The notes under the pieces: model-generated | What the model was told of the DNA's origin: nothing | Database searches by the model: none | The model's input: the letters and a program-made list of their open reading frames with translations, nothing else | Shown here: positions 1-35,039 of the stretch, piece after piece | Position numbering within the stretch: the stretch's first letter is position 1 | Layout: every line of letters begins with the position of its first letter | Assembly: GCA_001786365.1 (NCBI GenBank) | Contig: MFWK01000001.1 | Span: 1 to 35,039, forward strand | Direction of reading: 5' to 3' | DNA from: Candidatus Nomurabacteria bacterium RIFOXYD2_FULL_35_12 | Lineage (GTDB): Bacteria > Patescibacteriota > Minisyncoccia > Phycocordibacterales > UBA9973 | DNA: 35,039 bases | Made by a program: the position numbers and the translations under genes

Positions 1-103
1 GATTGGTTTTTCAAAGATTAAAACATTAACATTTATTTCTCTTTCTTTTACTTTTAAATTTATGGGTATTATTTTTATTGGATTAATTGCAAGAGCTTTA
101 TAA
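1..103 (+). CDS. C-terminal end of a CDS that starts upstream of the window (hydrophobic tail), partial
   Basis: The frame of position 2 is open from the window edge to TAA 101-103 (...FISLSFTFKFMGIIFIGLIARAL*). No family can be assigned. Confidence 0.3.
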   Translation, partial: IGFSKIKTLTFISLSFTFKFMGIIFIGLIARAL

Positions 104-106
104 TAT

Positions 107-177
107 CGGGCCGTAGTATACCGGTCGTACGCATCCTTCGGGAGGATGTAGATTGGGTTCGATTCCCAGCGGCCCGA
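107..177 (+). tRNA. tRNA-Pro (anticodon CGG)
   Basis: Cloverleaf by eye: acceptor CGGGCCG/CGGCCCG plus discriminator A; anticodon arm CATCC-TTCGGGA-GGATG; T arm TTGGG-TTCGATT-CCCAG. No encoded CCA. Confidence 0.85.
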
Positions 178-215
178 CATTGCTTTGTTATTTTAACTGA
201 TTTATACTATTAAAT

Positions 216-515
216 ATGAAGAAAGTTATAAATGATACAAATAAAGAAATGAAGCATTACTTAGGTTTACTTAATGAAATGCATGGAGAAAATCTAAGGG
301 GAATTAGAGAGGGTTCTATAATTGTGAATAGAAAAATAGATAATATTACAGAAATTTTAGACAAGCATACAAAAATTCTAGATTCTCATACAGAAATGAT
401 AGGTGTTTTAATGGAAGATACTTCGGTAATAAAAAGTGACTTAAAAAGAAAAGTTGATTATGATGATTTCTTATCTTTAGTAAAAAGAGTTCAGAAAATA
501 GAGGCAAAAATTTAA
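216..515 (+). CDS. hypothetical protein, charged and helical (coiled-coil-like)
   Basis: 99-aa ORF with local AT-rich codon usage. No recognisable motif. Confidence 0.45.
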   Translation: MKKVINDTNKEMKHYLGLLNEMHGENLRGIREGSIIVNRKIDNITEILDKHTKILDSHTEMIGVLMEDTSVIKSDLKRKVDYDDFLSLVKRVQKIEAKI

Positions 516-772
516 TTATTTATTAAATTGTTTTTATCTGTAGCGGGTGGTCGCACTCACATAGGCACATATGTTGGAGTTTCGCCATCACCCGCTTCAA
601 ATGAAAACAATTTTTTTATTGACGAAAAATAAAAATAAAAAAGTTATCCACTTTTTTGCCAAAAAAGTATTGTGTTATGTTTTTATAAAGAAGATAATTA
701 AATTGTTCAAGCAATAGAAATTTTGGTCGCATTTTTATTGCTAACTAATTTAGTAAATAATTTTTAAACTCT

Positions 773-865
773 ATGGCAAAGAAAAAGAAAAAAGTAGCAA
801 AAAGAGGAAAGAGGCGAGCAGTAAAGAGAGGCAAGAGAAAGGTTTCACGAAGAAAGAAGCGATAA
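773..865 (+). CDS. possible 30-aa extremely basic peptide (MAKKKKKVAKRGKRRAVKRGKRKVSRRKKR)
   Basis: ATG 773 to TAA 863-865, read by hand; below the ORF-track cutoff. Followed by a strong terminator. No SD. The purine-rich low complexity could be non-coding. Confidence 0.25.
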   Translation: MAKKKKKVAKRGKRRAVKRGKRKVSRRKKR

Positions 866-876
866 ATTTCTTAATC

Positions 877-958
877 AAAAAAGGCGGAACTGAAATTTTT
901 CTGGGAGCAAAAAAGGGTCCAGTTGCTCCAGGCGAAAAACTTCAGTTCCGCCTTTTTT
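877..958 (+). terminator. compound stem-loop plus T-run upstream of secA
   Basis: AAAAAAGGCGGAACTGAA (877-894) pairs with TTCAGTTCCGCCTTTTTT (941-958). An inner helix CTGGGAGCAA/TTGCTCCAG is present. A T-run follows. Confidence 0.6.
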
Positions 959-974
959 GTGCTAATATATAAAA

Positions 975-3584
975 ATGTCTTTATTTAGCAAAATATTTGG
1001 TGATGAGAGCTCGAAATTCATCAAAAACACAACAAAAACAATAGCTAAAATCAATGCTTTAGAAGTTGATATTTCAAAGCTCGTAGATGCCGATTTTCCA
1101 AAGAAAACACAAGAATTCAAGGATAGGTTGGCAAAAGGGGAAAGTCTAGATTCTATTATGCCTGAAGCTTTTGCTTTGGTGCGAGAAGCAGCCAAGAGGA
1201 ATTTAAAAGAAAGGCATTATGATGTGCAGTTGATCGGAGGCCTTGCGCTCAATAGTGGAAAAATTGCAGAGATGCGAACTGGAGAAGGAAAAACTCTGGT
1301 GGCTGTTCTTCCGGCTTATTTAAATGCGCTTGAAGGCAAAGGTGTTCATATTGTTACGGTAAATGATTATCTTTCTCGCATTGGCGCAGTTTTGATGGGT
1401 CAAGTTTATAATTTCCTCGGACTTTCTGTTGGTGTCATTAATTCAAATAATGTTTCTTATTTATATGATTCTTTAGTAGAAGCTCCGACGCCCGAAGGGG
1501 TCGGAGTCCCGACCGCAAGCGTCGGGAAAGATAAAGAACGTGACACTGTTGGAGAATTTAAAATCGTTTATGATTTTTTGAAGCCGTGTTCTCGAAAAGA
1601 ATCTTACAGAGCGGATGTGACTTATGGGACAAATCACGAATACGGTTTTGATTATTTGCGCGACAATTTAGCTGTATCTGAAGAAGGAGTAGTGCAAAGG
1701 GGGCATCATTATGCGATTGTGGACGAGGTAGACTCTATTTTGATTGACGAAGCGCGAACCCCGCTCATCATTTCCAGTGCCGCCGGTGACTCGGAAGATT
1801 TTTATGTTAGATTTTATCAAATTGCTAAACAGTTGAAGAGAGATACTGATTACAAAGTTGATGAAAAGTTAAAAGCGATAACTTTGACGGATGTGGGTAT
1901 AACAAAAGCTGAACAGCTTTTGGGTGTAGACAATATTTATACGGAAAAAGGAATTAAATATGTTCACCATTTAGAAACAGCAGTAAAAGCCCAAGCTATT
2001 TTTGAAAAAGACAAAGACTATGTGGTAAAGGAAGGCGAAGTCATAATCGTGGATCCTTTTACTGGGCGCCTTCAGCCGGGTAGACGATGGTCCGAAGGAA
2101 TTCATCAAGCTATTGAGGCAAAGGAGGGAGTAAAAATTGAAAAGGAAACTCGTTCAAGCGGTTCTATCACTTTCCAGAATTATTTTAGATTTTATAAAAA
2201 ACTTTCCGGTATGACGGGTACAGCAGAAACTTCAGCGGAAGAGTTTTTGAAAGTTTATGGGCTCGATGTCATTGTTATTCCGACAAATCGTCCAGTGGTT
2301 CGTAAAGATCACAATGATTTAATTTTTCAGACAGAAAAAGGAAAATTCCAAGCGATAGCAAAAAAGGTCAAAGAATTAAATACAAAAGGTGTGCCTGTCC
2401 TGATCGGTACTATTTCAATTGAGAAAAATGAACTCTTGTCCGCTTATTTGCGTCAAGAAGGTGTGCCTCATGTCATTTTGAACGCTAAGAATCATGAAAA
2501 AGAAGGTGAGATTATCGCTCAAGCCGGTAAACGCGGAGCAGTGACTATAGCCACAAACATGGCTGGCCGTGGAATCGATATTAAGCTCGGAGGCAATCCT
2601 CTCGTAAAATCCGAATATGATTTTGTGAAAAGTGCCGGTGGGCTTTTTGTTTTAGGTACTGAAAGGCATGAAGCTAGAAGAATAGACAACCAGCTTCGCG
2701 GACGCTCTGGTAGGCAGGGGGATCCAGGTGAAACGCAGTTTTATGTTTCTCTTGAAGATGACTTAATGCGTGTTTTCGGATCGGAAAAAATACAAACGAT
2801 GATGGGACGTTTTGGCATACCAGAAGATCAGCCGATAGAAAACCGCTTTATTGGGCGCACGCTTGAGGGAGCGCAGGCAAAGATAGAAGGTTTTCATTTT
2901 GATGCTCGAAAAAATACTCTAGAATATGACGATGTGATGAATCATCAGCGTAAGATTATTTACGAAAGACGCAATGTGATGTTGCATTCAAAGAGGGAAG
3001 AAGTTGAAGATTTTCTTCAAGATATTATAAAGTGGAAAGAAAAAGTAGCTCCGACGCCCGAAAGGGTCGGAGTCCCGACTGTAAGCGTCGGGATTGAAGA
3101 AAAGAGAAAGAAATTAGGAGATGATGCGTTTTTTGAAGTTGTTCGTCGTATTGCTCTATACACTACAGACACATTGTGGATGGAACATTTGGAGGCGATG
3201 GATTATTTGCGTTCATCGGTAAATTTACGCGCTTATGGTCAGCGTGAACCGATCGTGGAATATAAAAAAGATGGTTTGATGATGTTTAAGCAAATGGAAG
3301 AAACGTTTAAAGAACAAGTTTGCTCTTTGATTGGCACCATCACAGAGCCGGCAAAAGCTGAAACTAATCAAATAAAACAAACTTTGGTGACTAGCCAGGA
3401 TAATGAGCAAAATGGCATGAAACCTGCCCGCAATGCTTCTAGCATAGCTGATGCAGGCGGGGATATTGGTCGAAATGATCCTTGTCCTTGCGGGGCGATA
3501 AATCCTGCGACTGGCGAGGTTTATAAATATAAAAAATGCGGACTCATCAATGCTCCACAACACAGGAAGTCATTAGTAAATTAA
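975..3584 (+). CDS. secA: preprotein translocase ATPase SecA
   Basis: 869 aa. MRTGEGKTL Walker A and DEVDSILIDEARTPLIIS DEAD-like motor motifs. TNMAGRGIDI and RGRSGRQGDPG present. Cys-rich C-terminal tail (CPCG...KYKKCG). Carries three in-frame G+C-rich insertions. Confidence 0.97.
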   Translation: MSLFSKIFGDESSKFIKNTTKTIAKINALEVDISKLVDADFPKKTQEFKDRLAKGESLDSIMPEAFALVREAAKRNLKERHYDVQLIGGLALNSGKIAEMRTGEGKTLVAVLPAYLNALEGKGVHIVTVNDYLSRIGAVLMGQVYNFLGLSVGVINSNNVSYLYDSLVEAPTPEGVGVPTASVGKDKERDTVGEFKIVYDFLKPCSRKESYRADVTYGTNHEYGFDYLRDNLAVSEEGVVQRGHHYAIVDEVDSILIDEARTPLIISSAAGDSEDFYVRFYQIAKQLKRDTDYKVDEKLKAITLTDVGITKAEQLLGVDNIYTEKGIKYVHHLETAVKAQAIFEKDKDYVVKEGEVIIVDPFTGRLQPGRRWSEGIHQAIEAKEGVKIEKETRSSGSITFQNYFRFYKKLSGMTGTAETSAEEFLKVYGLDVIVIPTNRPVVRKDHNDLIFQTEKGKFQAIAKKVKELNTKGVPVLIGTISIEKNELLSAYLRQEGVPHVILNAKNHEKEGEIIAQAGKRGAVTIATNMAGRGIDIKLGGNPLVKSEYDFVKSAGGLFVLGTERHEARRIDNQLRGRSGRQGDPGETQFYVSLEDDLMRVFGSEKIQTMMGRFGIPEDQPIENRFIGRTLEGAQAKIEGFHFDARKNTLEYDDVMNHQRKIIYERRNVMLHSKREEVEDFLQDIIKWKEKVAPTPERVGVPTVSVGIEEKRKKLGDDAFFEVVRRIALYTTDTLWMEHLEAMDYLRSSVNLRAYGQREPIVEYKKDGLMMFKQMEETFKEQVCSLIGTITEPAKAETNQIKQTLVTSQDNEQNGMKPARNASSIADAGGDIGRNDPCPCGAINPATGEVYKYKKCGLINAPQHRKSLVN
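1482..1527 (+). repeat. G+C-rich double-hairpin element, family A copy 1, in-frame in secA
   Basis: gctccgacgcccgaaggggtcggagtcccgaccgcaagcgtcggga. Two adjacent stem-loops. Translated APTPEGVGVPTASVG. Confidence 0.8.
3048..3093 (+). repeat. family A copy 2, in-frame in secA
   Basis: 43/46 nt identical to 1482-1527; the 3 differences fall in loop positions. Translated APTPERVGVPTVSVG. Confidence 0.8.
3420..3463 (+). repeat. G+C-rich hairpin element, family B copy 1, in-frame in secA
   Basis: aaacctgcccgcaatgcttctagcatagctgatgcaggcgggga. 42/44 identical to 28632-28675. Translated KPARNASSIADAGG. Confidence 0.8.
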
Positions 3585-3593
3585 AAAAATATT

Positions 3594-3821
3594 ATGACAA
3601 CAAATAAAATAAAAATTGGAAAATATCGGCATTTTAAAAATGAAGAGAAAGAATATCAAGTTCTCGGAGTAGCAAAACATTCTGAAACAGGAGAAGAATT
3701 AGTGGTTTACAAGAAACTTTATGATGATTATTCTATGTTCGTTCGTCCACTCGTTATGTTTATGGAAACTGTAGAATTTAACGGTCAAAAAGTTCCTAGG
3801 TTTGAGTATATTGGGGAGTAA
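3594..3821 (+). CDS. DUF1653-like small protein
   Basis: 75 aa. Pattern YRHFK...[26 protein letters not shown]...VRPL.MF...V...G..VPRFEY matches my recollection of DUF1653. Confidence 0.7.
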
Positions 3822-3822
3822 T

Positions 3823-4350
3823 ATGAAAAATTTAGAAAATAAAATAGAACTAGCGAAGCCATCATTGGAACACAGAGACAGTTTTTTTGAAGCTGTTCGA
3901 GAATTTGAGGCTGAAGGGAAAAGTATTTATATGCATGGGGAGAAACCCAATGATGATTTTAACAAGGTTCTTGAAAAAATTAGAAATTATGAAAAGGGAA
4001 TAAATTTACCAGCAGATAGAGTTCCACAGACGGAATTGTGGCTGGTTGAAGGTAATAAATTTATCGGTTGGGTTAAGATTAGGCATCAGCTTAATGAAAA
4101 TTTACTTTTACAAGGTGGGCATATTGGTTATGCAATAAGGCCTTCGGAACGAAAAAAAGGTTATGGGACAAAGATTTTAGAATTAGCTTTATCTGTGGCG
4201 AAAAGTTTAGGAATAGAAAAAGCGTTATTGACTTGCGATGATGACAATTTTGGTTCGGGGAAAATTATAGAGAAAAATGGCGGTATTCTAGAAAATAAAG
4301 TAGATAACGATGGAAAACTTAAAAGGAGATATTGGATAGAGAATAAATAA
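3823..4350 (+). CDS. GNAT-family N-acetyltransferase
   Basis: Acetyl-CoA motif IRPSERKKGYGTKILELAL. Start moved to the internal ATG (MKNLENK...) so it does not overlap the preceding gene. Confidence 0.75.
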   Translation: MKNLENKIELAKPSLEHRDSFFEAVREFEAEGKSIYMHGEKPNDDFNKVLEKIRNYEKGINLPADRVPQTELWLVEGNKFIGWVKIRHQLNENLLLQGGHIGYAIRPSERKKGYGTKILELALSVAKSLGIEKALLTCDDDNFGSGKIIEKNGGILENKVDNDGKLKRRYWIENK

Positions 4351-4415
4351 AATAAAAGAACTTTATTAGCAACAAGATTTTCAAAATAATATTTTTAACG
4401 AAAATTACTTAATTA

Positions 4416-4449
4416 CTATAAAATAATGCGGTCGTCTTATTTTGTAGTA
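4416..4449 (+). repeat. 34-nt hairpin repeat, copy 1 (candidate operator)
   Basis: ctataaaataatgcggtcgtcttattttgtagta. 12-bp AT arms around the loop tgcggtcgtc. Its 3' end overlaps TATAAT 4448-4453, 6 nt before ATG 4460. Confidence 0.75.
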
Positions 4450-4459
4450 TAATAGATTT

Positions 4460-5011
4460 ATGCAAGATAGGATAGATTTAAAGAGAATTATTTTAACAAC
4501 AGTTGCCACTGCTGGAATCTTAGCAATTGCAGTGCTTGCACCGAATGTTTTACAGGTTTTGAAGCCATTTCTTAAAAAGAAAAAACGATATAACTTTAAA
4601 TATTATTTAAATCAAAAAGCAAGAAAACTATTGAAAGATGGTTTGCTTAAAATAGATACAGAAAACGGAAAACAACTCCTTTCATTGACTAAAAAAGGGG
4701 AGCGAAAATTGCTTTATTATCAAATTAAAGAGAAGGAGATACCAAAATGGGATGGGAAATGGAGAGTAGTTACCTTTGATGTGTGGGAAAGTGCTAGGTC
4801 TAAGAGAAATATTTTACGAAACGAAATAAAAGATTTTGGTTTTATTCAATTACAGCGAAGCGTTTGGATTTTTCCTTATGAATGTTCTGAATTTATAGAG
4901 CTTTTGAAGACAGACTTATCTTTTGGTAAAAATATAAGATATATGGTGGTTGAAAACTTAGATCATGACGAGAATCTTATAAAATATTTTGGTTTGAAAT
5001 TGTCTCCTTAA
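4460..5011 (+). CDS. membrane-anchored PaaX-like (Cas2-fold-like) putative transcriptional regulator
   Basis: N-terminal TM helix. C-terminal WDGKWRVVTFDV...R..LR..IKDFGF..LQRSVWIFPY resembles the PaaX C-terminal pattern as I recall it. Confidence 0.5.
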   Translation: MQDRIDLKRIILTTVATAGILAIAVLAPNVLQVLKPFLKKKKRYNFKYYLNQKARKLLKDGLLKIDTENGKQLLSLTKKGERKLLYYQIKEKEIPKWDGKWRVVTFDVWESARSKRNILRNEIKDFGFIQLQRSVWIFPYECSEFIELLKTDLSFGKNIRYMVVENLDHDENLIKYFGLKLSP

Positions 5012-5029
5012 TCTTAATTTTCTTTAATG

Positions 5030-5063
5030 CTATAAAATAATGCGGTCGTCTTATTTTGTAGTA
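5030..5063 (+). repeat. 34-nt hairpin repeat, copy 2
   Basis: 34/34 identical to 4416-4449. Lies 18 nt after the stop of 4460-5011 and 45 nt before ATG 5109. Confidence 0.75.
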
Positions 5064-5108
5064 ATGATGGTTTTGTGGTAATGTTTGAATATGTAGGGGA
5101 ATAATTTT

Positions 5109-5504
5109 ATGAGACAACTAACATTTAGATTAAAACCGAATCAGTTATTAAAAGAAGAGATTGAAAAAAGAGCTCAAGACATCAGGGCTGGGGTACTATT
5201 AGCGATTGTCGGGTCTCTTGAAAATGCAAATCTAAGAATGGCTGGTGCGACTTCCGGTAATCAGGTTGTAAAAAATTTTAAAGGACCGTTTGAAATTGTA
5301 GCTGGCACAGGAACAATTTCTCAAGACGGTTGCCATATTCATATTTCAGTTTCTGATAAAGAAGGAAAAGTAATTGGAGGTCATTTAAAAGATGGATGTA
5401 AAATAATCACAACAGCAGAAATTGTATTGGGAGTATTTGATGATGTTTCCTATAAAAGGGTTTATGATAAAGACACTGGTTTTAAGGAATTAACATCAGA
5501 ATAA
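5109..5504 (+). CDS. PPC (DUF296) domain protein
   Basis: 131 aa. G.lE..sl.G.....dG..H.H.s.sd..G...GGHL pattern (FEIVAGTGTISQDGCHIHISVSDKEGKVIGGHL). Confidence 0.7.
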   Translation: MRQLTFRLKPNQLLKEEIEKRAQDIRAGVLLAIVGSLENANLRMAGATSGNQVVKNFKGPFEIVAGTGTISQDGCHIHISVSDKEGKVIGGHLKDGCKIITTAEIVLGVFDDVSYKRVYDKDTGFKELTSE

Positions 5505-5508
5505 TTTT

Positions 5509-5841
5509 ATGATTTTTCAGATATTAAAAATTAAGAAGATGGCGAGTGAGGCGACGGATAATCCGGGGAAATTTACAAGTGGGCAGATAAGGGAATTATT
5601 TGTGAGTATGTTAATTGCACCATTGCTTTTTGTTTTATTTCTTTTTGTAATATTTTTTATTTTAGGATTTACTACTTTACTCGGTGGGCCTTTTTTGTTT
5701 TTTAAATTTCTTTTTTGGATATCTTTTATAATTGTATTGAGTATCTTTTATTTTTTAATAAAAATATATCAGCTCATTAGATCTTTGACGAAAGGCGCTG
5801 TCGAGAGTACTTTAAAAGTAGAATCAAAAATCATAGAATAA
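5509..5841 (+). CDS. hypothetical membrane protein (2-3 TM)
   Basis: 110-aa ORF with F/L/I-rich helices, tightly packed between neighbours. Confidence 0.5.
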   Translation: MIFQILKIKKMASEATDNPGKFTSGQIRELFVSMLIAPLLFVLFLFVIFFILGFTTLLGGPFLFFKFLFWISFIIVLSIFYFLIKIYQLIRSLTKGAVESTLKVESKIIE

Positions 5842-5842
5842 T

Positions 5843-7069
5843 ATGCTGAAAAATTTAAAATTAAAGAGGCGGATTATTGCGGCTCTGGCAAGGATGCATT
5901 TTTTTGGCAATCCGTCAGCAAAGATGAAAATCATCGGAGTGACAGGTACAAATGGCAAGACGACGACGGCCACGCTTCTTTATAGGGTTACAAAAGCACT
6001 TGGTTTCAAGGCTGGGCTTATCAGCACTGTAGAAAATATTATTGATGGGAAAGTCGTTGTCGCTCCAGTGGGCAGGGCTGTTCCGGGCACGACTCCAGAC
6101 CCTATAAATTTACATAAATTATTAAATGAAATGGTGGAGGGGGGATGTGAATATGTTTTTATGGAAGTTTCTTCGCATGCTTTAGACCAAAACAGGGTAG
6201 CTGGCATAAATTTTGCTGGTGGAATTTTTACGAATCTGACTCATGATCATCTGGATTATCACAAGAATTTTTATAATTATTTTGAAGCAAAAAAGAAGTT
6301 TTTTAAGATGTTGCCTGCGTCTGCTTTTGCACTTTCTAATGCCGATGATTCATATGGATTGAAAATGTTGGAAGGAATCAAAGCAAGAAAATATACTTAT
6401 GGCCTAAAAAATCAGGGGAATAAGGCTGATTTTAATGAGAGAATTAATACGAGACTTTTAGGAGAATTTAATGCATACAATGTTCTTGCCGTCTCGAGTG
6501 TTTGTTTTTTGCTTGGTTTTGATATGCCTAGAGTAAATAAAATCTTGGAGACCATAGATCCGCCAAAGGGGCGCTTTGAACATTTCACATCTAAGAATGG
6601 TGTTTTAGTTATAGTCGATTATGCGCATACGCCTGATGCGCTCCAAAATGTTTTGAAAACAACAAAAGATATAATCCCGACCAAAGTCGGGACTCCGATA
6701 AAGGTCGGAGAAAAGGGTAAAATTATTTCTGTATTTGGTTGTGGGGGAGACCGTGATCCTTTAAAGCGAAGTGTGATGGGTAAAATAGGAGCGGAATTAT
6801 CTGATATAGCTATTTTTACATCTGATAATCCTCGTAGTGAAAACCCTGATGAAATAATTTCTCAAATGAAAAAAGATTTGACTACATTATTGCTTAAAAA
6901 AATAAGAACAATAGCAAATAGGCATGAGGCAATAATTGAAGCGGTAAAATTGGCTCAAAAAGGGGACATCATTCTCTGCGCTGGCAAAGGTCATGAAAAT
7001 TATCAGGAAATAAAAGGTGTAAAGCATCATTTTGACGATATGGAGGAATTTAAAAAAGTTTATGATTGA
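5843..7069 (+). CDS. murE: UDP-N-acetylmuramoyl-L-alanyl-D-glutamate--2,6-diaminopimelate ligase (short N-terminus)
   Basis: GVTGTNGKTTTA P-loop, DYAHTPDAL, FGCGGDRD and DNPR motifs. Confidence 0.9.
   Translation: MLKNLKLKRRIIAALARMHFFGNPSAKMKIIGVTGTNGKTTTATLLYRVTKALGFKAGLISTVENIIDGKVVVAPVGRAVPGTTPDPINLHKLLNEMVEGGCEYVFMEVSSHALDQNRVAGINFAGGIFTNLTHDHLDYHKNFYNYFEAKKKFFKMLPASAFALSNADDSYGLKMLEGIKARKYTYGLKNQGNKADFNERINTRLLGEFNAYNVLAVSSVCFLLGFDMPRVNKILETIDPPKGRFEHFTSKNGVLVIVDYAHTPDALQNVLKTTKDIIPTKVGTPIKVGEKGKIISVFGCGGDRDPLKRSVMGKIGAELSDIAIFTSDNPRSENPDEIISQMKKDLTTLLLKKIRTIANRHEAIIEAVKLAQKGDIILCAGKGHENYQEIKGVKHHFDDMEEFKKVYD
6675..6710 (+). repeat. family A-related element, reverse order, in-frame in murE
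   Basis: tcccgaccaaagtcgggactccgataaaggtcggag. Same TCCCGAC/GTCGGGA and CTCCGA/TCGGAG stems as in secA, but in reverse-complement order. Translated IPTKVGTPIKVG. Confidence 0.7.
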
Positions 7070-8444
7070 TTTTAAACAACAATTTAAAGGTAAAAAGATA
7101 ACTGTCATGGGGCTCGGGCTTTTGGGGCGGGGGTTGGGATATACAAAGTTTTTAGCGGAATGTGGAGCGGACTTGATTGTGACAGATTTAAAGACAAAAG
7201 AGCAATTGGCGACTTCAATAAAAAAATTAGAAAAATTTCCTAGTATTAAATTTGTTCTAGGTGAGCATAGACTGGAGGATTTTAGAAACAGAGACATGAT
7301 TATAAAGTCTGCTGGTGTTCCATTTGATTCTATCTATATTGCTGAAGCTAGAAAAAATAATATTCCTATAGAGATGGATGTTTCTTTGTTTGCAAAGCTT
7401 GCTCCAGATGTAATGATAATAGGAGTGACAGGCACAAGAGGGAAATCAATGACAACAGCCCTTATTTATGAAATTTTATCCGCCTACGTTAAAGCTTCGG
7501 CAGGACAAGAAAAAAAGTGGAAGGTTTATCTTGGTGGTAATGTCCGTGGAGTAGCAACGCTTCCACTTTTAGAAAAAGTACAGGCTGGAGATATTTTGGT
7601 TTGCGAGCTTGATTCTTGGCAGTTGCAAGGCTTTGGTGAGGCGAAAATTTCTCCACATATTTCCGTTTTTACTTCTTTTATGCCAGATCATATGAATTAT
7701 TATAAAGATGATATAAAAGCTTATTTTGCTGATAAAGCAAATATATTTAAATATCAAAAAAGTGAGGATATTTTGATAATTCGTCCAGATATGAAGGAAT
7801 TAATACCAGAATATTTTAAAAACCTGCCTGCCGGTAGGCAGGGTAAATTAATTGTTGTTAGTGCAAAAGATACAAAAAATTACGAATTTGTTGTGCCCGG
7901 AGAATATCAAAGAGAAAATTTGGCTTGTGCAGTTGCTGTAGCAGGAGAGTTTGGGGTGCCGGAAGAGTCTATTAAAAAAGCAGTTAGAAATTTCAAAGGT
8001 TTAGAAGGAAGATTGCAATATGTAAAAACAATTAAAGGCGTAAAGATATATAATGACAATAATGCGACAACTCCGGAAGCTACGATGGTGGGCATTGAAG
8101 CGCTAGTTTCCCCTAAGTCTGACTTAGAGGGCAAAAAAATTGTACTAATTTGTGGTGGAGCAGATAAGGGGCTTAAACTAGATAATTTTACAGAAGTTGT
8201 AGAAAAATATTGCAAAGCAGTGGTGTTGATTCCGGGGACGGGGACAGACATTCTGTCTAGTAGAAAGTTAAAAGTAGAAAGTTATAAAGTAAAAGATTTG
8301 AATGAAGCAGTTAAAACTGCGTTAGGTCTTGCCTCACGCGGTGATATAATACTATTTTCACCCGCCTTTGCGTCATTTGGAATGTTTAATAATGAATATG
8401 AGCGTAACGATTTATTTTTAGAAATAATTAAAGAGTTAAAATAA
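7062..8444 (+). CDS. murD: UDP-N-acetylmuramoylalanine--D-glutamate ligase
   Basis: GLGLLGRG N-terminal fold, GVTGTRGKS P-loop, NATTPEAT, GGADKG. Start set at ATG 7062 (MIDFKQQF...), an 8-nt overlap with the murE stop. The ORF-track start 7032 is inside murE. Confidence 0.9.
   Translation: MIDFKQQFKGKKITVMGLGLLGRGLGYTKFLAECGADLIVTDLKTKEQLATSIKKLEKFPSIKFVLGEHRLEDFRNRDMIIKSAGVPFDSIYIAEARKNNIPIEMDVSLFAKLAPDVMIIGVTGTRGKSMTTALIYEILSAYVKASAGQEKKWKVYLGGNVRGVATLPLLEKVQAGDILVCELDSWQLQGFGEAKISPHISVFTSFMPDHMNYYKDDIKAYFADKANIFKYQKSEDILIIRPDMKELIPEYFKNLPAGRQGKLIVVSAKDTKNYEFVVPGEYQRENLACAVAVAGEFGVPEESIKKAVRNFKGLEGRLQYVKTIKGVKIYNDNNATTPEATMVGIEALVSPKSDLEGKKIVLICGGADKGLKLDNFTEVVEKYCKAVVLIPGTGTDILSSRKLKVESYKVKDLNEAVKTALGLASRGDIILFSPAFASFGMFNNEYERNDLFLEIIKELK
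7822..7843 (+). repeat. G+C-rich palindrome, family C copy 1, in-frame in murD
   Basis: acctgcctgccggtaggcaggg. Translated LPAGRQG. Confidence 0.75.
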
Positions 8445-8445
8445 A

Positions 8446-9063
8446 ATGAAAAAGAAGACACAAATATTTTTTTTACATGGCGGGGAAACTTTTAAAAATC
8501 AAAAAGATTATTTGCATTTTTTAAAAACAAGGAAGATTTCTTTAGAGAGAAAGGTAAGATGGTCTGCTGTTTATCTTAGAAAAAATCTAGGCAGAAATTT
8601 TGAAATCATAAAGCCTCGTATGCCATTGCAAGATAATGCAAAATATAATGATTGGAAAATAAATTTTGAAAGGTATATTCCTTATTTTAGAAATGGTGTG
8701 ATTTTAATTGGTAATTCTTTGGGAGGGATTTTTCTAGCAAAATATTTATCCGAACATAAATTTCCAAAAAAGATATTGTCTACTTATTTAATTTGCCCGC
8801 CATTTGATGACACGGTGCCTGGGGAGGATTTGGTGGGGGGATTTAAGTTAAAATCTGACTTATCTTTACTGGAGAAAAACTCTAAAAATTTATATTTAAT
8901 GTTTTCAAAGGATGATAATGTAGTCCCTTTATCTCATGCCGAGAAATATAGGAATAAATTAAAAAATGCGAAGATAATAATATATAAAAATAAGGGTGGT
9001 CATTTCTTGATCTCAAAATTTCCGGAAATTATTAGAATGATTAAAAAGGATGTAAAAAAATAA
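8446..9063 (+). CDS. alpha/beta hydrolase, YdeN/RBBP9-like serine hydrolase
   Basis: GNSLGG nucleophile elbow, later SKDDNVVP and GGHF (Ser-Asp-His order). 1-nt gaps to murD and murC. Confidence 0.55.
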   Translation: MKKKTQIFFLHGGETFKNQKDYLHFLKTRKISLERKVRWSAVYLRKNLGRNFEIIKPRMPLQDNAKYNDWKINFERYIPYFRNGVILIGNSLGGIFLAKYLSEHKFPKKILSTYLICPPFDDTVPGEDLVGGFKLKSDLSLLEKNSKNLYLMFSKDDNVVPLSHAEKYRNKLKNAKIIIYKNKGGHFLISKFPEIIRMIKKDVKK

Positions 9064-9064
9064 A

Positions 9065-10429
9065 ATGTACGTAGAATTATCAAAAATTAAAAAAGTATTT
9101 TTTGTCGGAATCGGGGGGGTTGGGATTTCGGCTATTGCTAGGCTGATGCTCTTGCAAGACAAGGATGTTTCCGGATCTGATCTTTCGGCGAGCTTGATAA
9201 CTAGCGAACTTGAAAAGCTAGGAATTCATATAGCTATAGGGCAGAGCGTAGAATTGATTCCGAAAGATGCTGAGCTCGTAGTTTATTCAACAGCAATACC
9301 AAAATACGATGCTGAATTCTTTAAGAAATTAAAAAATTTTGGTGTTAAAATAGCAAGCTATCCAGAAATGCTTGGTTTGGTGACAGATGGTAAATATACG
9401 ATTGCAGTTTCTGGAACTCATGGCAAGACGACAACGACAGCCATGGTGGCAAAAGTTTTAATTGATTCTAAACATGATCCATCTGTCATTGTGGGAAGTT
9501 TATTAAAAGATTACAAATCAAACCTAGTTGTCGGTAAGAGCAATTTCTTTGTGGTGGAAGCTTGTGAATATGAAAGAGCTTTTTTAAATATTAAACCGAA
9601 AGTTTTAATAATTACAAATATCGAGCCTGACCATTTGGATTATTATAAAAATATAAAAGACATTCAAAATGCTTTCAAACAGTTGATGTCGCAGACTGAA
9701 CATTTGATTGTTTTTAATGGACAAGATAAAAATACGAGTACGCTAGTTGCTGATTATGAAAAAAATAATTCAAAATGCGGAGTGGTGGATTACACCAAAT
9801 ATCTTGATAAAGTTCCAAAGCTTTCTGTGCCTGGCGAGCATAATCGCATGAATGCGGCAGCTGCTTTTGTAGTGGCAGATATGTTGAATATAAATGTAGC
9901 TGATACACAGCAAAGCTTGGCAGGATTTTCTGGCACTTGGCGAAGGTTAGAAAAAAAGGGGGAGACAAAAGAAGGCACAATCATTTATGACGATTACGCT
10001 CATCATCCGACAGAAATAAAAGCGAGTTTGCAGGCGCTTCGAGAGCTTTACCCCCACACCAATGATATTGGTGTGGGGGTTTACCCGGAAGGAAAGAAAA
10101 TCACGGTTCTTTTTCAGCCACACCTCTATAGTCGAACCAAAGCTTTGTTTGATGATTTTGCAAAAAGTTTTAAAGGAGCCGATAAAACACTTCTTCTTCC
10201 GATTTATTTTGCTCGAGAAGTCAAAGATGAGAGTATATCTAGCGAAAAATTAGCTGAAGCAATAAAAAAAGAAGGGGATAATGCGCAAGCATTTCCGGAC
10301 TTTGCATCAGCTGAAGAATTTGTAAAAACCTTGAATCTTGGTCCAAAAGACGTATTTGTGACGATGGGAGCTGGCGAAGCCTATAAAGTTGCCGAAAAAG
10401 TCTTTGACGTAAAATCTTTATCGATATAG
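9065..10429 (+). CDS. murC: UDP-N-acetylmuramate--L-alanine ligase
   Basis: GIGGVGISAIA, GTHGKTTTTAM, DDYAHHPTEI, FQPHLYSRT. Confidence 0.93.
   Translation: MYVELSKIKKVFFVGIGGVGISAIARLMLLQDKDVSGSDLSASLITSELEKLGIHIAIGQSVELIPKDAELVVYSTAIPKYDAEFFKKLKNFGVKIASYPEMLGLVTDGKYTIAVSGTHGKTTTTAMVAKVLIDSKHDPSVIVGSLLKDYKSNLVVGKSNFFVVEACEYERAFLNIKPKVLIITNIEPDHLDYYKNIKDIQNAFKQLMSQTEHLIVFNGQDKNTSTLVADYEKNNSKCGVVDYTKYLDKVPKLSVPGEHNRMNAAAAFVVADMLNINVADTQQSLAGFSGTWRRLEKKGETKEGTIIYDDYAHHPTEIKASLQALRELYPHTNDIGVGVYPEGKKITVLFQPHLYSRTKALFDDFAKSFKGADKTLLLPIYFAREVKDESISSEKLAEAIKKEGDNAQAFPDFASAEEFVKTLNLGPKDVFVTMGAGEAYKVAEKVFDVKSLSI
10051..10079 (+). repeat. perfect 13-bp-stem palindrome, family D, in-frame in murC
   Basis: cccccacaccaat-gat-attggtgtggggg, flanked by direct TTTACCC (10047-10053 and 10080-10086). 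Net +33 nt. Protein reads LYP-HTNDIGVGVYP-EG. Confidence 0.8.
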
Positions 10430-10509
10430 GCTGTTTTTGATTTTGTTATTTTACCCTTATTTTATAAAGGTATTTTAGCTTGACTTATGCTGAAATCGTT
10501 GCATAACTA

Positions 10510-10538
10510 TTGACATTTAAACTGGAATATGATAGTAT
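10510..10538 (+). promoter_or_regulatory. candidate sigma70 promoter for 10697 gene
   Basis: TTGACA (10510-15), 17-nt spacer, TAGTAT (10533-38). Implies a leader of about 150 nt. Confidence 0.4.
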
Positions 10539-10696
10539 ATAAGTATATCTTTATAGTATAGGTCAGATTAATTTTTGGCTTATTAAATAAGGGTTTTTTA
10601 GTTTTTACAGCGGTTTAAACTAAAAATACGGTCAATGTTTTACGCCTGTCCGCCATCGCTTTTAGCGAAAGCGGGCGGAGAGCACAACCGCTTAAT

Positions 10697-11335
10697 ATGA
10701 AAAATAAAAAATTAATACGTTTTGTGGAGTCGTTTATCTTATTACCAATCTTAACAATATCATCTCAAATGCCAGCGGGATCTATCTCGCAAGCTGTTGT
10801 AAATATTGTTAATACTCCATCAGTCGTATCTCAAGAAAAACAAAATATTTCAATTTCTGACTTTTTGGCCCTTAATGATGTTAAGAATCAGAAGATTGAA
10901 GACCAAAAGATCAAAGCTGAAGCTATTGATGCTTATTTTGGAGAACATGATATGCCCCTCGAAGGTATGGGTATGAAAATGGTAGAGGAAGCAGAGAAGA
11001 ACGATCTTGATTGGCGTCTATTGGCTGCTATTGCAGTGCGAGAATCTACCGGAGGTAAGTTTGAATGTAAGAAAGTTGAGAATAATGCTTTCGGTTGGGG
11101 TTCTTGTAAGATTGGATTTAAGTCCAACGAAGAGGCTATAGAAATTGTGGCTAAAAATTTGGGTGGGAATAATCCAAATACTGCCAGACACTATGAAGAC
11201 AAAACTACCAAACAAATTTTGCGCGCTTACAATCCGCCTTCTATAGTGCCTAGATATGCAGAGCAGGTTATCTCTATTATGAATACTATTGGCTCTGTTG
11301 ACGAAGAAGTTGTAACTACTGCAAAAGTTGCATAA
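10697..11335 (+). CDS. secreted peptidoglycan-hydrolase-like protein (glucosaminidase/lysozyme-like)
   Basis: N-terminal hydrophobic signal. LLAAIAVRESTGG...NNAFGWG resembles the catalytic-Glu region of muramidase/glucosaminidase folds. Confidence 0.45.
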   Translation: MKNKKLIRFVESFILLPILTISSQMPAGSISQAVVNIVNTPSVVSQEKQNISISDFLALNDVKNQKIEDQKIKAEAIDAYFGEHDMPLEGMGMKMVEEAEKNDLDWRLLAAIAVRESTGGKFECKKVENNAFGWGSCKIGFKSNEEAIEIVAKNLGGNNPNTARHYEDKTTKQILRAYNPPSIVPRYAEQVISIMNTIGSVDEEVVTTAKVA

Positions 11336-11403
11336 AAAATTCCCCTCTGCTTATGAGCAGAGCGGGATTTTAGTTTAATTATATGATGTTATAATATGAA
11401 TCT

Positions 11404-12225
11404 ATGGAAAATAAACCAGATTTTAGTATCCGCAGGCTGATTATAAAAAGTAGACATAGCAAAGAAGAATCTAGAGAAAAGAAAGTAATTTTAAAAGGTT
11501 CTTCGGATGAAAATCTAGTAGAGATTGAAGGAGATGCGGAATTAGTTCTAAAAGAATTGATGGAGGAAAATAGTGAATGGATTGAAATACAGAAAAAAAG
11601 AATATTGGCAGATTTTTCTTCATTAAATGAAGAAAAAGTTGTGAAAGTTTATAATCAGGGTCTTTTAATATTTTTAAAACAGCAATATCGTCTTTTTACA
11701 AATGATCAAAAAAGTGGACAAAGAATTTTTCCTTCTATTATGAAAAGTAGGGATTATTTAAGACAACAAATCATAGCTTATACATTTGATTTCATACAAT
11801 CTCTAAAGGCTTCAAAGAAAGAAGGTCTCACCCCAGATCAAGCATTAAAACTTGCCTATTTATCATATAGACATGATCCTGATGTATTAAAAAAATTATC
11901 TGCCAAATATCCAAAAATTGAGAAATGGATTTTAAAGCAAATATTATTGCAACATCCATCTGATTCAGAACAGTTTATTATTGATTATCTAAAAACTGTT
12001 GATGAATTGATTATAAAATATCCAGAGGTAGATTTGGGAGTTATTCATCAAGCTACACTGGGATATTTTGATCCTGTAACTTTTATTGAAAATTATTTAA
12101 AAGAGGTTGAAAGACTGTTGGGAATTTATCCGAAAGTTCACAAAAGTGTCCTTAAGTATGCAGCATTATATTTTTCTGATCCTGAAAAAGAGCAACAGTT
12201 TATTTTGAAACATTTGAAAGAGTAA
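11404..12225 (+). CDS. hypothetical protein with internal KYP-(K/E)-(I/V) helical repeats
   Basis: 273-aa ORF. Repeats: KYPKIEKWILKQ / KYPEVDLGVIHQ / IYPKVHKSVLKY. TGtTATAAT lies 8 nt before the ATG. Confidence 0.5.
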   Translation: MENKPDFSIRRLIIKSRHSKEESREKKVILKGSSDENLVEIEGDAELVLKELMEENSEWIEIQKKRILADFSSLNEEKVVKVYNQGLLIFLKQQYRLFTNDQKSGQRIFPSIMKSRDYLRQQIIAYTFDFIQSLKASKKEGLTPDQALKLAYLSYRHDPDVLKKLSAKYPKIEKWILKQILLQHPSDSEQFIIDYLKTVDELIIKYPEVDLGVIHQATLGYFDPVTFIENYLKEVERLLGIYPKVHKSVLKYAALYFSDPEKEQQFILKHLKE

Positions 12226-12264
12226 CACAAAAAAAACGGAAGCCTTGCTTCCGTTTTTTTTGTG
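12226..12264. terminator. bidirectional intrinsic terminator between convergent genes
   Basis: CACAAAAAAAACGGAAGC-CTT-GCTTCCGTTTTTTTTGTG, a perfect 18-bp palindrome with an A/T run on each side. Confidence 0.85.
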
Positions 12265-12285
12265 TTAGACAAGGTTTAACCTTGT

Positions 12286-13377
12286 CTATTCTAGATGCAC
12301 CAAGGTCATCTTTTGGTCTTTTGGTTCAAACAATGTGATTTGGAAATTATAATTTTTTCCAAGTTCTAGTTTTTCGCGAAGTTTAGCTTCGGATGGGAAA
12401 GTGGAATTGTGTACAAGTCCAGCTACGCCTTCTTTGATAGAAACGAGTGCGCCATGTTTGTTGTATTTGATGACTACGCCTTTGATGATGTCGCCTTTCT
12501 TTAATTTACCTTCAAATTCTTTCCAAGGATTTTCTTTTAGGGCTTTAATAGAAAGTGAAATTTTGCCATCTTTTATTTCAATCACCTTTGCGCGAATTTT
12601 TTCTCCGATTTTAAACATTGTGCGTGGGTTTTCTACAAGGCCCCAGTCAAGCTCAGAAATATGAACAAGTCCTTCCAATCCATCTTCTAATTTTACGAAT
12701 ATTCCGAAATCAACAATGCCGGCAATTGTGCATTCCAATTCTTGACCAACAGAATGTTTGCTCAAGATTTCTTTTTTCTCTTCAGGGTTGTTGTCTTTTT
12801 CAGAGAATATTAGTTTACCTTCTTTTGGCAAAGTGGAAATAATCATCACAGAGATCTTTTGTCCTACCAATTTCTTTAATTCTTTAAGAATTTTATCTTT
12901 ATCAGAATCAAGCACACGAGGGTAGTGGTCTGCTTTTAGTTGAGATGCCGGCAAGAATCCCTGAATGCCTTGCCATTCCAAAATAAGTCCGCCTTTGTTT
13001 GCGTCTTTTATTTCCAATTCCATTATCGTCTTATCTTTAATTGCCTTCTCGGCATCGCTCCAGGTGAGAGCTTGTTTTGCTTCTTTTAAGGAAAGTTCGA
13101 TGTAGCCGTCCTCATTTTCTCTTTCGACAACTTTTGCCTTAATGATATCGCCGATACTTATTTTCTTGATGATATCTTTTGCATTGATGAATTCTCGGCC
13201 ATAAATAATACCTGCGCCGTAAGGTGCTAGGTCTACATAGACTGATGATTTTTCAACACTAATAACCGAACCTTCTACTAGAGAATCAACTTCTGGTTTG
13301 TTTATGGTTCGATCGACGATTGATTTTAAGACTGGATTTTCTTCTACTGCCACTACTGTCTCTTCTTTTTTAATCAT
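12286..13377 (-). CDS. rpsA: 30S ribosomal protein S1 (four S1/OB repeats)
   Basis: 363 aa with repeated G..v.G.V..i...G.fV.l..g..G..h.se motifs. Confidence 0.85.
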   Translation of the reverse strand: MIKKEETVVAVEENPVLKSIVDRTINKPEVDSLVEGSVISVEKSSVYVDLAPYGAGIIYGREFINAKDIIKKISIGDIIKAKVVERENEDGYIELSLKEAKQALTWSDAEKAIKDKTIMELEIKDANKGGLILEWQGIQGFLPASQLKADHYPRVLDSDKDKILKELKKLVGQKISVMIISTLPKEGKLIFSEKDNNPEEKKEILSKHSVGQELECTIAGIVDFGIFVKLEDGLEGLVHISELDWGLVENPRTMFKIGEKIRAKVIEIKDGKISLSIKALKENPWKEFEGKLKKGDIIKGVVIKYNKHGALVSIKEGVAGLVHNSTFPSEAKLREKLELGKNYNFQITLFEPKDQKMTLVHLE

Positions 13378-13513
13378 ATATATTAATAAAAAAATCCGCT
13401 TGAAAGCGGACTAAGGTTTAGGTTCTAAAGGACCAATTTGCATCCAATAGGGTTACCCCAAATCCATCTTTTAATGCTTTTATCTTAGCAAAAAATATGC
13501 TATAATGCAAGTA

Positions 13514-14140
13514 ATGATAATCACATATTTCGGCAAACAATTTTTCAAGATTCAAAAAGGGGACATGGTCCTTGCTTTTAACCCTGTCAGTAAAAGTTCA
13601 AAAACAGGCATAAATGCTCATTTCGGAGCTGACGTTGCTCTTGTGACCACTAATCATCCTGACTATAATGGAGTGGAACAGCTTTCCCATGGTGATCGAG
13701 TTCCTTTTGCTATTAACGGTCCGGGGGATTATGAAATAAAAGATGTTTTTATAAAAGGTGTATTGTCCGAGGCATCTTTGGCGGACAAAAAATATATCAA
13801 CACTATTTATATGTTCTCGGTAGACAATATTAATGTTGCATTTTTAGGAGCGTTATCAAATGTGGAAATTTCCAAAGAAGCTCATGAAGCTATAAATAGT
13901 CCAGACATTCTTTTTGTTCCAATCGGAGGCAAGGGTTTACTCGATCCAAAGTCTGCAGCAAAGTTTGCTCTTTCATTTGAACCAAAGATGATAATTCCGA
14001 TGGATTACGATGATTCATCTCTGAAAGTTTTCTTAAAAGAAATTGGAGAAGAAAAAGCCGAAGTCGTAGATAAATTGACGCTCAAATTAAAAGATTTGGA
14101 AGGCAAAGAAGGAGAAGTGGTCGTGCTTAAGAGTTTATAA
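13514..14140 (+). CDS. MBL-fold (UPF0173-like) protein with degenerate metal motif
   Basis: MIITYFGKQFFKIQ...DVALVTTNHPDYNG resembles the UPF0173 N-terminus, but the HxHxDH motif is not intact. Start chosen 7 nt after TGcTATAAT (13501-06). Confidence 0.4.
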   Translation: MIITYFGKQFFKIQKGDMVLAFNPVSKSSKTGINAHFGADVALVTTNHPDYNGVEQLSHGDRVPFAINGPGDYEIKDVFIKGVLSEASLADKKYINTIYMFSVDNINVAFLGALSNVEISKEAHEAINSPDILFVPIGGKGLLDPKSAAKFALSFEPKMIIPMDYDDSSLKVFLKEIGEEKAEVVDKLTLKLKDLEGKEGEVVVLKSL

Positions 14141-14168
14141 AGTTATAAAGTAAAAAGTTTATAAAGTC
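14132..14168 (+). promoter_or_regulatory. AAAGTT(T)AT tandem cassette abutting start codon
   Basis: agtttataaagttataaagtaaaaagtttataaagtc then ATG 14169. Fills the whole intergenic gap. Confidence 0.6.
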
Positions 14169-14402
14169 ATGAAAAAAATTATTTTAAATTTAAGAAGTCA
14201 GCCCGAACATGTTCGAAGAAATATTTTGCATGTTTTGACAGTTTTTTTTGCTGTCGCCTTATTGCTCATTTGGGTTTTTTCTTTAGGAACAAATTTGAGC
14301 AGTCCGGAAACTCAAGCAAAAATAAATAACGATTTGGAGCCATTTTCTGCATTAACAGCAAACATAGTCGACGGATATTATAGTATTACAGGATCCAATT
14401 AA
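14169..14402 (+). CDS. small membrane protein, hypothetical
   Basis: 77 aa with one TM helix (VLTVFFAVALLLIWVF). Confidence 0.45.
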   Translation: MKKIILNLRSQPEHVRRNILHVLTVFFAVALLLIWVFSLGTNLSSPETQAKINNDLEPFSALTANIVDGYYSITGSN

Positions 14403-14408
14403 TTCTTT

Positions 14409-16871
14409 ATGGCGAAAAAGTCTTTAGAAATAAAAGAAGAGGGAGTTAATAGAGATAAAATTCTTCCGGTTGATGTGGTGGCGGAAATGAAAGAGTCATA
14501 TTTGGCATATGCTATGTCTGTCATTACTTCGCGTGCTTTGCCTGACGTCCGAGATGGACTCAAACCTGTGCATCGTAGAATCCTTTTTGCTATGCATGAA
14601 ATGGGACTCACTGCTTCGGCGCGTTTTAGGAAATCAGCTGCAGTAGTCGGAGATGTGCTCGGAAAATATCATCCTCATGGAGACGTGGCAGTTTATGATT
14701 CAATGGTGGGCATGGCGCAAGAATTTTCTTATCGTTATCCTTTTGTTTTGGGGCAAGGAAACTTTGGCTCTATCGATGGAGACAATGCTGCGGCGATGCG
14801 TTATACCGAAGCGAAAATGTCCAAGATTAGCAGTGAGCTTTTACGTGATTTAGAAAAAGAAACAGTTGATTTCCGTCCAAACTATGACCAGACTCGCAAA
14901 GAGCCGATAGTTTTTCCATCTTCAGTGCCTGCGCTTCTTTTAAATGGAACTCTTGGTATCGCTGTCGGTATGGCGACAAATATTCCTCCGCACAATTTAG
15001 CGGAAGTATTGGATGCGACAAAACATTTGATAGAAAATGAAGACGCTACTACTGAAGACTTGATGCAATTCATCAAAGGTCCGGATTTTCCGACCGGTGG
15101 AATAGCTTATGGCTATAAAGACATGCTTCATGCTTATTCTGGAGGGCGAGGTGGCGTGGTTACTAGAGGTGAAGCAGAAATAGTAGAACAAAAAGATGGT
15201 AATTTTTCTATCATCATTACTTCCATTCCTTTCAGAGTAAATAAATCAAATTTAATTGTCGCCATTGCAGAATTAGTTCAAGAAAAGAAGCTCGAAGGTA
15301 TCAAAGGCCTTCGTGATGAGTCAACTAAAGACATTCGAATCGTTATCGATTTGAAGCCGAGCGCGCATCCGGAGAAAGTTTTGAATTATATTTACAAAAA
15401 TACCCAGCTTGAATCAAATTTCAATTTTAATATCGTGGCTCTAGTAGATGGCGTTCCGCAAACTTTATCACTCAAGTCAATCTTGGAGCAATTCGTTTTG
15501 CATAGAAAGGAAATAGTAAAGAGAAGGAGTGCTTATGATTTGAGAAGAGCCGAAGAACGCGAACACATCTTGCTCGGTCTTAAAAAAGCTCTAGACAAGA
15601 TAGACAAAGTGATTTCTGTCATTCGTGGTTCCAAAAATTCTCAGATTGCGAAGGTTAATTTAATGAAAGAGTTCAAGTTTTCTGACTTGCAAGCAACAGC
15701 TATTTTGGAAATGAAATTATCCAAGTTGGCAGGATTAGAAAGGCAAGCAGTTGAAGACGAACTTAAAGAAAAGCAGAAATTTATAGCTGAAATGAAAGAC
15801 CTTTTAGCTAGTCCAAAAAAGATACTCAAAACTATTGCCGGTGAATTGGAAGAAATTCGCGTTAAATATGCCGATGAAAGACGAACAAAAATAGTAAAAG
15901 GTGGAGTAAAAGAAATCTCAGATGAAGATTTAATGCCGGAGAAAGAGACGATGTTGGTGCTCACGGCCGGAGGATATGTAAAATGCACCGATCCGTCTGA
16001 ATATCGCGCTCAAAAAAGGGGCGGAGTCGGAGTAATTGATTTAGAAACAAAAGAAGAAGACTTTGTGACAAAACTCGTATCTGGTTCTACGCATAGCAAT
16101 TTACTATTTTTCACAAACCTCGGAAAAGTTTATCAGATGAAAATGTATGATATCCCAGAAGGACGTCGCGCGACAAAAGGAAAATCTATTATGAATTTCC
16201 TCTCGCTTTCTGGCGAAGAAAAAGTAAATTCTATTTTGGCTATGCCAAAAGACATAGACAAGACTCCGACTTCTCTCATGCTTGTGACAAAAAACGGAAC
16301 AGCTAAAAAAATGTCTTCTGAAAGTTTCAAAGATGTGCGTCGAAGTGGGATTATCGCTATTCGTTTGGATAAAGACGATCAGCTTATCTCTGCGCTTGTT
16401 ACTGAAAAGGGAAACGAAGTGATGATAGCGACAGCCGAAGGTCAATCTATCAGATTTAAAGAATCCGACATCAGGGAAATGGGTAGGACAGCCGGAGGCG
16501 TGCGCGGAATAAAACTTGGTAAGAGTGATGAAGTCATCGGTGTGGACGTTATCAAAAAAGCGACAGAAAAAGGTGCATTCTTGACGATGAGCGCAAATGG
16601 TTTCGGTAAAAAGACTGAGCTAAAAGAATACAAAGTTCAAAAACGTGGTGGTTCCGGTATAAAAACTGCAAAAGTCACTCCAAAGACGGGTAAACTTATC
16701 GTGGCAAAAGTGCTCTCGGGTGAAGAAGAGGAGTTAATAGCAATGTCCAAGAAAGGCCAAGTCATTCGAACCACACTGAAAGATATTTCATCCCTTGGCC
16801 GTCAGACTCAAGGTGTGACCATCATGCGTCTGCGCGCAGGCGACGGCATCGCCTCGCTTGCTTGTATCTAG
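14409..16871 (+). CDS. gyrA: DNA gyrase subunit A
   Basis: [21 protein letters not shown], the AAMRYTEAK active-site Tyr motif, and C-terminal beta-pinwheel repeats. Confidence 0.97.
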
Positions 16872-16890
16872 TGTTGTATAATAATTAGAT

Positions 16891-17412
16891 ATGTTTACTG
16901 ACCCGATAAAAAATTTAAGAGCCTTTGGGTTAAGAGAGGACAATGTTGTGGCGGATTTGGGCGCTGGGACTGGTTTTTATTCTGTGGCTGCGGGGCATAT
17001 AGTAGGCAGAGGAAAAGTCTATGCTATTGAAATAGTGAAAGATTTTCTAGAGACGATAAAAAACAAAGTTCATGATGCTCATTTAAAAAATGTAGAAATT
17101 CTATGGGGTGATATTGAAAAACTTGGTGGTACAAAATTGCGTGATGGCATTATAGATGCGGCTATTGCTTCAAATGTTCTTTTTCAGGTTTCAAATAAAG
17201 AGAATTTTATACAAGAAACGAAAAGAATTTTAAAACAAAAGGGGAGAGTCTTATTGATAGATTCATCAAAACCATCGATCATGGGTGCAGGTGCAATAGT
17301 CTCTAAAAACAAGGCTCGTGAGATGTTTGAAAAGAATGGCTTTATCTGGGAGAGAGACATTAATGCAGGCGAGCATCATTATGGTATGATATTAATTAAG
17401 TCATCCCAGTAG
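16891..17412 (+). CDS. class I SAM-dependent methyltransferase
   Basis: VADLGAGTGFYS motif I. Confidence 0.75.
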   Translation: MFTDPIKNLRAFGLREDNVVADLGAGTGFYSVAAGHIVGRGKVYAIEIVKDFLETIKNKVHDAHLKNVEILWGDIEKLGGTKLRDGIIDAAIASNVLFQVSNKENFIQETKRILKQKGRVLLIDSSKPSIMGAGAIVSKNKAREMFEKNGFIWERDINAGEHHYGMILIKSSQ

Positions 17413-17456
17413 TAGAGCATTTAGCCCACTGTGGGACAGGTAAAAGTAAAAAAATC

Positions 17457-18752
17457 ATGAAAAATTTTCAACTCATAACCGTAATCATATTTATCGCCCT
17501 GGCTATCTTTGGAGTTTTGGTTTTTTCTGGAGCTATACCTTTGGGGAATAATAATGCGCCAGGAAGCCTAGGAACTGTAGTTCTATGGGGAACGGTAAAG
17601 TCTGCTACTATTGCTCCAATTTTACAAGAGTTCAACACTGCCAATCCTACTTTTACAGTTAAATATGTACAAAAAGAAGCAGGAAGTTTTGATTTGGATT
17701 TGTTGGAGGCATTAGCTGGAGGCGTCGGTCCTGATTTGTTTTTCTTGCCTGACGATTTGGCTTTTCATTATTCTAATAAAATTTTCAAGATTCCATTTTC
17801 TAGCCTTTCGCTTGCTTCTTTTAAGAGTAATTTCGCTGGTGCAGGGGATGTGTTTTTGACCAGTACGGGCGCCTTGGCTTTTCCTTTATCTATTGACCCA
17901 CTTATGATGTATTACAATAGGAGCATTCTTGACTCTAGTGGAGTCGTTTCTCCGCCAGTTTTCTGGGATGATTTAGTCGGCCTCGCGTCAAAACTTACAA
18001 AAAAAGATGATACAAATAAAATAATAAAAAGCGCAGTTGCTTTGGGGCACTTTTCCAATGTGAATAATGCCAAAGATATTTTGTCCGCTCTTTTAATGCA
18101 GACGGGAAACCCTATTGTAGTAGAAAAAGACGGAATTTTTGATTCTAGTTTGAATACCAGTACTTTCAATCCAAAATATGACCTCGGTTCAATTTTGAGA
18201 TTCTATACGGATTTTGCCGATCCAAACAAAGAAGTTTATTCTTGGAATAAATCGTTTCCGAATTCTAGTGATGCTTTTTCAGCGGAGAATTTAGCATTAT
18301 ATTTTGGTTTTGCTAGCGAACTACCTTCTCTTGTGAATAAAAATCCAAATCAAAACTTGGGAGTTACTTCATTTCCTCAAATTAAAAATTCTAATTTCAA
18401 ATCAACTATGGCTCATGTGACGGGCATAGCTATCTTATCTTCTTCAAAAAACTTTAACACAGCCTTTACTGCAGCGAGTCTGCTTTCTTCCGGCAATTTT
18501 GCTTCCAAGTTCGCAATTGCGACAGGCACAGCACCTGCGCGTAGAGATTTGTTAAATGTAAAACAGTCCAATGCTTATTCTCCGATTTTCTATAATTCAG
18601 CTCTCTTTGGAAAGAGTTGGCTTGATCCATCACAAAAAGACACAGACAACATCTTCCGAAATATGATAGATGGAGTACTTTCAAACAATATGACTGTAGA
18701 GAGTGCCATTTCCGACGCTAGTAGTAAGTTGGGATTACTTTTGTTAAAGTAG
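17457..18752 (+). CDS. membrane-anchored extracellular solute-binding protein (ABC-type, family 1-like)
   Basis: N-terminal TM anchor. Size and periplasmic-binding-protein-like pattern (VVLWGT..., DLFFLPDD..., YYNR). No partner permease or ATPase in the window. Confidence 0.5.
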   Translation: MKNFQLITVIIFIALAIFGVLVFSGAIPLGNNNAPGSLGTVVLWGTVKSATIAPILQEFNTANPTFTVKYVQKEAGSFDLDLLEALAGGVGPDLFFLPDDLAFHYSNKIFKIPFSSLSLASFKSNFAGAGDVFLTSTGALAFPLSIDPLMMYYNRSILDSSGVVSPPVFWDDLVGLASKLTKKDDTNKIIKSAVALGHFSNVNNAKDILSALLMQTGNPIVVEKDGIFDSSLNTSTFNPKYDLGSILRFYTDFADPNKEVYSWNKSFPNSSDAFSAENLALYFGFASELPSLVNKNPNQNLGVTSFPQIKNSNFKSTMAHVTGIAILSSSKNFNTAFTAASLLSSGNFASKFAIATGTAPARRDLLNVKQSNAYSPIFYNSALFGKSWLDPSQKDTDNIFRNMIDGVLSNNMTVESAISDASSKLGLLLLK

Positions 18753-18755
18753 TAG

Positions 18756-18787
18756 AAAGTTTATAAAGTTTATAAAGTTATAAAGTA
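18756..18787 (+). promoter_or_regulatory. AAAGTT(T)AT tandem cassette
   Basis: aaagtttataaagtttataaagttataaagta then ATG 18788. Confidence 0.6.
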
Positions 18788-19162
18788 ATGCAAAAAATTA
18801 AAAAATTCGTGATTTTACTTTCAATACTTTTTATGCCAGTTGTTTCTCTTGCAGAAAATTTTGTTTTAATACCTTGCAAGGGTGCTGATTGTGATTTTAA
18901 TGGTTTAATGGCTCTTATAAATAATGTAATTCATTTTGTGCTCTTTTATATGGCTGTTCCTATCGCCGCTATTATGTTCTTTTATGCTGGTTTTATGATG
19001 GTGACTTCAGCAGGTAGTTCGGAAAGCAAGACTAAAGCCAAAAATATTTTTTCTAGTGCTGTTTATGGGCTTGTCATTGTGGCAGCCGCTTGGCTCATTG
19101 TTAGGACTATATTATCAATCTTGGGCTATGAAGGGGCTTGGATATTTAATAATTTTAAATAA
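18788..19162 (+). CDS. TrbC/VirB2-like pilin-like protein 1
   Basis: Signal peptide, Cys pair (CKGADC), TM1, short charged loop (SAGSSESKTKAK), TM2. Confidence 0.7.
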   Translation: MQKIKKFVILLSILFMPVVSLAENFVLIPCKGADCDFNGLMALINNVIHFVLFYMAVPIAAIMFFYAGFMMVTSAGSSESKTKAKNIFSSAVYGLVIVAAAWLIVRTILSILGYEGAWIFNNFK

Positions 19163-19178
19163 GGTGTATAATATAATC

Positions 19179-19556
19179 ATGAATTTCATAAAAAAGAGTT
19201 GGTCCAAATTGGTTTTATTGTCTTATGCTTTTTTTATACCTATTATTTCCTTTGCTCAAAATGAGCAGATATCTCCAAATAATCCTTGCACTGCAGGTAA
19301 GATTTGTAACCCAATAAAAACAGATACAATCAATGACTTAATCAAAACTCTCTTAGAGGGAGTTTTGAAAGTGGGTATACCTATCGTTGCTTTGGCTATT
19401 ATTTATTGTGGTTTTCTTTTTGTGTCTGCTCAGGGTAATACAGAAAAATTAACTGAAGCAAAAAAATCTCTTACATATACTTTGATCGGCGCAGCGATAT
19501 TATTAGGTTCATGGGCTATTGCACAGCTTATATCAAACACTGTGCTCGCGCTTTGA
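19179..19556 (+). CDS. TrbC/VirB2-like pilin-like protein 2
   Basis: Same architecture (CTAGKIC; loop SAQGNTEKLTEAKK). Start moved to MNFIKK..., which gives a signal peptide. The ORF-track start 19056 overlaps the upstream gene. Confidence 0.7.
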   Translation: MNFIKKSWSKLVLLSYAFFIPIISFAQNEQISPNNPCTAGKICNPIKTDTINDLIKTLLEGVLKVGIPIVALAIIYCGFLFVSAQGNTEKLTEAKKSLTYTLIGAAILLGSWAIAQLISNTVLAL

Positions 19557-19560
19557 GCAA

Positions 19561-19596
19561 GTAAAAAGTTTATAAAGTTCGTAAAGTTATAAAGTA
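19561..19596 (+). promoter_or_regulatory. AAAGTT(T)AT tandem cassette
   Basis: gtaaaaagtttataaagttcgtaaagttataaagta then ATG 19597. Confidence 0.6.
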
Positions 19597-20370
19597 ATGA
19601 AAAAAATAAAAAAATACGCAATATCTATTTTAATAATCTTCGCACTCATTGGGGTTTTTAGTCCAGTGGTTCAGATTAGTGCAGATTCATTACAAACATT
19701 TGAGCAATCGCAGGATTACCCACCAAGTTATTATGCAAATAATCAACCTTCATCATCCACCTGTACTGCTTTAACCGGCGTGCAAAGTGTGATATGTAAA
19801 GTAAATGAAATAGTTGGTTCAATAGTCCCTGTTTTGATTGCTTTAGGATTAGTATATTTTGTCTGGGGAGTAATTCAGTATATGATAGGCACCGAAGAAG
19901 AGACTAAAAAGGGCGGAAAAGGGAAAATAATTTATGGCATTATCGGTTTGGCTGTTATTGTTGGTGTTTGGGGATTAGTAAATATTTTAAAAACTACTTT
20001 TGTTAATTCAGAAAATCTTTCTGCGCCTACTCTTTCGACTATAACTACAGTTGGGACGAGTGCTAGTTGTGATATTACTAAAACTTCAAAATTTCAAGAC
20101 GTTTTGTGTTATGTTACTAAAATCATCAATAATTCTATCATTCCTCTCATTTTTGCTCTTGCTCTAGCTATGTTTGTCTGGGGTGTGGTACAGTTTGTTT
20201 TGAATAGCGATGAAGAGGTGAAGAAAGAAAAAGGAAGGCAGTTTATGCTTTGGGGGATTATAGCTTTGACGGTGATGATTTCTGTATGGGGTTTGGTGGC
20301 AATATTAGGTGACACCTTTAAGATTAAGACCAATGTCCTTCCGCAAGTTCAACCACCTACAACACGCTAG
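19597..20370 (+). CDS. TrbC/VirB2-like pilin-like protein 3 (internally duplicated, two modules)
   Basis: Two consecutive Cys...Cys / TM / WGV(I/V)Q(Y/F) / acidic-basic loop / TM modules. Confidence 0.7.
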   Translation: MKKIKKYAISILIIFALIGVFSPVVQISADSLQTFEQSQDYPPSYYANNQPSSSTCTALTGVQSVICKVNEIVGSIVPVLIALGLVYFVWGVIQYMIGTEEETKKGGKGKIIYGIIGLAVIVGVWGLVNILKTTFVNSENLSAPTLSTITTVGTSASCDITKTSKFQDVLCYVTKIINNSIIPLIFALALAMFVWGVVQFVLNSDEEVKKEKGRQFMLWGIIALTVMISVWGLVAILGDTFKIKTNVLPQVQPPTTR

Positions 20371-20437
20371 ATTGCATTTGTTTTTATGATACAATTAAAA
20401 GATATTATTATTAGTTATTATTAGGTCGGATTATTAG

Positions 20438-20473
20438 TAAAAAGTTATAAAGTTTATAAAGTTATAAAGTAAA
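20438..20473 (+). promoter_or_regulatory. AAAGTT(T)AT tandem cassette
   Basis: gtaaaaagttataaagtttataaagttataaagtaa, 3 nt before ATG 20477. Confidence 0.6.
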
Positions 20474-20476
20474 TTT

Positions 20477-20881
20477 ATGAAAAAGAAATTAATTGTTTTA
20501 TCAGGTTTTGTTTTAGGTTTAGCTCCTGTCGTGGCTTTAGCACAAGGTACAGTCGGAGGTTGCGCTGGAATCATTACGGGTGGGGATCAAACACTTGTAA
20601 CGGTAATTTGTAAGGTAAATCAAATTATAGGTGTTATCGTCCCAGTTTTGATTGCTTTGGGTGTTGCTTACTTTATCTGGGGTGTCATCCAGTATGTAAT
20701 AGGAACTGATGCGGAGGCAAAATCGTCAGCCATAAATAAGATTATTTACGGCATTATCGGTTTAGCCGTTATAGTTGCTGTTTGGGGACTTGTGCAAATC
20801 TTAACTAGAACTTTCGGAGTTGATAATCCGACAGCAGTTCCTCTTCCGGGTGTTCCTGGTTTTAATGGTTCTGTTCGATAA
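20477..20881 (+). CDS. TrbC/VirB2-like pilin-like protein 4
   Basis: Very close to module 1 of protein 3 (ICKVNQIIGVIVPVLIALG..YFIWGVIQYVIGT...IIYGIIGLAVIV.VWGLV). Confidence 0.75.
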   Translation: MKKKLIVLSGFVLGLAPVVALAQGTVGGCAGIITGGDQTLVTVICKVNQIIGVIVPVLIALGVAYFIWGVIQYVIGTDAEAKSSAINKIIYGIIGLAVIVAVWGLVQILTRTFGVDNPTAVPLPGVPGFNGSVR

Positions 20882-20886
20882 AAATG

Positions 20887-20952
20887 AATCTAGTTAGAGG
20901 TTTACTTACTGGAGTCATTGTTGAAGATTATTAATTTTAATTTCTAAGCGGG
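20887..20952 (+). promoter_or_regulatory. degenerate copy of the CCCGTTAGAA...TTCTAAACGGG leader element
   Basis: 5' aatctagttagagg (20887-20900) and 3' atttctaagcggg (20940-20952), immediately before ATG 20953. Confidence 0.4.
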
Positions 20953-21309
20953 ATGGATTTATTCTCTACAAAAATAGTTTATGGGGCTCAGTCCTTAAAT
21001 CAGTTTATAGCAAATGTTGATAGGGAAATCATAAACCCTCTTATATTATTTCTTTTTGCCCTTGCTTTGGTTTATTTTCTTTATGGACTGTTTGAATTTA
21101 TAGCAAATGGAGCAAATGATGAGAAAAAAACGACGGGGAAGAGTCATATGCTTTGGGGCGTTGTAGGGCTAACCATTATGATGGGTGTTTGGTTTATCCT
21201 AGGAGTAATAATGAGCACCTTCAATATAGAGGGAATAAAGCCAGAAACAGGGGACGTGGAATTGCCTGAATATGTTGCACCTAGTACGAATGGTTTAAGA
21301 CAGAATTAG
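20953..21309 (+). CDS. TrbC/VirB2-like pilin-like protein 5 (no obvious signal peptide)
   Basis: TM / charged loop (NGANDEKKTTGKSH) / TM with MLWGVVGLTIMMGVW, as in module 2 of protein 3. Confidence 0.6.
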   Translation: MDLFSTKIVYGAQSLNQFIANVDREIINPLILFLFALALVYFLYGLFEFIANGANDEKKTTGKSHMLWGVVGLTIMMGVWFILGVIMSTFNIEGIKPETGDVELPEYVAPSTNGLRQN

Positions 21310-21323
21310 TGAGTAAAAAGAAG

Positions 21324-21361
21324 AAAAGGCGGTCGTTCACGAGGAACGGTCCGCCCTTTTC
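21324..21361. terminator. bidirectional terminator at the AT/GC boundary
   Basis: AAAAGGCGGTCGTTC-acgag-GAACGGTCCGCCCTTTT between convergent genes. Confidence 0.7.
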
Positions 21362-21433
21362 TTGTATTGGTCAACAACTTTGTGCTCAGCCAATACGATA
21401 CTAACTGATCCATTTTGCGCTGGTGTCGGGCGC

Positions 21434-22306
21434 TCATCGCACTTTTTGCACGATGACTTTTTTATACACTCGCACCCTGACTGGATGCAGGGGGTCCGGA
21501 GAAACAAACTCTGCTTCGCCGGGCCTGAATGTTTCAGGGGTTGCAGTTCCTTCCCCTTTTCCAGATATTTCTACCCAATTGCAATTGTTATACTTGATTC
21601 GCAATGGGTAGCCATCTGACCGGACCACACATCCCCATCCTACGAAACCACTGCAGGGTGTGTATTTTTCGAACACTTTTTCCAGCATTTCAACCATCTC
21701 TACTTTTTGCTGGACGATGCGTTGTGTTGCTGGTGCCGTAACTGCCGGTGGTGGTTTGTTCCAGCGCTTACCTTGCCAGAACGTGCCAAGTGCATCCCAC
21801 AACGCACCGCCCACTCCTTTTTCTTCCAGGATGGCTCTGGCTTCATCCCGATTCGCCCACGTGGCGGTGTATTTTGGGAACCCCAGCTGGAGGATGAGGA
21901 GGGTGAAGACAACTCCGAGAGCTACTATCACCATTCCACGCTTTTGCTTGATCCAGGCGAACGCAAGCCCGCCTGCAATCAAGGCTGCAATGAGCCCCCA
22001 GATGAACAAAAGCTCTTGGTCCTTTTCTCCTACTGGCCCCAGCGCTCTTTCGATGACACCGAGACTTTTTTGGAGAATGTAGAATATCACGACAGCTATC
22101 GCGAATACTCCAGCTTTTTGGATGCCTTCCAATGCAGTTGTGACTCCATCCTTCACTTGTTTCCAGACTGAGAAGCCTAGATAGAGTGCCATGACGACCC
22201 AGAAGGTCGTAAAGAAGGGAGTTTCCCACAGTGCCTTTAACGCAGCACTGATTGCGATGGCTAAACCGAGTAAGCCTAGCCATGGTTGGTTTATTATGTT
22301 GTTCAT
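21434..22306 (-). CDS. polytopic membrane protein (about 5 TM) with Cys-containing C-terminal soluble domain, no family recognised; G+C-rich
   Basis: 290-codon ORF. TM helices separated by charged loops. ATGA overlap with the upstream ORF. Codon usage is foreign to the flanks. Confidence 0.7.
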   Translation of the reverse strand: MNNIINQPWLGLLGLAIAISAALKALWETPFFTTFWVVMALYLGFSVWKQVKDGVTTALEGIQKAGVFAIAVVIFYILQKSLGVIERALGPVGEKDQELLFIWGLIAALIAGGLAFAWIKQKRGMVIVALGVVFTLLILQLGFPKYTATWANRDEARAILEEKGVGGALWDALGTFWQGKRWNKPPPAVTAPATQRIVQQKVEMVEMLEKVFEKYTPCSGFVGWGCVVRSDGYPLRIKYNNCNWVEISGKGEGTATPETFRPGEAEFVSPDPLHPVRVRVYKKVIVQKVR

Positions 22307-23061
22307 GATTTTTTGAATCCCTTGAATACATTGACGATGGCGTCTTTAATGAACTCAGCTGCTACACTGAGCCACAAGACCTCCATTTCCGTCACTTTGT
22401 CTTTTTCTTTGCTTGCTCCAGTGCCAGTTGTTGTAGAGGCTAGTTTTGCTTTCGCTTTTGCCTCTGCTTTTTTTTCTGCCTCTTCCCACCATCTTCCAAC
22501 ATTGTCCTTAAACGCAAGAAGCAACAGTGGAAGAAGTGCAGCGACCATCCAAAAGGCCGCCTTGCTCCAGAACCAACTCTTCACTGGTTTTGTTGTTGTG
22601 GTTGTGGTCGGAGGATCACGGAGATATTCTGCGATTCCCGTGAATATGGGTTTCAAAATGGTGAGCCCACCATCAGAAGCCTGAATAACCAACCCCTTGG
22701 TTGGCTTCCACACAGACTCAACGACACCCCCTTTTTCAGGGAGGAGAAGTCCTGGTCCCCATCCGTATTGGAGAGCGATGAGGCAGGTAACCACTGTGCT
22801 GGCGAAGAAGATAAACCACCATGTGTCCTCGCCACCTTTTCGGAATAATGCCCAGAAGGCATCTTTTCCACCAAACAGACGAATGGTTCCTGCCCCTACC
22901 AGGAGGCAGATGGTGATCCATCCGATGAACGGGATCCAAAACCCCGAACTAACGAATGTCGTGATTCCTGTCCAATTCTTCACAATGAGGAAGAGGGACA
23001 ACACGGCAAGCAACACGAAGCATATTATTGTTTTGCCTTTCATGTTTTCTTTCTTGCACAT
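22303..23061 (-). CDS. polytopic membrane protein (about 4 TM) with Thr-run and Lys/Ala/Glu-rich tail, no family recognised; G+C-rich
   Basis: 252-codon ORF, first gene of a 2-gene unit behind promoter P3. The alternative start MKGKT... is 6 codons in. Confidence 0.65.
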   Translation of the reverse strand: MCKKENMKGKTIICFVLLAVLSLFLIVKNWTGITTFVSSGFWIPFIGWITICLLVGAGTIRLFGGKDAFWALFRKGGEDTWWFIFFASTVVTCLIALQYGWGPGLLLPEKGGVVESVWKPTKGLVIQASDGGLTILKPIFTGIAEYLRDPPTTTTTTKPVKSWFWSKAAFWMVAALLPLLLLAFKDNVGRWWEEAEKKAEAKAKAKLASTTTGTGASKEKDKVTEMEVLWLSVAAEFIKDAIVNVFKGFKKS

Positions 23062-23075
23062 TTAAGTGCAGATGC

Positions 23076-23095
23076 GTTCCGATTTACATCGGAAC
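23076..23095 (-). other. 5'-UTR stem-loop with GUAA tetraloop
   Basis: GTTCCGAT-gtaa-ATCGGAAC on the minus strand, between P3 and ATG 23061. Confidence 0.55.
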
Positions 23096-23127
23096 TGGTT
23101 TATGAACTTGTCAAAGAGTACGTGTAT

Positions 23128-23157
23128 ATTATATCACACTAATACTTGTTTTGTCAA
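23128..23157 (-). promoter_or_regulatory. promoter P3 (consensus hexamers)
   Basis: Minus strand: TTGACA (23157-23152), 18-nt spacer, TATAAT (23133-23128). Confidence 0.65.
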
Positions 23158-23159
23158 GC

Positions 23160-23190
23160 AAAAAAGCTCCTTAAAATAAGGAGCTTTTTT
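23160..23190. terminator. intrinsic terminator after the 164-aa gene
   Basis: AAAAAAGCTCCTTA-aaa-TAAGGAGCTTTTTT. Confidence 0.85.
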
Positions 23191-23207
23191 GGAAATTTTA
23201 TTACTGA

Positions 23208-23702
23208 TTAGCTGTGTTTAAGTGGAGTTGATTGATACTTTTCAGCACCGCCATAAATCCTTCTTACCAAGACAACTATAAACAAAATTAATATTGCAAC
23301 TATTACCCATTGAATCAATCTTGAAGGAATAAAACTATTTGATCCAAAAACTGCGTTGGCTGCGAGGTTGCTGTTATTTCCAGTGTTTGCATTATTTACA
23401 GATGTGTTTGTGGAATTAGTAGTAGTTGTTTTAGTAGTTGTAGTATTTGAATCTGTAGTATTTGTTTTTACAACCGGTACTGTTTCGTAAGTATTAACAT
23501 ACACAGGGGTAGGGTTGTATTGATTATAATTTTCAGAAGAAATATTTCCTCCACTTACAACATATCCACCATTTCCAACATATCCACCACCATAATACTG
23601 CGCGTTCGTTTTTGATGGTATCATTATCACTCCAAGAGACAAAATGGCTAAAATTACTAAGCTAAAAACGATATTATATTTTATTGTATTTATATTTTTC
23701 AT
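23208..23702 (-). CDS. secreted, C-terminally TM-anchored Gly-motif / Thr-Asn-rich protein
   Basis: Signal peptide (...PSKTNA-QY), YYGGGYVGNGGYVVSGGN motif, T/N-rich stalk, C-terminal TM helix. AT-rich codons. Confidence 0.7.
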   Translation of the reverse strand: MKNINTIKYNIVFSLVILAILSLGVIMIPSKTNAQYYGGGYVGNGGYVVSGGNISSENYNQYNPTPVYVNTYETVPVVKTNTTDSNTTTTKTTTTNSTNTSVNNANTGNNSNLAANAVFGSNSFIPSRLIQWVIVAILILFIVVLVRRIYGGAEKYQSTPLKHS

Positions 23703-23703
23703 C

Positions 23704-23804
23704 CCGTTTAGAAATCATCCCATCTATACATATTATATTTACATAAAGATAGGTAATTTATTGTTATTTTGTAACATTTTCCCGTTATGTAAATTTCTAA
23801 CGGG
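23704..23804 (-). promoter_or_regulatory. closed leader element CCCGTTAGAAAT...ATTTCTAAACGGG-ATG
   Basis: Minus-strand 5' arm 23804-23793 is complementary to the 3' arm 23716-23704, which abuts the start codon. The 5' arm can alternatively form the local hairpin CCCGTTA/TAACGGG (23781-23804). Confidence 0.55.
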
Positions 23805-23819
23805 ATTCATAACATAGAT

Positions 23820-23848
23820 AGTATAGCATATTCAGATGTAAATGTCAA
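23820..23848 (-). promoter_or_regulatory. promoter P2 (consensus -35)
   Basis: Minus strand: TTGACA (23848-23843), 17-nt spacer, TATACT (23825-23820). The 32-nt block is 30/32 identical to P1. Confidence 0.7.
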
Positions 23849-23851
23849 GAG

Positions 23852-23893
23852 AAAAGGCGCCTTTCTGCATGGTTAGCAAATTGGCGCCCTTTT
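23852..23893 (-). terminator. terminator after the lipoprotein-like gene
   Basis: Minus strand: AAAAGGGCGCC, 20-nt loop, GGCGCCTTTTCTCTT, running straight into the -35 of P2. Confidence 0.55.
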
Positions 23894-23919
23894 CGATTTC
23901 GTTGATGTGTTTTGACGTG

Positions 23920-24369
23920 TTAGTAACGTCGGCGGAAGCCACTACCTCCACTGACGACGAATCCACCGTTACCGACGAACCCTCCTCCGCCGTTTCCTCC
24001 ACAATATTGTGGAGGGTGGGACGGTGGATAATACCTACCGCCGTATTGTTTTTGCCAAGCGTAACCTGCGTTCCAAGTTGGCCGACTGTTGGCCTGAACC
24101 TGCACAGTGCCGACCTTCTCGGCGACTTGCAGCTTGTGTCGCTGTATCCCTTCATTGACTGCGAGGCCTGACTTCACTTCCGACTCGGTGTGGGTCGTTA
24201 CCCGACCGTCCGGTCCTATGTCGGTCGTGGTTTTTGTGACCGTTGCCTTCTCGCCTTCTATGTAGGGGAGCGGGCCGGTCTTCTGAGCGATGGCCGTGTT
24301 TCCATTAAAGGCGCAACCTTGCGTCAATGCCAAAACTGCTACTGCGATTATGATACTCACTGTTTTCAT
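23920..24369 (-). CDS. secreted lipoprotein-like Gly-motif protein; G+C-rich
   Basis: Good SD (AAAGGAGAC, 7 nt upstream). Signal peptide ending LALTQGC (lipobox-like, not canonical). C-terminal CGGNGGGGFVGNGGFVVSGGSGFRRRY. Confidence 0.7.
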   Translation of the reverse strand: MKTVSIIIAVAVLALTQGCAFNGNTAIAQKTGPLPYIEGEKATVTKTTTDIGPDGRVTTHTESEVKSGLAVNEGIQRHKLQVAEKVGTVQVQANSRPTWNAGYAWQKQYGGRYYPPSHPPQYCGGNGGGGFVGNGGFVVSGGSGFRRRY

Positions 24370-24398
24370 TGTCTGTCTCCTTTGTTGTTATTGTTGTT

Positions 24399-24450
24399 CC
24401 TGCGTGATAGTAACTTAGAAAATCAATTTTCTAAACTATTATCACACAGG
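24399..24450 (-). other. 24-bp imperfect hairpin in the 5' UTR
   Basis: Minus-strand RNA CCUGUGUGAUAAUAGUUUAGAAAA-UUGA-UUUUCUAAGUUACUAUCACGCAGG. 20 Watson-Crick pairs, 3 G-U pairs and 1 mismatch. The wobbles only work on the minus strand. Confidence 0.6.
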
Positions 24451-24496
24451 AAAGCAAGGAAAATGTAGAAAGAACAATATATCTATTACTTTTAAT

Positions 24497-24525
24497 AGTA
24501 TAGCATATTCATATGTAAAAGTCAA
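24497..24525 (-). promoter_or_regulatory. promoter P1
   Basis: Minus strand: TTGACT (24525-24520), 17-nt spacer, TATACT (24502-24497). Confidence 0.7.
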
Positions 24526-24561
24526 GGACTATTTTAGCCTTTAAAATATGGGTATTTTTTG

Positions 24562-24643
24562 TGGGCAAGGGGGGACTCGAACCCCCACCCCTTACGGGAT
24601 CAGTTCCTAAGACTGAAGCGGCTACCAATTACGCCACTTGCCC
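24562..24643 (-). tRNA. tRNA-Leu (anticodon TAG)
   Basis: rc reads GGGCAAGTGGCGTAATTGGTAG...TCAGT-CTTAGGA-ACTGA, long variable arm, GGGGG-TTCGAGT-CCCCC, CTTGCCC-A. Confidence 0.9.
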
Positions 24644-24844
24644 AAGATATTTTGCACGTTCCTACTTTGTGGTCACAAGTATTTTTCTACTGAAAAATCT
24701 CGCGACCCCGTCTCGGCATCGTCATGCCTATGGCTCGCACAAAATTTTGTGGTCAGGAATATTTTGCTCGTCGACACTCACAAAATTTCACGATCCTGCC
24801 TCGGTTGTTTTTTTGCAGAAAAAACATACCTCCGGCTCGCCCTA

Positions 24845-24880
24845 GTCAGAAAAATTAAAAGCAGTTTTAATTTTTCTGAC
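24845..24880. other. perfect 16-bp hairpin between tRNA-Lys and tRNA-Leu
   Basis: GTCAGAAAAATTAAAA-gcag-TTTTAATTTTTCTGAC. Confidence 0.7.
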
Positions 24881-24884
24881 CTAG

Positions 24885-24957
24885 TGCGCCCACCAGGGAT
24901 CGAACCTGGGACATTCTCCTTAAGAGGGAGCTACTCTACCAGCTGAGTTATGGGCGC
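24885..24957 (-). tRNA. tRNA-Lys (anticodon CTT)
   Basis: rc reads GCGCCCATAACTCAGCTGGTAGAGTA-GCTCC-CTCTTAA-GGAGA-ATGTC-CCAGG-TTCGATC-CCTGG-TGGGCGC-A. Confidence 0.9.
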
Positions 24958-24976
24958 ATATATTTATTCAGTTGTG

Positions 24977-25058
24977 TGCCCGAGGTGGGAATCGAACCCA
25001 CATCCCTTACGGGACACCATTTTAAGTGGTGCGCGTATACCAATTCCGCCACTCGGGC
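24977..25058 (-). tRNA. tRNA-Leu (anticodon TAA)
   Basis: rc reads GCCCGAGTGGCGGAATTGGTA...CACCA-CTTAAAA-TGGTG, long variable arm, GTGGG-TTCGATT-CCCAC, CTCGGGC-A. Confidence 0.9.
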
Positions 25059-25090
25059 ATTTCCTAAAAATATCTTAACATTTTTTAGGG

Positions 25091-25162
25091 AGGCCTGGGG
25101 CGGAATTGAACCGCCGTATATTCCTTTTGCAGAGGAATGCCTTACCACTTGGCTACCAGGCC
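25091..25162 (-). tRNA. tRNA-Cys (anticodon GCA)
   Basis: rc reads GGCCTGGTAGCCAAGTGGTAAGGCA-TTCCT-CTGCAAA-AGGAA-...GGCGG-TTCAATT-CCGCC-CCAGGCC-T. Confidence 0.9.
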
Positions 25163-25174
25163 TTAATCAATATC

Positions 25175-25522
25175 CTACTTTTCTCTTAGCAATTCGTCAA
25201 TTTTTTGTCTGTGCTTTTCTCCTAGGTCAATAGCAATATCTATAAAGGGAATATTTTTTGTCGTCATAATCTTTTTCAAGAATTCTCGCAATTCGGGTCT
25301 TTTGCGTTTTGCAAATTCTAAAGCTGGTTTTTCTTTTTCAGTAGGGAAGACAGTTATAAATATTGTGGCTCGTTTCAAGTCAGGGGAACAAGAGGCTCCC
25401 GTCACAGTGATGAGTGAAGTTCTATTATTTTCTCTTCCTAAAAATTCCGCGGTTAGTTCTTTTAGGTGATTGGCTACTTTTTCCTGCCTGCCGGTAGGCA
25501 GGGCATTTCCTTGATTAATCAT
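25175..25522 (-). CDS. rbfA: ribosome-binding factor A
   Basis: 115 aa. KVANHLKELTAEFL...LITVTGASCSPDLKRATIFITVF matches the RbfA KH-like core. Sits immediately downstream of infB. Confidence 0.8.
   Translation of the reverse strand: MINQGNALPTGRQEKVANHLKELTAEFLGRENNRTSLITVTGASCSPDLKRATIFITVFPTEKEKPALEFAKRKRPELREFLKKIMTTKNIPFIDIAIDLGEKHRQKIDELLREK
25483..25503. repeat. family C copy 2, in-frame in rbfA (gene on opposite strand to copy 1)
   Basis: cctgcctgccggtaggcaggg, identical to the 21-nt core in murD. Translated on the minus strand as LPTGRQE. Confidence 0.75.
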
Positions 25523-25523
25523 T

Positions 25524-27047
25524 TTATTTTTGGGCTATGGAAAATAATTCTATGACGTCACCGGAAGCGACTTCTATTTTTGATTCGAGCATCATACCAA
25601 ATTCTAAACCTTCTTCTACAGTGCTAGTTTTTACTTTACTTTTTTCCAGATTTACGATTTTTCCTCGTCCTATTTCAAATTCTCGGCGCATTATTTTTAC
25701 TGTTCCATTTAAAAGCATTTGGCCTTCGATTACTTTTCCGCCGATTATCTGGCGTTCTTTTGTGCGACTAAAAGCTCGGATTATCTTTGCTCGTCCTGTG
25801 GTTTCTACTGTTTCCACTCTGGGTCTTCTTTTTTCCATTTCTTCTTCGAGCCATTCAGTCATTTTGTAAATGATATCAAAGAAAGAGATGGAAATATTTC
25901 TTTTTTTAGCAATTTCTTCAGCGCTCTTGTCGGCTTTTACGTTGAATCCGATGATGATTGCATTTTCACCATCTGAAATATTTTTTATATCTGATTCGGA
26001 AATCGGGCCCACACCTTTTGTTATAATTTTAAATTCTGCATTTTCTACTTTTCCTTGGCATTTTATTTTTGCTATTTCTTTTTCTATAGCTTCCAAGGAA
26101 CCAGAAACATCGGCTTTGAGCAATATGGGTATTAACTTTTTTCCTGTTTCATCAGAGCTTTTTGTATTTGTATTTTTTATTTCTTTTCCTTTAAAACATT
26201 CCATGTATTCCAAAGCATCTTTTTTATTTTTAAAAGTCTTAAAAGGTGCTCCGACTCTAGGCAATTTATCAAAACCACAAAGGCGGATAGGGGAAGAGAA
26301 AGAAGCATTCTCTATCATTTTTCCTTTAAAATCTTGAATTATGCGGGTAGAAGTTGTACTGTCTTCCACAACTACAGTCATACCTTTTTTTATTGTGCCA
26401 TTTTTTATAAGCAAAGTGGCTTGGATTCCGCGTTTTGAATCTAGGTCTGCTTCTATGACGAAACCTGAAGCATCTTCTTCGGTATTTCCGGTAAAGTTTT
26501 CCATTTCGGATAAAATCAAAATTAAAGACAAGAGATTATCTACACCTGTGCCTGTTTTTGCGGAAATTTCCACATAAGGAATTTTGCCTCCATAATTTTC
26601 TAGATAAACTTCATTTTCTGCCAGTTCATTTTTTGTTTTTTCTATATTTGCATTTGGCTTGTCTATTTTATTTATAGCCACAATAGAAGGTATCTTTGTT
26701 TCAACAATTGTTTTCCATGCTTCAACTGTTTGCGGTTTTACTCCGTCTTCGGCGGAAACAATCAAGATGGCAATGTCGGCAATGAGTGCTCCTCGTTCAC
26801 GCATTTTAGAAAAAGCTGCATGTCCGGGTGTGTCCAAGAATGTGATTTTTTTGTCTTTTCCTTCTTCGTCTTTATGTATAACTTCATAAGCGGAAATATT
26901 TTGAGTAATTCCTCCGGCTTCATTTTCGGTGACATTCGTTTTTCTGATATAGTCGAGAAGGGTGGACTTGCCATGGTCAATATGTCCCATAATTACTACG
27001 ACAGGCGGGCGAGTTATTTTATTTTCTTTTTGTCTTTTTTCTTGCAT
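25524..27047 (-). CDS. infB: translation initiation factor IF-2 (short N-terminus)
   Basis: VVVIMGHIDHGKSTLLD, DTPGHAAF, NKIDK. IF-2 domain order. Confidence 0.95.
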   Translation of the reverse strand: MQEKRQKENKITRPPVVVIMGHIDHGKSTLLDYIRKTNVTENEAGGITQNISAYEVIHKDEEGKDKKITFLDTPGHAAFSKMRERGALIADIAILIVSAEDGVKPQTVEAWKTIVETKIPSIVAINKIDKPNANIEKTKNELAENEVYLENYGGKIPYVEISAKTGTGVDNLLSLILILSEMENFTGNTEEDASGFVIEADLDSKRGIQATLLIKNGTIKKGMTVVVEDSTTSTRIIQDFKGKMIENASFSSPIRLCGFDKLPRVGAPFKTFKNKKDALEYMECFKGKEIKNTNTKSSDETGKKLIPILLKADVSGSLEAIEKEIAKIKCQGKVENAEFKIITKGVGPISESDIKNISDGENAIIIGFNVKADKSAEEIAKKRNISISFFDIIYKMTEWLEEEMEKRRPRVETVETTGRAKIIRAFSRTKERQIIGGKVIEGQMLLNGTVKIMRREFEIGRGKIVNLEKSKVKTSTVEEGLEFGMMLESKIEVASGDVIELFSIAQK

Positions 27048-27082
27048 TTTACTTTATAACTTTCTACTTTATGAACTTTTAA
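27048..27082 (-). promoter_or_regulatory. AAAGTT(T)AT tandem cassette (minus strand) before infB
   Basis: rc reads gtttaaaagttcataaagtagaaagttataaagtaaa then ATG. Fills the gap between the DUF4446-like stop and the infB start. Confidence 0.55.
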
Positions 27083-27083
27083 A

Positions 27084-27551
27084 CTATTTCACTTCTGCTT
27101 TCTTTAAGGCCTCTTTTTCTTCAGTACTTAATTCGTATTCTGATTTGTTGTTTTTAATAGGCTTGGCAAAGATGCTCATCCTTTCACGGGAATATAAACT
27201 GGAGAGGACTACGCCACTACCTTCTTCATCCAGCATTCCGATAGCGAAACTTTGGTTACTACCTTGATCGGAAAATGGATTGAAACGTATGGTTTCAAGT
27301 CCTCGAATGCTTTTTTTGAGTTTATTATTTATCACAACTACATCTTTTTGAATATTTTCTTTTGCCTTTTTTAAATCAACGATGTCTTTTTCTAAACTTA
27401 CAATTGTGTCTTCCAAGTCTTTTGCTTTTTTACCGAGGAAAAATCTTTTTAAGCGTTTTTCTGTGATAATAGCCCAGATAATACCTAAAAGAATGAGGAA
27501 AGTGGTTATTCCGCTAAAAATAAAAAAAGCAACTTCAAGCTTTGTATTCAT
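27084..27551 (-). CDS. DUF4446-like membrane-anchored coiled-coil protein
   Basis: N-terminal TM, coiled coil, then RFNPFSDQGSNQSFAIGMLDEEGSGVVLSSLYSRE, as I recall for DUF4446. Confidence 0.5.
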   Translation of the reverse strand: MNTKLEVAFFIFSGITTFLILLGIIWAIITEKRLKRFFLGKKAKDLEDTIVSLEKDIVDLKKAKENIQKDVVVINNKLKKSIRGLETIRFNPFSDQGSNQSFAIGMLDEEGSGVVLSSLYSRERMSIFAKPIKNNKSEYELSTEEKEALKKAEVK

Positions 27552-27575
27552 ACATAGATAATATATACTATTTTT

Positions 27576-28802
27576 ATGGTTAAATCAAACATGAATTTTT
27601 CAAAAAAACCTCGGAAAATATATATGGATTATGCTTCTAGCGCAGAAGCGAACCCTAGTTCTATACATTCTTTTGGGGTGAAAGCAAAAGCTGAATTACA
27701 AAATGCCCGTAAGGACGTGGCGAAAGTTTTAAATGCTCATATGGATGAAATAATCTTTACGAGCGGGGGAACGGAGAGTAATAATCTTGCAATACAGGGA
27801 GTTTTAAGAGCGGTTAAGGAAAAACTTCCGCATATAATAACAACGAACATAGAACATCCTTCAGTCCTTGAAACTTTTAAGCTTATGGAAAAAAGAGAGT
27901 TGGCGGAGATTTCTATCGTGCCAGTTGAAATAAACGGAATAGTAGATCCTAAAAAAATAAAAAAAGAAATAAAAAAAAATACAGTGTTGGTGTCTGTGAT
28001 GTATGTAAATAATGAAATCGGTACAATCCAGCCAATTCGGGAGATAGCAAAAGAAATTCGGCATTGGAAGAAAAAAAGGTCGCGCTCCCAAGTCTCTAAA
28101 ACTTCACCTTTTCCTGTTTTTCACACTGATGCAGTACAGGCGGTAAATTATTTAGATTTGAATGTAGAGGCATTGGGCGTAGATTTACTTTCATTATCCG
28201 GTTCAAAAATAGAAGGGGCAGGTAGGGTGGGGGTTCTTTATAAAAGGCGCGGAACACAGATTGAAAATATTTTTGGCGGAGGAGGTCAGGAATTTGGATT
28301 GCGTCCTGGGACAGAAAATCTACCGGAAATTATAAAATTTTCTGAAGCATTGGAGTTAGTTCAAAAAATTAAAGAAAAAGAAGTAAAAAGGTTAACAAAA
28401 CTTCGAGATTATTTTATTGCTAAATTGTCAAAGATGCCCTTTGACATTAAATTAAATGGTGATTTGGAAAATAGATTACCAAATAATGTAAACATTTCTA
28501 TTCCAAATATTCCGAGCGATCTTTTGGTTATAGAATTATCTGCTAGGGGAATAATGGCTTCTGAAAAAAGCGCTTGCGAGTCAGGAGACGGAAAAGCTTC
28601 ATATGTCATAAAAGCAATTCGTCCTGAAATAAAACCTGCCCGCAATGCTTTCAGCATAGCTGATGCAGGCGGGGAAAATGATGGCTCTTTGCGATTTTCT
28701 ATGGGCAGGCAAACGACAAAAAAAGATATTGATTATACTTTAAAATCTCTGTCTAAAATTTTGACTAAATTAAAAAAATGGTATACCCCTACACCTATTT
28801 AG
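27576..28802 (+). CDS. cysteine desulfurase (NifS/IscS-like, class V aminotransferase)
   Basis: FTSGGTESNN, HTDAVQA, SGSK (PLP Lys), SACESG active-site loop, LRFSMG. The start could be the internal MNFSKK. Confidence 0.85.
   Translation: MVKSNMNFSKKPRKIYMDYASSAEANPSSIHSFGVKAKAELQNARKDVAKVLNAHMDEIIFTSGGTESNNLAIQGVLRAVKEKLPHIITTNIEHPSVLETFKLMEKRELAEISIVPVEINGIVDPKKIKKEIKKNTVLVSVMYVNNEIGTIQPIREIAKEIRHWKKKRSRSQVSKTSPFPVFHTDAVQAVNYLDLNVEALGVDLLSLSGSKIEGAGRVGVLYKRRGTQIENIFGGGGQEFGLRPGTENLPEIIKFSEALELVQKIKEKEVKRLTKLRDYFIAKLSKMPFDIKLNGDLENRLPNNVNISIPNIPSDLLVIELSARGIMASEKSACESGDGKASYVIKAIRPEIKPARNAFSIADAGGENDGSLRFSMGRQTTKKDIDYTLKSLSKILTKLKKWYTPTPI
28632..28675 (+). repeat. family B copy 2, in-frame in the cysteine desulfurase gene
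   Basis: aaacctgcccgcaatgctttcagcatagctgatgcaggcgggga. Translated KPARNAFSIADAGG. Differs from the secA copy only in the 3-nt loop. Confidence 0.8.
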
Positions 28803-28853
28803 TTTTTTTATTTTATATATTTTTTTTGACTAAAAATAGGTGTGGGGGTATAC
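28781..28853. repeat. 20-bp inverted repeat related to family D, spanning a gene end and the next promoter
   Basis: gtatacccctacacctattt, 33-nt AT spacer, aaataggtgtgggggtatac (19/20). The left arm encodes the last codons plus the stop of the desulfurase. The right arm lies between -35 and -10 of the next gene. Confidence 0.75.
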
Positions 28854-28854
28854 T
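28826..28854 (+). promoter_or_regulatory. promoter giving a leaderless-type transcript for 28861 gene
   Basis: TTGACT (28826-31), 17-nt spacer, TATACT (28849-54), 6 nt, ATG 28861. No SD. Confidence 0.55.
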
Positions 28855-28860
28855 TGATTC

Positions 28861-29661
28861 ATGGATATCAAAGATTTAAATAAAGCACAGCTTATATTGC
28901 TCGCAGTTCTCCTTTCTTTTGTCACTTCTATCGTGACGGGTATAACGACTGTGACTTTAATGCAACAAGCTCCAGCATCTTTTACTGTTCCGGTTAATCG
29001 AGTTATCAGACAAACAGTTGAGAAAATTCAACAAGTAGAAGGCAAGACCACTGTGCAAACAGTAATAGTTAAAGAAGAAGATTTGGTGGTGGATGCTTTG
29101 GCAAAAAATAAATCAGCTGTTTTTTTTGTTAGCAAAGAAATTCTTGGTTTAGATGGCCTTCCGATAGAGGTTTCAGTTGGTAAAGGTTTTGCTGTTTCTT
29201 CCGATGGCATAGTCGTTGTTGATGGCGCTTCTGTATTCGATAAGGGAATTTATTTTGTAAAAAATGATAGTGGAAAGTTTAAAGCAGAATTTGTTTCAAT
29301 AGACAATATAGGTTTTGCTTTTTTAAAGATAGGTGCTCCGCTTGATGAAAAAGATAAAGTTAGCTTTACAGTACCTAATTTTGGAGATTTAGAAAAGATA
29401 AAAATTGGACAAAAGATTTTAATTTCAGGTAATACGATATCTTCGTTTATTTTTGATGGAAATAAAGATATAAATATTAGTGTTGCAAAATCAAATAGCG
29501 GATCAATAGTTCTAAACTTAGACGGAGATGTTTTAGGTATGGTTTTGTCTGAAGAGAGTTCACCTTTTGTTTCGATTGATGTTATAGTCAATGCTTTGAA
29601 TGTTATAAATGGAGAAAATACTTTGCCAGCTACTCCTGTTCTTGCGCCTATCACACAATAA
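28861..29661 (+). CDS. membrane-anchored trypsin-like (HtrA-like) domain protein, catalytic His not evident
   Basis: N-terminal TM. GKGFAVSSDGIVVV and KSNSGSIVLNLDGDVLGMV resemble the S1C protease GSGF...TN.HV / GNSGGPL motifs, but the His motif is absent. Confidence 0.45.
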   Translation: MDIKDLNKAQLILLAVLLSFVTSIVTGITTVTLMQQAPASFTVPVNRVIRQTVEKIQQVEGKTTVQTVIVKEEDLVVDALAKNKSAVFFVSKEILGLDGLPIEVSVGKGFAVSSDGIVVVDGASVFDKGIYFVKNDSGKFKAEFVSIDNIGFAFLKIGAPLDEKDKVSFTVPNFGDLEKIKIGQKILISGNTISSFIFDGNKDINISVAKSNSGSIVLNLDGDVLGMVLSEESSPFVSIDVIVNALNVINGENTLPATPVLAPITQ

Positions 29662-29670
29662 ATATCACGC

Positions 29671-29700
29671 TTGACACATATAGTATAATATAAATATACT
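29671..29700 (+). promoter_or_regulatory. candidate clpB promoter
   Basis: TTGACA (29671-76), 18-nt spacer, TATACT (29695-29700). Confidence 0.45.
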
Positions 29701-29776
29701 TGTCCCGTACTAAATTTTTTTATTACTGGATATAAAGAAAAAGATAAAGATTATTAATTAAAATTTTAGTATCGGG

Positions 29777-32455
29777 ATGCCACCTTTAAACAAATTTACA
29801 ACTAAATCAAAGGATGCTATTAAGAAGGCACACGAGCTCGCTATTGAGCGCGGGGTAAACCATGTTTCTTCACTTCATTTATTGGCAGCTCTTCTACTGC
29901 AAGAAGAAAGTATGGTGAATTCTATTTTAGACAAGTTGGAAATAGACACGATGCTTTTGACCGATAATGTTTTGGAATTGATTGAATTGCCAGAGAGTCG
30001 CAATACCGTTTCTCCTTCTTACCAGATTTATCTTAATCCTGACTTAGCGCAAGTCATAGAGCAATCAGCAAAATTAGCGGAATCAATGAAAGATGATTTT
30101 GTTTCTACTGAGCATCTGTTTATTGCGATCTTGGAAGTAACGAGCGAGGCGCGTGAGACTTTGGCGCGATTTAGAATTCACAAAGATTCTGTGATGAAAG
30201 TTTTAGAAGAATTACGAAGTCAAAATATTACGGATGTTACAGAGCCGAAGAAATTTAAATTGCTTTTAAAATATACTCGTAATTTAACAAAGCTAGCGAA
30301 AGAAGACAAACTCGATCCTGTAATCGGCCGAGACAATGAAATAACTCGCATAATGCAGATTTTGAGTAGAAGGACAAAGAATAATCCTATTTTAATAGGA
30401 GAAGCTGGTACAGGAAAGACTGCAGTGGTGGAAGGCCTTGCGCAAATGATTATAAAAGGGAATGTTCCGGAATCTTTAAAAGATAAAGAACTCGTTTCTC
30501 TGGATTTAGGGCTTCTCGTTGCTGGCACAAAATATCGTGGAGAGTTTGAAGAAAGATTAAAAGGTATTATGAAAGAAATAGAAAGGTCTGATGGAAAAGT
30601 AATTCTTTTTATTGATGAAATACATACTATCGTCGGTGCTGGTGGAGCAGAGGGAACGATGGATGCTTCAAATATGTTGAAACCAGCTTTATCTCGTGGA
30701 GAATTGCGGGCTATTGGCGCTACGACATTGCGAGAATATCAAAAACATATTGAAAAAGATCCTGCTTTGGCTAGGCGTTTTCAGCCTGTTTACATAGATG
30801 AACCAGGAGTAGAAGATGCGATTGCGATTTTGCGCGGATTAAAAGAAAAGTATGAACTTTTTCATGGTGTTCGAATTACTGATGACGCCATTGTGGCTTC
30901 GGTAAATCTTTCTACACGTTATATTACTAATAGATTTTTACCGGACAAAGCGGTGGATTTGATAGACGAAGCTTCTTCTTCTCTTAAAATAATGTTGGAA
31001 AATAAACCACCAGTTTTAGAAGATGCACATAGAAAAATAATGCGTTTGGAAATTGAAAAAGAAGCGTTAAAGAAAGAACAGACAAAAAATCGCGATATAA
31101 AGAACAGATTGAAAGAAGTAGATAAAGAAATAGGTAATTTGCGAGAAAAAACAAAAGAGCTCGAATTAAAATGGCAAAATGAGAAATCTACAGTAGTTGA
31201 AATCAGGGCTATAAAAAAAGATCTTGAAGGTTTGCGTCTAGAAGCAGAGAGTGCGGAAATGCGAGCAGACCTAGCTCGCGCTGCGGAAATACGTTATGGA
31301 AAAATTCCTGCTTTGAAAAAAGATTTAGAAGTAAAACTTCTACGATTAAAAAAATTGCAAAAATCACGTAGAATTTTGAAAGAAGAAATTACTGCTGAAG
31401 ATATCGCCGAGGTTGTCGCTCGTTGGACGGGTATACCGCTTACTAAAATGTTGGAAGAAGAACGCGCGAAACTTGAGAAGATGGAAATTGAATTAAAAAA
31501 GCGAGTTATTGGACAAGAGGAAGCCATCTCGCGCGTATCTGATGTTATTAGACGCTCTCGCGCAGGTATCGGAGATCCAAATAGACCCATTGGGAGTTTC
31601 ATCTTTTTAGGTCCGACTGGAGTCGGAAAGACAGAACTTACAAAAGCTCTTGGGCAATTTATGTTTAATGATGAGAAAGCCATTATCCGTGTAGATATGT
31701 CCGAATATATGGAGAGACACTCAGTTTCAAAACTTGTTGGTTCTCCGCCGGGATATGTAGGTTATGATGAAGCTGGGCAATTGACCGAAGCGGTCAGGCA
31801 TAGGCCTTATGCTGTGATACTTTTTGATGAAATAGAAAAAGCTCATCCGGAAGTTTTTAACATACTTCTTTCGGTTATTGATGAAGGAAGATTGACGGAT
31901 GGTAAAGGTAGAATTGTAAACTTCAAGAATACAATTATTATTTTAACTTCAAATATTGGCTCGCAATTTGTGGAAAAGATGGAAGCTATAGGATTTTCTA
32001 ATAATTCTAAAAAGACAGATTATAGCAATATGAAAGAAAAAGTTCTGGAAGCATTAAAAGATAATTTCCGACCGGAGTTTTTAAATCGTTTGGATGAAAT
32101 TGTTGTTTTTGATGTTCTTTCTGAAGAAGCAATAAAAGGAATTGTTGATTTAAGAATGGAAGTAGTAAAAGATCGCTTGAATAGTAAAGGTATTAATTTG
32201 GAAATTAACGAAGAAGCTTTACTACTCTTGGCAAAAGAAGGTTACGATCCGCATTTTGGCGCAAGACCACTCAATCGTTTGATTCAAAGTAAGATTTTGA
32301 ATCCTGTGGCTTCATATATCATTTCAAATGGAATCAAAAAAGGGGACACAGTCAGTGTGTCAGTAAAGGGGACAGAATTATTGATTGAAACAAAAAAAGG
32401 CCACGCTGGTAAAATCAAAAGCTCAATTCGCATACAATCACGCTCTGAAGTTTAA
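29777..32455 (+). CDS. clpB: ATP-dependent chaperone ClpB
   Basis: Clp_N repeats, two AAA+ modules (GEAGTGKT; GPTGVGKT), and a long coiled-coil middle domain between them. Confidence 0.95.
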
Positions 32456-32505
32456 AATTTTTTAAAAGATGCAAAAAAGTCTTTTTTGTGATATTTTGTA
32501 TGCAT

Positions 32506-32588
32506 GCGTCGATGGTAGAGTGGTCAAATACGACACGCTGTAAACGTGTTGCCTTCGGGCTTCGGGGGTTCGAATCCCTCTCGACGCA
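32506..32588 (+). tRNA. tRNA-Tyr (anticodon GTA)
   Basis: GCGTCGA...ACACG-CTGTAAA-CGTGT, long variable arm TGCCTTCGGGCTTC, GGGGG-TTCGAAT-CCCTC, TCGACGC-A. Confidence 0.9.
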
Positions 32589-32592
32589 CAAA

Positions 32593-32628
32593 ATTAAAAA
32601 AACTAGGTTTCTGCTTAGTTTTTTTAAT
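32593..32628 (+). terminator. hairpin after tRNA-Tyr
   Basis: ATTAAAAAAACTA-ggtttctgct-TAGTTTTTTTAAT (13-bp stem). Confidence 0.6.
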
Positions 32629-32769
32629 TTATGTCTCGTCGTAAGCAAGCGAACTGCTTCGCTTGCGTGGGGGATTCGAACGACGGAATATAAATTTTCA
32701 GTAGAAAATTTTATGAGTCGGTGCCCAGACAAAGTTTTGCGACGGTAAAACTTTAGTCGAGGGAGAAAT

Positions 32770-32787
32770 TCCCTCTCGACGCACAAA
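32770..32787 (+). repeat. 18-nt duplicate of the tRNA-Tyr 3' end (T-stem plus acceptor plus 4 nt)
   Basis: tccctctcgacgcacaaa is identical to 32575-32592. It is preceded by a T-arm-like GAGGG-AGAAATT-CCCTC. Confidence 0.8.
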
Positions 32788-32892
32788 TACTTGTTATTTT
32801 CTAAAAAGTATGTTATTATCAAAACAGTTTGAAAAGGCCTTTGGGGCTTTTTTCTTTCATTAAACAAAATTTATTTATATAACAAAATGGAT

Positions 32893-33011
32893 CCCGTTAG
32901 AAGCCGCGATCGCAATACAAATATAAACAAAAATATGAAAACAAATATTGGAAAAATTAATAACATAATATATCAGACACGCGAGTTGATCGCGATCTGC
33001 TTCTAAACGGG
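32893..33011 (+). promoter_or_regulatory. closed leader element CCCGTTAGAAGC...GCTTCTAAACGGG-ATG before typA
   Basis: 5' arm 32893-32904 pairs with 3' arm 32999-33011, which abuts ATG 33012. An inner CGCGATC/GATCGCG extension is present. Confidence 0.55.
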
Positions 33012-34877
33012 ATGGAAATTAGAAATATAGCTATTATAGCTCACGTGGACCATGGGAAGACTACCTTGACCGATGCTTTGATGAAGCAAAATGGTGGGCT
33101 TCAAGATGAGGGAGTCTCAATGGATTCAAATGCTTTGGAAAAAGAGCGTGGTATTACTATTTACTCAAAAAATACTTCCATAAATTACAAAGACACTAAA
33201 ATAAACATTGTAGATACGCCCGGACACGCGGATTTCGGCAGCGAGGTGGAACGTGTTTTGCGCGCAGTAGATTGCGTGCTTTTGCTCGTGGATGCAGTCG
33301 AAGGCCCAATGCCTCAAACCAGGTTCGTTTTAAAAAAGTCTTTGGAGTTAGGGCAAAAGCCAATTGTGGTTATAAATAAAATAGATAAACCTGCTTCTGA
33401 TCCACATAGAGTTCATGAAGAAATTTTGAACTTATTTTTTGAATTAGGAGCTTCTGAAGAGCAAGCGAATTTTGAAACTATTTATGCTATTGGACGACAA
33501 GGGGTAGCTTTTAAAAAATTAGGTGATGATTCAAAAGATTTGTCTCCTCTTTTAGATTTAATTTTAGAAAAAGTTCCAGACGCAAGTAAGTGTCAAGGAC
33601 TGTCCTTGACAAGTATGTCAAAGACCGTCTTTGACACTAAGAAAATGTCTGCGCAAGTTTTCAATCTTGGTTATGATAATTTTCTAGGCAGAATGGCAGT
33701 AGCTAGAATTTATTCCGGTACAATTTTTTCCGGAAGTAATATTTTTATAAAAGGAGAGAGGGAAATACGCAGTGGCAAAGTAACAAAACTTTTTACTTTT
33801 GAAGGAATAAACAGAAAAGAAGTGGAAAATGCGACTTCTGGAGACATAGTTCTCTTGGCTGGAATTCCAGACATATATATAGGTGAGACATTATGTGAAG
33901 ACGAGAGCGTAGAACCTTTGCCTCACATTGCTATTGATGAGCCGACTCTTTCTCTTAACTTTTTAGTAAATGATTCTCCATTTGCCGGCAAAGAAGGAAA
34001 GTTTGTTACGTCCAGACAAATCAAAGAAAGACTAGAAAAGGAGTTAGAGATAAACGTCGGACTAAAAGTTGATTTTACTCCGGATCAGGGTGATAAAAAG
34101 TCAGGTCCGAGTTTCTTTAAAGTTTATGGCCGTGGAGAACTGCACATAGCGATACTTTTGGAATATATGCGCCGAGAGGGATTTGAAATGCAAGTCTCTC
34201 AACCGGAAGTTATCATAAAAGAAAAAGATGGAGTGAGTACAGAGCCATATGAAGAGCTGGTTATTGATGTTCCTATGGAGTCTTCTGGTGGAGTTATAGA
34301 AAAGATAGGAAAAAGACGAGGAATAATGAAAGATATGATGGAAAAAGAGGGTATAGCTAGGATTACTTTTGACATACCGACTCGTGGACTTTTGGGTTAT
34401 CGTGGTGAATTTATTATAGATACAAAAGGCGAAGGCATTATGTCTTCTAGAGTCACAGGATTTAGAGAATATGCTGGAGAAATAAAAAGACGAGAGTATG
34501 GTGCGATGACTTCTATGATAAATGGCAAGGCAGTTGCCTTTGCGCTTGCAAATTTACAGGAACGTGGTATACTTTATGTAAGTCACGGTACTGAAGTTTA
34601 TGAAGGTATGGTGGTGGGTAATGTTTTGAAGGGTGATGATATGTCAGTGAACCCTACAAAAGGAAAACAGCTTACCAACATGCGTGCTTCTGGAACTGAT
34701 GAGGCCATAGTTTTAAATCCTGTATTTTCTTTGAATATTGAAAGAGGTTTGGAAGTGATGAATGAAGATGAGTATTTGGAAATCACTCCAAAATCAGTTA
34801 GACTTAGAAAGAAATATCTAACTGACCTTGATAGGAAAAAGCATTTCGCTGCACAAATTGATAAAGAAAAAAAATAA
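33012..34877 (+). CDS. typA: translational GTPase TypA/BipA
   Basis: [30 protein letters not shown]-like domains with the BipA-type C-terminus. Confidence 0.93.
33591..33636 (+). repeat. tandem pair of perfect 10-bp-arm palindromes, family E, in-frame in typA
   Basis: TGTCAAGGAC-t-GTCCTTGACA, agta, TGTCAAAGAC-c-GTCTTTGACA. Translated (K)[16 protein letters not shown]. Confidence 0.75.
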
Positions 34878-34890
34878 AGTAAAAAAATTT

Positions 34891-35039
34891 ATGTCAACAA
34901 TATCATTCAAACCAAAAAAAGTAACAAAAAAGATAATTTCACAACTAGCTCCACGTACTTATGACGTGATTATGAATCGTTTTGGTTTGACTTCTGATGG
35001 AAAGAGAAAAACTCTAGAAGAAATCGGAAATAAATACAA
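34891..35039 (+). CDS. sigma-70 region-4-like HTH protein, 5' part only (runs off window)
   Basis: MSTISFKPKK...LAPRTYDVIMNRFGLTSDGKRKTLEEIGNKY resembles the sigma region 4.2 pattern (RFGL..g...TLeEiG). Confidence 0.45.
   Translation, partial: MSTISFKPKKVTKKIISQLAPRTYDVIMNRFGLTSDGKRKTLEEIGNKY

Follow-up and report, generated by a model that had tools for sequence, protein, structure and literature searches.

The genomes of Patescibacteria (CPR) are about 1 Mb in size and are thought to be poor in mobile DNA. REPs lie outside genes and next to a fixed tetranucleotide; they produce no target duplication and bracket their own RAYT gene. The known hairpin-using HUH transposases also produce no target duplication, and the target of IS608 is TTAC. 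For a conventional paired-end DDE complex, a duplex of 25–29 bp is too short and too stiff. The cyanobacterial SDRs, 21–27 nt in length, were reportedly proposed as the smallest mobile elements by Elhai et al. (2008, Genome Res); they are said to lie inside HIP1 octamers, heptamer repeats or minitransposons, and RNA-mediated movement was reportedly suggested for them. Larger sizes are given for MITEs (~100–235 nt in the review cited) and for the Rickettsia palindromic elements (RPEs), which are ~150 bp elements of Rickettsia (PMC10969869). A search of the literature placed the motif described below in no relevant context and returned no account of Patescibacteria with MITEs or palindromic insertions. 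We describe here a palindrome in murC that is probably a copy of a non-autonomous family of ultra-short palindromic mobile elements common in Patescibacteria. It was found in a window of 35,039 nt (the whole stretch of DNA that was analysed), and its features are as follows.

9065..10429, + strand: murC (UDP-N-acetylmuramate--L-alanine ligase), host gene of the first element (Pfam Mur_ligase, Mur_ligase_M and Mur_ligase_C)
10047..10050, no strand: left TTTA copy of the 4-nt target-site duplication (family-wide exact 4-nt repeat; L005 flanks; depth edge)
10051..10079, no strand: 29-nt palindromic element in murC, CCCCCACACC AAT GAT ATT GGTGTGGGGG
10080..10083, no strand: right TTTA copy of the duplication, followed by CCG, the original Pro codon (L007 empty site; depth edge)

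The perfect palindrome named in the original prediction is indeed present at 10051–10079. It reads CCCCCACACCAAT-GAT-ATTGGTGTGGGGG, with 100% complementary arms, a 3-nt loop and a stem of 14 bp when A10050 and T10080 are counted. As single-stranded DNA it folds with −16.5 kcal/mol, against −5.6 ± 2.0 kcal/mol for shuffled sequences (z = −5.6; none of 200 shuffles is equal). When one mismatch at most is allowed, GGTGTGGGGG occurs six times in the window, with 0.47 expected, and none of 100 shuffles reached six. Across the site the murC frame is translated as ...LRELYP-HTNDIGVGVYP-EGKKITVLFQPH; the 29 nt of the element and 4 nt of duplication add up to 33 nt, in frame and free of stops. The top PDB match of the product is MurC 9ir5 (E = 6e-81), whose alignment opens a 12-residue gap where the insertion lies, and the AlphaFold pLDDT at residues 331–340 is 58 against a mean of 89.8. 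On this model, MurC would tolerate the insert as a floppy 11-residue surface loop (PHTNDIGVGVY) between the helix ending in ...RELY and the strand KITVLFQPH. With Rfam 15 at the gathering score, the window gave tRNAs only, and nothing matched at the murC element or at the second element in the cysteine desulfurase gene described below. Scans for terminators found no terminator-like site at either of them, the murC copy lying in mid-gene without a T-run.

An alignment of MurC orthologues agrees with the 11-codon insertion that had been proposed. The 33 nt are absent from 87 of the 120 orthologues, in which the spacing from HHPTE to FQPH is 22 residues as opposed to 32 in the window; all solved MurC structures and most MurC proteins are without it. 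The nearest orthologue, L007 (83% identity), has an empty site, GAG CTT TAC CCG AAG, whose flanks match those of the window. These comparisons show that the 33 nt are an insertion. As for the flanking duplication, the one predicted was of 7 nt, and TTTACCC is in fact found at 10047–10053 and again at 10080–10086. The true duplication is only its TTTA part, because the family-wide flanking repeat is exactly 4 nt; the copy in L005 has TTTA|C on its left and TTTA|T on its right. The extra CCC is the target Pro codon matching the C-run of the element. Among the assembled contigs of four groundwater runs, which are blind to rare variants, the same-species variant lacking the 33 nt that had been looked for did not turn up, and none of the metatranscriptomes contained the murC locus.

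The same 29 nt are found in the window, L005 and L131 although the flanks differ by 20–25%. On the MurC tree the element-bearing alleles are dispersed, each with an empty sister allele, and the murC site elsewhere holds two different copies in tandem (P0009) or a third subtype (P0045). P0030, which is filled, and P0095, which is empty, are ~98% identical except in a tract of ~290 nt around the site: 60 of 260 substitutions fall in alignment columns 798–1090 versus 16 of 991 outside (p = 2e-29). The presence or absence of the element in murC is also shifted by homologous recombination, in tracts of a few hundred bases, and at least part of its recurrence at this site in scattered lineages comes from such exchange and not from repeated insertion only. 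The outgroup P0026 is too distant to orient the exchange between P0030 and P0095.

A second element lies downstream in the window.

27576..28802, + strand: cysteine desulfurase (Pfam Aminotran_5), last four codons (PTPI) and stop from the second element
28782..28785, no strand: left TATA copy of the target-site duplication; G28781 and C28853 complete a GTATAC target (L183 empty site)
28786..28848, no strand: 63-nt family member, CCCCTACACCTATTT, 33-nt AT-rich interior, AAATAGGTGTGGGGG, with one C>T in the left terminus
28826..28854, + strand: promoter-like TTGACT-17-TATACT, −35 within the element, −10 from the duplication plus flank (consensus scan only)
28849..28852, no strand: right TATA copy of the target-site duplication (L183 empty site)
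28861..29661, + strand: downstream gene with a trypsin-like peptidase domain (Pfam Trypsin_2)

The region 28781–28853 had been taken for a larger relative of the murC palindrome, and it proves to be a true one, with the same termini and with an empty site, GTGGTATACTTAA, at its position in the orthologue L183. Its inverted repeat consists of the arms GTATACCCCTACACCTATTT (28781–28800) and AAATAGGTGTGGGGGTATAC (28834–28853), which are 20 nt long, 95% complementary and 33 nt apart, and it folds as DNA with −17 kcal/mol (z = −6.8). The desulfurase reading frame ends within the left arm. In nearly all of the 54 nearest homologues the protein ends in ...KKWY[N/T/D/S], while in the window it ends in ...KKWYTPTPI, in keeping with the earlier claim that the element supplies the last codons and the stop. 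The copy at 28786–28848 struck a GTATAC at the last desulfurase codons and replaced the C-terminus and the stop. The WY(T) end of the desulfurase is also targeted in P0150, P0138/P0151 and P0167, and the inner arms TATTT/AAATA together with TATA flanks are also found in members of L022, L061 and L092. In L183 the ATG of the downstream gene stands 3 nt after the desulfurase stop; the insertion has shifted this gene to 67 nt from the stop. The second element has perhaps also given it a promoter, as judged from a consensus match: TTGACT-17-TATACT scores 10/12 against the consensus, and shuffles yield 1.4 such sites, which is not above chance. A decayed copy in the 69%-identical orthologue L184 keeps TTGACT-17-TATAGT with the same spacing.

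The family termini are 5′-CCCCCACACC ... GGTGTGGGGG-3′, and a scan of GTDB genomes with the pattern CCCCCACACC-N5-35-GGTGTGGGGG gave at least 120 loci. About 65 of the 120 matches listed are from Patescibacteria, from all classes, and conservation of the 10-nt termini extends over entire classes of this group; the hosts also include a few other phyla. The copies are 25–65 nt long and nearly all hairpin, with a modal length of 28–29 nt and no interior among the matches listed. Their terminal inverted repeats comprise the 10-nt termini and 3–6 more paired bases; the outer 10–13 nt are conserved and the centre varies in length. In the 91 low-GC copies from the matches listed, stem positions 11–13, the first three inward of the 10-mers used for the search, are paired in 70 (permutation mean 13.5) and display thirteen different triplets. 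Identical short forms occur at unrelated loci in different genomes, with the centre AAAATCTTT at five loci, TATGCATA at four and AATGCATT at three. A longer, MITE-like member of 134 nt in L102 has 20-nt TIRs and a non-palindromic interior. Copy-bearing loci hold ~0.023 additional copies per kb (~1 per 43 kb), shuffled sequence none, and one 8-kb tile carries four copies. In the groundwater metagenome the read depth rises from ~6 to ~290 exactly over 10047–10083, with unrelated flanks on either side; the edges of this spike fall at 10046/10047 and 10083/10084, and the 28–29-nt form is dominant in it. In-frame copies were found in murC and in at least eight other Pfam-annotated genes, the additional hosts being a histidine kinase, PolX, a P-type ATPase, PolA, an M16 peptidase, QueA, DegT and HolA; among the matches listed, length + 4 is divisible by 3 in 43 of 91 copies (p = 0.007). 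Some of the pattern matches are plain terminator hairpins. The 50 matches in viral contigs were set aside as unrelated; nearly all of them are either GC-rich hairpins or, in Pseudomonas-type phages, terminators of the form AAAAAAGG-hairpin-CCTTTTTT.

An exact 4-nt direct repeat flanks 33 of the 91 copies, as compared with a permutation mean of 7.2, a permutation maximum of 17 and 0–3 in the offset controls; the other 58 lack a perfect repeat of this length, and in some cases the flanks are inverted rather than direct (TTCA/TGAA). The repeat is usually TAAA/TTTA or TATA (Fisher p = 0.0007 for the TAAA/TTTA pairing) and varies by copy, with TAAA, TATA, TTAA, CAAG and CATCG among the forms seen. 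These data show that the element leaves a 4-nt target-site duplication and that its insertion sites are of the T-W-W-A type, often (G)TWWA(C). A guide-like coupling of flank and inner stem, after the logic of IS200/IS605, was considered and dropped, the same inner sequence being found with TAAA, TTTA or TATA flanks.

The family is probably an ultra-small MITE/REP-like mobile element. Once a copy is resident, the filled or empty state of its site is swapped between lineages by homologous recombination over a few hundred bases. To move, the element would depend on a trans-acting enzyme able to recognise either the hairpin or the conserved 10-nt ends, and this enzyme would make or use a 4-nt staggered break in the target. 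When the 1051 ORFs lying within 2.5 kb of copies were compared all-against-all by BLAST, no family was present in more than five loci, and no transposase or other gene consistently adjoins the copies at the loci listed. No full-length parent with the same termini was seen in ~130 loci of 2–21 kb, the arm distance searchable in the wider collections being 600 nt at most. Arm pairs 80–5000 nt apart with a 4-nt repeat comprised the 134-nt member and two pairs made up of separate small copies; a 1.07-kb arm pair in L053 was rejected as a chance match within a protease gene. We know of no described transposition mechanism that fits a near-pure hairpin of 25–29 nt together with a 4-nt duplication, because a DDE complex needs a longer duplex and HUH enzymes leave no duplication. 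As to the type of mover, a DDE-type transposase is our leading candidate, tentatively and at somewhat less than an even chance; something else altogether is doubtful, and a single-strand hairpin (HUH/Y1-like) route a little more so. It is also conceivable, if unlikely, that the 25–29-nt hairpin is itself the transposing unit, moved as a single-stranded hairpin by a Patescibacteria-wide enzyme through a 4-nt staggered break, with homing-like spread in which a few hundred flanking bases would be co-converted. Were this true, it would be among the smallest mobile DNAs known, and its hairpin recognition and 4-nt staggered break would be a pairing absent from the described transposase families.

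Could the element be of the REP/REPIN type, moved as a single-stranded hairpin by the RAYT (Y1 tyrosine transposase) of related genomes? In size it resembles a REP, it consists almost entirely of a hairpin whose stem co-varies, and L005, L006 and L007 encode a conserved Y1_Tnp protein of 208–220 aa (PF01797, E = 5e-12 to 1e-10; JGI name RayT). However, the RAYT gene in these three is bracketed by another palindrome, TGTCAAAG-N5-CTTTGACA, instead of the CCCCCACACC arms, and no Y1 gene is near the ~120 copies among the matches listed. Moreover, REP/RAYT and IS200/IS605 systems have no target duplication and a fixed flanking tetranucleotide, whereas the 4-nt repeat varies here, and many copies are intragenic, contrary to REP. 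We consider this explanation improbable and reject RAYT as the mover on account of the different palindrome at the Y1 gene and the lack of Y1 genes near copies, which leaves room for a different, unseen Y1 clade. It should be mentioned that a REP/RAYT system of another sequence family coexists in related genomes. Still less probable is an old insertion, passed on vertically and retained because it serves a function, be it as a loop of MurC or as a DNA or RNA hairpin that works as a regulatory or protein-binding site; the empty lineages would then be losses. The 29 nt shared by the window, L005 and L131 across diverged flanks do imply constraint or renewal at the DNA level, and at the desulfurase end the promoter-like hexamers survive the decay of the arms. 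Against this, the filled alleles are scattered on the MurC tree next to empty sisters, the murC-type palindrome is present in hundreds of unrelated loci and genes, at each of which the 4-nt repeat is a separate one, and the inserted residues form a low-confidence modelled loop that most MurC proteins, and all solved ones, do without.

Slightly poorer yet is the chance that the small palindromes are immobile remnants of larger TIR elements (MITEs or ISs) left by hairpin-stimulated deletion of the interior ('nearly precise excision'). The 134-nt member and the 63-nt window copy, with their interiors, and the conserved outer 10–13 nt around a centre of variable length are in line with such remnants, but short forms of identical sequence are shared by unrelated loci of different genomes, the 28–29-nt form dominates the metagenome depth spike, and essential genes such as murC would have had to accommodate a large precursor beforehand. 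A motif of the DNA-uptake or terminator type, gathered by recombination or convergence without transposing, is barely credible. Homologous recombination does move the filled or empty state, and the same 10-mers serve as plain terminators in Pseudomonas-type phages and some high-GC genomes. Yet the motif is almost never single, unpaired arms being decayed pairs; it comes in as one inserted block, accompanied by a 4-nt duplication; the murC copy sits in mid-gene with no T-run; and the 10-mer is common to CPR classes while uptake sequences are lineage-specific.

If the murC palindrome is a mobile element as we propose, a hairpin family appears to be common across the whole CPR radiation, with sizes below the cut-offs expected of MITE and IS finders, and the murC-type element is among the smallest mobile-looking elements described. 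Its in-frame inserts in essential genes (murC, polA, holA and the P-type ATPase gene) add small peptide loops to core proteins, and in at least one case an element has rewritten the C-terminus and stop of a gene. The enzyme that moves it could define a new mechanism or show the limits of known transposases. The family would also be useful as a marker of recombination between CPR lineages, and the small indels that it generates could mislead orthology assignment and alignment in CPR genomes.

Compared with known systems, neither element in the window has the GC-rich hairpin and T-run at a gene end of an intrinsic terminator, and the paired arms and block insertion differ from the single, substitution-born motif of a DNA uptake sequence. 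The IS200/IS605-derived PATEs resemble the family in their hairpin ends and in insertion beside T-rich tetra- or pentanucleotides (TTTAC and TATAC here); unlike them, PATEs insert on the 3′ side of a single fixed target and leave no duplication, while here the 4-mer varies and is duplicated. SDRs are likewise mobile-looking, below 30 nt and built on a conserved hairpin with nested insertions, in a different phylum and with a different sequence; to our knowledge, neither a 4-nt duplication nor in-frame residence in core genes is known for them. With REP/REPIN elements and their RAYT (Bertels & Rainey 2011, PMC3116915) the family shares a size of 20–40 nt, a compensated hairpin and a high copy number, and differs in three features, being often intragenic, having a variable duplicated 4-mer and lying away from a RAYT gene. 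RPEs, too, are palindromic selfish DNA that sits in frame in unrelated housekeeping genes and is translated as an extra surface peptide, but the present elements are 3–5 times shorter, unrelated in sequence, hosted by CPR together with a few further phyla, and flanked by a clear 4-nt duplication. In contrast to MITEs, the elements measure 25–65 nt, a perfect hairpin makes up almost all of the unit, and ~130 loci yielded no parent IS that carries these ends; the MITE format of roughly 50–500 bp, in which the interior bears no relation to the TIRs, does not apply, an interior being present in some members only (63 nt and 134 nt). What the family does have in common with MITEs is TIRs, a target-site duplication of fixed length and variable sequence, a non-coding nature, a large number of copies dispersed over non-orthologous loci and, in some cases, an in-frame position within a gene.

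The palindrome CCCCCACACCAAT-GAT-ATTGGTGTGGGGG lies at 10051–10079 of the window, inside the murC gene of a groundwater genome of Candidatus Nomurabacteria (Patescibacteria/CPR), between two TTTACCC copies at 10047–10053 and 10080–10086, as first described. The stem is perfect and reaches 14 bp when A10050 and T10080 are counted, and the fold of the element as single-stranded DNA has an energy of −16.5 kcal/mol, a z-score of −5.6 relative to shuffled sequence. The window has 6 occurrences of the 10-mer GGTGTGGGGG with at most one mismatch, where 0.47 would be expected.

Features of the murC element and its relative in the window
9065–10429: murC, a 454-codon ORF with Pfam and PDB matches, host of the palindrome
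10047–10050 and 10080–10083: TTTA, target-site duplication in murC, an instance of the family-wide 4-nt repeat
28786–28848 (63 nt): second family copy, termini CCCCTACACC / GGTGTGGGGG

The proposed 11-codon insertion in murC is borne out by the alignment around the FQPH motif. The HHPTE-to-FQPH spacing is 32 residues in the window and 22 in 87 of the 120 MurC homologues (62–100% identical); these 87 lack the insertion. Among them is the closest relative (P0002, 83%), whose empty site reads GAG CTT TAC CCG AAG GGA where the window has GAG CTT TAC [33 nt] CCG GAA GGA. The alignment to the best solved MurC, 9ir5, shows a 12-residue gap at the same place, and in the AlphaFold model (mean pLDDT 89.8) the inserted residues form a loop between helix 315–328 and strand 345–351, with a pLDDT of 58 for residues 331–340. 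The empty sites, the gap and the low-pLDDT loop together argue that the 11 extra residues, PHTNDIGVGVY (330–340), form a predicted surface loop that is tolerated.

Flanking duplications, looked for at other family copies by a genome search, were found: 33 of the 91 low-GC copies carry a direct flanking repeat of exactly 4 nt (permutation mean 7.2, maximum 17; offset controls 0–3). The commonest are TAAA/TTTA (17) and TATA (7); TTAA, TGAA, CAAG and TTTG (including the 5-nt case CTTTG) are each seen twice, and ATCG (in the 5-nt case CATCG), AATT and TTGA once. A copy with TAAA on one side tends to have TAAA on the other, and likewise for TTTA, rather than a crosswise combination (Fisher p = 0.0007). 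A G before or a C after the repeat is frequent, as in GTATA|...|TATAC and TTTA|...|TTTAC. A 4-nt repeat that varies in this way marks a target-site duplication and not a fixed flanking motif. The duplication claimed at murC therefore stands as TTTA, whereas its supposed length of 7 nt does not: in the L005 orthologue, which has the same 29 nt, TTTA is followed by C at the left and by T at the right, and this mismatch confirms the size of 4 nt. The further CCC, which makes the repeat 7 nt long, is the target's own Pro codon and matches the C-run of the element by chance.

The inverted repeat at 28781–28853 proved related to the murC palindrome and does supply the last codons and the stop of the cysteine desulfurase gene, as had been suggested. 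It has TATTT/AAATA inner arms, an AT-rich interior and TATA on either side, with G28781 and C28853 completing a GTATAC target. The orthologue in locus L183 shows the empty site, AAG TGG TAT ACT TAA att ATG, where the downstream ATG lies 3 nt past the stop. Nearly all of the 54 closest homologues examined, the near-identical group of the window excepted, end in ...KKWY[N/T/D/S], and the window protein ends in ...KKWYTPTPI. PTPI and the stop therefore come from the second copy, which also moves the downstream peptidase gene 67 nt away. The same place has been struck in other lineages (P0150, WYIPTPA; P0138 and P0151, WYTPASIY; P0167, WYTPTPIFT). Of the proposed overlap with the promoter of the next gene, the motif TTGACT-17-TATACT is present but is not above chance, so that exaptation as the promoter of the peptidase gene is only a lead. 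A hint comes from comparing 28782–28860 of the window with L184:2650-2720 (P0150, a 69%-identical desulfurase orthologue), where an element at the same GTATA|C site keeps TTGACT-17-TATAGT though its decayed arms no longer pair.

Family lengths peak at 28–29 nt, and 13 copies are complete, loop-free palindromes. The three positions next inward from the searched 10-mers are paired in 70 of the 91 low-GC copies (permutation mean 13.5, maximum 23) across 13 different inner triplets (AAT, AAA, TAT, TAA, TTT, AAC and others); therefore the stem co-varies. Pfam-identified host ORFs encode histidine kinase, PolX, P-type ATPase, DNA polymerase I, M16 peptidase, QueA, DegT aminotransferase and HolA. The 10-mers are stop-free in all frames of both strands, and copies in genes are usually translated as ...PHT-x-GVGV.... 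For 43 of the 91 copies, length plus 4 is divisible by three (p = 0.007), and the same is true of 9 of the 11 copies deep inside ORFs. Such an excess is expected if survival in genes is limited to in-frame insertions.

Searching one genome of each GTDB species for CCCCCACACC-N5-35-GGTGTGGGGG gave at least 120 loci. Among the matches listed, about 65 belong to Patescibacteria, spread over all classes (Nomura-, Wolfe-, Yonath-, Campbell-, Falkow-, Uhr-, Moran-, Doudna- and Berkelbacteria, Saccharibacteria and others), Omnitrophota and Planctomycetes hold a separate subfamily, and a minority are GC-rich hairpins of actinobacteria or Pseudomonas that resemble ordinary terminators. Low-GC loci carry about 0.023 extra copies per kb beyond the ascertained one (0 in shuffled sequence), and L069 has four in one 8-kb tile. 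In contigs from four groundwater metagenomes, depth over murC jumps from ~6 to ~290 exactly at 10047–10083, with unrelated flanks, so TTTA + 29 nt + TTTA is highly repeated in the groundwater community.

Several matches stand apart. The same two 10-mers occur in AAAAAAGG-hairpin-CCTTTTTT terminators of a group of Pseudomonas-type phage contigs (among the IMG/VR loci L133–L182) and of the Pseudomonas genomes L111 and L127; we rejected these as family members, the match being coincidental. In Omnitrophota and Planctomycetes, the hairpin sits mid-way in a repeated ~190-nt unit (L116:1793-2003 and 3586-3796, L026:7194-7404; also L038, L117, L019, L101, L054 and L097 in alignment A3). The unit, which has AATGAGC.../...GCTCATT inverted repeats on its outside and two more hairpins, may be either a composite MITE or a gene for a structured RNA. 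At L120:3225-3277 (a Planctomycetales MAG), CCCCCACACC-AATTGC...GCAATT-GGTGTGGGGG forms helix P3 of RNase P RNA (RF00010, 181.7 bits); either P3 was replaced or extended by the element, or a P3-like hairpin gave rise to the subfamily.

On a neighbour-joining tree of the 120 MurC proteins, built with the variable segment removed, filled alleles (P0001, P0004, P0009, P0014, P0023, P0026, P0030, P0033 and P0045) are scattered, each with empty sisters. Independent insertions and recombination both contribute to this scatter. Independent insertion is indicated by P0009, which has two different copies in tandem (inner arms TTTCAC-CTT-GTGAAA and AAT-GAT-ATT) with TTTACCC after each, and by the third element subtype of P0045. 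Recombination is read from the filled P0030 and the empty P0095: within alignment columns 798–1090, where the element site lies, 60 of 260 positions differ, against 16 of 991 in the rest (p = 2e-29). An outgroup was too distant to show which allele had taken up the foreign tract. A 27-nt in-frame indel (ASPVGSGPM, L132:10652-10678), placed in the central domain's variable linker, further distinguishes these two near-identical genes (L131, P0030; L132, P0095). The window, L005 and L131 share exactly the same 29 nt despite flanks 20–25% different, which implies DNA-level selection, conversion from other copies or repeated renewal.

We propose that the element is non-autonomous and moved in trans, with a 4-nt staggered break in the target. 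The target is roughly symmetric and its 4-nt duplication varies, which points to a staggered cut of duplex DNA of the kind made by DDE transposases, the class we rate likeliest, at somewhat under even odds. HUH/Y1 systems recognise a single-stranded hairpin and leave no duplication; the near-all-hairpin unit of 25–29 nt and its co-varying stem argue for recognition of this kind. We rate an HUH-like enzyme as less likely than a DDE one, and some other class as slightly more likely than an HUH-like enzyme. Genes within 2.5 kb of copies show no enriched family, and about 130 loci of 2–21 kb yielded no full-length element with family ends. The longest member, MITE-like and 134 nt in length, has inverted repeats of 20 nt, an interior that is not palindromic and a duplication of TTTC.

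Relatives have just one transposase in the vicinity, a conserved Y1 protein of RAYT-like type. It was rejected as the mover, since the palindrome on either side of its gene is a different one, TGTCAAAG-N5-CTTTGACA, and no Y1 gene lies near any of about 120 family copies. That palindrome brackets the 208-aa gene at L005:16737-18041 and L007:16847-17506, between gyrA and a methyltransferase gene, and forms a REPIN-like doublet at 33589–33638 of the window. In the window, gyrA ends at 16871 and the methyltransferase gene starts at 16891, only 19 nt apart, so the RAYT-like gene is absent there.

Other long inverted repeats of the window (876–959, 525–613, 12223–12267, 24397–24452, 24845–24880 and 23159–23191) have 15–30-nt arms that are 83–100% complementary, and some are located where no ORF of at least 80 codons is listed; terminators and additional repeat families are probably among them. 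Where the window has MurD followed by a small hydrolase-like gene, the relatives encode a fusion protein of 814 residues, MurL_N / epimerase / Mur-ligase (L005:7570-10014 and L006:4849-7293). Small genes with T4SS-pilin/TrbC-like domains form a run (18788–20370) after an SBP_bac_1 gene, an order kept in all fetched relatives.

Rfam gave no match for the element, and full-text searches turned up no account of the motif, or of elements of this kind in Patescibacteria. The family would gain interest if the hairpin itself proved to be the transposing unit. The nearest precedent in size is the small dispersed repeats of cyanobacteria (21–27 nt). The family shares with MITEs its inverted ends, its target duplication and the dispersal of its non-coding copies, but it is well below reviewed MITE sizes (~100–235 nt), and no parent IS was found in the loci searched. 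REP/REPIN sequences are extragenic, have a fixed tetranucleotide, leave no duplication and bracket a RAYT gene. The family departs from them in all four of these defining features. It does resemble them in size and hairpin (PMC3116915). Like the Rickettsia palindromic elements it is translated inside housekeeping genes, whereas it is 3–5 times shorter than they are and unrelated in sequence (PMC10969869).

Follow-up and report, generated by a model that had tools for sequence, protein, structure and literature searches.

A conserved Nomurabacteria locus that may serve as an expression site for exchangeable G+C-rich surface cassettes

Between a tRNA cluster and an array of T4SS-like pilin genes, the 35,039-nt window (the whole stretch of DNA analysed here) carries a locus that is conserved in the Candidatus Nomurabacteria/Paceibacterota lineage and that we read, with modest confidence, as an expression site for exchangeable surface cassettes. 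Three strong sigma-70-type promoters, conserved AT-rich leaders and the AT-rich gene of a 164-aa anchor protein form its fixed frame (Table 1). Set between these pieces are G+C-rich units that span from start codon to terminator. Unit 1 codes for a lipoprotein that evolves fast, unit 2 for a polytopic partner (SPFH-like elsewhere) and a membrane-anchored protein with a small, swappable β-sandwich domain at its end. Compared with the remaining genome, the cassettes diverge much more rapidly, and related lineages exchange them; high G+C is maintained in them as an equilibrium and is not a fading foreign mark.

Table 1. Features of the cassette locus and its borders, in window coordinates.
Feature	Position	Strand	Remarks
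Five T4SS-type (VirB2-like, PF18895) pilin genes, array	18788..21309	+	Pfam; host-like composition
GC-elevated non-coding spacer	21310..21433	.	GC 0.484; common to convergent pilin gene
290-aa protein	21434..22306	-	GC-rich, GC3 0.522; ATGA overlap with 252-aa gene
C-terminal variable β-sandwich domain of 290-aa protein	21446..21697	-	residues ~204-287, three Cys
252-aa polytopic membrane protein	22303..23061	-	GC-rich, GC3 0.514
P3 leader	23044..23127	-	two hairpins, GTTCCGATGTAAATCGGAAC and TGCACTTAAATGTGCA
Promoter P3	23128..23157	-	TTGACA, 18-nt spacer, TATAAT, TG; 12/12 match
Bidirectional terminator hairpin 3' of 164-aa gene	23159..23191	.	15-pair stem, then T-run
164-aa membrane protein, conserved anchor gene	23208..23702	-	AT-rich, GC3 0.218
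108-nt insertion, P2 to 164-aa start codon	23698..23810	-	alignment A10; limits ambiguous by 5 nt
Promoter P2	23820..23848	-	TTGACA, 17-nt spacer, TATACT, TG; 11/12 match
Gene 1 terminator hairpin	23849..23894	-	aaaagggcgcc...ggcgccttttc, read from sequence
Gene 1, 149-aa lipoprotein-like protein	23920..24369	-	GC 0.549, GC3 0.560
Gene 1 structured 5' leader	24370..24492	-	covariance model, compensatory changes
Promoter P1	24497..24525	-	TTGACT, 17-nt spacer, TATACT, extended -10 TG; 10/12 consensus match
tRNA-Leu(TAG)	24561..24643	-	ARAGORN, Rfam; abuts P1; first of four-tRNA cluster

Sliding-window analysis bore out the G+C-rich segments that an earlier note on this DNA had estimated by eye: GC reaches 0.46-0.53 at ~21.35-23.0 kb and 0.55-0.56 at ~23.9-24.35 kb, and is ~0.30-0.37 in the flanks and the intervening 23.0-23.9 kb. 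GC3 is 0.51-0.56 in three minus-strand genes (149, 252 and 290 aa) and 0.18-0.36 in the other 29 genes of the window. The 164-aa gene and the intergenic pieces (GC 0.28-0.33) are AT-rich as described, with the spacer 3' of the 290-aa gene as an exception (GC 0.48), and the stacked ORFs in several frames were seen as well. The island has elevated GC at each of the three codon positions, and its amino acids are shifted towards GARP and away from FYMINK. Within 4-fold codon families U is depleted, and the third-position shift is strand-asymmetric (T3>C3 exceeds A3>G3). The three near-consensus promoters and the terminator hairpins described for the minus strand are present; scored against the sigma-70 consensus, all three promoters also carry the extended -10 TG.

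Dozens of Candidatus Nomurabacteria/Paceibacterota genomes share the GC-rich/AT-rich/GC-rich mosaic and carry it in the syntenic position. Full synteny and the same mosaic are seen in L007, L008, L010/L011, L012 and L044, and a 164-family gene is followed by a GC-rich block in most of 35 loci and again in 5 further ones. Cassette-family GC3 is 0.614 versus a background of 0.399, taken from gene sets of the related loci that are ORF-based approximations, and was the higher value in 17/17 testable loci (p = 1.5e-5). GC-rich ORFs cluster around the anchor gene, with 31 of 32 lying within -2.5/+4.5 kb of it (0.45 Mb of related loci; Fisher p = 1e-6). The earlier note had asked whether elsewhere the tRNA cluster is directly followed by the pilin array; in syntenic relatives the two flank the same four-gene module instead. 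The cluster (Leu-TAG, Lys-CTT, Leu-TAA, Cys-GCA; extending to 25163), whose tRNA-Leu(TAG) indeed adjoins P1, borders the locus in all syntenic relatives with order and orientation shuffled, being rearranged in L007, L008, L010 and L012. On the other side, the pilin array (GC3 0.26-0.33 per gene) is kept in all syntenic loci as the fixed neighbour of the module. The C-domain gene (here the 290-aa gene) is convergent to it in 30 of 32 loci, the other two being contig ends (30/30 evaluable). The spacer between them holds a terminator hairpin (~21318-21360), and across 18 loci it exceeds locus GC by +0.077, versus +0.006 for other convergent spacers (p = 0.004).

P1 and P2 have a 32-nt stretch in common that is 94% identical (D16), and P1-type promoters also lie 5' of the gene 1 leader in L017, L031, L035 and L042. 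This leader runs from a pyrimidine tract (GUUCUUUCUA..UUUCCUU) through a ~60-nt hairpin with a conserved GAUAAUAG arm to an A-rich spacer, in which GCAGGA motifs occur, and the SD sequence. A covariance model detected sense copies in 8 genomes, with compensatory changes in 9 of the 23 stem pairs; a comparison with Rfam gave no family match. The product of gene 1 has a lipoprotein-type signal peptide ending LTQGC (Cys) and a Gly/Tyr-rich tail that includes GGGFVGNGGFVVSGG. It is 27-35% identical to the leader-associated lipoproteins of L017, L027, L035 and L042, in which the Cys is invariant; its counterparts in L007 and L012 are Gly/Tyr/Pro-rich lipoproteins that can barely be aligned.

P2 is conserved nearly base for base in L007 and L012. 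While structured 5' leaders are present as the earlier note had described, the long P2 leader is peculiar to this genome and is due to a 108-nt insertion that has an ATGAA duplication and imperfect inverted ends (TCCCGTTAGAAAT / ATTTCTAAACGGGA) at its borders. L007 and L012 lack this insertion, and their P2 mRNA is almost leaderless. The 164-aa protein has a signal or anchor at the N terminus, a GGYV motif, a stalk rich in Asn and Thr and, at the C terminus, a conserved block in which SNLAANAxFGSNSFxPSxLIQW is followed by a TM helix (the conserved anchor) and RRIYGGxEKYxxTPLKH. We found and aligned 19 homologues (A3); the family occurs in 31 GTDB species genomes, nearly all Nomurabacteria or Paceibacterota by label. 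The dN/dS of the gene relative to L047 is 0.39.

P3 is conserved in L007, L012 and L047. A leader hairpin is retained in L007 and L012, and the second hairpin shows stem covariation between the window (TGCAC/GTGCA) and L047 (TGCGC/GCGCA). The true start of the 252-aa gene is probably the ATG at 23043. Its product has ~4 TM segments, a ~60-aa loop and a charged C-terminal helix rich in Glu, Ala and Lys; relatives were confined to three clusters in 5.8 billion, and dN/dS is 0.37. The described ATGA overlap of the 252-aa and 290-aa genes is present, both proteins are polytopic, and the former is the partner of the latter. In loci with a short-form C-domain protein, a weak SPFH/Band_7 protein occupies the 252-aa position. 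The 290-aa protein has a helical scaffold of five TM segments, with the motifs WxxIxAxxAGG and LQLGFPKYTATWANRDE, which a Pro-rich linker connects to the β-sandwich domain (TPCSGFVGW...PLRIKY...PGEAEFVSPD...VRVRVY). Its AF2 model has a mean pLDDT of 81; the domain reached 90-98 within it and 89.8 (pTM 0.73) when modelled alone, and a structure search with it returned no significant structural neighbour. An HMM search, run exhaustively on 1.84 billion representatives, gave 124 relatives of the 290-aa protein in two architectures: at least three C-terminal domain types occur on one scaffold, and the same domains also stand behind a single TM helix. As the earlier note had said, the four proteins match no recognised family (Pfam, NCBIfam, PHROGs and PADLOC all below threshold), and no known family or fold relative was found for the cassette products. 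The note's assignment of the proteins to the envelope or secretome is supported by the lipoprotein signal peptide, the 164-aa TM anchor and the polytopic 252-aa and 290-aa proteins.

Between the window and L007, protein identity is 95% for GyrA and S1, 65-82% for the pilins and 66% for the anchor protein, and falls to 32% for the 290-aa and 29% for the 252-aa protein; gene 1 is unalignable. Identity to L047 is mosaic, with a recombination breakpoint inside the 252-aa gene near codon 42, and the cassette tree is discordant with that of the neighbouring anchor gene. The slot also varies in gene content from one relative to another, holding 252+290 aa, SPFH+137 aa or just one 160-aa protein. The locus is thus hypervariable and mosaic with a discordant tree, and therefore cassettes have been exchanged between lineages. 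Polarised with a distant outgroup, 35 substitutions divided into 17 GC>AT and 18 AT>GC; the neutral-decay ratio of 2.7:1 was rejected (p = 0.002). The balance indicates that the composition is maintained and not decaying.

That the pattern is an artefact, through chimeric assembly of the contig or through misreading GC-rich genes of structured RNAs as ORFs, is highly improbable. RNA genes often explain GC-rich patches in AT-rich genomes, several ORFs overlap in the region, and automatic gene calls chose the wrong frame for gene 1 in L006 and L007. However, five independent assemblies (ENA, JGI, groundwater) of clonal strains are >99.9% identical to the window and identical at all four junctions, so the chimera that the earlier note had wanted excluded is not the explanation; the exact 290-aa protein is recorded in 54 blocks of the collection. 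The misreading is refuted by the Rfam null result, strong protein-level conservation (E = 3e-92 to P0002), signal peptide or lipobox following an SD, and the confident AF2 fold; with dN/dS of 0.37-0.39, the ORFs of the locus are real genes. The foreign island that the earlier note proposed at a tRNA, read as a recent acquisition, is not supported either, since locus and mosaic are kept across the Nomurabacteria, which are very small groundwater bacteria, in relatives with 95% identical GyrA as well as in far more distant species. The four proteins are conserved, lineage-typical Nomurabacteria families, which comes close to the ordinary families that the note had set against acquisition, although they are not housekeeping proteins. 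Close to its view is recent, independent uptake of cassettes by each lineage from a GC-rich donor as yet unseen, whether a bacterial host, a related CPR organism of high G+C, or one of these bacteria's own plasmids or phages, to which we give little credence and which is already weakened. Import is expected to alter composition at every codon position and also in the 3' spacer, which is the pattern seen in the cassettes, and the variable slot content, the discordant tree and the rearranged tRNA cluster would fit as well. Yet only those 124 relatives were found among the 1.84 billion representatives, every one of >40 contexts examined is a Nomurabacteria-type locus beside the pilin array, and no cassette relatives were found in viral, phage and plasmid collections. 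The GC of the cassettes rises with that of the host (r = 0.63, p = 0.007), with no decay toward host composition. The window encodes no integrase or transposase, as had been noted, and the 3' end of the tRNA is not repeated in part elsewhere in it (no att-like repeat); promoters and leaders resemble those of the host, and it is at the start codon that the GC shift sets in. What stands of the proposed horizontal acquisition is the exchange itself, seen in the discordant tree and one mosaic relative.

It is also possible, though in our view unlikely, that the cassette products rank among the cell's most abundant envelope proteins and that selection on the cassette transcripts raises G+C (codons ending in C for G34 tRNAs to read, fewer AU-rich sites for RNase or termination, stable mRNA), with no special role for recombination. 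Near-perfect extended -10 promoters, structured leaders, strong SD sequences and terminators agree with this, as does a GC shift that begins at the start codon and includes the transcribed 3' UTR. So does the strong switch to TTC, ATC, AAC, TAC, CAC, GAC and TGC, since highly expressed genes generally favour C in 2-/3-fold codons (PMC7374057); S1 and IF-2 of this genome show a weaker pyrimidine shift in the same direction, with third-position C/(C+T) of 0.46 and 0.40 versus ~0.22. However, highly expressed genes are U-biased in 4-fold families (PMC7374057), where the island is U-depleted, and G3 is lost in S1 and IF-2 (0.12, 0.09) but gained in the island (0.23-0.25). Moreover, the 164-aa gene has a pyrimidine ratio of 0.23 and GC3 of 0.22 despite an equally strong promoter, the pilin genes, whose products are probably abundant, retain host-like codon usage, and amino-acid usage is shifted too.

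For the GC-richness of the cassettes, a recombination-linked, GC-favouring force fits best. Exchange would proceed via homologous recombination in the conserved frame, and G+C may be upheld by GC-biased heteroduplex repair or by more efficient selection for G/C, with a C-over-U codon preference added on top. A nucleotide-level force, rather than codon optimisation, is favoured by the rise at three codon positions, the GARP/FYMINK shift, the GC-elevated 3' spacer and the 4-fold U depletion, which opposes the bias of highly expressed genes. Against a regional force, the 164-aa gene is part of the same recombining region yet has GC3 below the genome average despite its strong promoter, so any such force must stop sharply at the cassette borders. 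The strand asymmetry, which pure repair bias does not predict, points to some transcript or codon selection. To our knowledge, a GC3 shift of +0.2 to +0.3 is far above the recombination-linked GC effects reported in bacteria. The link between recombination and GC is positive and general in bacteria, and the study that describes it argues for selection rather than gBGC as its cause (PMC11879095).

The exchangeable module possibly acts together with the neighbouring pilus; it is convergent to the pilin genes and outside their transcript, a point against this reading. The positive-inside loop, Cys pairs, Pro-rich linker and variability suggest that the β-sandwich domain is probably extracytoplasmic and outward-facing, and the module may serve in cell-surface recognition or adhesion at the interface with a partner cell, host or phage.

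Sliding-window analysis gave a G+C content of about 0.33 outside the island, 0.46-0.53 at 21.35-23.0 kb and 0.55-0.56 at 23.9-24.35 kb, with 0.30-0.34 between the two GC-rich segments. The GC-rich mosaic that an earlier note had claimed from inspection was thus confirmed, and the GC3 values of the individual genes agree with it (see table). Four minus-strand genes lie here between a tRNA cluster and a pilin array. Two GC-rich cassettes, gene 1 and the pair formed by the 252-aa and 290-aa genes, are separated by the AT-rich 164-aa anchor gene, and GC1, GC2 and GC3 are all elevated in the island genes. The note was also right on the ATGA overlap, the terminators and the adjoining tRNA-Leu(TAG), and the envelope nature it had ascribed to the products was likewise supported. 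Other products of the window are SecA, three Mur ligases, S1, GyrA, IF-2, RbfA, ClpB and BipA, and the pilin array comprises five PF18895 T4SS-type pilins.

The exact 290-aa protein is recorded in 54 blocks of a public collection, and five independent assemblies, more than 99.9% identical to the window, are the same across all four junctions. The mosaic is therefore not an assembly chimera. A structured RNA in place of genes was also rejected, given no Rfam match at either threshold and conservation at the protein level. Elsewhere in the window, GC-rich palindromic repeats of 50-52 nt that are 90-92% identical lie within coding regions, one pair with both copies in secA and another near the 3' ends of secA and the aminotransferase gene. 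By analogy with the palindromic elements of Rickettsia, they may be small in-frame elements.

Acquisition of a foreign island at the tRNA, as the note had proposed, was not supported, since the module is syntenic in relatives and lacks an integrase, att sites and signs of decay. No integrase or recombinase domain was found among the window proteins, and the 3' end of tRNA-Leu occurs only once even with up to three mismatches allowed, with no flanking repeat. Two viral-contig scans and tblastn searches against phages and plasmids returned no relatives of the cassettes. Within the window we also found no reverse transcriptase that would indicate a diversity-generating retroelement, no repeat of an island segment and no silent-cassette donor. 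An empty site was not seen in close relatives: the module occupies the same site in L007, a related contig, and in dozens of species. L007, one of only two word-indexed relatives of the 290-aa protein, is fully syntenic, with ClpB, aminotransferase, DUF4446, IF-2, RbfA, tRNAs, the four-gene module, pilin array, SBP, methyltransferase and GyrA. In the syntenic relatives the module sits between the tRNA cluster and the pilin array. The GC-rich/AT-rich/GC-rich mosaic is present in L007 and the short contig L006, and also in the syntenic loci L008, L010/L011, L012 and L044, with second-slot GC-rich genes that are not always homologous.

The surroundings of the locus show rearrangements of their own. 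Four tRNAs (Cys-GCA, Leu-TAG, Lys-CTT, Leu-TAA) adjoin it in every relative, but their order and orientation vary and L008 carries second copies of tRNA-Cys and tRNA-Leu(TAG), which points to repeated local inversion and duplication at the cluster. In L012 (the NCBI MAG GCA_023267175.1), restriction/defence-type genes (EcoRI-type methylase, GmrSD/HNH, EMARD) take the place of IF-2 and RbfA ahead of the tRNA cluster and module, so not every lineage keeps the same frame on the tRNA side. Between the methyltransferase gene and gyrA, L007 and L044 have a Y1 (IS200/IS605-type) transposase that is absent there in the window. Farther along the window, the 3' end of tRNA-Tyr is followed 195 nt downstream by a 31-nt partial copy (81% identical), perhaps left over from an old integration site.

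Relatives in GTDB were retrieved with an alignment of the 164-aa family, and nearly all species genomes carrying the locus are labelled Candidatus Nomurabacteria or Paceibacterota; patterns of the 290-aa family gave no match in the GTDB scan. The locus also occurs in nine MAGs labelled 'uncultured Candidatus Saccharibacteria bacterium' (L015, L016, L017, L018, L024, L032, L037, L038, L043). Outside these it appears only in records labelled Nomurabacteria or Paceibacterota, and the Saccharibacteria labels may be wrong.

In most of 35 loci anchored on the 164-aa family, GC is at background level in the anchor gene, and the 1-2.5 kb block behind it stands at +0.10 to +0.25; five more loci, found via the C-terminal domain of the 290-aa protein (C-domain), show the same pattern. 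GC-rich ORFs, counted without overlaps in the anchored loci, concentrate near the anchor gene (31/325 versus 1/218 farther off, Fisher p = 1e-6). In all 17 loci with enough flanking sequence, GC3 of the family member exceeded background (mean 0.614 versus 0.399, Wilcoxon p = 1.5e-5), and cassette GC correlates with that of the host (r = 0.63, p = 0.007). Changes between the window and the related locus L047, polarised with L012, were balanced at 17 GC>AT and 18 AT>GC (12 versus 11 at third positions), a sample of just 35 changes with a distant outgroup. Neutral decay to the host GC3 of 0.27 would give a ratio of about 2.7:1 and was rejected (p = 0.002), so that, within the limits of these few changes, the high GC of the cassettes represents a maintained equilibrium. 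Taken as a whole, this is a lineage-wide, hypervariable expression locus for probable surface-protein cassettes beside the pilin array, with a maintained GC-rich state.

The variability of this locus is evident from the comparison with L007. Protein identity is 95% for GyrA and S1, 93% for ClpB, 85% for IF-2, 65-82% for the pilins and 66% for the 164-aa anchor, versus 32% for the 290-aa and 29% for the 252-aa protein, while the gene 1 products cannot be aligned. Highly divergent or non-homologous alleles thus stand between conserved flanks in close relatives, and the gene content of the slots varies as well. The DNA of window and L047 is 94.9% identical from about codon 42 of the 252-aa gene onward and about 82% identical, with gaps, upstream of it; this shift places a recombination breakpoint inside the gene. 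In the anchor gene the window is closer to L007 than to L012 (76% versus 65%), whereas the reverse holds for the cassettes (55-59% to L012, 27-41% to L007). Both the mosaicism relative to L047 and the incongruence between anchor and cassette trees indicate exchange between lineages. A dN/dS of 0.37-0.39 between window and L047 identifies real genes under somewhat relaxed purifying selection. The strain assemblies are clonal, and polymorphism among them is uninformative.

The compositional shift is mainly one from T3 (0.36 to 0.17) to C3 (0.12 to 0.29), and G3 increases to a lesser degree. A weaker T-to-C shift in the S1 and IF-2 genes of the window suggests a component of codon selection. Highly expressed genes combine a C bias in two- and threefold codons with a U bias in fourfold families (PMC7374057). 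The island has the C bias but is depleted of U in fourfold families (GCT 0.41 to 0.16, GTT 0.40 to 0.17), it gains the G3 that S1 and IF-2 lose, and the 164-aa gene is unshifted behind its equally strong promoter P2. Plain translational optimisation was therefore rejected as the sole cause. The amino-acid usage of the island moves from FYMINK to GARP, and its non-coding 3' spacer is raised by 0.077 in GC versus 0.006 for other convergent spacers (p = 0.004). Together with the GC1 and GC2 values, this argues for a force at the nucleotide level that acts from start codon to terminator. As in a gBGC tract, GC is up at synonymous and non-coding sites, with the 5' leaders excepted.

Lassalle et al. 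(2015) reportedly put forward the gBGC hypothesis for recombination-associated GC enrichment in bacteria. The module resembles such enrichment in that GC is higher where recombination is evident, synonymous and non-coding sites are raised, and a GC equilibrium is held against AT-biased mutation. An alternative for the link between recombination and GC is selection that is more effective for G/C (PMC11879095). Taking the evidence at the nucleotide level together with the qualitative signs of recombination, we favour a recombination-linked, GC-favouring force, which could be either biased repair or selection that acts more effectively for G/C; a codon preference for C over U would come on top. 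Unlike in the known enrichment, however, the shift of the module is much larger, has sharp borders at gene scale and is strand-asymmetric, and none of these three properties is accounted for by the recombination-linked force.

The near-consensus promoters claimed in the note match the sigma-70 consensus at 12/12 (P3, 252-aa plus 290-aa pair), 11/12 (P2, 164-aa gene) and 10/12 positions (P1, gene 1), and all three have an extended -10 TG. P1 and P2 have a 32-nt repeat in common (94% identity), and relatives retain both P2 and P3. The P1 leader, about 120 nt long, is a conserved RNA without a match in Rfam, and a covariance model located it in eight genomes. A pyrimidine tract comes first, then a hairpin of some 60 nt that includes a GAUAAUAG arm, then one or two GCAGGA motifs, one of them near the SD; compensatory changes were seen at 9 of the 23 stem pairs. 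In its layout it recalls CsrA-type sites or an anti-SD/stabiliser element. For eight of the nine copies, a near-consensus promoter lies upstream and a GC-rich gene for a lipoprotein or another secreted or membrane-anchored protein downstream. The leaders themselves stay at a GC of 0.30-0.40, so that the composition switches at the start codon. The leader arm recurs in antisense orientation within the DUF4446 gene, a resemblance dismissed as chance.

Between P2 and the start codon of the 164-aa gene, the window carries a 108-nt insertion with a MITE-like look, bordered by an ATGAA duplication and imperfect inverted ends. The P2 mRNA is almost leaderless in L007 and L012, and the insertion creates a short upstream ORF in the window. 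A different signal, the repeated AAAGTTTATAAAGTTATAAAGT motif, stands just 5' of the start codons of three pilin genes, gyrA and others. Unlike the TTGACA/TATAAT promoters of the module, it may act as a promoter or translation-initiation signal specific to the lineage.

Coordinates of features in the window and in related loci or contigs (L numbers)
Feature	Coordinates	Strand	GC3
290-aa gene	window 21434-22306	minus	0.522
252-aa gene	window 22303-23061	minus	0.514
164-aa gene (anchor)	window 23208-23702	minus	0.218
149-aa gene (gene 1)	window 23920-24369	minus	0.560
All remaining window genes			0.18-0.36
Gene-1 lipoprotein, true frame	L007 8170-8496; L012 6217-6516		
Automatic calls in gene-1 segment, wrong frame or strand	L006 2-313; L007 8303-8518		
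P1 leader RNA	window 24370-24492; L007 8049-8172; L012 6089-6212; L017 694-813; L025 91-201; L031 6085-6203; L035 364-497; L042 5626-5738 and 6805-6932	minus (window)	
Leader-arm copy in DUF4446 gene	window 27453-27482	antisense to gene	
108-nt insertion	window 23698-23810	minus	
AAAGTTTATAAAGTTATAAAGT motif	window 18751-18831, 19560-19640, 20427-20515, 14132-14173, 8271-8294, 27047-27070		
tRNA cluster	window 24561-25163; L007 7452-7948; L008 5913-7846; L010 6253-7287; L012 4931-5516		
tRNA-Tyr 3' end and partial copy	window 32562-32592, 32757-32787		
Palindromic repeat pair, secA	window 1478-1527 / 3044-3093		
Palindromic repeat pair, secA and aminotransferase gene	window 3417-3468 / 28629-28680		
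Y1 transposase	L007 15303-15929; L044 5594-6220		
Restriction/defence-type genes	L012 367-4363		

None of the module proteins could be assigned to a family, with nothing significant in Pfam, NCBIfam, PHROGs, PADLOC or a PDB sequence profile search. The note had suggested a bacteriocin/immunity-like pair, and no toxin, immunity or defence family gave an above-threshold match in Pfam, NCBIfam, PADLOC or PHROGs; an undescribed system is conceivable. For the 290-aa protein, an exhaustive profile search recovered 124 representative relatives, which fall into two architectures. In the long form (about 290 aa), the scaffold comprises five TM helices and carries an invariant FPKYTATW block; a single TM helix is present in the short form (130-200 aa). 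Both forms end in a Pro-rich linker followed by a β-domain some 100 aa long. The C-terminal domains carried by one and the same scaffold type are of at least three kinds that look unrelated. AlphaFold confidently modelled the full protein with a mean pLDDT of 81 and the C-domain alone with 89.8 (pTM 0.73). Foldseek searches of PDB and BFVD with full and domain models gave no significant neighbour, the best likeness being a generic jelly-roll/β-sandwich (TM 0.47, E = 0.08, not significant). The strongly positive TM4-TM5 loop, conserved Cys residues and the linker suggest that the C-domain would face outward. Similarly, lipobox, TM topology, the Cys-bearing β-domain behind its Pro-rich linker and the variability lead us to infer that the products are surface-exposed.

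Gly/Tyr-rich lipoproteins with 27-35% identity and an invariant Cys form a loose family that includes the gene 1 product, and the 164-aa protein conserves its C-terminal anchor and tail. Automatic calls in the gene-1 segment of L006 and L007 lie in the wrong frame or strand, the true product being a lipoprotein in a different frame, as seen in L007 and L012. Because public calls are misframed, the family is under-represented in protein databases.

The 290-family gene and the terminal gene of the pilin array converge in 30 of 32 loci, the other two being contig ends; the gap measures 65-244 nt, with a 6-nt overlap in the locus L013. A pilin-like scaffold was rejected on the basis of no Pfam hit and an hhalign probability of 0.8% against the local pilins, and the lone hint came from the PDB, in a weak hit to an F-like pilin (E = 0.059). 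Patescibacteria have been described as carrying VirB2-like pilin arrays, systems for which no adhesin has been identified, and one such array was reported essential in a cultured Patescibacterium; the module proteins are not mentioned there (PMC12102498). The module shares genomes and neighbourhood with these arrays of 5-6 divergent PF18895 pilin genes, but its proteins are not pilins and its genes, GC-rich and far more variable than the pilin genes, are convergent to the array rather than part of it.

Operons of SPFH (stomatin/flotillin-type) proteins with NfeD-type partners are a known pairing, and the module recalls them in two respects. The long form is paired with a 252-aa polytopic protein, whereas short-form relatives have a weak SPFH/Band_7 membrane protein followed by the small TM-anchor plus β-domain protein; in addition, the 252-aa protein ends in a charged Glu/Ala/Lys-rich helix, as SPFH proteins do. 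However, the 252-aa protein of the window has no Band_7 hit, and scores in relatives lie at or below the Pfam cutoff (18.5 and 23.5 bits for the partner proteins of L008 and L044, cutoff 23.6). Nor did the β-domain match NfeD in Pfam, and NfeD structures were absent from the top Foldseek matches.

The O-antigen (rfb) and capsule loci of enterobacteria and the S-layer cassette of Clostridioides difficile are hypervariable loci exchanged between conserved flanks. Our locus resembles them in its fixed chromosomal site between conserved flanks, in alleles that are highly divergent or not homologous among close relatives, in tree conflicts with neighbours, in probable surface products and in lasting deviant base composition. 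It differs in the direction of the deviation, rfb-type loci being AT-rich and the module GC-rich in an AT-rich genome, and in a much smaller scale, with cassettes of 0.5-1.7 kb that encode proteins rather than sugar pathways. Also unlike these known loci, it has two cassette slots split by a conserved AT-rich gene, protein families without known relatives and uncultured CPR bacteria as its carriers.

We found no earlier description in the literature of the locus or of GC heterogeneity in these bacteria. Newly defined here are the families of the 290-aa scaffold and C-domain, the 252-aa partner, the 164-aa anchor and the gene-1 lipoproteins, all without known relative, as well as the conserved 5' leader RNA. 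Deviant G+C beside a tRNA is usually taken as a sign of recent horizontal acquisition; here it is old and maintained lineage-wide, which corrects this common inference. Many species of differing genomic G+C show, within 3 kb, an alternation of GC-rich cassettes with AT-rich leaders and an AT-rich gene, and the locus offers a compact natural test case in the debate on whether biased repair or selection makes recombining bacterial DNA GC-richer. It is conceivable, if rather improbable, that the cassettes are the missing contact or host-recognition parts of the T4SS-like pilus of Patescibacteria, with a swappable outward β-domain setting partner specificity and an unusually strong, locus-confined GC-favouring process tied to exchange holding their composition. 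If true, recombination-linked maintenance of GC would have its sharpest natural bacterial example here. An extreme variant, in which the genes would be transferred to a GC-richer host cell and adapted to being expressed there, has no support. Because the module is fixed beside pilin arrays, and such arrays were reported essential (PMC12102498), its proteins are candidates for cell-contact proteins of these epibionts.

Follow-up and report, generated by a model that had tools for sequence, protein, structure and literature searches.

Matching terminal peptides in two unrelated, putatively exported proteins encoded by neighbouring genes of Candidatus Nomurabacteria

Two neighbouring genes of Candidatus Nomurabacteria, an uncultured groundwater bacterium, encode proteins that share almost the same 15-residue tip peptide, which lies close to the C-terminus of a putative lipoprotein of 149 aa (GGGFVGNGGFVVSGG) and near the mature N-terminus of a protein of 164 aa, here called the anchor (GGGYVGNGGYVVSGG). 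Both genes lie in the window, by which we mean the whole 35,039-nt stretch of DNA that was analysed (Table 1). Comparing such pairs across related genomes showed, at the level of sequence, that selection on the proteins keeps the tips matched from species to species, and that shared DNA does not explain it. A functional coupling of lipoprotein tail and anchor tip is likely, and the best explanation overall, in which we place slightly less than even confidence, is that two unrelated envelope proteins carry one short peptide in common at the free ends that point away from the membrane, and that these tips pair.

Thirteen of the 15 tip residues are identical and the other two are Tyr/Phe exchanges. 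At the DNA level, 13 of 45 bases differ, comprising 11 third positions and the two second positions that bring about the Tyr/Phe changes, and 4 of the 13 identical residues use the same codon. The peptide is made of two pseudo-repeats, GG[FY]V[GV][NS]. Outside the tip, nothing relates the two proteins, which fall into different families (alignment A1 vs A2/A5). The two genes are separated by 218 nt without overlap and differ in GC content (0.55 for the lipoprotein gene vs 0.32 for the anchor gene; 0.37 in the whole window) and in GC3 (0.56 and 0.22). A preliminary description of this DNA had reported a motif shared by secreted neighbours of opposite composition, differing mostly at third positions, kept despite these synonymous differences, and placed behind a signal peptide in one protein and near the C-terminus of the other, all of which was confirmed. 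No strain variants were seen at the locus in the contigs of four sequencing runs; the 20 runs that contain the locus all bear a DNA label, which is itself a guess. A diversity-generating retroelement was considered and rejected: the 13 differences involve T as well as A positions in either copy, and neither the window ORFs that were scanned nor a precomputed Pfam table covering the remainder of the locus contained a reverse transcriptase. CSGFVGWGC, which contains GFVG and lies in the C-terminal domain of a 290-aa protein encoded downstream, was considered as a third tip copy; it is present in a 58%-identical relative of that protein and was judged unrelated to the tips because it is absent from the homologue in the close relative L007.

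Table 1. Position of the tip-sharing genes and of associated elements in the window
Feature	Coordinates	Strand	Basis
149-aa GC-rich lipoprotein gene (upstream partner)	23920..24369	-	ORF list, GC 0.55
164-aa AT-rich anchor protein gene	23208..23702	-	ORF list, family alignment A1
Tip peptide of lipoprotein, residues 128-142	23944..23988	-	repeat D1
Tip peptide of anchor, residues 38-52	23547..23591	-	repeat D1, family alignment
Promoter P1 of lipoprotein gene: TTGACT, 17 nt, TG-c-TATACT	24497..24525	-	
Promoter P2 of anchor gene: TTGACA, 17 nt, TG-c-TATACT	23820..23848	-	
Promoter P3 of two GC-rich membrane-protein genes: TTGACA, 18 nt, TG-a-TATAAT	23128..23157	-	
Conserved 5' leader of lipoprotein mRNA	24370..24496	-	
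103-nt inserted element (23703-23805) plus ATGAA duplicated at both ends	23698..23810	-	P2-to-anchor-start gap
Terminator-like hairpin behind lipoprotein gene, GGCGCC ... GGCGCC, then T run	23853..23895	-	read from sequence
Anchor-gene terminator: perfect 15-bp hairpin between A and T runs	23159..23191	.	inverted repeat I10
Downstream GC-rich cassette: genes for 252-aa (22303-23061) and 290-aa (21434-22306) multi-pass membrane proteins	21434..23061	-	
Five VirB2-like (PF18895) pilin genes, array convergent with anchor locus	18788..21309	+	

Both products carry export signals, in agreement with the initial proposal that they are secreted. The 164-aa product is exported, as judged from a signal peptide whose predicted cleavage site is preceded by an invariant Ala. 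Cleavage is predicted after Ala34 and the tip begins three residues on, followed by a Tyr/Asn/Pro-rich and then Thr/Asn-rich stalk, a conserved membrane-near segment, a transmembrane helix and a conserved 17-aa tail. The family comprises 31 genome loci and 70 metagenome loci, mostly from Ca. Nomurabacteria/Paceibacteria; in its alignment (A1), P29 and A34 are invariant and the C-terminal module is conserved, and some homologues have an Ig-like IPT/TIG domain behind the tip. The anchor was also considered as a sortase substrate of the LPXTG type. This idea was rejected, as the protein has F-[ILM]-P-S-[GR]-L without Thr-Gly, its basic residues precede the conserved 15-17-residue tail (IYGGxEKYHxTPLKH), the NCBIfam LPXTG_anchor model does not match it, and an anchor present as a single copy per genome locus is no general sorting tag.

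The 149-aa product is likewise exported and putatively a lipoprotein, given its invariant Gly-Cys after a hydrophobic stretch. Its signal peptide, with Gly18-Cys19, is followed by a small N-terminal domain that is conserved and by a disordered tail rich in Gly, Tyr and Pro, in which the tip stops seven residues short of the C-terminus (remainder SGFRRRY). The hydrophobic N-terminal stretch leads into MKTVSIIIAVAVLALTQG-C, a lipobox whose -3/-2 residues, Thr-Gln, are atypical (family consensus x-S-G-C), and G18 and C19 are invariant in 14 homologues. While a word-indexed search with the 149-aa protein returned the self-match only, an exhaustive HMMER search yielded a family of about 15 representatives (alignments A2/A5). 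AlphaFold2 predicted a beta-hairpin (residues 41-67) and a helix (68-89) at pLDDT 70-80, a domain of moderate confidence that offers too little for a fold search, and disorder for residues 86-149. Pfam, NCBIfam, PHROGs, PADLOC and PDB profile searches with the 149-, 164-, 252- and 290-aa proteins gave no meaningful match.

For the comparison across species, we used 17 non-redundant pairs in which a GC-rich gene lies upstream of an anchor gene (the window pair and 16 others), and scored the C-terminal tip of each upstream protein against the mature N-terminal anchor tips of its own and of the other species. Because the tails are alike in composition (Gly/Tyr-rich), raw tip scores are inflated, which the design of partners versus non-partners controls for. 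In this small set (16-19 pairs), assembled after the pattern had been noticed by eye, the mean score was 26.8 for partners vs 18.4 for non-partners (permutation p 2e-5). Leaving out the window pair gave a p of about 6e-5 (16 pairs), and leaving out the window, L007 and L092 pairs a p of 1.6e-4. For 5 of 16 C-terminal tips the true partner alone scored highest among the anchors, about one being expected. In 13 of 19 pairs the best match fell within the last 20% of the upstream mature protein (binomial p 6.5e-6); it mostly lay 0-6 residues from the end of the upstream protein and, on the anchor side, near the signal-peptide cut. Matched pairs (upstream tail / anchor start) include SGEGGVNTVFSN / CGEGGCNTIYNT, SSGEGGHNFVYTH / SCGEGGCNTVFNT, NEPVYGSGVW / NEDVYGGSSSVW, VFAPIIGY / VFVPVHGY and YNGYI / YNGYI. 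Three close relatives track one another, with GGGFVGNGGFVVSGG / GGGYVGNGGYVVSGG in the window, YYGGYIVN / QYGGYIT in L114 and GYGGYIQ / GYGGYVG in L007. Across 10 pairs, the two genes use the same codon for 17 of 53 identical residues, and the codons of each tip follow the GC3 of its own gene. As the peptide varies by species and identical residues are mostly encoded by different codons, it is at the protein level that the match is kept. Several mutually unrelated families of upstream proteins showed it; about a third of the pairs gave no convincing match (L013, L025, L084, L060), and many anchor genes are without any upstream partner. The recurrence of the pairing in relatives with other peptides points to co-evolving proteins rather than a duplicated gene.

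The preliminary description had also noted near-identical promoters and proposed common regulation of the two genes. Indeed, the blocks at 23818-23849 and 24495-24526 are identical in 30 of 32 positions, occur in only these two copies in the window with none expected by chance, and both contain TTGAC(A/T), a 17-nt spacer and TG-n-TATACT. Common regulation holds to the extent that the promoter type is the same; however, about 22 of 30 promoter positions belong to a consensus found throughout the lineage, and the leader of the lipoprotein gene is absent from the anchor gene. Judged by these elements, the lipoprotein and anchor genes are separate transcription units, each with the strong consensus promoter of the lineage. 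The distances from promoter block to start codon, 117 nt for the anchor and 127 nt for the lipoprotein gene, are similar as described, without a shared design: in relatives the anchor gene is leaderless, with the -10 box 5-10 nt before the ATG and without the inserted element from which the 117-nt leader in the window derives. Since the anchor gene has this 103-nt insertion and the lipoprotein gene a conserved structured leader, the similar distances are a coincidence. The terminator-like hairpin at 23853-23895 was not among the outputs of a simple scan.

GC-rich genes also lie downstream of the anchor gene, where those for the 252-aa and 290-aa membrane proteins have GC contents of 0.48 and 0.50 and encode proteins that share 26-31% identity with their counterparts in L007. 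In 20 loci, including six same-species copies, a relative of the 290-aa protein is encoded downstream of the anchor gene; an AlphaFold2 model of this protein, built from three sequences, had a mean pLDDT of 38.7 and was discarded. GC-rich genes of the window and of L007 are 22-31% identical, compared with 64-85% for core genes, and relatives carry GC-rich genes at the same positions. Of the xenologous origin first suggested for the lipoprotein gene, its membership in a class compositionally unlike the genome stood, whereas a recent foreign arrival did not. On sequence grounds, the lipoprotein gene belongs to a pool of accessory cassettes that are GC-rich, change fast and flank a conserved anchor gene. 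One lipoprotein-family cassette adjoins a gene that resembles a transposase, as judged by eye.

The conserved neighbour of the anchor is the pilin array: a pilin homologue adjoins the anchor gene in 74 loci, and the pilins of the window and L007 are 64-75% identical. The five-gene PF18895 array resembles the arrays of 2-11 VirB2-like pilin genes described for Patescibacteria in a pilin survey, which also reports T4SS genes including a pilin array as essential for epibiotic growth of a Saccharimonadia strain (PMC12102498). The survey states that no adhesins were detected, and its available portion mentions no anchor protein, lipoprotein cassette or matched-tip pairing (PMC12102498).

In the explanation that we favour, the lipoprotein would be held by its N-terminus and present the peptide at the end of its disordered C-terminal tail, and the anchor would be held by its C-terminal transmembrane helix, with the mature N-terminus and the peptide atop a low-complexity stalk. 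The tips, which are rich in Gly, aromatic and beta-branched residues, may pair as short segments of a beta-strand or zipper type, and the lipoprotein tail could dock onto, cap or nucleate the anchor tip at the cell surface. The free ends probably either pair mutually or bind one shared partner; direct pairing of the two tips, like with like, is possible but doubtful when taken alone. Partner-specific tip matching supports equally well a mimicry in which both tips bind the same third partner, such as the VirB2-like pilus, a wall polymer or a host-cell receptor of the presumed episymbiont, without mutual contact, and in which the lipoprotein tail might act as an additional adhesin, as a competitor or as a decoy. 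A match in unrelated upstream families fits such a common external target, as do the near-constant adjacency of the anchor gene to a pilin array, T4SS genes with such an array being reported essential in the Saccharimonadia strain (PMC12102498), and the adhesin-like IPT/TIG domain behind the tip of some homologues. No candidate receptor with matching co-variation was identified, however, and a species-variable peptide needs an equally fast-changing partner, whereas the pilins are comparatively conserved; we regard this alternative as rather unlikely, though worth serious consideration.

Three other readings fare worse. The two genes are neighbours, their near-identical promoter blocks could serve as recombination substrates, and in the L029 pair YNGYI is encoded by the same 15-nt sequence in either gene, as would fit a tip-coding stretch copied by duplication or gene conversion and now decaying without function. 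Neutral decay would, however, erase amino acids as fast as codons, while synonymous sites look randomised (17 of 53 shared codons; 4 of 13 in the window) with each copy at the GC3 of its own gene, and the matched peptides differ by species, close relatives included, which makes such a relic very unlikely. In the preliminary description, one secreted motif family was taken to be present as a native copy and a xenologous copy that share their regulation through a common promoter. The sharp contrast in composition, the 30/32-identical promoters and the transposase-like neighbour of one cassette speak for it; nevertheless, the proteins lack homology beyond the 15 tip residues and belong to different families, and the motif is no family signature, as the full motif is conserved in neither family and a short G-[YF]-V core is the sole part that recurs after the signal peptide of anchor homologues. 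Together with GC-rich genes that hold the same positions in many species, a promoter that is a lineage-wide consensus and two leaders that differ in kind, this renders the copy reading highly improbable. Finally, Gly and aromatic residues abound in both regions, and yet a chance resemblance of two low-complexity stretches can practically be dismissed: the pattern recurs in independent pairs, and the local alignment score of the window tips (77) was reached in none of 20,000 composition-preserving shuffles of both Gly-rich tips (maximum 65).

Among known systems, the layout resembles amyloid signalling pairs (fungal HRAM/HET-s with NWD2; BASS1-10 in Bell-domain protein/NLR pairs), in which a C-terminal motif of one protein matches an N-terminal motif of the product of a collinear neighbour. 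BASS pairs were found by aligning adjacent C- and N-termini, and pseudo-repeats are reported for some amyloid signalling motifs (10.1101/2020.01.06.895854). The window pair shows the same C-/N-terminal match in adjacent collinear genes, with the mature N-terminus after the signal peptide on the anchor side. In contrast to those pairs, HeLo, NLR and Bell domains are absent from both partners: the 164-aa protein has no significant Pfam/NCBIfam match and no NB-ARC or NACHT domain plus repeats, and the 149-aa protein, exported and without a Pfam match, has no Bell or effector domain for cytoplasmic action. As both proteins carry export signals, any tip contact would take place outside the cytoplasm. 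Amyloid signalling genes may overlap, whereas those of the window are separate transcription units 218 nt apart, and amyloid signalling occurs in multicellular Actinobacteria and Cyanobacteria, unlike the unicellular, ultra-small Patescibacteria studied here.

In curli, the adjacent genes csgB and csgA encode a surface-tethered and a secreted protein with shared repeat motifs, one templating the other. The window proteins are without curlin repeats (no Pfam match) and without secretion channel genes, and share one 10-15-residue tip rather than a whole repeat domain. TapA/TasA of Bacillus subtilis are also two secreted proteins from one locus, where the membrane-associated minor protein donates a terminal strand that replaces that of the major protein (PMC10151520; PMC9674648). 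The window pair has no sequence relation to them, Pfam and PDB profile searches detected no camelysin/TasA fold and no acceptor fold was identified; here a lipoprotein C-terminal tail stands against the N-terminal tip of a membrane-anchored stalk.

A far-reaching and unlikely extension would be a species-specific extracytoplasmic 'peptide zipper' code in Nomurabacteria, in which secreted proteins of several unrelated families, encoded by mobile GC-rich cassettes, copy with their C-terminal tails the N-terminal tip of the resident anchor beside the VirB2-like pilin array. Pairing of like with like would then serve to template, cap or gate a structure on the cell surface through which host or kin are contacted. 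If true, amyloid signalling pairs would have an extracellular counterpart here; we know of no amyloid-signalling-like mechanisms in this lineage. Patescibacteria are a large, mostly uncultured share of bacterial diversity, and to our knowledge their surface building and partner recognition are largely unknown. A surface-protein pair with co-varying free ends, adjacent to the type of pilin array that is reported as essential for epibiotic growth in a related class (PMC12102498), provides a concrete molecular lead. Moreover, matching termini in adjacent genes have so far been sought for cytoplasmic amyloid signalling; as this case shows, the approach can also uncover exported proteins that are coupled, and it may be of wider use.

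The analysis also brought to light a new structured RNA leader and a small element inserting at start codons, and the lineage promoter consensus together with leaderless starts explains wrong gene calls. The lipoprotein leader comprises a box GTTCTTTCTACAT (24463-24475), a long hairpin (24397-24452), an A/C-rich spacer and AAGGAG before the ATG, and is 81% identical to the L007 leader, whose coding sequence is unrelated. Eleven leaders align (A6), and the hairpin has 22 pairs with 94.5% of cells paired and compensatory changes in 11 pairs, which none of 500 shuffles matched; in the predicted fold, the AAGGAG ribosome-binding site is paired with UUCCUU. At Rfam gathering thresholds tRNAs alone passed and the leader was assigned no family, and a permissive scan gave its hairpin only chance-level microRNA-type matches. 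The inserted element, delimited by eye and pattern searches, did not match plasmids. Its ends are inverted repeats (TCCCGTTAGAAAT / ATTTCTAAACGGGA) that are paired in the predicted RNA fold (z = -4.1), and two further copies lie in the window, at other start codons.

A 15-residue peptide, hereafter the tip, stands just behind the signal peptide of a 164-aa protein with a C-terminal transmembrane helix (the anchor; ...TNA followed by QYYGGGYVGNGGYVVSGGN...) and at the C-terminal end of a 149-aa lipoprotein encoded upstream of it (...CGGNGGGGFVGNGGFVVSGGSGFRRRY). The window is AT-rich (GC 0.37), and the locus lies among ordinary chromosomal genes (secA, mur ligases, gyrA, infB, rbfA, clpB and a tRNA cluster). 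The motif shared in two codon dialects, as reported in the preliminary description, is indeed present: 13 of the 45 bases differ over the 15 residues, 11 at third positions and two at second positions (Tyr to Phe), in genes with a GC of 0.32 (anchor) versus 0.55 (lipoprotein) and a GC3 of 0.22 versus 0.56. The likeness goes beyond Gly richness, as the tips align with a local score of 77, which none of 20,000 composition-preserving shuffles of the two tips alone reached (largest 65).

Coordinates of the features in the window and in loci of related species
Feature	Sequence	Position	Strand
Anchor ORF, 164 aa	window	23208-23702	-
Lipoprotein ORF, 149 aa (GC-rich)	window	23920-24369	-
Other GC-rich genes	window	21434-23061	
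Lipoprotein 5' leader, structured, conserved	window	24370-24496	-
Hairpin in lipoprotein leader	window	24397-24452	
32-nt promoter blocks	window	23818-23849; 24495-24526	
Inserted element, anchor gene start codon	window	23698-23810	-
Inserted element, start codon of pilin gene at 20953	window	20884-20955	+
Inserted element, start codon of GTPase gene at 33012	window	32887-33014	+
Leader of membrane-protein operon	window	23062-23127	-
Leader of membrane-protein operon	L007	8545-8640	
Leader of membrane-protein operon	L114	985-1045	
GC-rich lipoprotein gene	L007	7567-7893	+
149-aa-family lipoprotein cassette	L112	807-1970	-
tRNA-Leu/tRNA-Lys intergenic stretch	window	24644-24883	
tRNA-Leu/tRNA-Lys intergenic stretch	L007	7027-7138	
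tRNA-Leu/tRNA-Lys intergenic stretch	L032	~2671-2772	
Direct repeat in this stretch	window	24666-24688 / 24746-24768	
Hairpin at its end, perfect, 16 bp	window	24845-24880	
tRNA-Leu(tag), tRNA-Lys, tRNA-Leu(taa) block	window	24561-25163	
tRNA-Leu(tag), tRNA-Lys, tRNA-Leu(taa) block	L007	6849-7345	

The anchor family comprises 31 genome loci, most with the label Candidatus Nomurabacteria or Paceibacterota and some with Saccharibacteria, and 70 metagenome loci. Its signal peptide is conserved, with Pro29 and Ala34 invariant in the family alignment (cut sites were assigned from conservation), as is a C-terminal module of SNLAANAxFGSNSFxPSGLIQW, the transmembrane helix and RRIYGGxEKYHxTPLKH. The region between them is variable and low-complexity, and carries an IPT/TIG domain in some members. 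Of the tip, only a G-[YF]-V core behind the cut site recurs in the family, and the full 15-residue form is not conserved. For the 149-aa protein, a word-indexed search found no homologue, and an exhaustive search recovered about 15 representatives. Their signal peptide ends in an invariant Gly-Cys, the mark of a lipoprotein; a domain of about 70 residues (KPLPY..GE.AV.T...DGKVT...KTGLAVNEGIQH.RLD.A..VGVA) precedes a variable Gly/Tyr-rich tail. AlphaFold2 predicts a beta-hairpin and a helix for the 149-aa protein with moderate confidence, and a disordered tail. Neither family matched Pfam, NCBIfam, PHROGs, PADLOC or PDB sequences. Anchor and lipoprotein belong to different families rather than being two copies of one motif family, and the GC-rich gene as a copy of the anchor gene was likewise rejected, the families being unrelated. 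Public gene calls missed the GC-rich lipoprotein gene of L007, a related locus (MKSIIIVLLLVLGGCQ...GYGGYIQNYRH), giving a wrong-frame 71-aa product on one contig and an opposite-strand 121-aa product on another; the L114 gene is miscalled likewise (bases 1-290, frame 0).

In many related loci, the gene immediately upstream of the anchor gene is GC-rich and encodes a secreted protein or a lipoprotein. The upstream products fall into several unrelated families, and their extreme C-terminus resembles the mature start of the anchor of the same locus, the peptide varying by species.

Ends of upstream proteins and mature starts of the anchors at the same loci; (end) marks the protein end
Locus	Upstream C-terminal end	Anchor start
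L007	GYGGYIQNYRH(end)	QYGYGGYVGS
L114	YYGGYIVNGGG...RRH(end)	QAQYGGYITT
L040	SSGEGGVNTVFSN(end)	TCGEGGCNTIYNT
L086	SSGEGGHNFVYTH(end)	SCGEGGCNTVFNT
L100	NEPVYGSGVWGH(end)	NEDVYGGSSSVW
L039	GVFAPIIGYRRR(end)	EVFVPVHGYY
L029	PYNGYICD	YYNGYIDL
L022	RATFRTPN(end)	YATYRFSS

We compared the last 20 residues of the upstream proteins with the 40 residues past the signal-peptide hydrophobic stretch of every anchor in 17 non-redundant pairs, selected by a single objective rule, namely a signal-like N-terminus in the upstream ORF and a GC exceeding that of the anchor gene by 0.08 or more. True partners scored 26.8 on average versus 18.4 (sd 5.0) for non-partners (permutation p 2e-5, 17 pairs), in a set that is small and for a pattern first spotted by eye. 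The p value was 6e-5 without the window pair, from which the idea came, 1.6e-4 without this pair, its close relative L007 and a near-duplicate type, and 4e-5 to 6e-3 at other lengths of the compared segments. For 5 of 16 tails, with about one expected, no other anchor scored as well as the true partner. When whole upstream proteins were scanned, the best match fell in the last fifth of the mature protein in 13 of 19 pairs (binomial p 6.5e-6), usually 0-6 residues from its end and often with nothing but basic residues behind it. No clear tip match was seen in about a third of the pairs, and many anchor genes lack an upstream partner. Recurrence in other partner pairs, together with the shuffles, excludes a chance resemblance of the tips. 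Across ten pairs, the same codon is used at 17 of 53 identical residues and each matched stretch tracks the GC3 of its own gene, indicating that the match is kept by selection on the peptides. These codon data argue against a neutral gene-conversion relic behind the tip match, which is unlikely, and recent copying was rejected as its cause because the DNA stretches are unlike.

We infer the functions of both proteins from their sequences. Their features predict a lipoprotein tethered at its N-terminus with a free C-terminal tail, and an anchor held by its C-terminal helix with its N-terminal tip free atop a stalk; tethered in these opposite ways, both would show the same peptide at their membrane-distal end. 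The two tips are probably functionally coupled. In-register beta pairing prefers short, identical segments with many Gly, aromatic and beta-branched residues, and as the tips are such segments, we favour direct like-with-like pairing, in which the lipoprotein end pairs with the anchor tip and may dock, cap or nucleate it. We put forward this direct pairing tentatively and with some doubt. The main rival, binding of both tips to one third partner (for example the neighbouring pilus, a wall polymer or a host receptor), fits the data as direct pairing does, and the data here do not separate them. Amyloid signalling pairs, in which one motif recurs at the C-terminus of a protein and at the N-terminus of the protein encoded by the neighbouring gene (10.1101/2020.01.06.895854), have the closest logic to the window pair, and pairs of a nucleator or chaperone with a subunit, such as TapA/TasA (PMC10151520), are also close. 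The window pair stands outside all of these families, as defining domains and cell compartment differ. Limited keyword searching of the literature found no description of matched-tip pairing.

In 74 loci, the conserved core consists of the anchor gene and, facing it, VirB2-like pilin genes in an array of a kind already described for Patescibacteria (PMC12102498). In most related loci, GC-rich genes flank the anchor gene, a small one upstream, a ~1.5-kb block downstream, or both; the GC-rich lipoprotein gene is not a recent, isolated import. GC-rich genes keep a GC of 0.48-0.65 (pool near 55%) in hosts of 35-46% GC, and different families occupy one slot across species. They evolve much faster than the core: from the window to L007 their identity is 22-31%, and that of infB, rbfA, the pilins and the binding protein is 64-85%. 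As these cassettes flank the anchor in most loci, diverge fast and swap families, the GC-rich lipoprotein gene is part of a compositionally distinct accessory pool. In the related locus L112, a lipoprotein cassette with the same promoter type adjoins a 387-aa protein that, judged by eye, resembles a DDE-type transposase or integrase.

The near-identical promoters of the preliminary description hold as to identity (30/32 over 32 nt, only two copies within the window), each block being a near-consensus promoter (TTGAC(A/T), 17 nt, TG-c-TATACT), but they are not special to the lipoprotein/anchor pair. Locus after locus, both genes carry CTTGAC[TA]TTT, about nine variable bases and ATATGCTATACT, and therefore about 22 of 30 positions are lineage-wide; some spacer bases are additionally shared by the promoter pairs of the window (28/30) and of L015 (27/30). 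A TTGAC -35 box with an extended -10 box occurs at just three promoters in the 35-kb window, all at the anchor locus (24525, 23848 and 23157), and the arrangement suggests three separate, strongly expressed units, with a hairpin at the end of each. The leader of the membrane-protein operon, behind the third promoter, carries TCTTTGACA (window, L007) or TCGTTGACA (L114), then short GC-rich hairpins, and differs from the lipoprotein leader.

The similar promoter-to-start distances proved to be a coincidence: the lipoprotein leader is conserved, and the anchor gene is leaderless in relatives (the -10 box ends 5-10 nt before the ATG) and has a 103-nt insertion between -10 box and ATG in the window, with inverted-repeat ends and a duplicated ATGAA. 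Three copies of this element (~70-125 nt, ends TCCCGTTAGAA / TTCTAAACGGGA) each have the start codon (ATG, ATGAA or ATGGA) duplicated at both junctions; the L007 anchor and pilin orthologues lack it, and its end is matched in other metagenome contigs with 3-6 mismatches. In the predicted RNA fold the two ends of the element are paired (z = -4.1). The element resembles a miniature mobile element targeting start codons of leaderless genes. Many predicted anchor proteins (P0008 and P0014 in the databases; L011, L015, L022, L024 and others) begin with MLYY or MLHY, which is the translated extended -10 box ATGCTATACTAT and, in this leaderless-gene lineage, therefore a gene-calling artefact.

The lipoprotein leaders of the window and L007 share 81% identity in front of unrelated coding sequences, and the same leader precedes GC-rich secreted-protein cassette genes in at least nine loci (window, L007, L015, L033, L040 with two copies, L062, L084, L100 and L113 with two copies). 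It contains the box GTTCTTTCTAYAT and a hairpin of 22 pairs, with 94.5% of cells paired and compensatory changes at 11 pairs, statistics reached by none of 500 shuffles; sliding one arm by 1-3 columns drops pairing to 36-56%. No Rfam family matches the leader. In the predicted fold of the window leader, a pyrimidine tract, UUCCUU, on the 5' side of the hairpin is paired with the AAGGAG ribosome-binding site, and the leader is a candidate new cis-regulatory RNA.

A further conserved non-coding stretch, between tRNA-Leu and tRNA-Lys (TTTGTGGTCACAAGTATTTTTCTACTGAAAAATCTCGCGACCCCG...), contains a direct repeat and a terminal hairpin, and has no Rfam match at gathering score. L007 has the tRNA block around this stretch in the opposite orientation to the window; all four tRNAs share the orientation of the lipoprotein gene in the window, and tRNA-Cys alone does so in L007.

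Follow-up and report, generated by a model that had tools for sequence, protein, structure and literature searches.

Our analysis indicates that the "closed leader" which the first-pass annotation described upstream of typA, a 5′ arm whose imperfect complement is fused directly to the ATG, is very probably one copy of a large family of miniature transposons of 60-125 bp in Patescibacteria. This family, so far undescribed, in all likelihood targets the start codons of genes and rebuilds the ATG on insertion. The motif CCCGTTAGAA…TTCTAAACGGG-ATG identifies a family of dispersed repeats. At least 119 loci matched in a single metagenome scan, and the search for further copies, which the annotation had proposed as a check, brought up 121 or more distinct copies, each next to the ATG of a different gene. 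Among the matches listed, copies adjoin the ATG of genes as different as those for L22, S18, S13, L35, LepA, TypA, pilins and others; ribosomal proteins, GTPases, pilins and aminoacyl-tRNA synthetases are found among the products of the host genes, which have no common function. Literature searches on the motif strings, on MITEs and on leaderless translation in Patescibacteria turned up no account of this family.

The layout of a copy is A-TGRR, followed by T-CCCG…CGGG-A, followed by TGRR. The "arms" are imperfect terminal inverted repeats, T-CCCGTTAGAA… and …TTCTAA(A)CGGG-A, and the termini can be written in degenerate form as [TC]CCCGTTAGA…TCTAACGGG[AG]. In the typA-type subfamily the inverted repeats reach ~21 paired positions, with 98.7% of cells paired. 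Copies are 63-125 bp long, with a single exception of 167 bp, and contain no transposase gene, only short, non-conserved reading frames. Several subfamilies can be told apart, including a 57-copy group with the typA copy (alignment A1) and a 17-copy group with the copy at a gene for a 164-aa protein. Only the termini are common to all copies; the interiors are unrelated between subfamilies, and the sense strand of the elements is A-rich. The element region is seen at ~3x depth in DNA contigs, with numerous divergent flanks, which is the behavior of a repeat. In a scan of viral contigs, a single contig carried a copy, and it was an ordinary one.

Copies in the window

The window, by which we mean the whole stretch of 35,039 nucleotides analyzed here, contains four copies, located at typA, at the 164-aa gene, at pilin-like gene 5 (a relic) and at clpB (a variant). 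Another lies at rpsM just beyond the window, giving five copies in ~45 kb of this genome, and about one in nine gene starts in this stretch is occupied by a copy. The combined pattern of both arms and the ATG matched twice in the window (0.00 expected, 100 shuffles), and CGGGATG occurs five times as compared to 1.65 expected. The motif positions that had been reported for these four genes all proved to be correct.

At typA (forward strand), the old start codon, ATG (32887-32889), overlaps the left duplication, TGGA (32888-32891). When the element is excised, this ATGGA (32887-32891) aligns with the ATGGA that starts typA in nine relatives. The element itself, T-CCCG…CGGG-A, occupies 121 bp (32892-33012) and has inverted repeats at approximately 32892-32913 (5′) and 32990-33012 (3′), an extra A at 33006 and an A-rich interior; the motif sites are CCCGTTAGAA at 32893-32902 and TTCTAAACGGG-ATG at 33001-33014. 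The predicted working start (33012-33016) is made up of the element's terminal A (33012) and the right TGGA (33013-33016), and it fits with the TypA/BipA domains, which begin at residue 2 of the product. The old ATG opens an upstream ORF of 39 codons, the stop of which is the TAA inside the 3′ arm. A conserved promoter is present at 32791-32819, upstream of the 5′ arm. The 5′ UTR had been thought to begin at the 5′ arm; it probably starts at this promoter instead.

The copy at the 164-aa gene (104 bp) is on the reverse strand and is read from 23805 to 23702. Its 5′ arm lies at 23804-23795 and its 3′ arm at 23713-23703, with the ATG extending to 23700. An internal TAACGGG (23787-23781) is able to pair with the 5′ arm in an alternative hairpin. 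The old start, ATG (23810-23808) with the left TGAA, spans 23810-23806, and the right TGAA (23701-23698) together with the element's terminal A (23702) forms the predicted working start. A promoter-like TTGACA-17-TATACT (23848-23820) matches the consensus at 11 of 12 positions. The old ATG is situated 9 nt past the -10 box and was probably the 5′-terminal AUG of a once leaderless mRNA, judging from this spacing. Distant homologues of the gene at two other loci (L021 and L017) are leaderless at the place that corresponds to this upstream ATG, with the arrangement TATACT-6-ATG.

The degenerate third copy that had been noted at pilin-like gene 5 was confirmed as a relic on the forward strand (20884-20955), with TTCTAAGCGGG-ATG at 20942-20955. 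It consists of the old ATGAA (20884-20888) and the element (20889-20953), whose 5′ arm has decayed to CTAGTTAGAG; the 3′ arm, TTCTAAGCGGG, occupies 20942-20952 and is directly followed by the working ATG (20953-20955). The orthologue of pilin 5 at locus L126 (MDLFSTK…) is preceded by an intact 66-nt copy. The CGGG-ATG that had been pointed out at clpB (29773-29779, forward strand) is indeed present, but it is more than a coincidence, since it belongs to a full copy of a sister subfamily with the same architecture. This class II copy (29698-29777, forward strand) reads ACTTGT, then CCCGTACTAAA…TTTAGTA-T-CGGG, then the A of the ATG; an upstream ATG is missing, and a duplication could not be detected. 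A promoter-like TTGACA-18-TATACT (29671-29700, forward strand; 11/12, a consensus match only) overlaps its 5′ end. Class II copies were also found at other genes at loci L136, L166 and L184. They share an invariant ACYTGT 5′ flank with no recognizable duplication, and thus constitute an exception to the rule of target duplication described below.

Target duplication and mobility

Each of the 5′ arms at typA, the 164-aa gene and pilin 5 is preceded by ATG-N-N-T, where NN are the first bases of codon 2, a feature that the annotation had overlooked. The NN after the upstream and downstream ATG were identical in 93 of 98 copies among the matches listed (permutation mean 49, p≤1e-4), and agreement at the sixth position was at background level only (37/120 among the matches listed). 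The duplication is 4 bp long, at times 5 bp. The new ATG is composed of the element's last A and the duplicated TG, with the old start codon kept upstream. In ~18% of the copies among the matches listed this upstream ATG is mutated, and the genes behind are still intact. Copies located away from gene starts have C…G termini, and six of eight are flanked by exact 4-bp repeats; these repeats vary (TGAA, TTGA, TTCA, TAAA, TTTA). Since the pattern used to retrieve most copies required CGGG-ATG, whether they are always found at a start codon has to be judged from a smaller set free of this bias, made up of the copies in the window itself, secondary copies and 21 copies with perfect arms. Within this set, ~17 copies abut a start and ~7 lie elsewhere.

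Codon 2 begins with RR at ~96% of occupied sites versus 46% of 507 background genes, and with AA at 67% versus 22%. The flanks of occupied sites are otherwise indistinguishable from ordinary ATGRR starts and are not homologous between copies. The strongly preferred target is the TGRR of the start context (A/TGRR). A preference for leaderless genes was also considered and rejected, as upstream composition was the same and a -10-like box was present at 31% of occupied starts and 30% of background starts.

Comparison of filled and empty sites points to mobility. Approximately 24 typA loci of related genomes lack the element, and the typA sequence minus the element and one repeat is collinear with nine empty orthologous sites. 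The clpB site is empty in eight relatives. The orthologous start codons of S18 and L35 are occupied by different subfamilies, indicating independent hits, and a tandem double insertion was found at locus L161. A search of assembled contigs for an empty-site allele within populations showed no clean 125-bp skip. In the 1.4 Mb of fetched loci we detected neither an autonomous parent nor a transposase gene with these termini; all long terminus pairs there turned out to be neighboring short copies. At L134, a locus rich in copies away from starts, we found genes for a glycosyltransferase and a glycoside phosphorylase and no transposase gene.

Taken together, the size below ~400 bp with no transposase gene, the terminal inverted repeats, target duplication, dispersed copies and filled and empty sites are those of a MITE. 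The annotation had offered a MITE-like element landing at gene starts as its alternative reading, and this is the reading that the target duplication, the filled and empty sites, the tandem insertion and the exact 4-bp repeats away from starts bear out. The helix of the "closed leader" is formed by the two inverted repeats, and its "fusion to the ATG" is the geometry of the junction. The element inserts with a 4-bp (sometimes 5-bp) duplication at A/TGRR. The old ATG and TGRR remain upstream, and the element's last A together with the second TGRR gives an intact ATG-RR… start. The coding sequence is untouched by insertion, and copies therefore persist before essential genes. A putative transposase may act in trans by making 4-5-bp staggered cuts, and selection would purge insertions at the many intragenic TGRR sites as well as those in the opposite orientation.

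None of 141 copies was reversed relative to its gene. Such strict orientation is not what a cut-and-paste transposase with a short target would usually produce, and either selection or a directional mechanism is needed to explain it. With this in mind, we considered a site-specific (tyrosine or serine) recombinase, as opposed to a DDE enzyme, that would move the element as a small circular intermediate with (A)TGRR as its core, the repeats being copies of that core. The absolute orientation (0/141), the asymmetric target, the strong ATGRR specificity and a regenerated site that can be targeted again, as in the L161 tandem, are all consistent with such an enzyme. Nevertheless, we find it rather doubtful: the varied 4-bp repeats at copies away from starts would require different cores, repeats of 4 versus 5 bp in combination with inverted repeats are typical of staggered-cut transposition, and no recombinase gene was linked to any copy examined.

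Folding and translation of the leader

The closing helix is the minimum-energy fold of the copies at typA (z -4.1), the 164-aa gene (z -4.5) and clpB (z -2.2); in the pilin-5 relic it is not (z -0.7). It comprises 21 bp with small bulges in typA-type copies and is far shorter in the 63-81-nt subfamilies. The covariation that the annotation had suggested looking for exists in the sense that compensatory changes are present in the helix. However, the ratio of G·U to A·C in the inner helix is 15:12 or, in the second register, 7:14. Since these ratios show no RNA-specific bias, the "covariation" probably reflects the inheritance of inverted repeats. Deviations in the outer quartet, which are few, were wobble pairs in four cases and A·C in none.

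The alternative 5′ hairpin that had been proposed for the copy at the 164-aa gene recurs within the family: an internal ACGGG able to pair with the 5′ arm was found in 46 of 120 copies among the matches listed versus 8.9 expected. It is missing in most typA-type copies. Where present, it is one-sided, lying 20-30 nt from the 5′ end, and its mirror motif was seen only twice. Since this competing hairpin is both enriched and one-sided, the element may still have a secondary role at the RNA level. Together, the one-sided ACGGG and the wobble-only outer quartet hint at a constraint on the RNA that would not be predicted for purely selfish DNA.

These features bear on the possibility that the copies are functional, mobile leaders for translational control, in which the helix hides the AUG (OFF), a 5′ hairpin or melting frees it (ON), and the host keeps copies for this purpose (at clpB, for instance, the element might act as an RNA thermometer). 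The minimum-energy closing helices, the enriched ACGGG with its near-absent mirror motif, the strict orientation and A-rich sense strand, the outer-quartet deviations that are all G·U (4:0) and the status of ClpB as a heat-shock protein speak in favor of such leaders. In addition, the invariant UGU of class II copies can pair with the AUG through wobble pairs only. Even so, this explanation seems unlikely to us. The host genes (ribosomal proteins, GTPases, pilins and aminoacyl-tRNA synthetases) are functionally unrelated, interiors differ between subfamilies and so leave no conserved ligand pocket, the inner helix has no excess of G·U over A·C, and close relatives lack the element at the same genes. 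Moreover, the helix has been lost from the pilin-5 relic and the gene is still intact. An Rfam scan of the whole window at gathering thresholds returned tRNAs only, and a permissive scan (E≤5) of all four window copies returned no match; known riboswitches, leaders and small ribozymes were ruled out by these empty scans. A riboswitch, thermosensor or attenuator, as had been proposed, is therefore not supported as the primary identity of the element, given the unrelated genes, the differing interiors, the lack of a match at E≤5 and the lack of a G·U excess.

If the preferred reading, a miniature transposon, is correct, insertion would extend the mRNA by a stable hairpin and by a short upstream ORF that is not conserved. 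Upstream ORFs have a median length of 16 codons, and the ATG-to-ATG distances are distributed 45/31/22 over the three frames (mod 3). A peptide gene was considered, as a frame of 23-39 codons runs to the TAA of the arm in part of the typA-type subfamily, and rejected, as frames and lengths are not conserved family-wide. Expression could be kept up if ribosomes initiate at the old AUG, open the hairpin as they move along and then initiate again; alternatively, the competing 5′ hairpin or processing might free the new AUG. The annotation had remarked that none of its three genes has a Shine-Dalgarno (SD) sequence. This holds but carries no information, as SD sequences are missing from every gene in the window; many genes look leaderless.

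Processing could also take the form of a signal in its own right, in which a double-strand-specific RNase cuts the ~20-bp helix to give an mRNA with a very short leader or none, which this organism would translate efficiently, making insertion phenotypically silent. A genome that lacks SD sequences and has many leaderless-looking genes, the 21-bp closing helix of typA-type copies with its small bulges, and the tolerance of copies at highly expressed essential genes would all fit. Conversely, the 63-81-nt subfamilies have much shorter helices, and both the nuclease and its specificity are putative in this lineage. Metatranscriptomes from the same samples contained no contigs of this organism. 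We consider such a signal a fairly remote prospect.

Translational bypassing as in phage T4 gene 60 was also considered, with AUG-NN…AUG-NN serving as take-off and landing sites across the hairpin. Identical 5-nt sequences do flank a compact hairpin; however, the downstream AUG can initiate alone, there is no stop after the "take-off" codon and no nascent peptide at codon 1, and target duplication fully accounts for the repeats. Furthermore, the ~18% of copies (among the matches listed) with a mutated upstream ATG, and the class II copies without any, still precede intact genes. Bypassing is thus highly improbable.

A bolder interpretation joins mobility and control. The element could conceivably, though improbably, be a mobile, self-healing translation-initiation cassette of SD-less, leaderless-prone Patescibacteria that homes to starts, restores the ATG with its own terminal base and imposes a switchable closed leader. 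If this were true, translational control would spread horizontally from gene to gene, including to heat-shock clpB and to ribosomal protein operons, and the switch might lie in helix versus 5′ hairpin, in removal by a nuclease or in re-initiation from the old AUG.

Relation to known elements and implications

Bacterial MITEs such as Correia/CREE of Neisseria, RUP, ERIC and Nezha are, like the present family, short (~100-160 bp), non-coding and hairpin-forming through inverted repeats, with target duplications and many dispersed copies that are often 5′ of genes and co-transcribed with them (Delihas 2011, PMC3184786). In contrast to the present family, their target duplications are TA or other short intergenic sequences, and insertion at a start codon with rebuilding by the terminal base is not described for any MITE in that review (Delihas 2011, PMC3184786). 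The present family also differs in its strict orientation and in its location directly at essential genes of a reduced-genome, SD-less lineage. The REP2 repeats of Neisseria and IR of Borrelia are similar in that they lie directly upstream of many genes, end in a functional ATG and form 5′ UTR stem-loops; however, they bring their own promoter and RBS, and their description includes neither terminal inverted repeats nor target duplications (PMC3184786). The copies studied here have upstream flanks of non-homologous host DNA and no RBS, and contribute only the A of the ATG. The Rickettsia palindromic elements (RPE), listed in PMC3184786, are likewise small, palindromic mobile repeats that are tolerated in contact with coding sequence in a reduced genome. 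RPE land within an ORF, keep its frame and become part of the translated protein, whereas the present elements remain external to the coding sequence, the start of which they duplicate. RNA thermometers and translational riboswitches resemble the family in having the start codon at the base of a helix and a possible alternative fold. Here, in contrast, there is no conserved sensor core and no common gene function, occurrence at orthologues is patchy, and the helix is made of transposon ends.

Analogies with other systems were rejected on sequence features. An integron attC site would have its GTT/AAC boxes in a different order, Xer/dif was likewise dismissed, and terminal inverted repeats with variable 4-5-bp duplications, which are present here, set the family apart from IS200/IS605 and the palindrome-associated elements derived from them (PATEs). 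PATEs lack both features and insert 3′ of a fixed tetra- or pentanucleotide.

Elements of the IS1380 family make 4-5-bp duplications and have ends that begin with CC. To our knowledge, no start-codon preference is known for them. The IS1380 family may be proposed as a candidate parent, purely as a lead, and would fit with the CCCG termini and 4-5-bp repeats; the difference is that no transposase gene with the present termini was found in 1.4 Mb. IS1247, a member of this family, has a 5-bp duplication and inverted repeats of 16/13 bp (PMC3281130, Table 2).

The junction geometry makes insertion at a start codon harmless, and would offer a neat route of persistence in very small genomes where intergenic DNA is nearly absent. 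With each insertion, a gene that was leaderless or had a short leader acquires an upstream AUG and a hairpin of -17 to -31 kcal/mol touching the start codon. Genes for ribosomal proteins and translation GTPases tolerate copies, which bears on translation initiation without SD sequences. We also observed that many essential genes have in this way come to lie behind a hairpin and a reading frame of short length. The copies could serve as a ready-made marker for the strain-level population genetics of uncultivated Patescibacteria. Finally, gene callers see spurious ORFs of 20-40 codons in the copies, one of which was called at locus L002, and start codons may be misplaced as well.

Copies of the element and their junctions

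Our analyses identify the closed leader found at gene starts of this genome as a member of a new and abundant Patescibacteria MITE family with an unusual habit, the targeting and regeneration of start codons. The family is multi-copy and non-coding, has inverted termini and a 4-5-bp duplication, and is gained and lost at orthologous sites. The typA copy (plus strand) has the arms CCCGTTAGAA (32893-32902) and TTCTAAACGGG, the latter joined to ATG (33001-33014). The same two arms were read on the minus strand at the 164-aa gene (23804-23795 and 23713-23700), a decayed copy ending in TTCTAAGCGGG-ATG precedes pilin-like gene 5 (20942-20955, plus strand), and CGGG-ATG stands in front of clpB (29773-29779, plus strand). 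The first-pass annotation had placed all of these arms exactly, and at clpB there was more than the CGGG-ATG it recorded: a full element with other arm sequences and the same plan. Its 5′ arm (CCCGTACTAAA) lies directly downstream of a promoter-like TTGACA-18-TATACT, and its 3′ arm (TTTAGTA-T-CGGG) adjoins the ATG, with one additional base next to CGGG. The two-arm pattern matched twice in the window and never in 100 shuffles. The minimum-energy fold contained the long-range helix in three cases, typA with z -4.1, the 164-aa gene with z -4.5 and clpB with z -2.2; that of the pilin-5 copy (z -0.7) lacked it. A fifth copy, of the typA type, was located in the same organism ~10 kb to the right of the window (L001:~21520-21643), directly before rpsM, the ribosomal protein S13 gene (ATGAGAATACTT…). 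Automatic callers have annotated a 39-codon upstream frame of the element as a protein-coding gene at two loci (L002:9876-9995 and L003:7944-8063); in these genomes generally, calls of this kind are probably artefacts.

ATG-N-N-T stands in front of the 5′ arm at typA, the 164-aa gene and pilin 5 (ATGGAT, ATGAAT and ATGAAT, respectively), and its NN equals the first two bases of the second codon of the gene behind. Among the matches listed, NN was the same on both sides in 93/98 copies with an intact upstream ATG (permutation mean 49, p≤1e-4), and agreement at the sixth position across the two junctions was at background level only. Copies with the same termini away from gene starts (related loci L134, L101, L120 and L166) have the ends C…G. 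Exact 4-bp repeats flank six of eight of these (TGAA, TTGA, TTCA, TAAA, TAAA and TTTA), and the base preceding the left repeat does not match. Read in the same way, the start-codon copies are T-CCCG…CGGG-A with a duplication of TGRR (R, purine), which in two cases is 5 bp long. Upstream, the old ATG is retained, and the working ATG consists of the element's terminal A and the duplicated TG. This reading accounts for the fusion to ATG, the upstream ATG and the conserved orientation of the junction.

Occupied sites, empty sites and target preference

The search for further copies proposed in the first-pass annotation gave, in one scan of JGI metagenome contigs, at least 119 stretches with both arms and ATG. 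Together, the matches listed contain 121 different elements, 63-125 bp long and all directly 5′ of the ATG of a real ORF. The occupied genes are unrelated in function and include those for ribosomal proteins L22, S18, S13 and L35, LepA, TypA, aminoacyl-tRNA synthetases and pilins. Only the termini are common to the subfamilies, whose interiors differ; besides the typA type (115-122 nt, 57 aligned copies) and the 164-aa type (~103-107 nt, 17 copies), both counted among the matches listed, there are several others. The same orthologous start codon (S18, L35) holds different subfamilies in different genomes. In L161, a related locus, two subfamilies stand in tandem at one start codon (minus strand, ~1150-1510 of the reverse complement; ATGAA-T[A]…CGGG-ATGAA-T[B]…CGGG-ATGAA), so a rebuilt start site can take a second insertion. 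In DNA contigs, depth is ~threefold over the element region, contigs break there, and its flanks are numerous and divergent. The sole contig of the IMG/VR viral collection with a copy (L206:147-251, minus strand) is laid out as TTGACA-17-TATACT-8-ATGAA, element, ATGAA and a small gene, whose product (MNTSTISTKTVLNIKIDKKIKEEAQKLAKSLGL…) is presumably a ribbon-helix-helix antitoxin. A sister family with arms CCCGTGAGA…TCTCATGGG and AC…GT flanks was seen in a more distant Nomurabacteria genome with 64% TypA identity (L026:14311-14404 and 18116-18208, minus strand).

TypA is encoded on contigs of at least 41 assembly blocks, mostly from groundwater, and MAGs of Candidatus Nomurabacteria, Paceibacterota and further Patescibacteria are the nearest named genomes. 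Among ~26 related typA loci, an element at the start codon was found in L020 only (80% TypA identity), as a diverged copy; in closer relatives (83-87% identity) the sequence runs …aaaaatATGGAAATT uninterrupted. When the 120-bp element and one ATGGA were removed from the window's typA, the remainder aligned position by position with nine empty sites, all having in common the conserved promoter, the hairpin, the A-rich spacer, ATGGA and AATTAGAAA. No element was found at the clpB start in eight relatives, and across ~450 kb of related genomes no further real gene start had a CCCG…CGGG-ATG leader. Distant homologues of the 164-aa gene are leaderless (TTGAC[AT]-17-TATACT-6-ATG), indicating that the window's upstream ATG is the ancestral start position. 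With the duplication, the empty orthologous sites and at least 121 copies, the MITE-like reading, which had been ranked second, proves to be the right one.

A|TGRR is the preferred target, and the start codon is rebuilt upon insertion. The first two positions of codon 2 were RR in ~96% of occupied starts versus 46% of 507 ordinary genes, and AA in 67% versus 22%. Occupied and unoccupied ATGRR starts showed no further difference in their flanks; a -10-like box was present in 31% and 30%, respectively, so there is no preference for leaderless genes. Most copies were found with a pattern that requires ATG, and the pattern-independent subset placed ~17 at a start codon and ~7 elsewhere. None of 141 copies at an ATG was in reverse orientation, and the sense strand of the interiors is A-rich, including in 21 perfect-arm copies outside pattern selection. 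We infer that the target is sequence-specific and that selection clears intragenic and wrongly oriented insertions, although a directional insertion mechanism, instead of selection, could lie behind the strict orientation. Transposition would occur in trans, through an enzyme other than one encoded by the element, and purifying selection would set the distribution of copies. The mRNA would acquire a short upstream ORF and a hairpin touching the AUG. Expression might be kept by re-initiation from the retained old AUG, by a 5′ hairpin that traps the fold kinetically, or by nuclease removal of the leader.

RNA-level constraint and known repeat families

The reading first preferred for these leaders was a riboswitch, thermosensor or attenuator. 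Covariation, which was to be checked, does exist: the helix is 98.7% paired in the 57 typA-type copies among the matches listed, with compensatory changes at four pairs, but these follow the subfamilies and carry no RNA-specific bias. G·U is tolerated in the sense RNA only, A·C being its mirror pair, and the strand-specific ratio of G·U to A·C was neutral (15:12 in one register, 7:14 in the other). The median length of the upstream ORFs is 16 codons, no frame is kept, and the ORFs end before the main ATG in 96/98 copies, the expectation from composition alone. No Rfam family matched, even at E≤5. The pairing, ORF and Rfam results agree with inherited transposon ends rather than with an RNA sensor under selection, and the neutral ratio, the Rfam result and the unrelated genes argue against a sensor as the main identity.

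The closed leader might nevertheless be under RNA-level constraint or have a secondary regulatory role, and three observations lean that way. The alternative 5′-arm hairpin suggested earlier has an enriched pairing motif, since an internal ACGGG that can pair with the 5′ arm occurs in 46/120 copies versus 8.9 expected, 20-30 nt from the 5′ end, with the mirror motif found only twice. In start-abutting copies, the outer CCCG:CGGG quartet has four single deviations, all G·U. Class II, the variant subfamily that includes the clpB copy, has an invariant ACYTGT ahead of CCCG, where UGU-AUG pairing is possible through wobble pairs only; its copies lack both an upstream ATG and a recognisable duplication.

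Regarding the transposon identity, every testable defining feature of MITEs (PMC3184786) is present in the family, the exception being an identified parent. Elements of the IS1380 type, which produce 5-bp duplications (PMC3281130), may be considered, as a lead only, a candidate source of the transposition enzyme. Unlike Correia, RUP, ERIC and similar repeats, this family targets the start codon itself, completes the ATG with its terminal A and is strictly oriented. Neisseria REP2 and Borrelia IR similarly end in an ATG used by the gene behind; however, they carry their own promoter and RBS, and inverted termini and duplications are not described for them. Literature searches returned no description of the present family. 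With no structured core common to its members and no coherent set of genes, the family does not qualify as one of riboswitches or thermometers; nor does it qualify as an IS200/IS605-type palindromic element or as a case of gene-60-type bypassing.

Other features of start regions

The absence of a Shine-Dalgarno sequence at the three copies noted initially is true but not distinctive, since no window gene has one. Many window genes have a TATAAT-like -10 box 6-9 nt ahead of the ATG and look leaderless, and in related metagenome loci T directly precedes the ATG in ~56% of gene starts. In at least five genes, namely three pilin-like genes, a small membrane protein gene and infB, the ATG is directly preceded by TTATAAAGT in two or three tandem copies, as AAAGTTTATAAAGTTATAAAGTA (14135-14167, 18761-18786, 19570-19595 and 20445-20470, plus strand; 27051-27074, minus strand). 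With ≤1 mismatch the motif gave 44 matches versus 25 expected, a number reached in 0/100 shuffles. DNA contigs link 20470 to 27050 through it, which is the behaviour of a repeat; its role may be that of a promoter or of a signal for translation initiation replacing the SD. The orthologue of the gene at 20477 has a 164-aa-type element in other genomes (L092, L093, L113 and L126), and the window gene has TTATAAAGT instead. At least five small genes in a row (18788-21309, plus strand) encode a T4SS_pilin domain (PF18895) and signal or transmembrane N-termini. Runs of small T4SS_pilin genes are typical of Patescibacteria.

Upstream of typA, a promoter-like TTGTTA-17-TATTAT with TG (32791-32819, plus strand) is followed after ~12 nt by a GGCC…GGGC hairpin and T-run (32831-32853, plus strand), a layout kept in most Nomurabacteria-like genomes (L008-L019, L021, L024 and L032). 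This arrangement could represent a tiny RNA, a typA attenuator or the terminator of the tRNA upstream. Between the 164-aa and 252-aa genes, a perfect consensus promoter (TTGACA-18-TATAAT, 12/12; 23157-23128, minus strand) forms a back-to-back pair with a terminator-like hairpin of 15 bp (23159-23191, plus strand).
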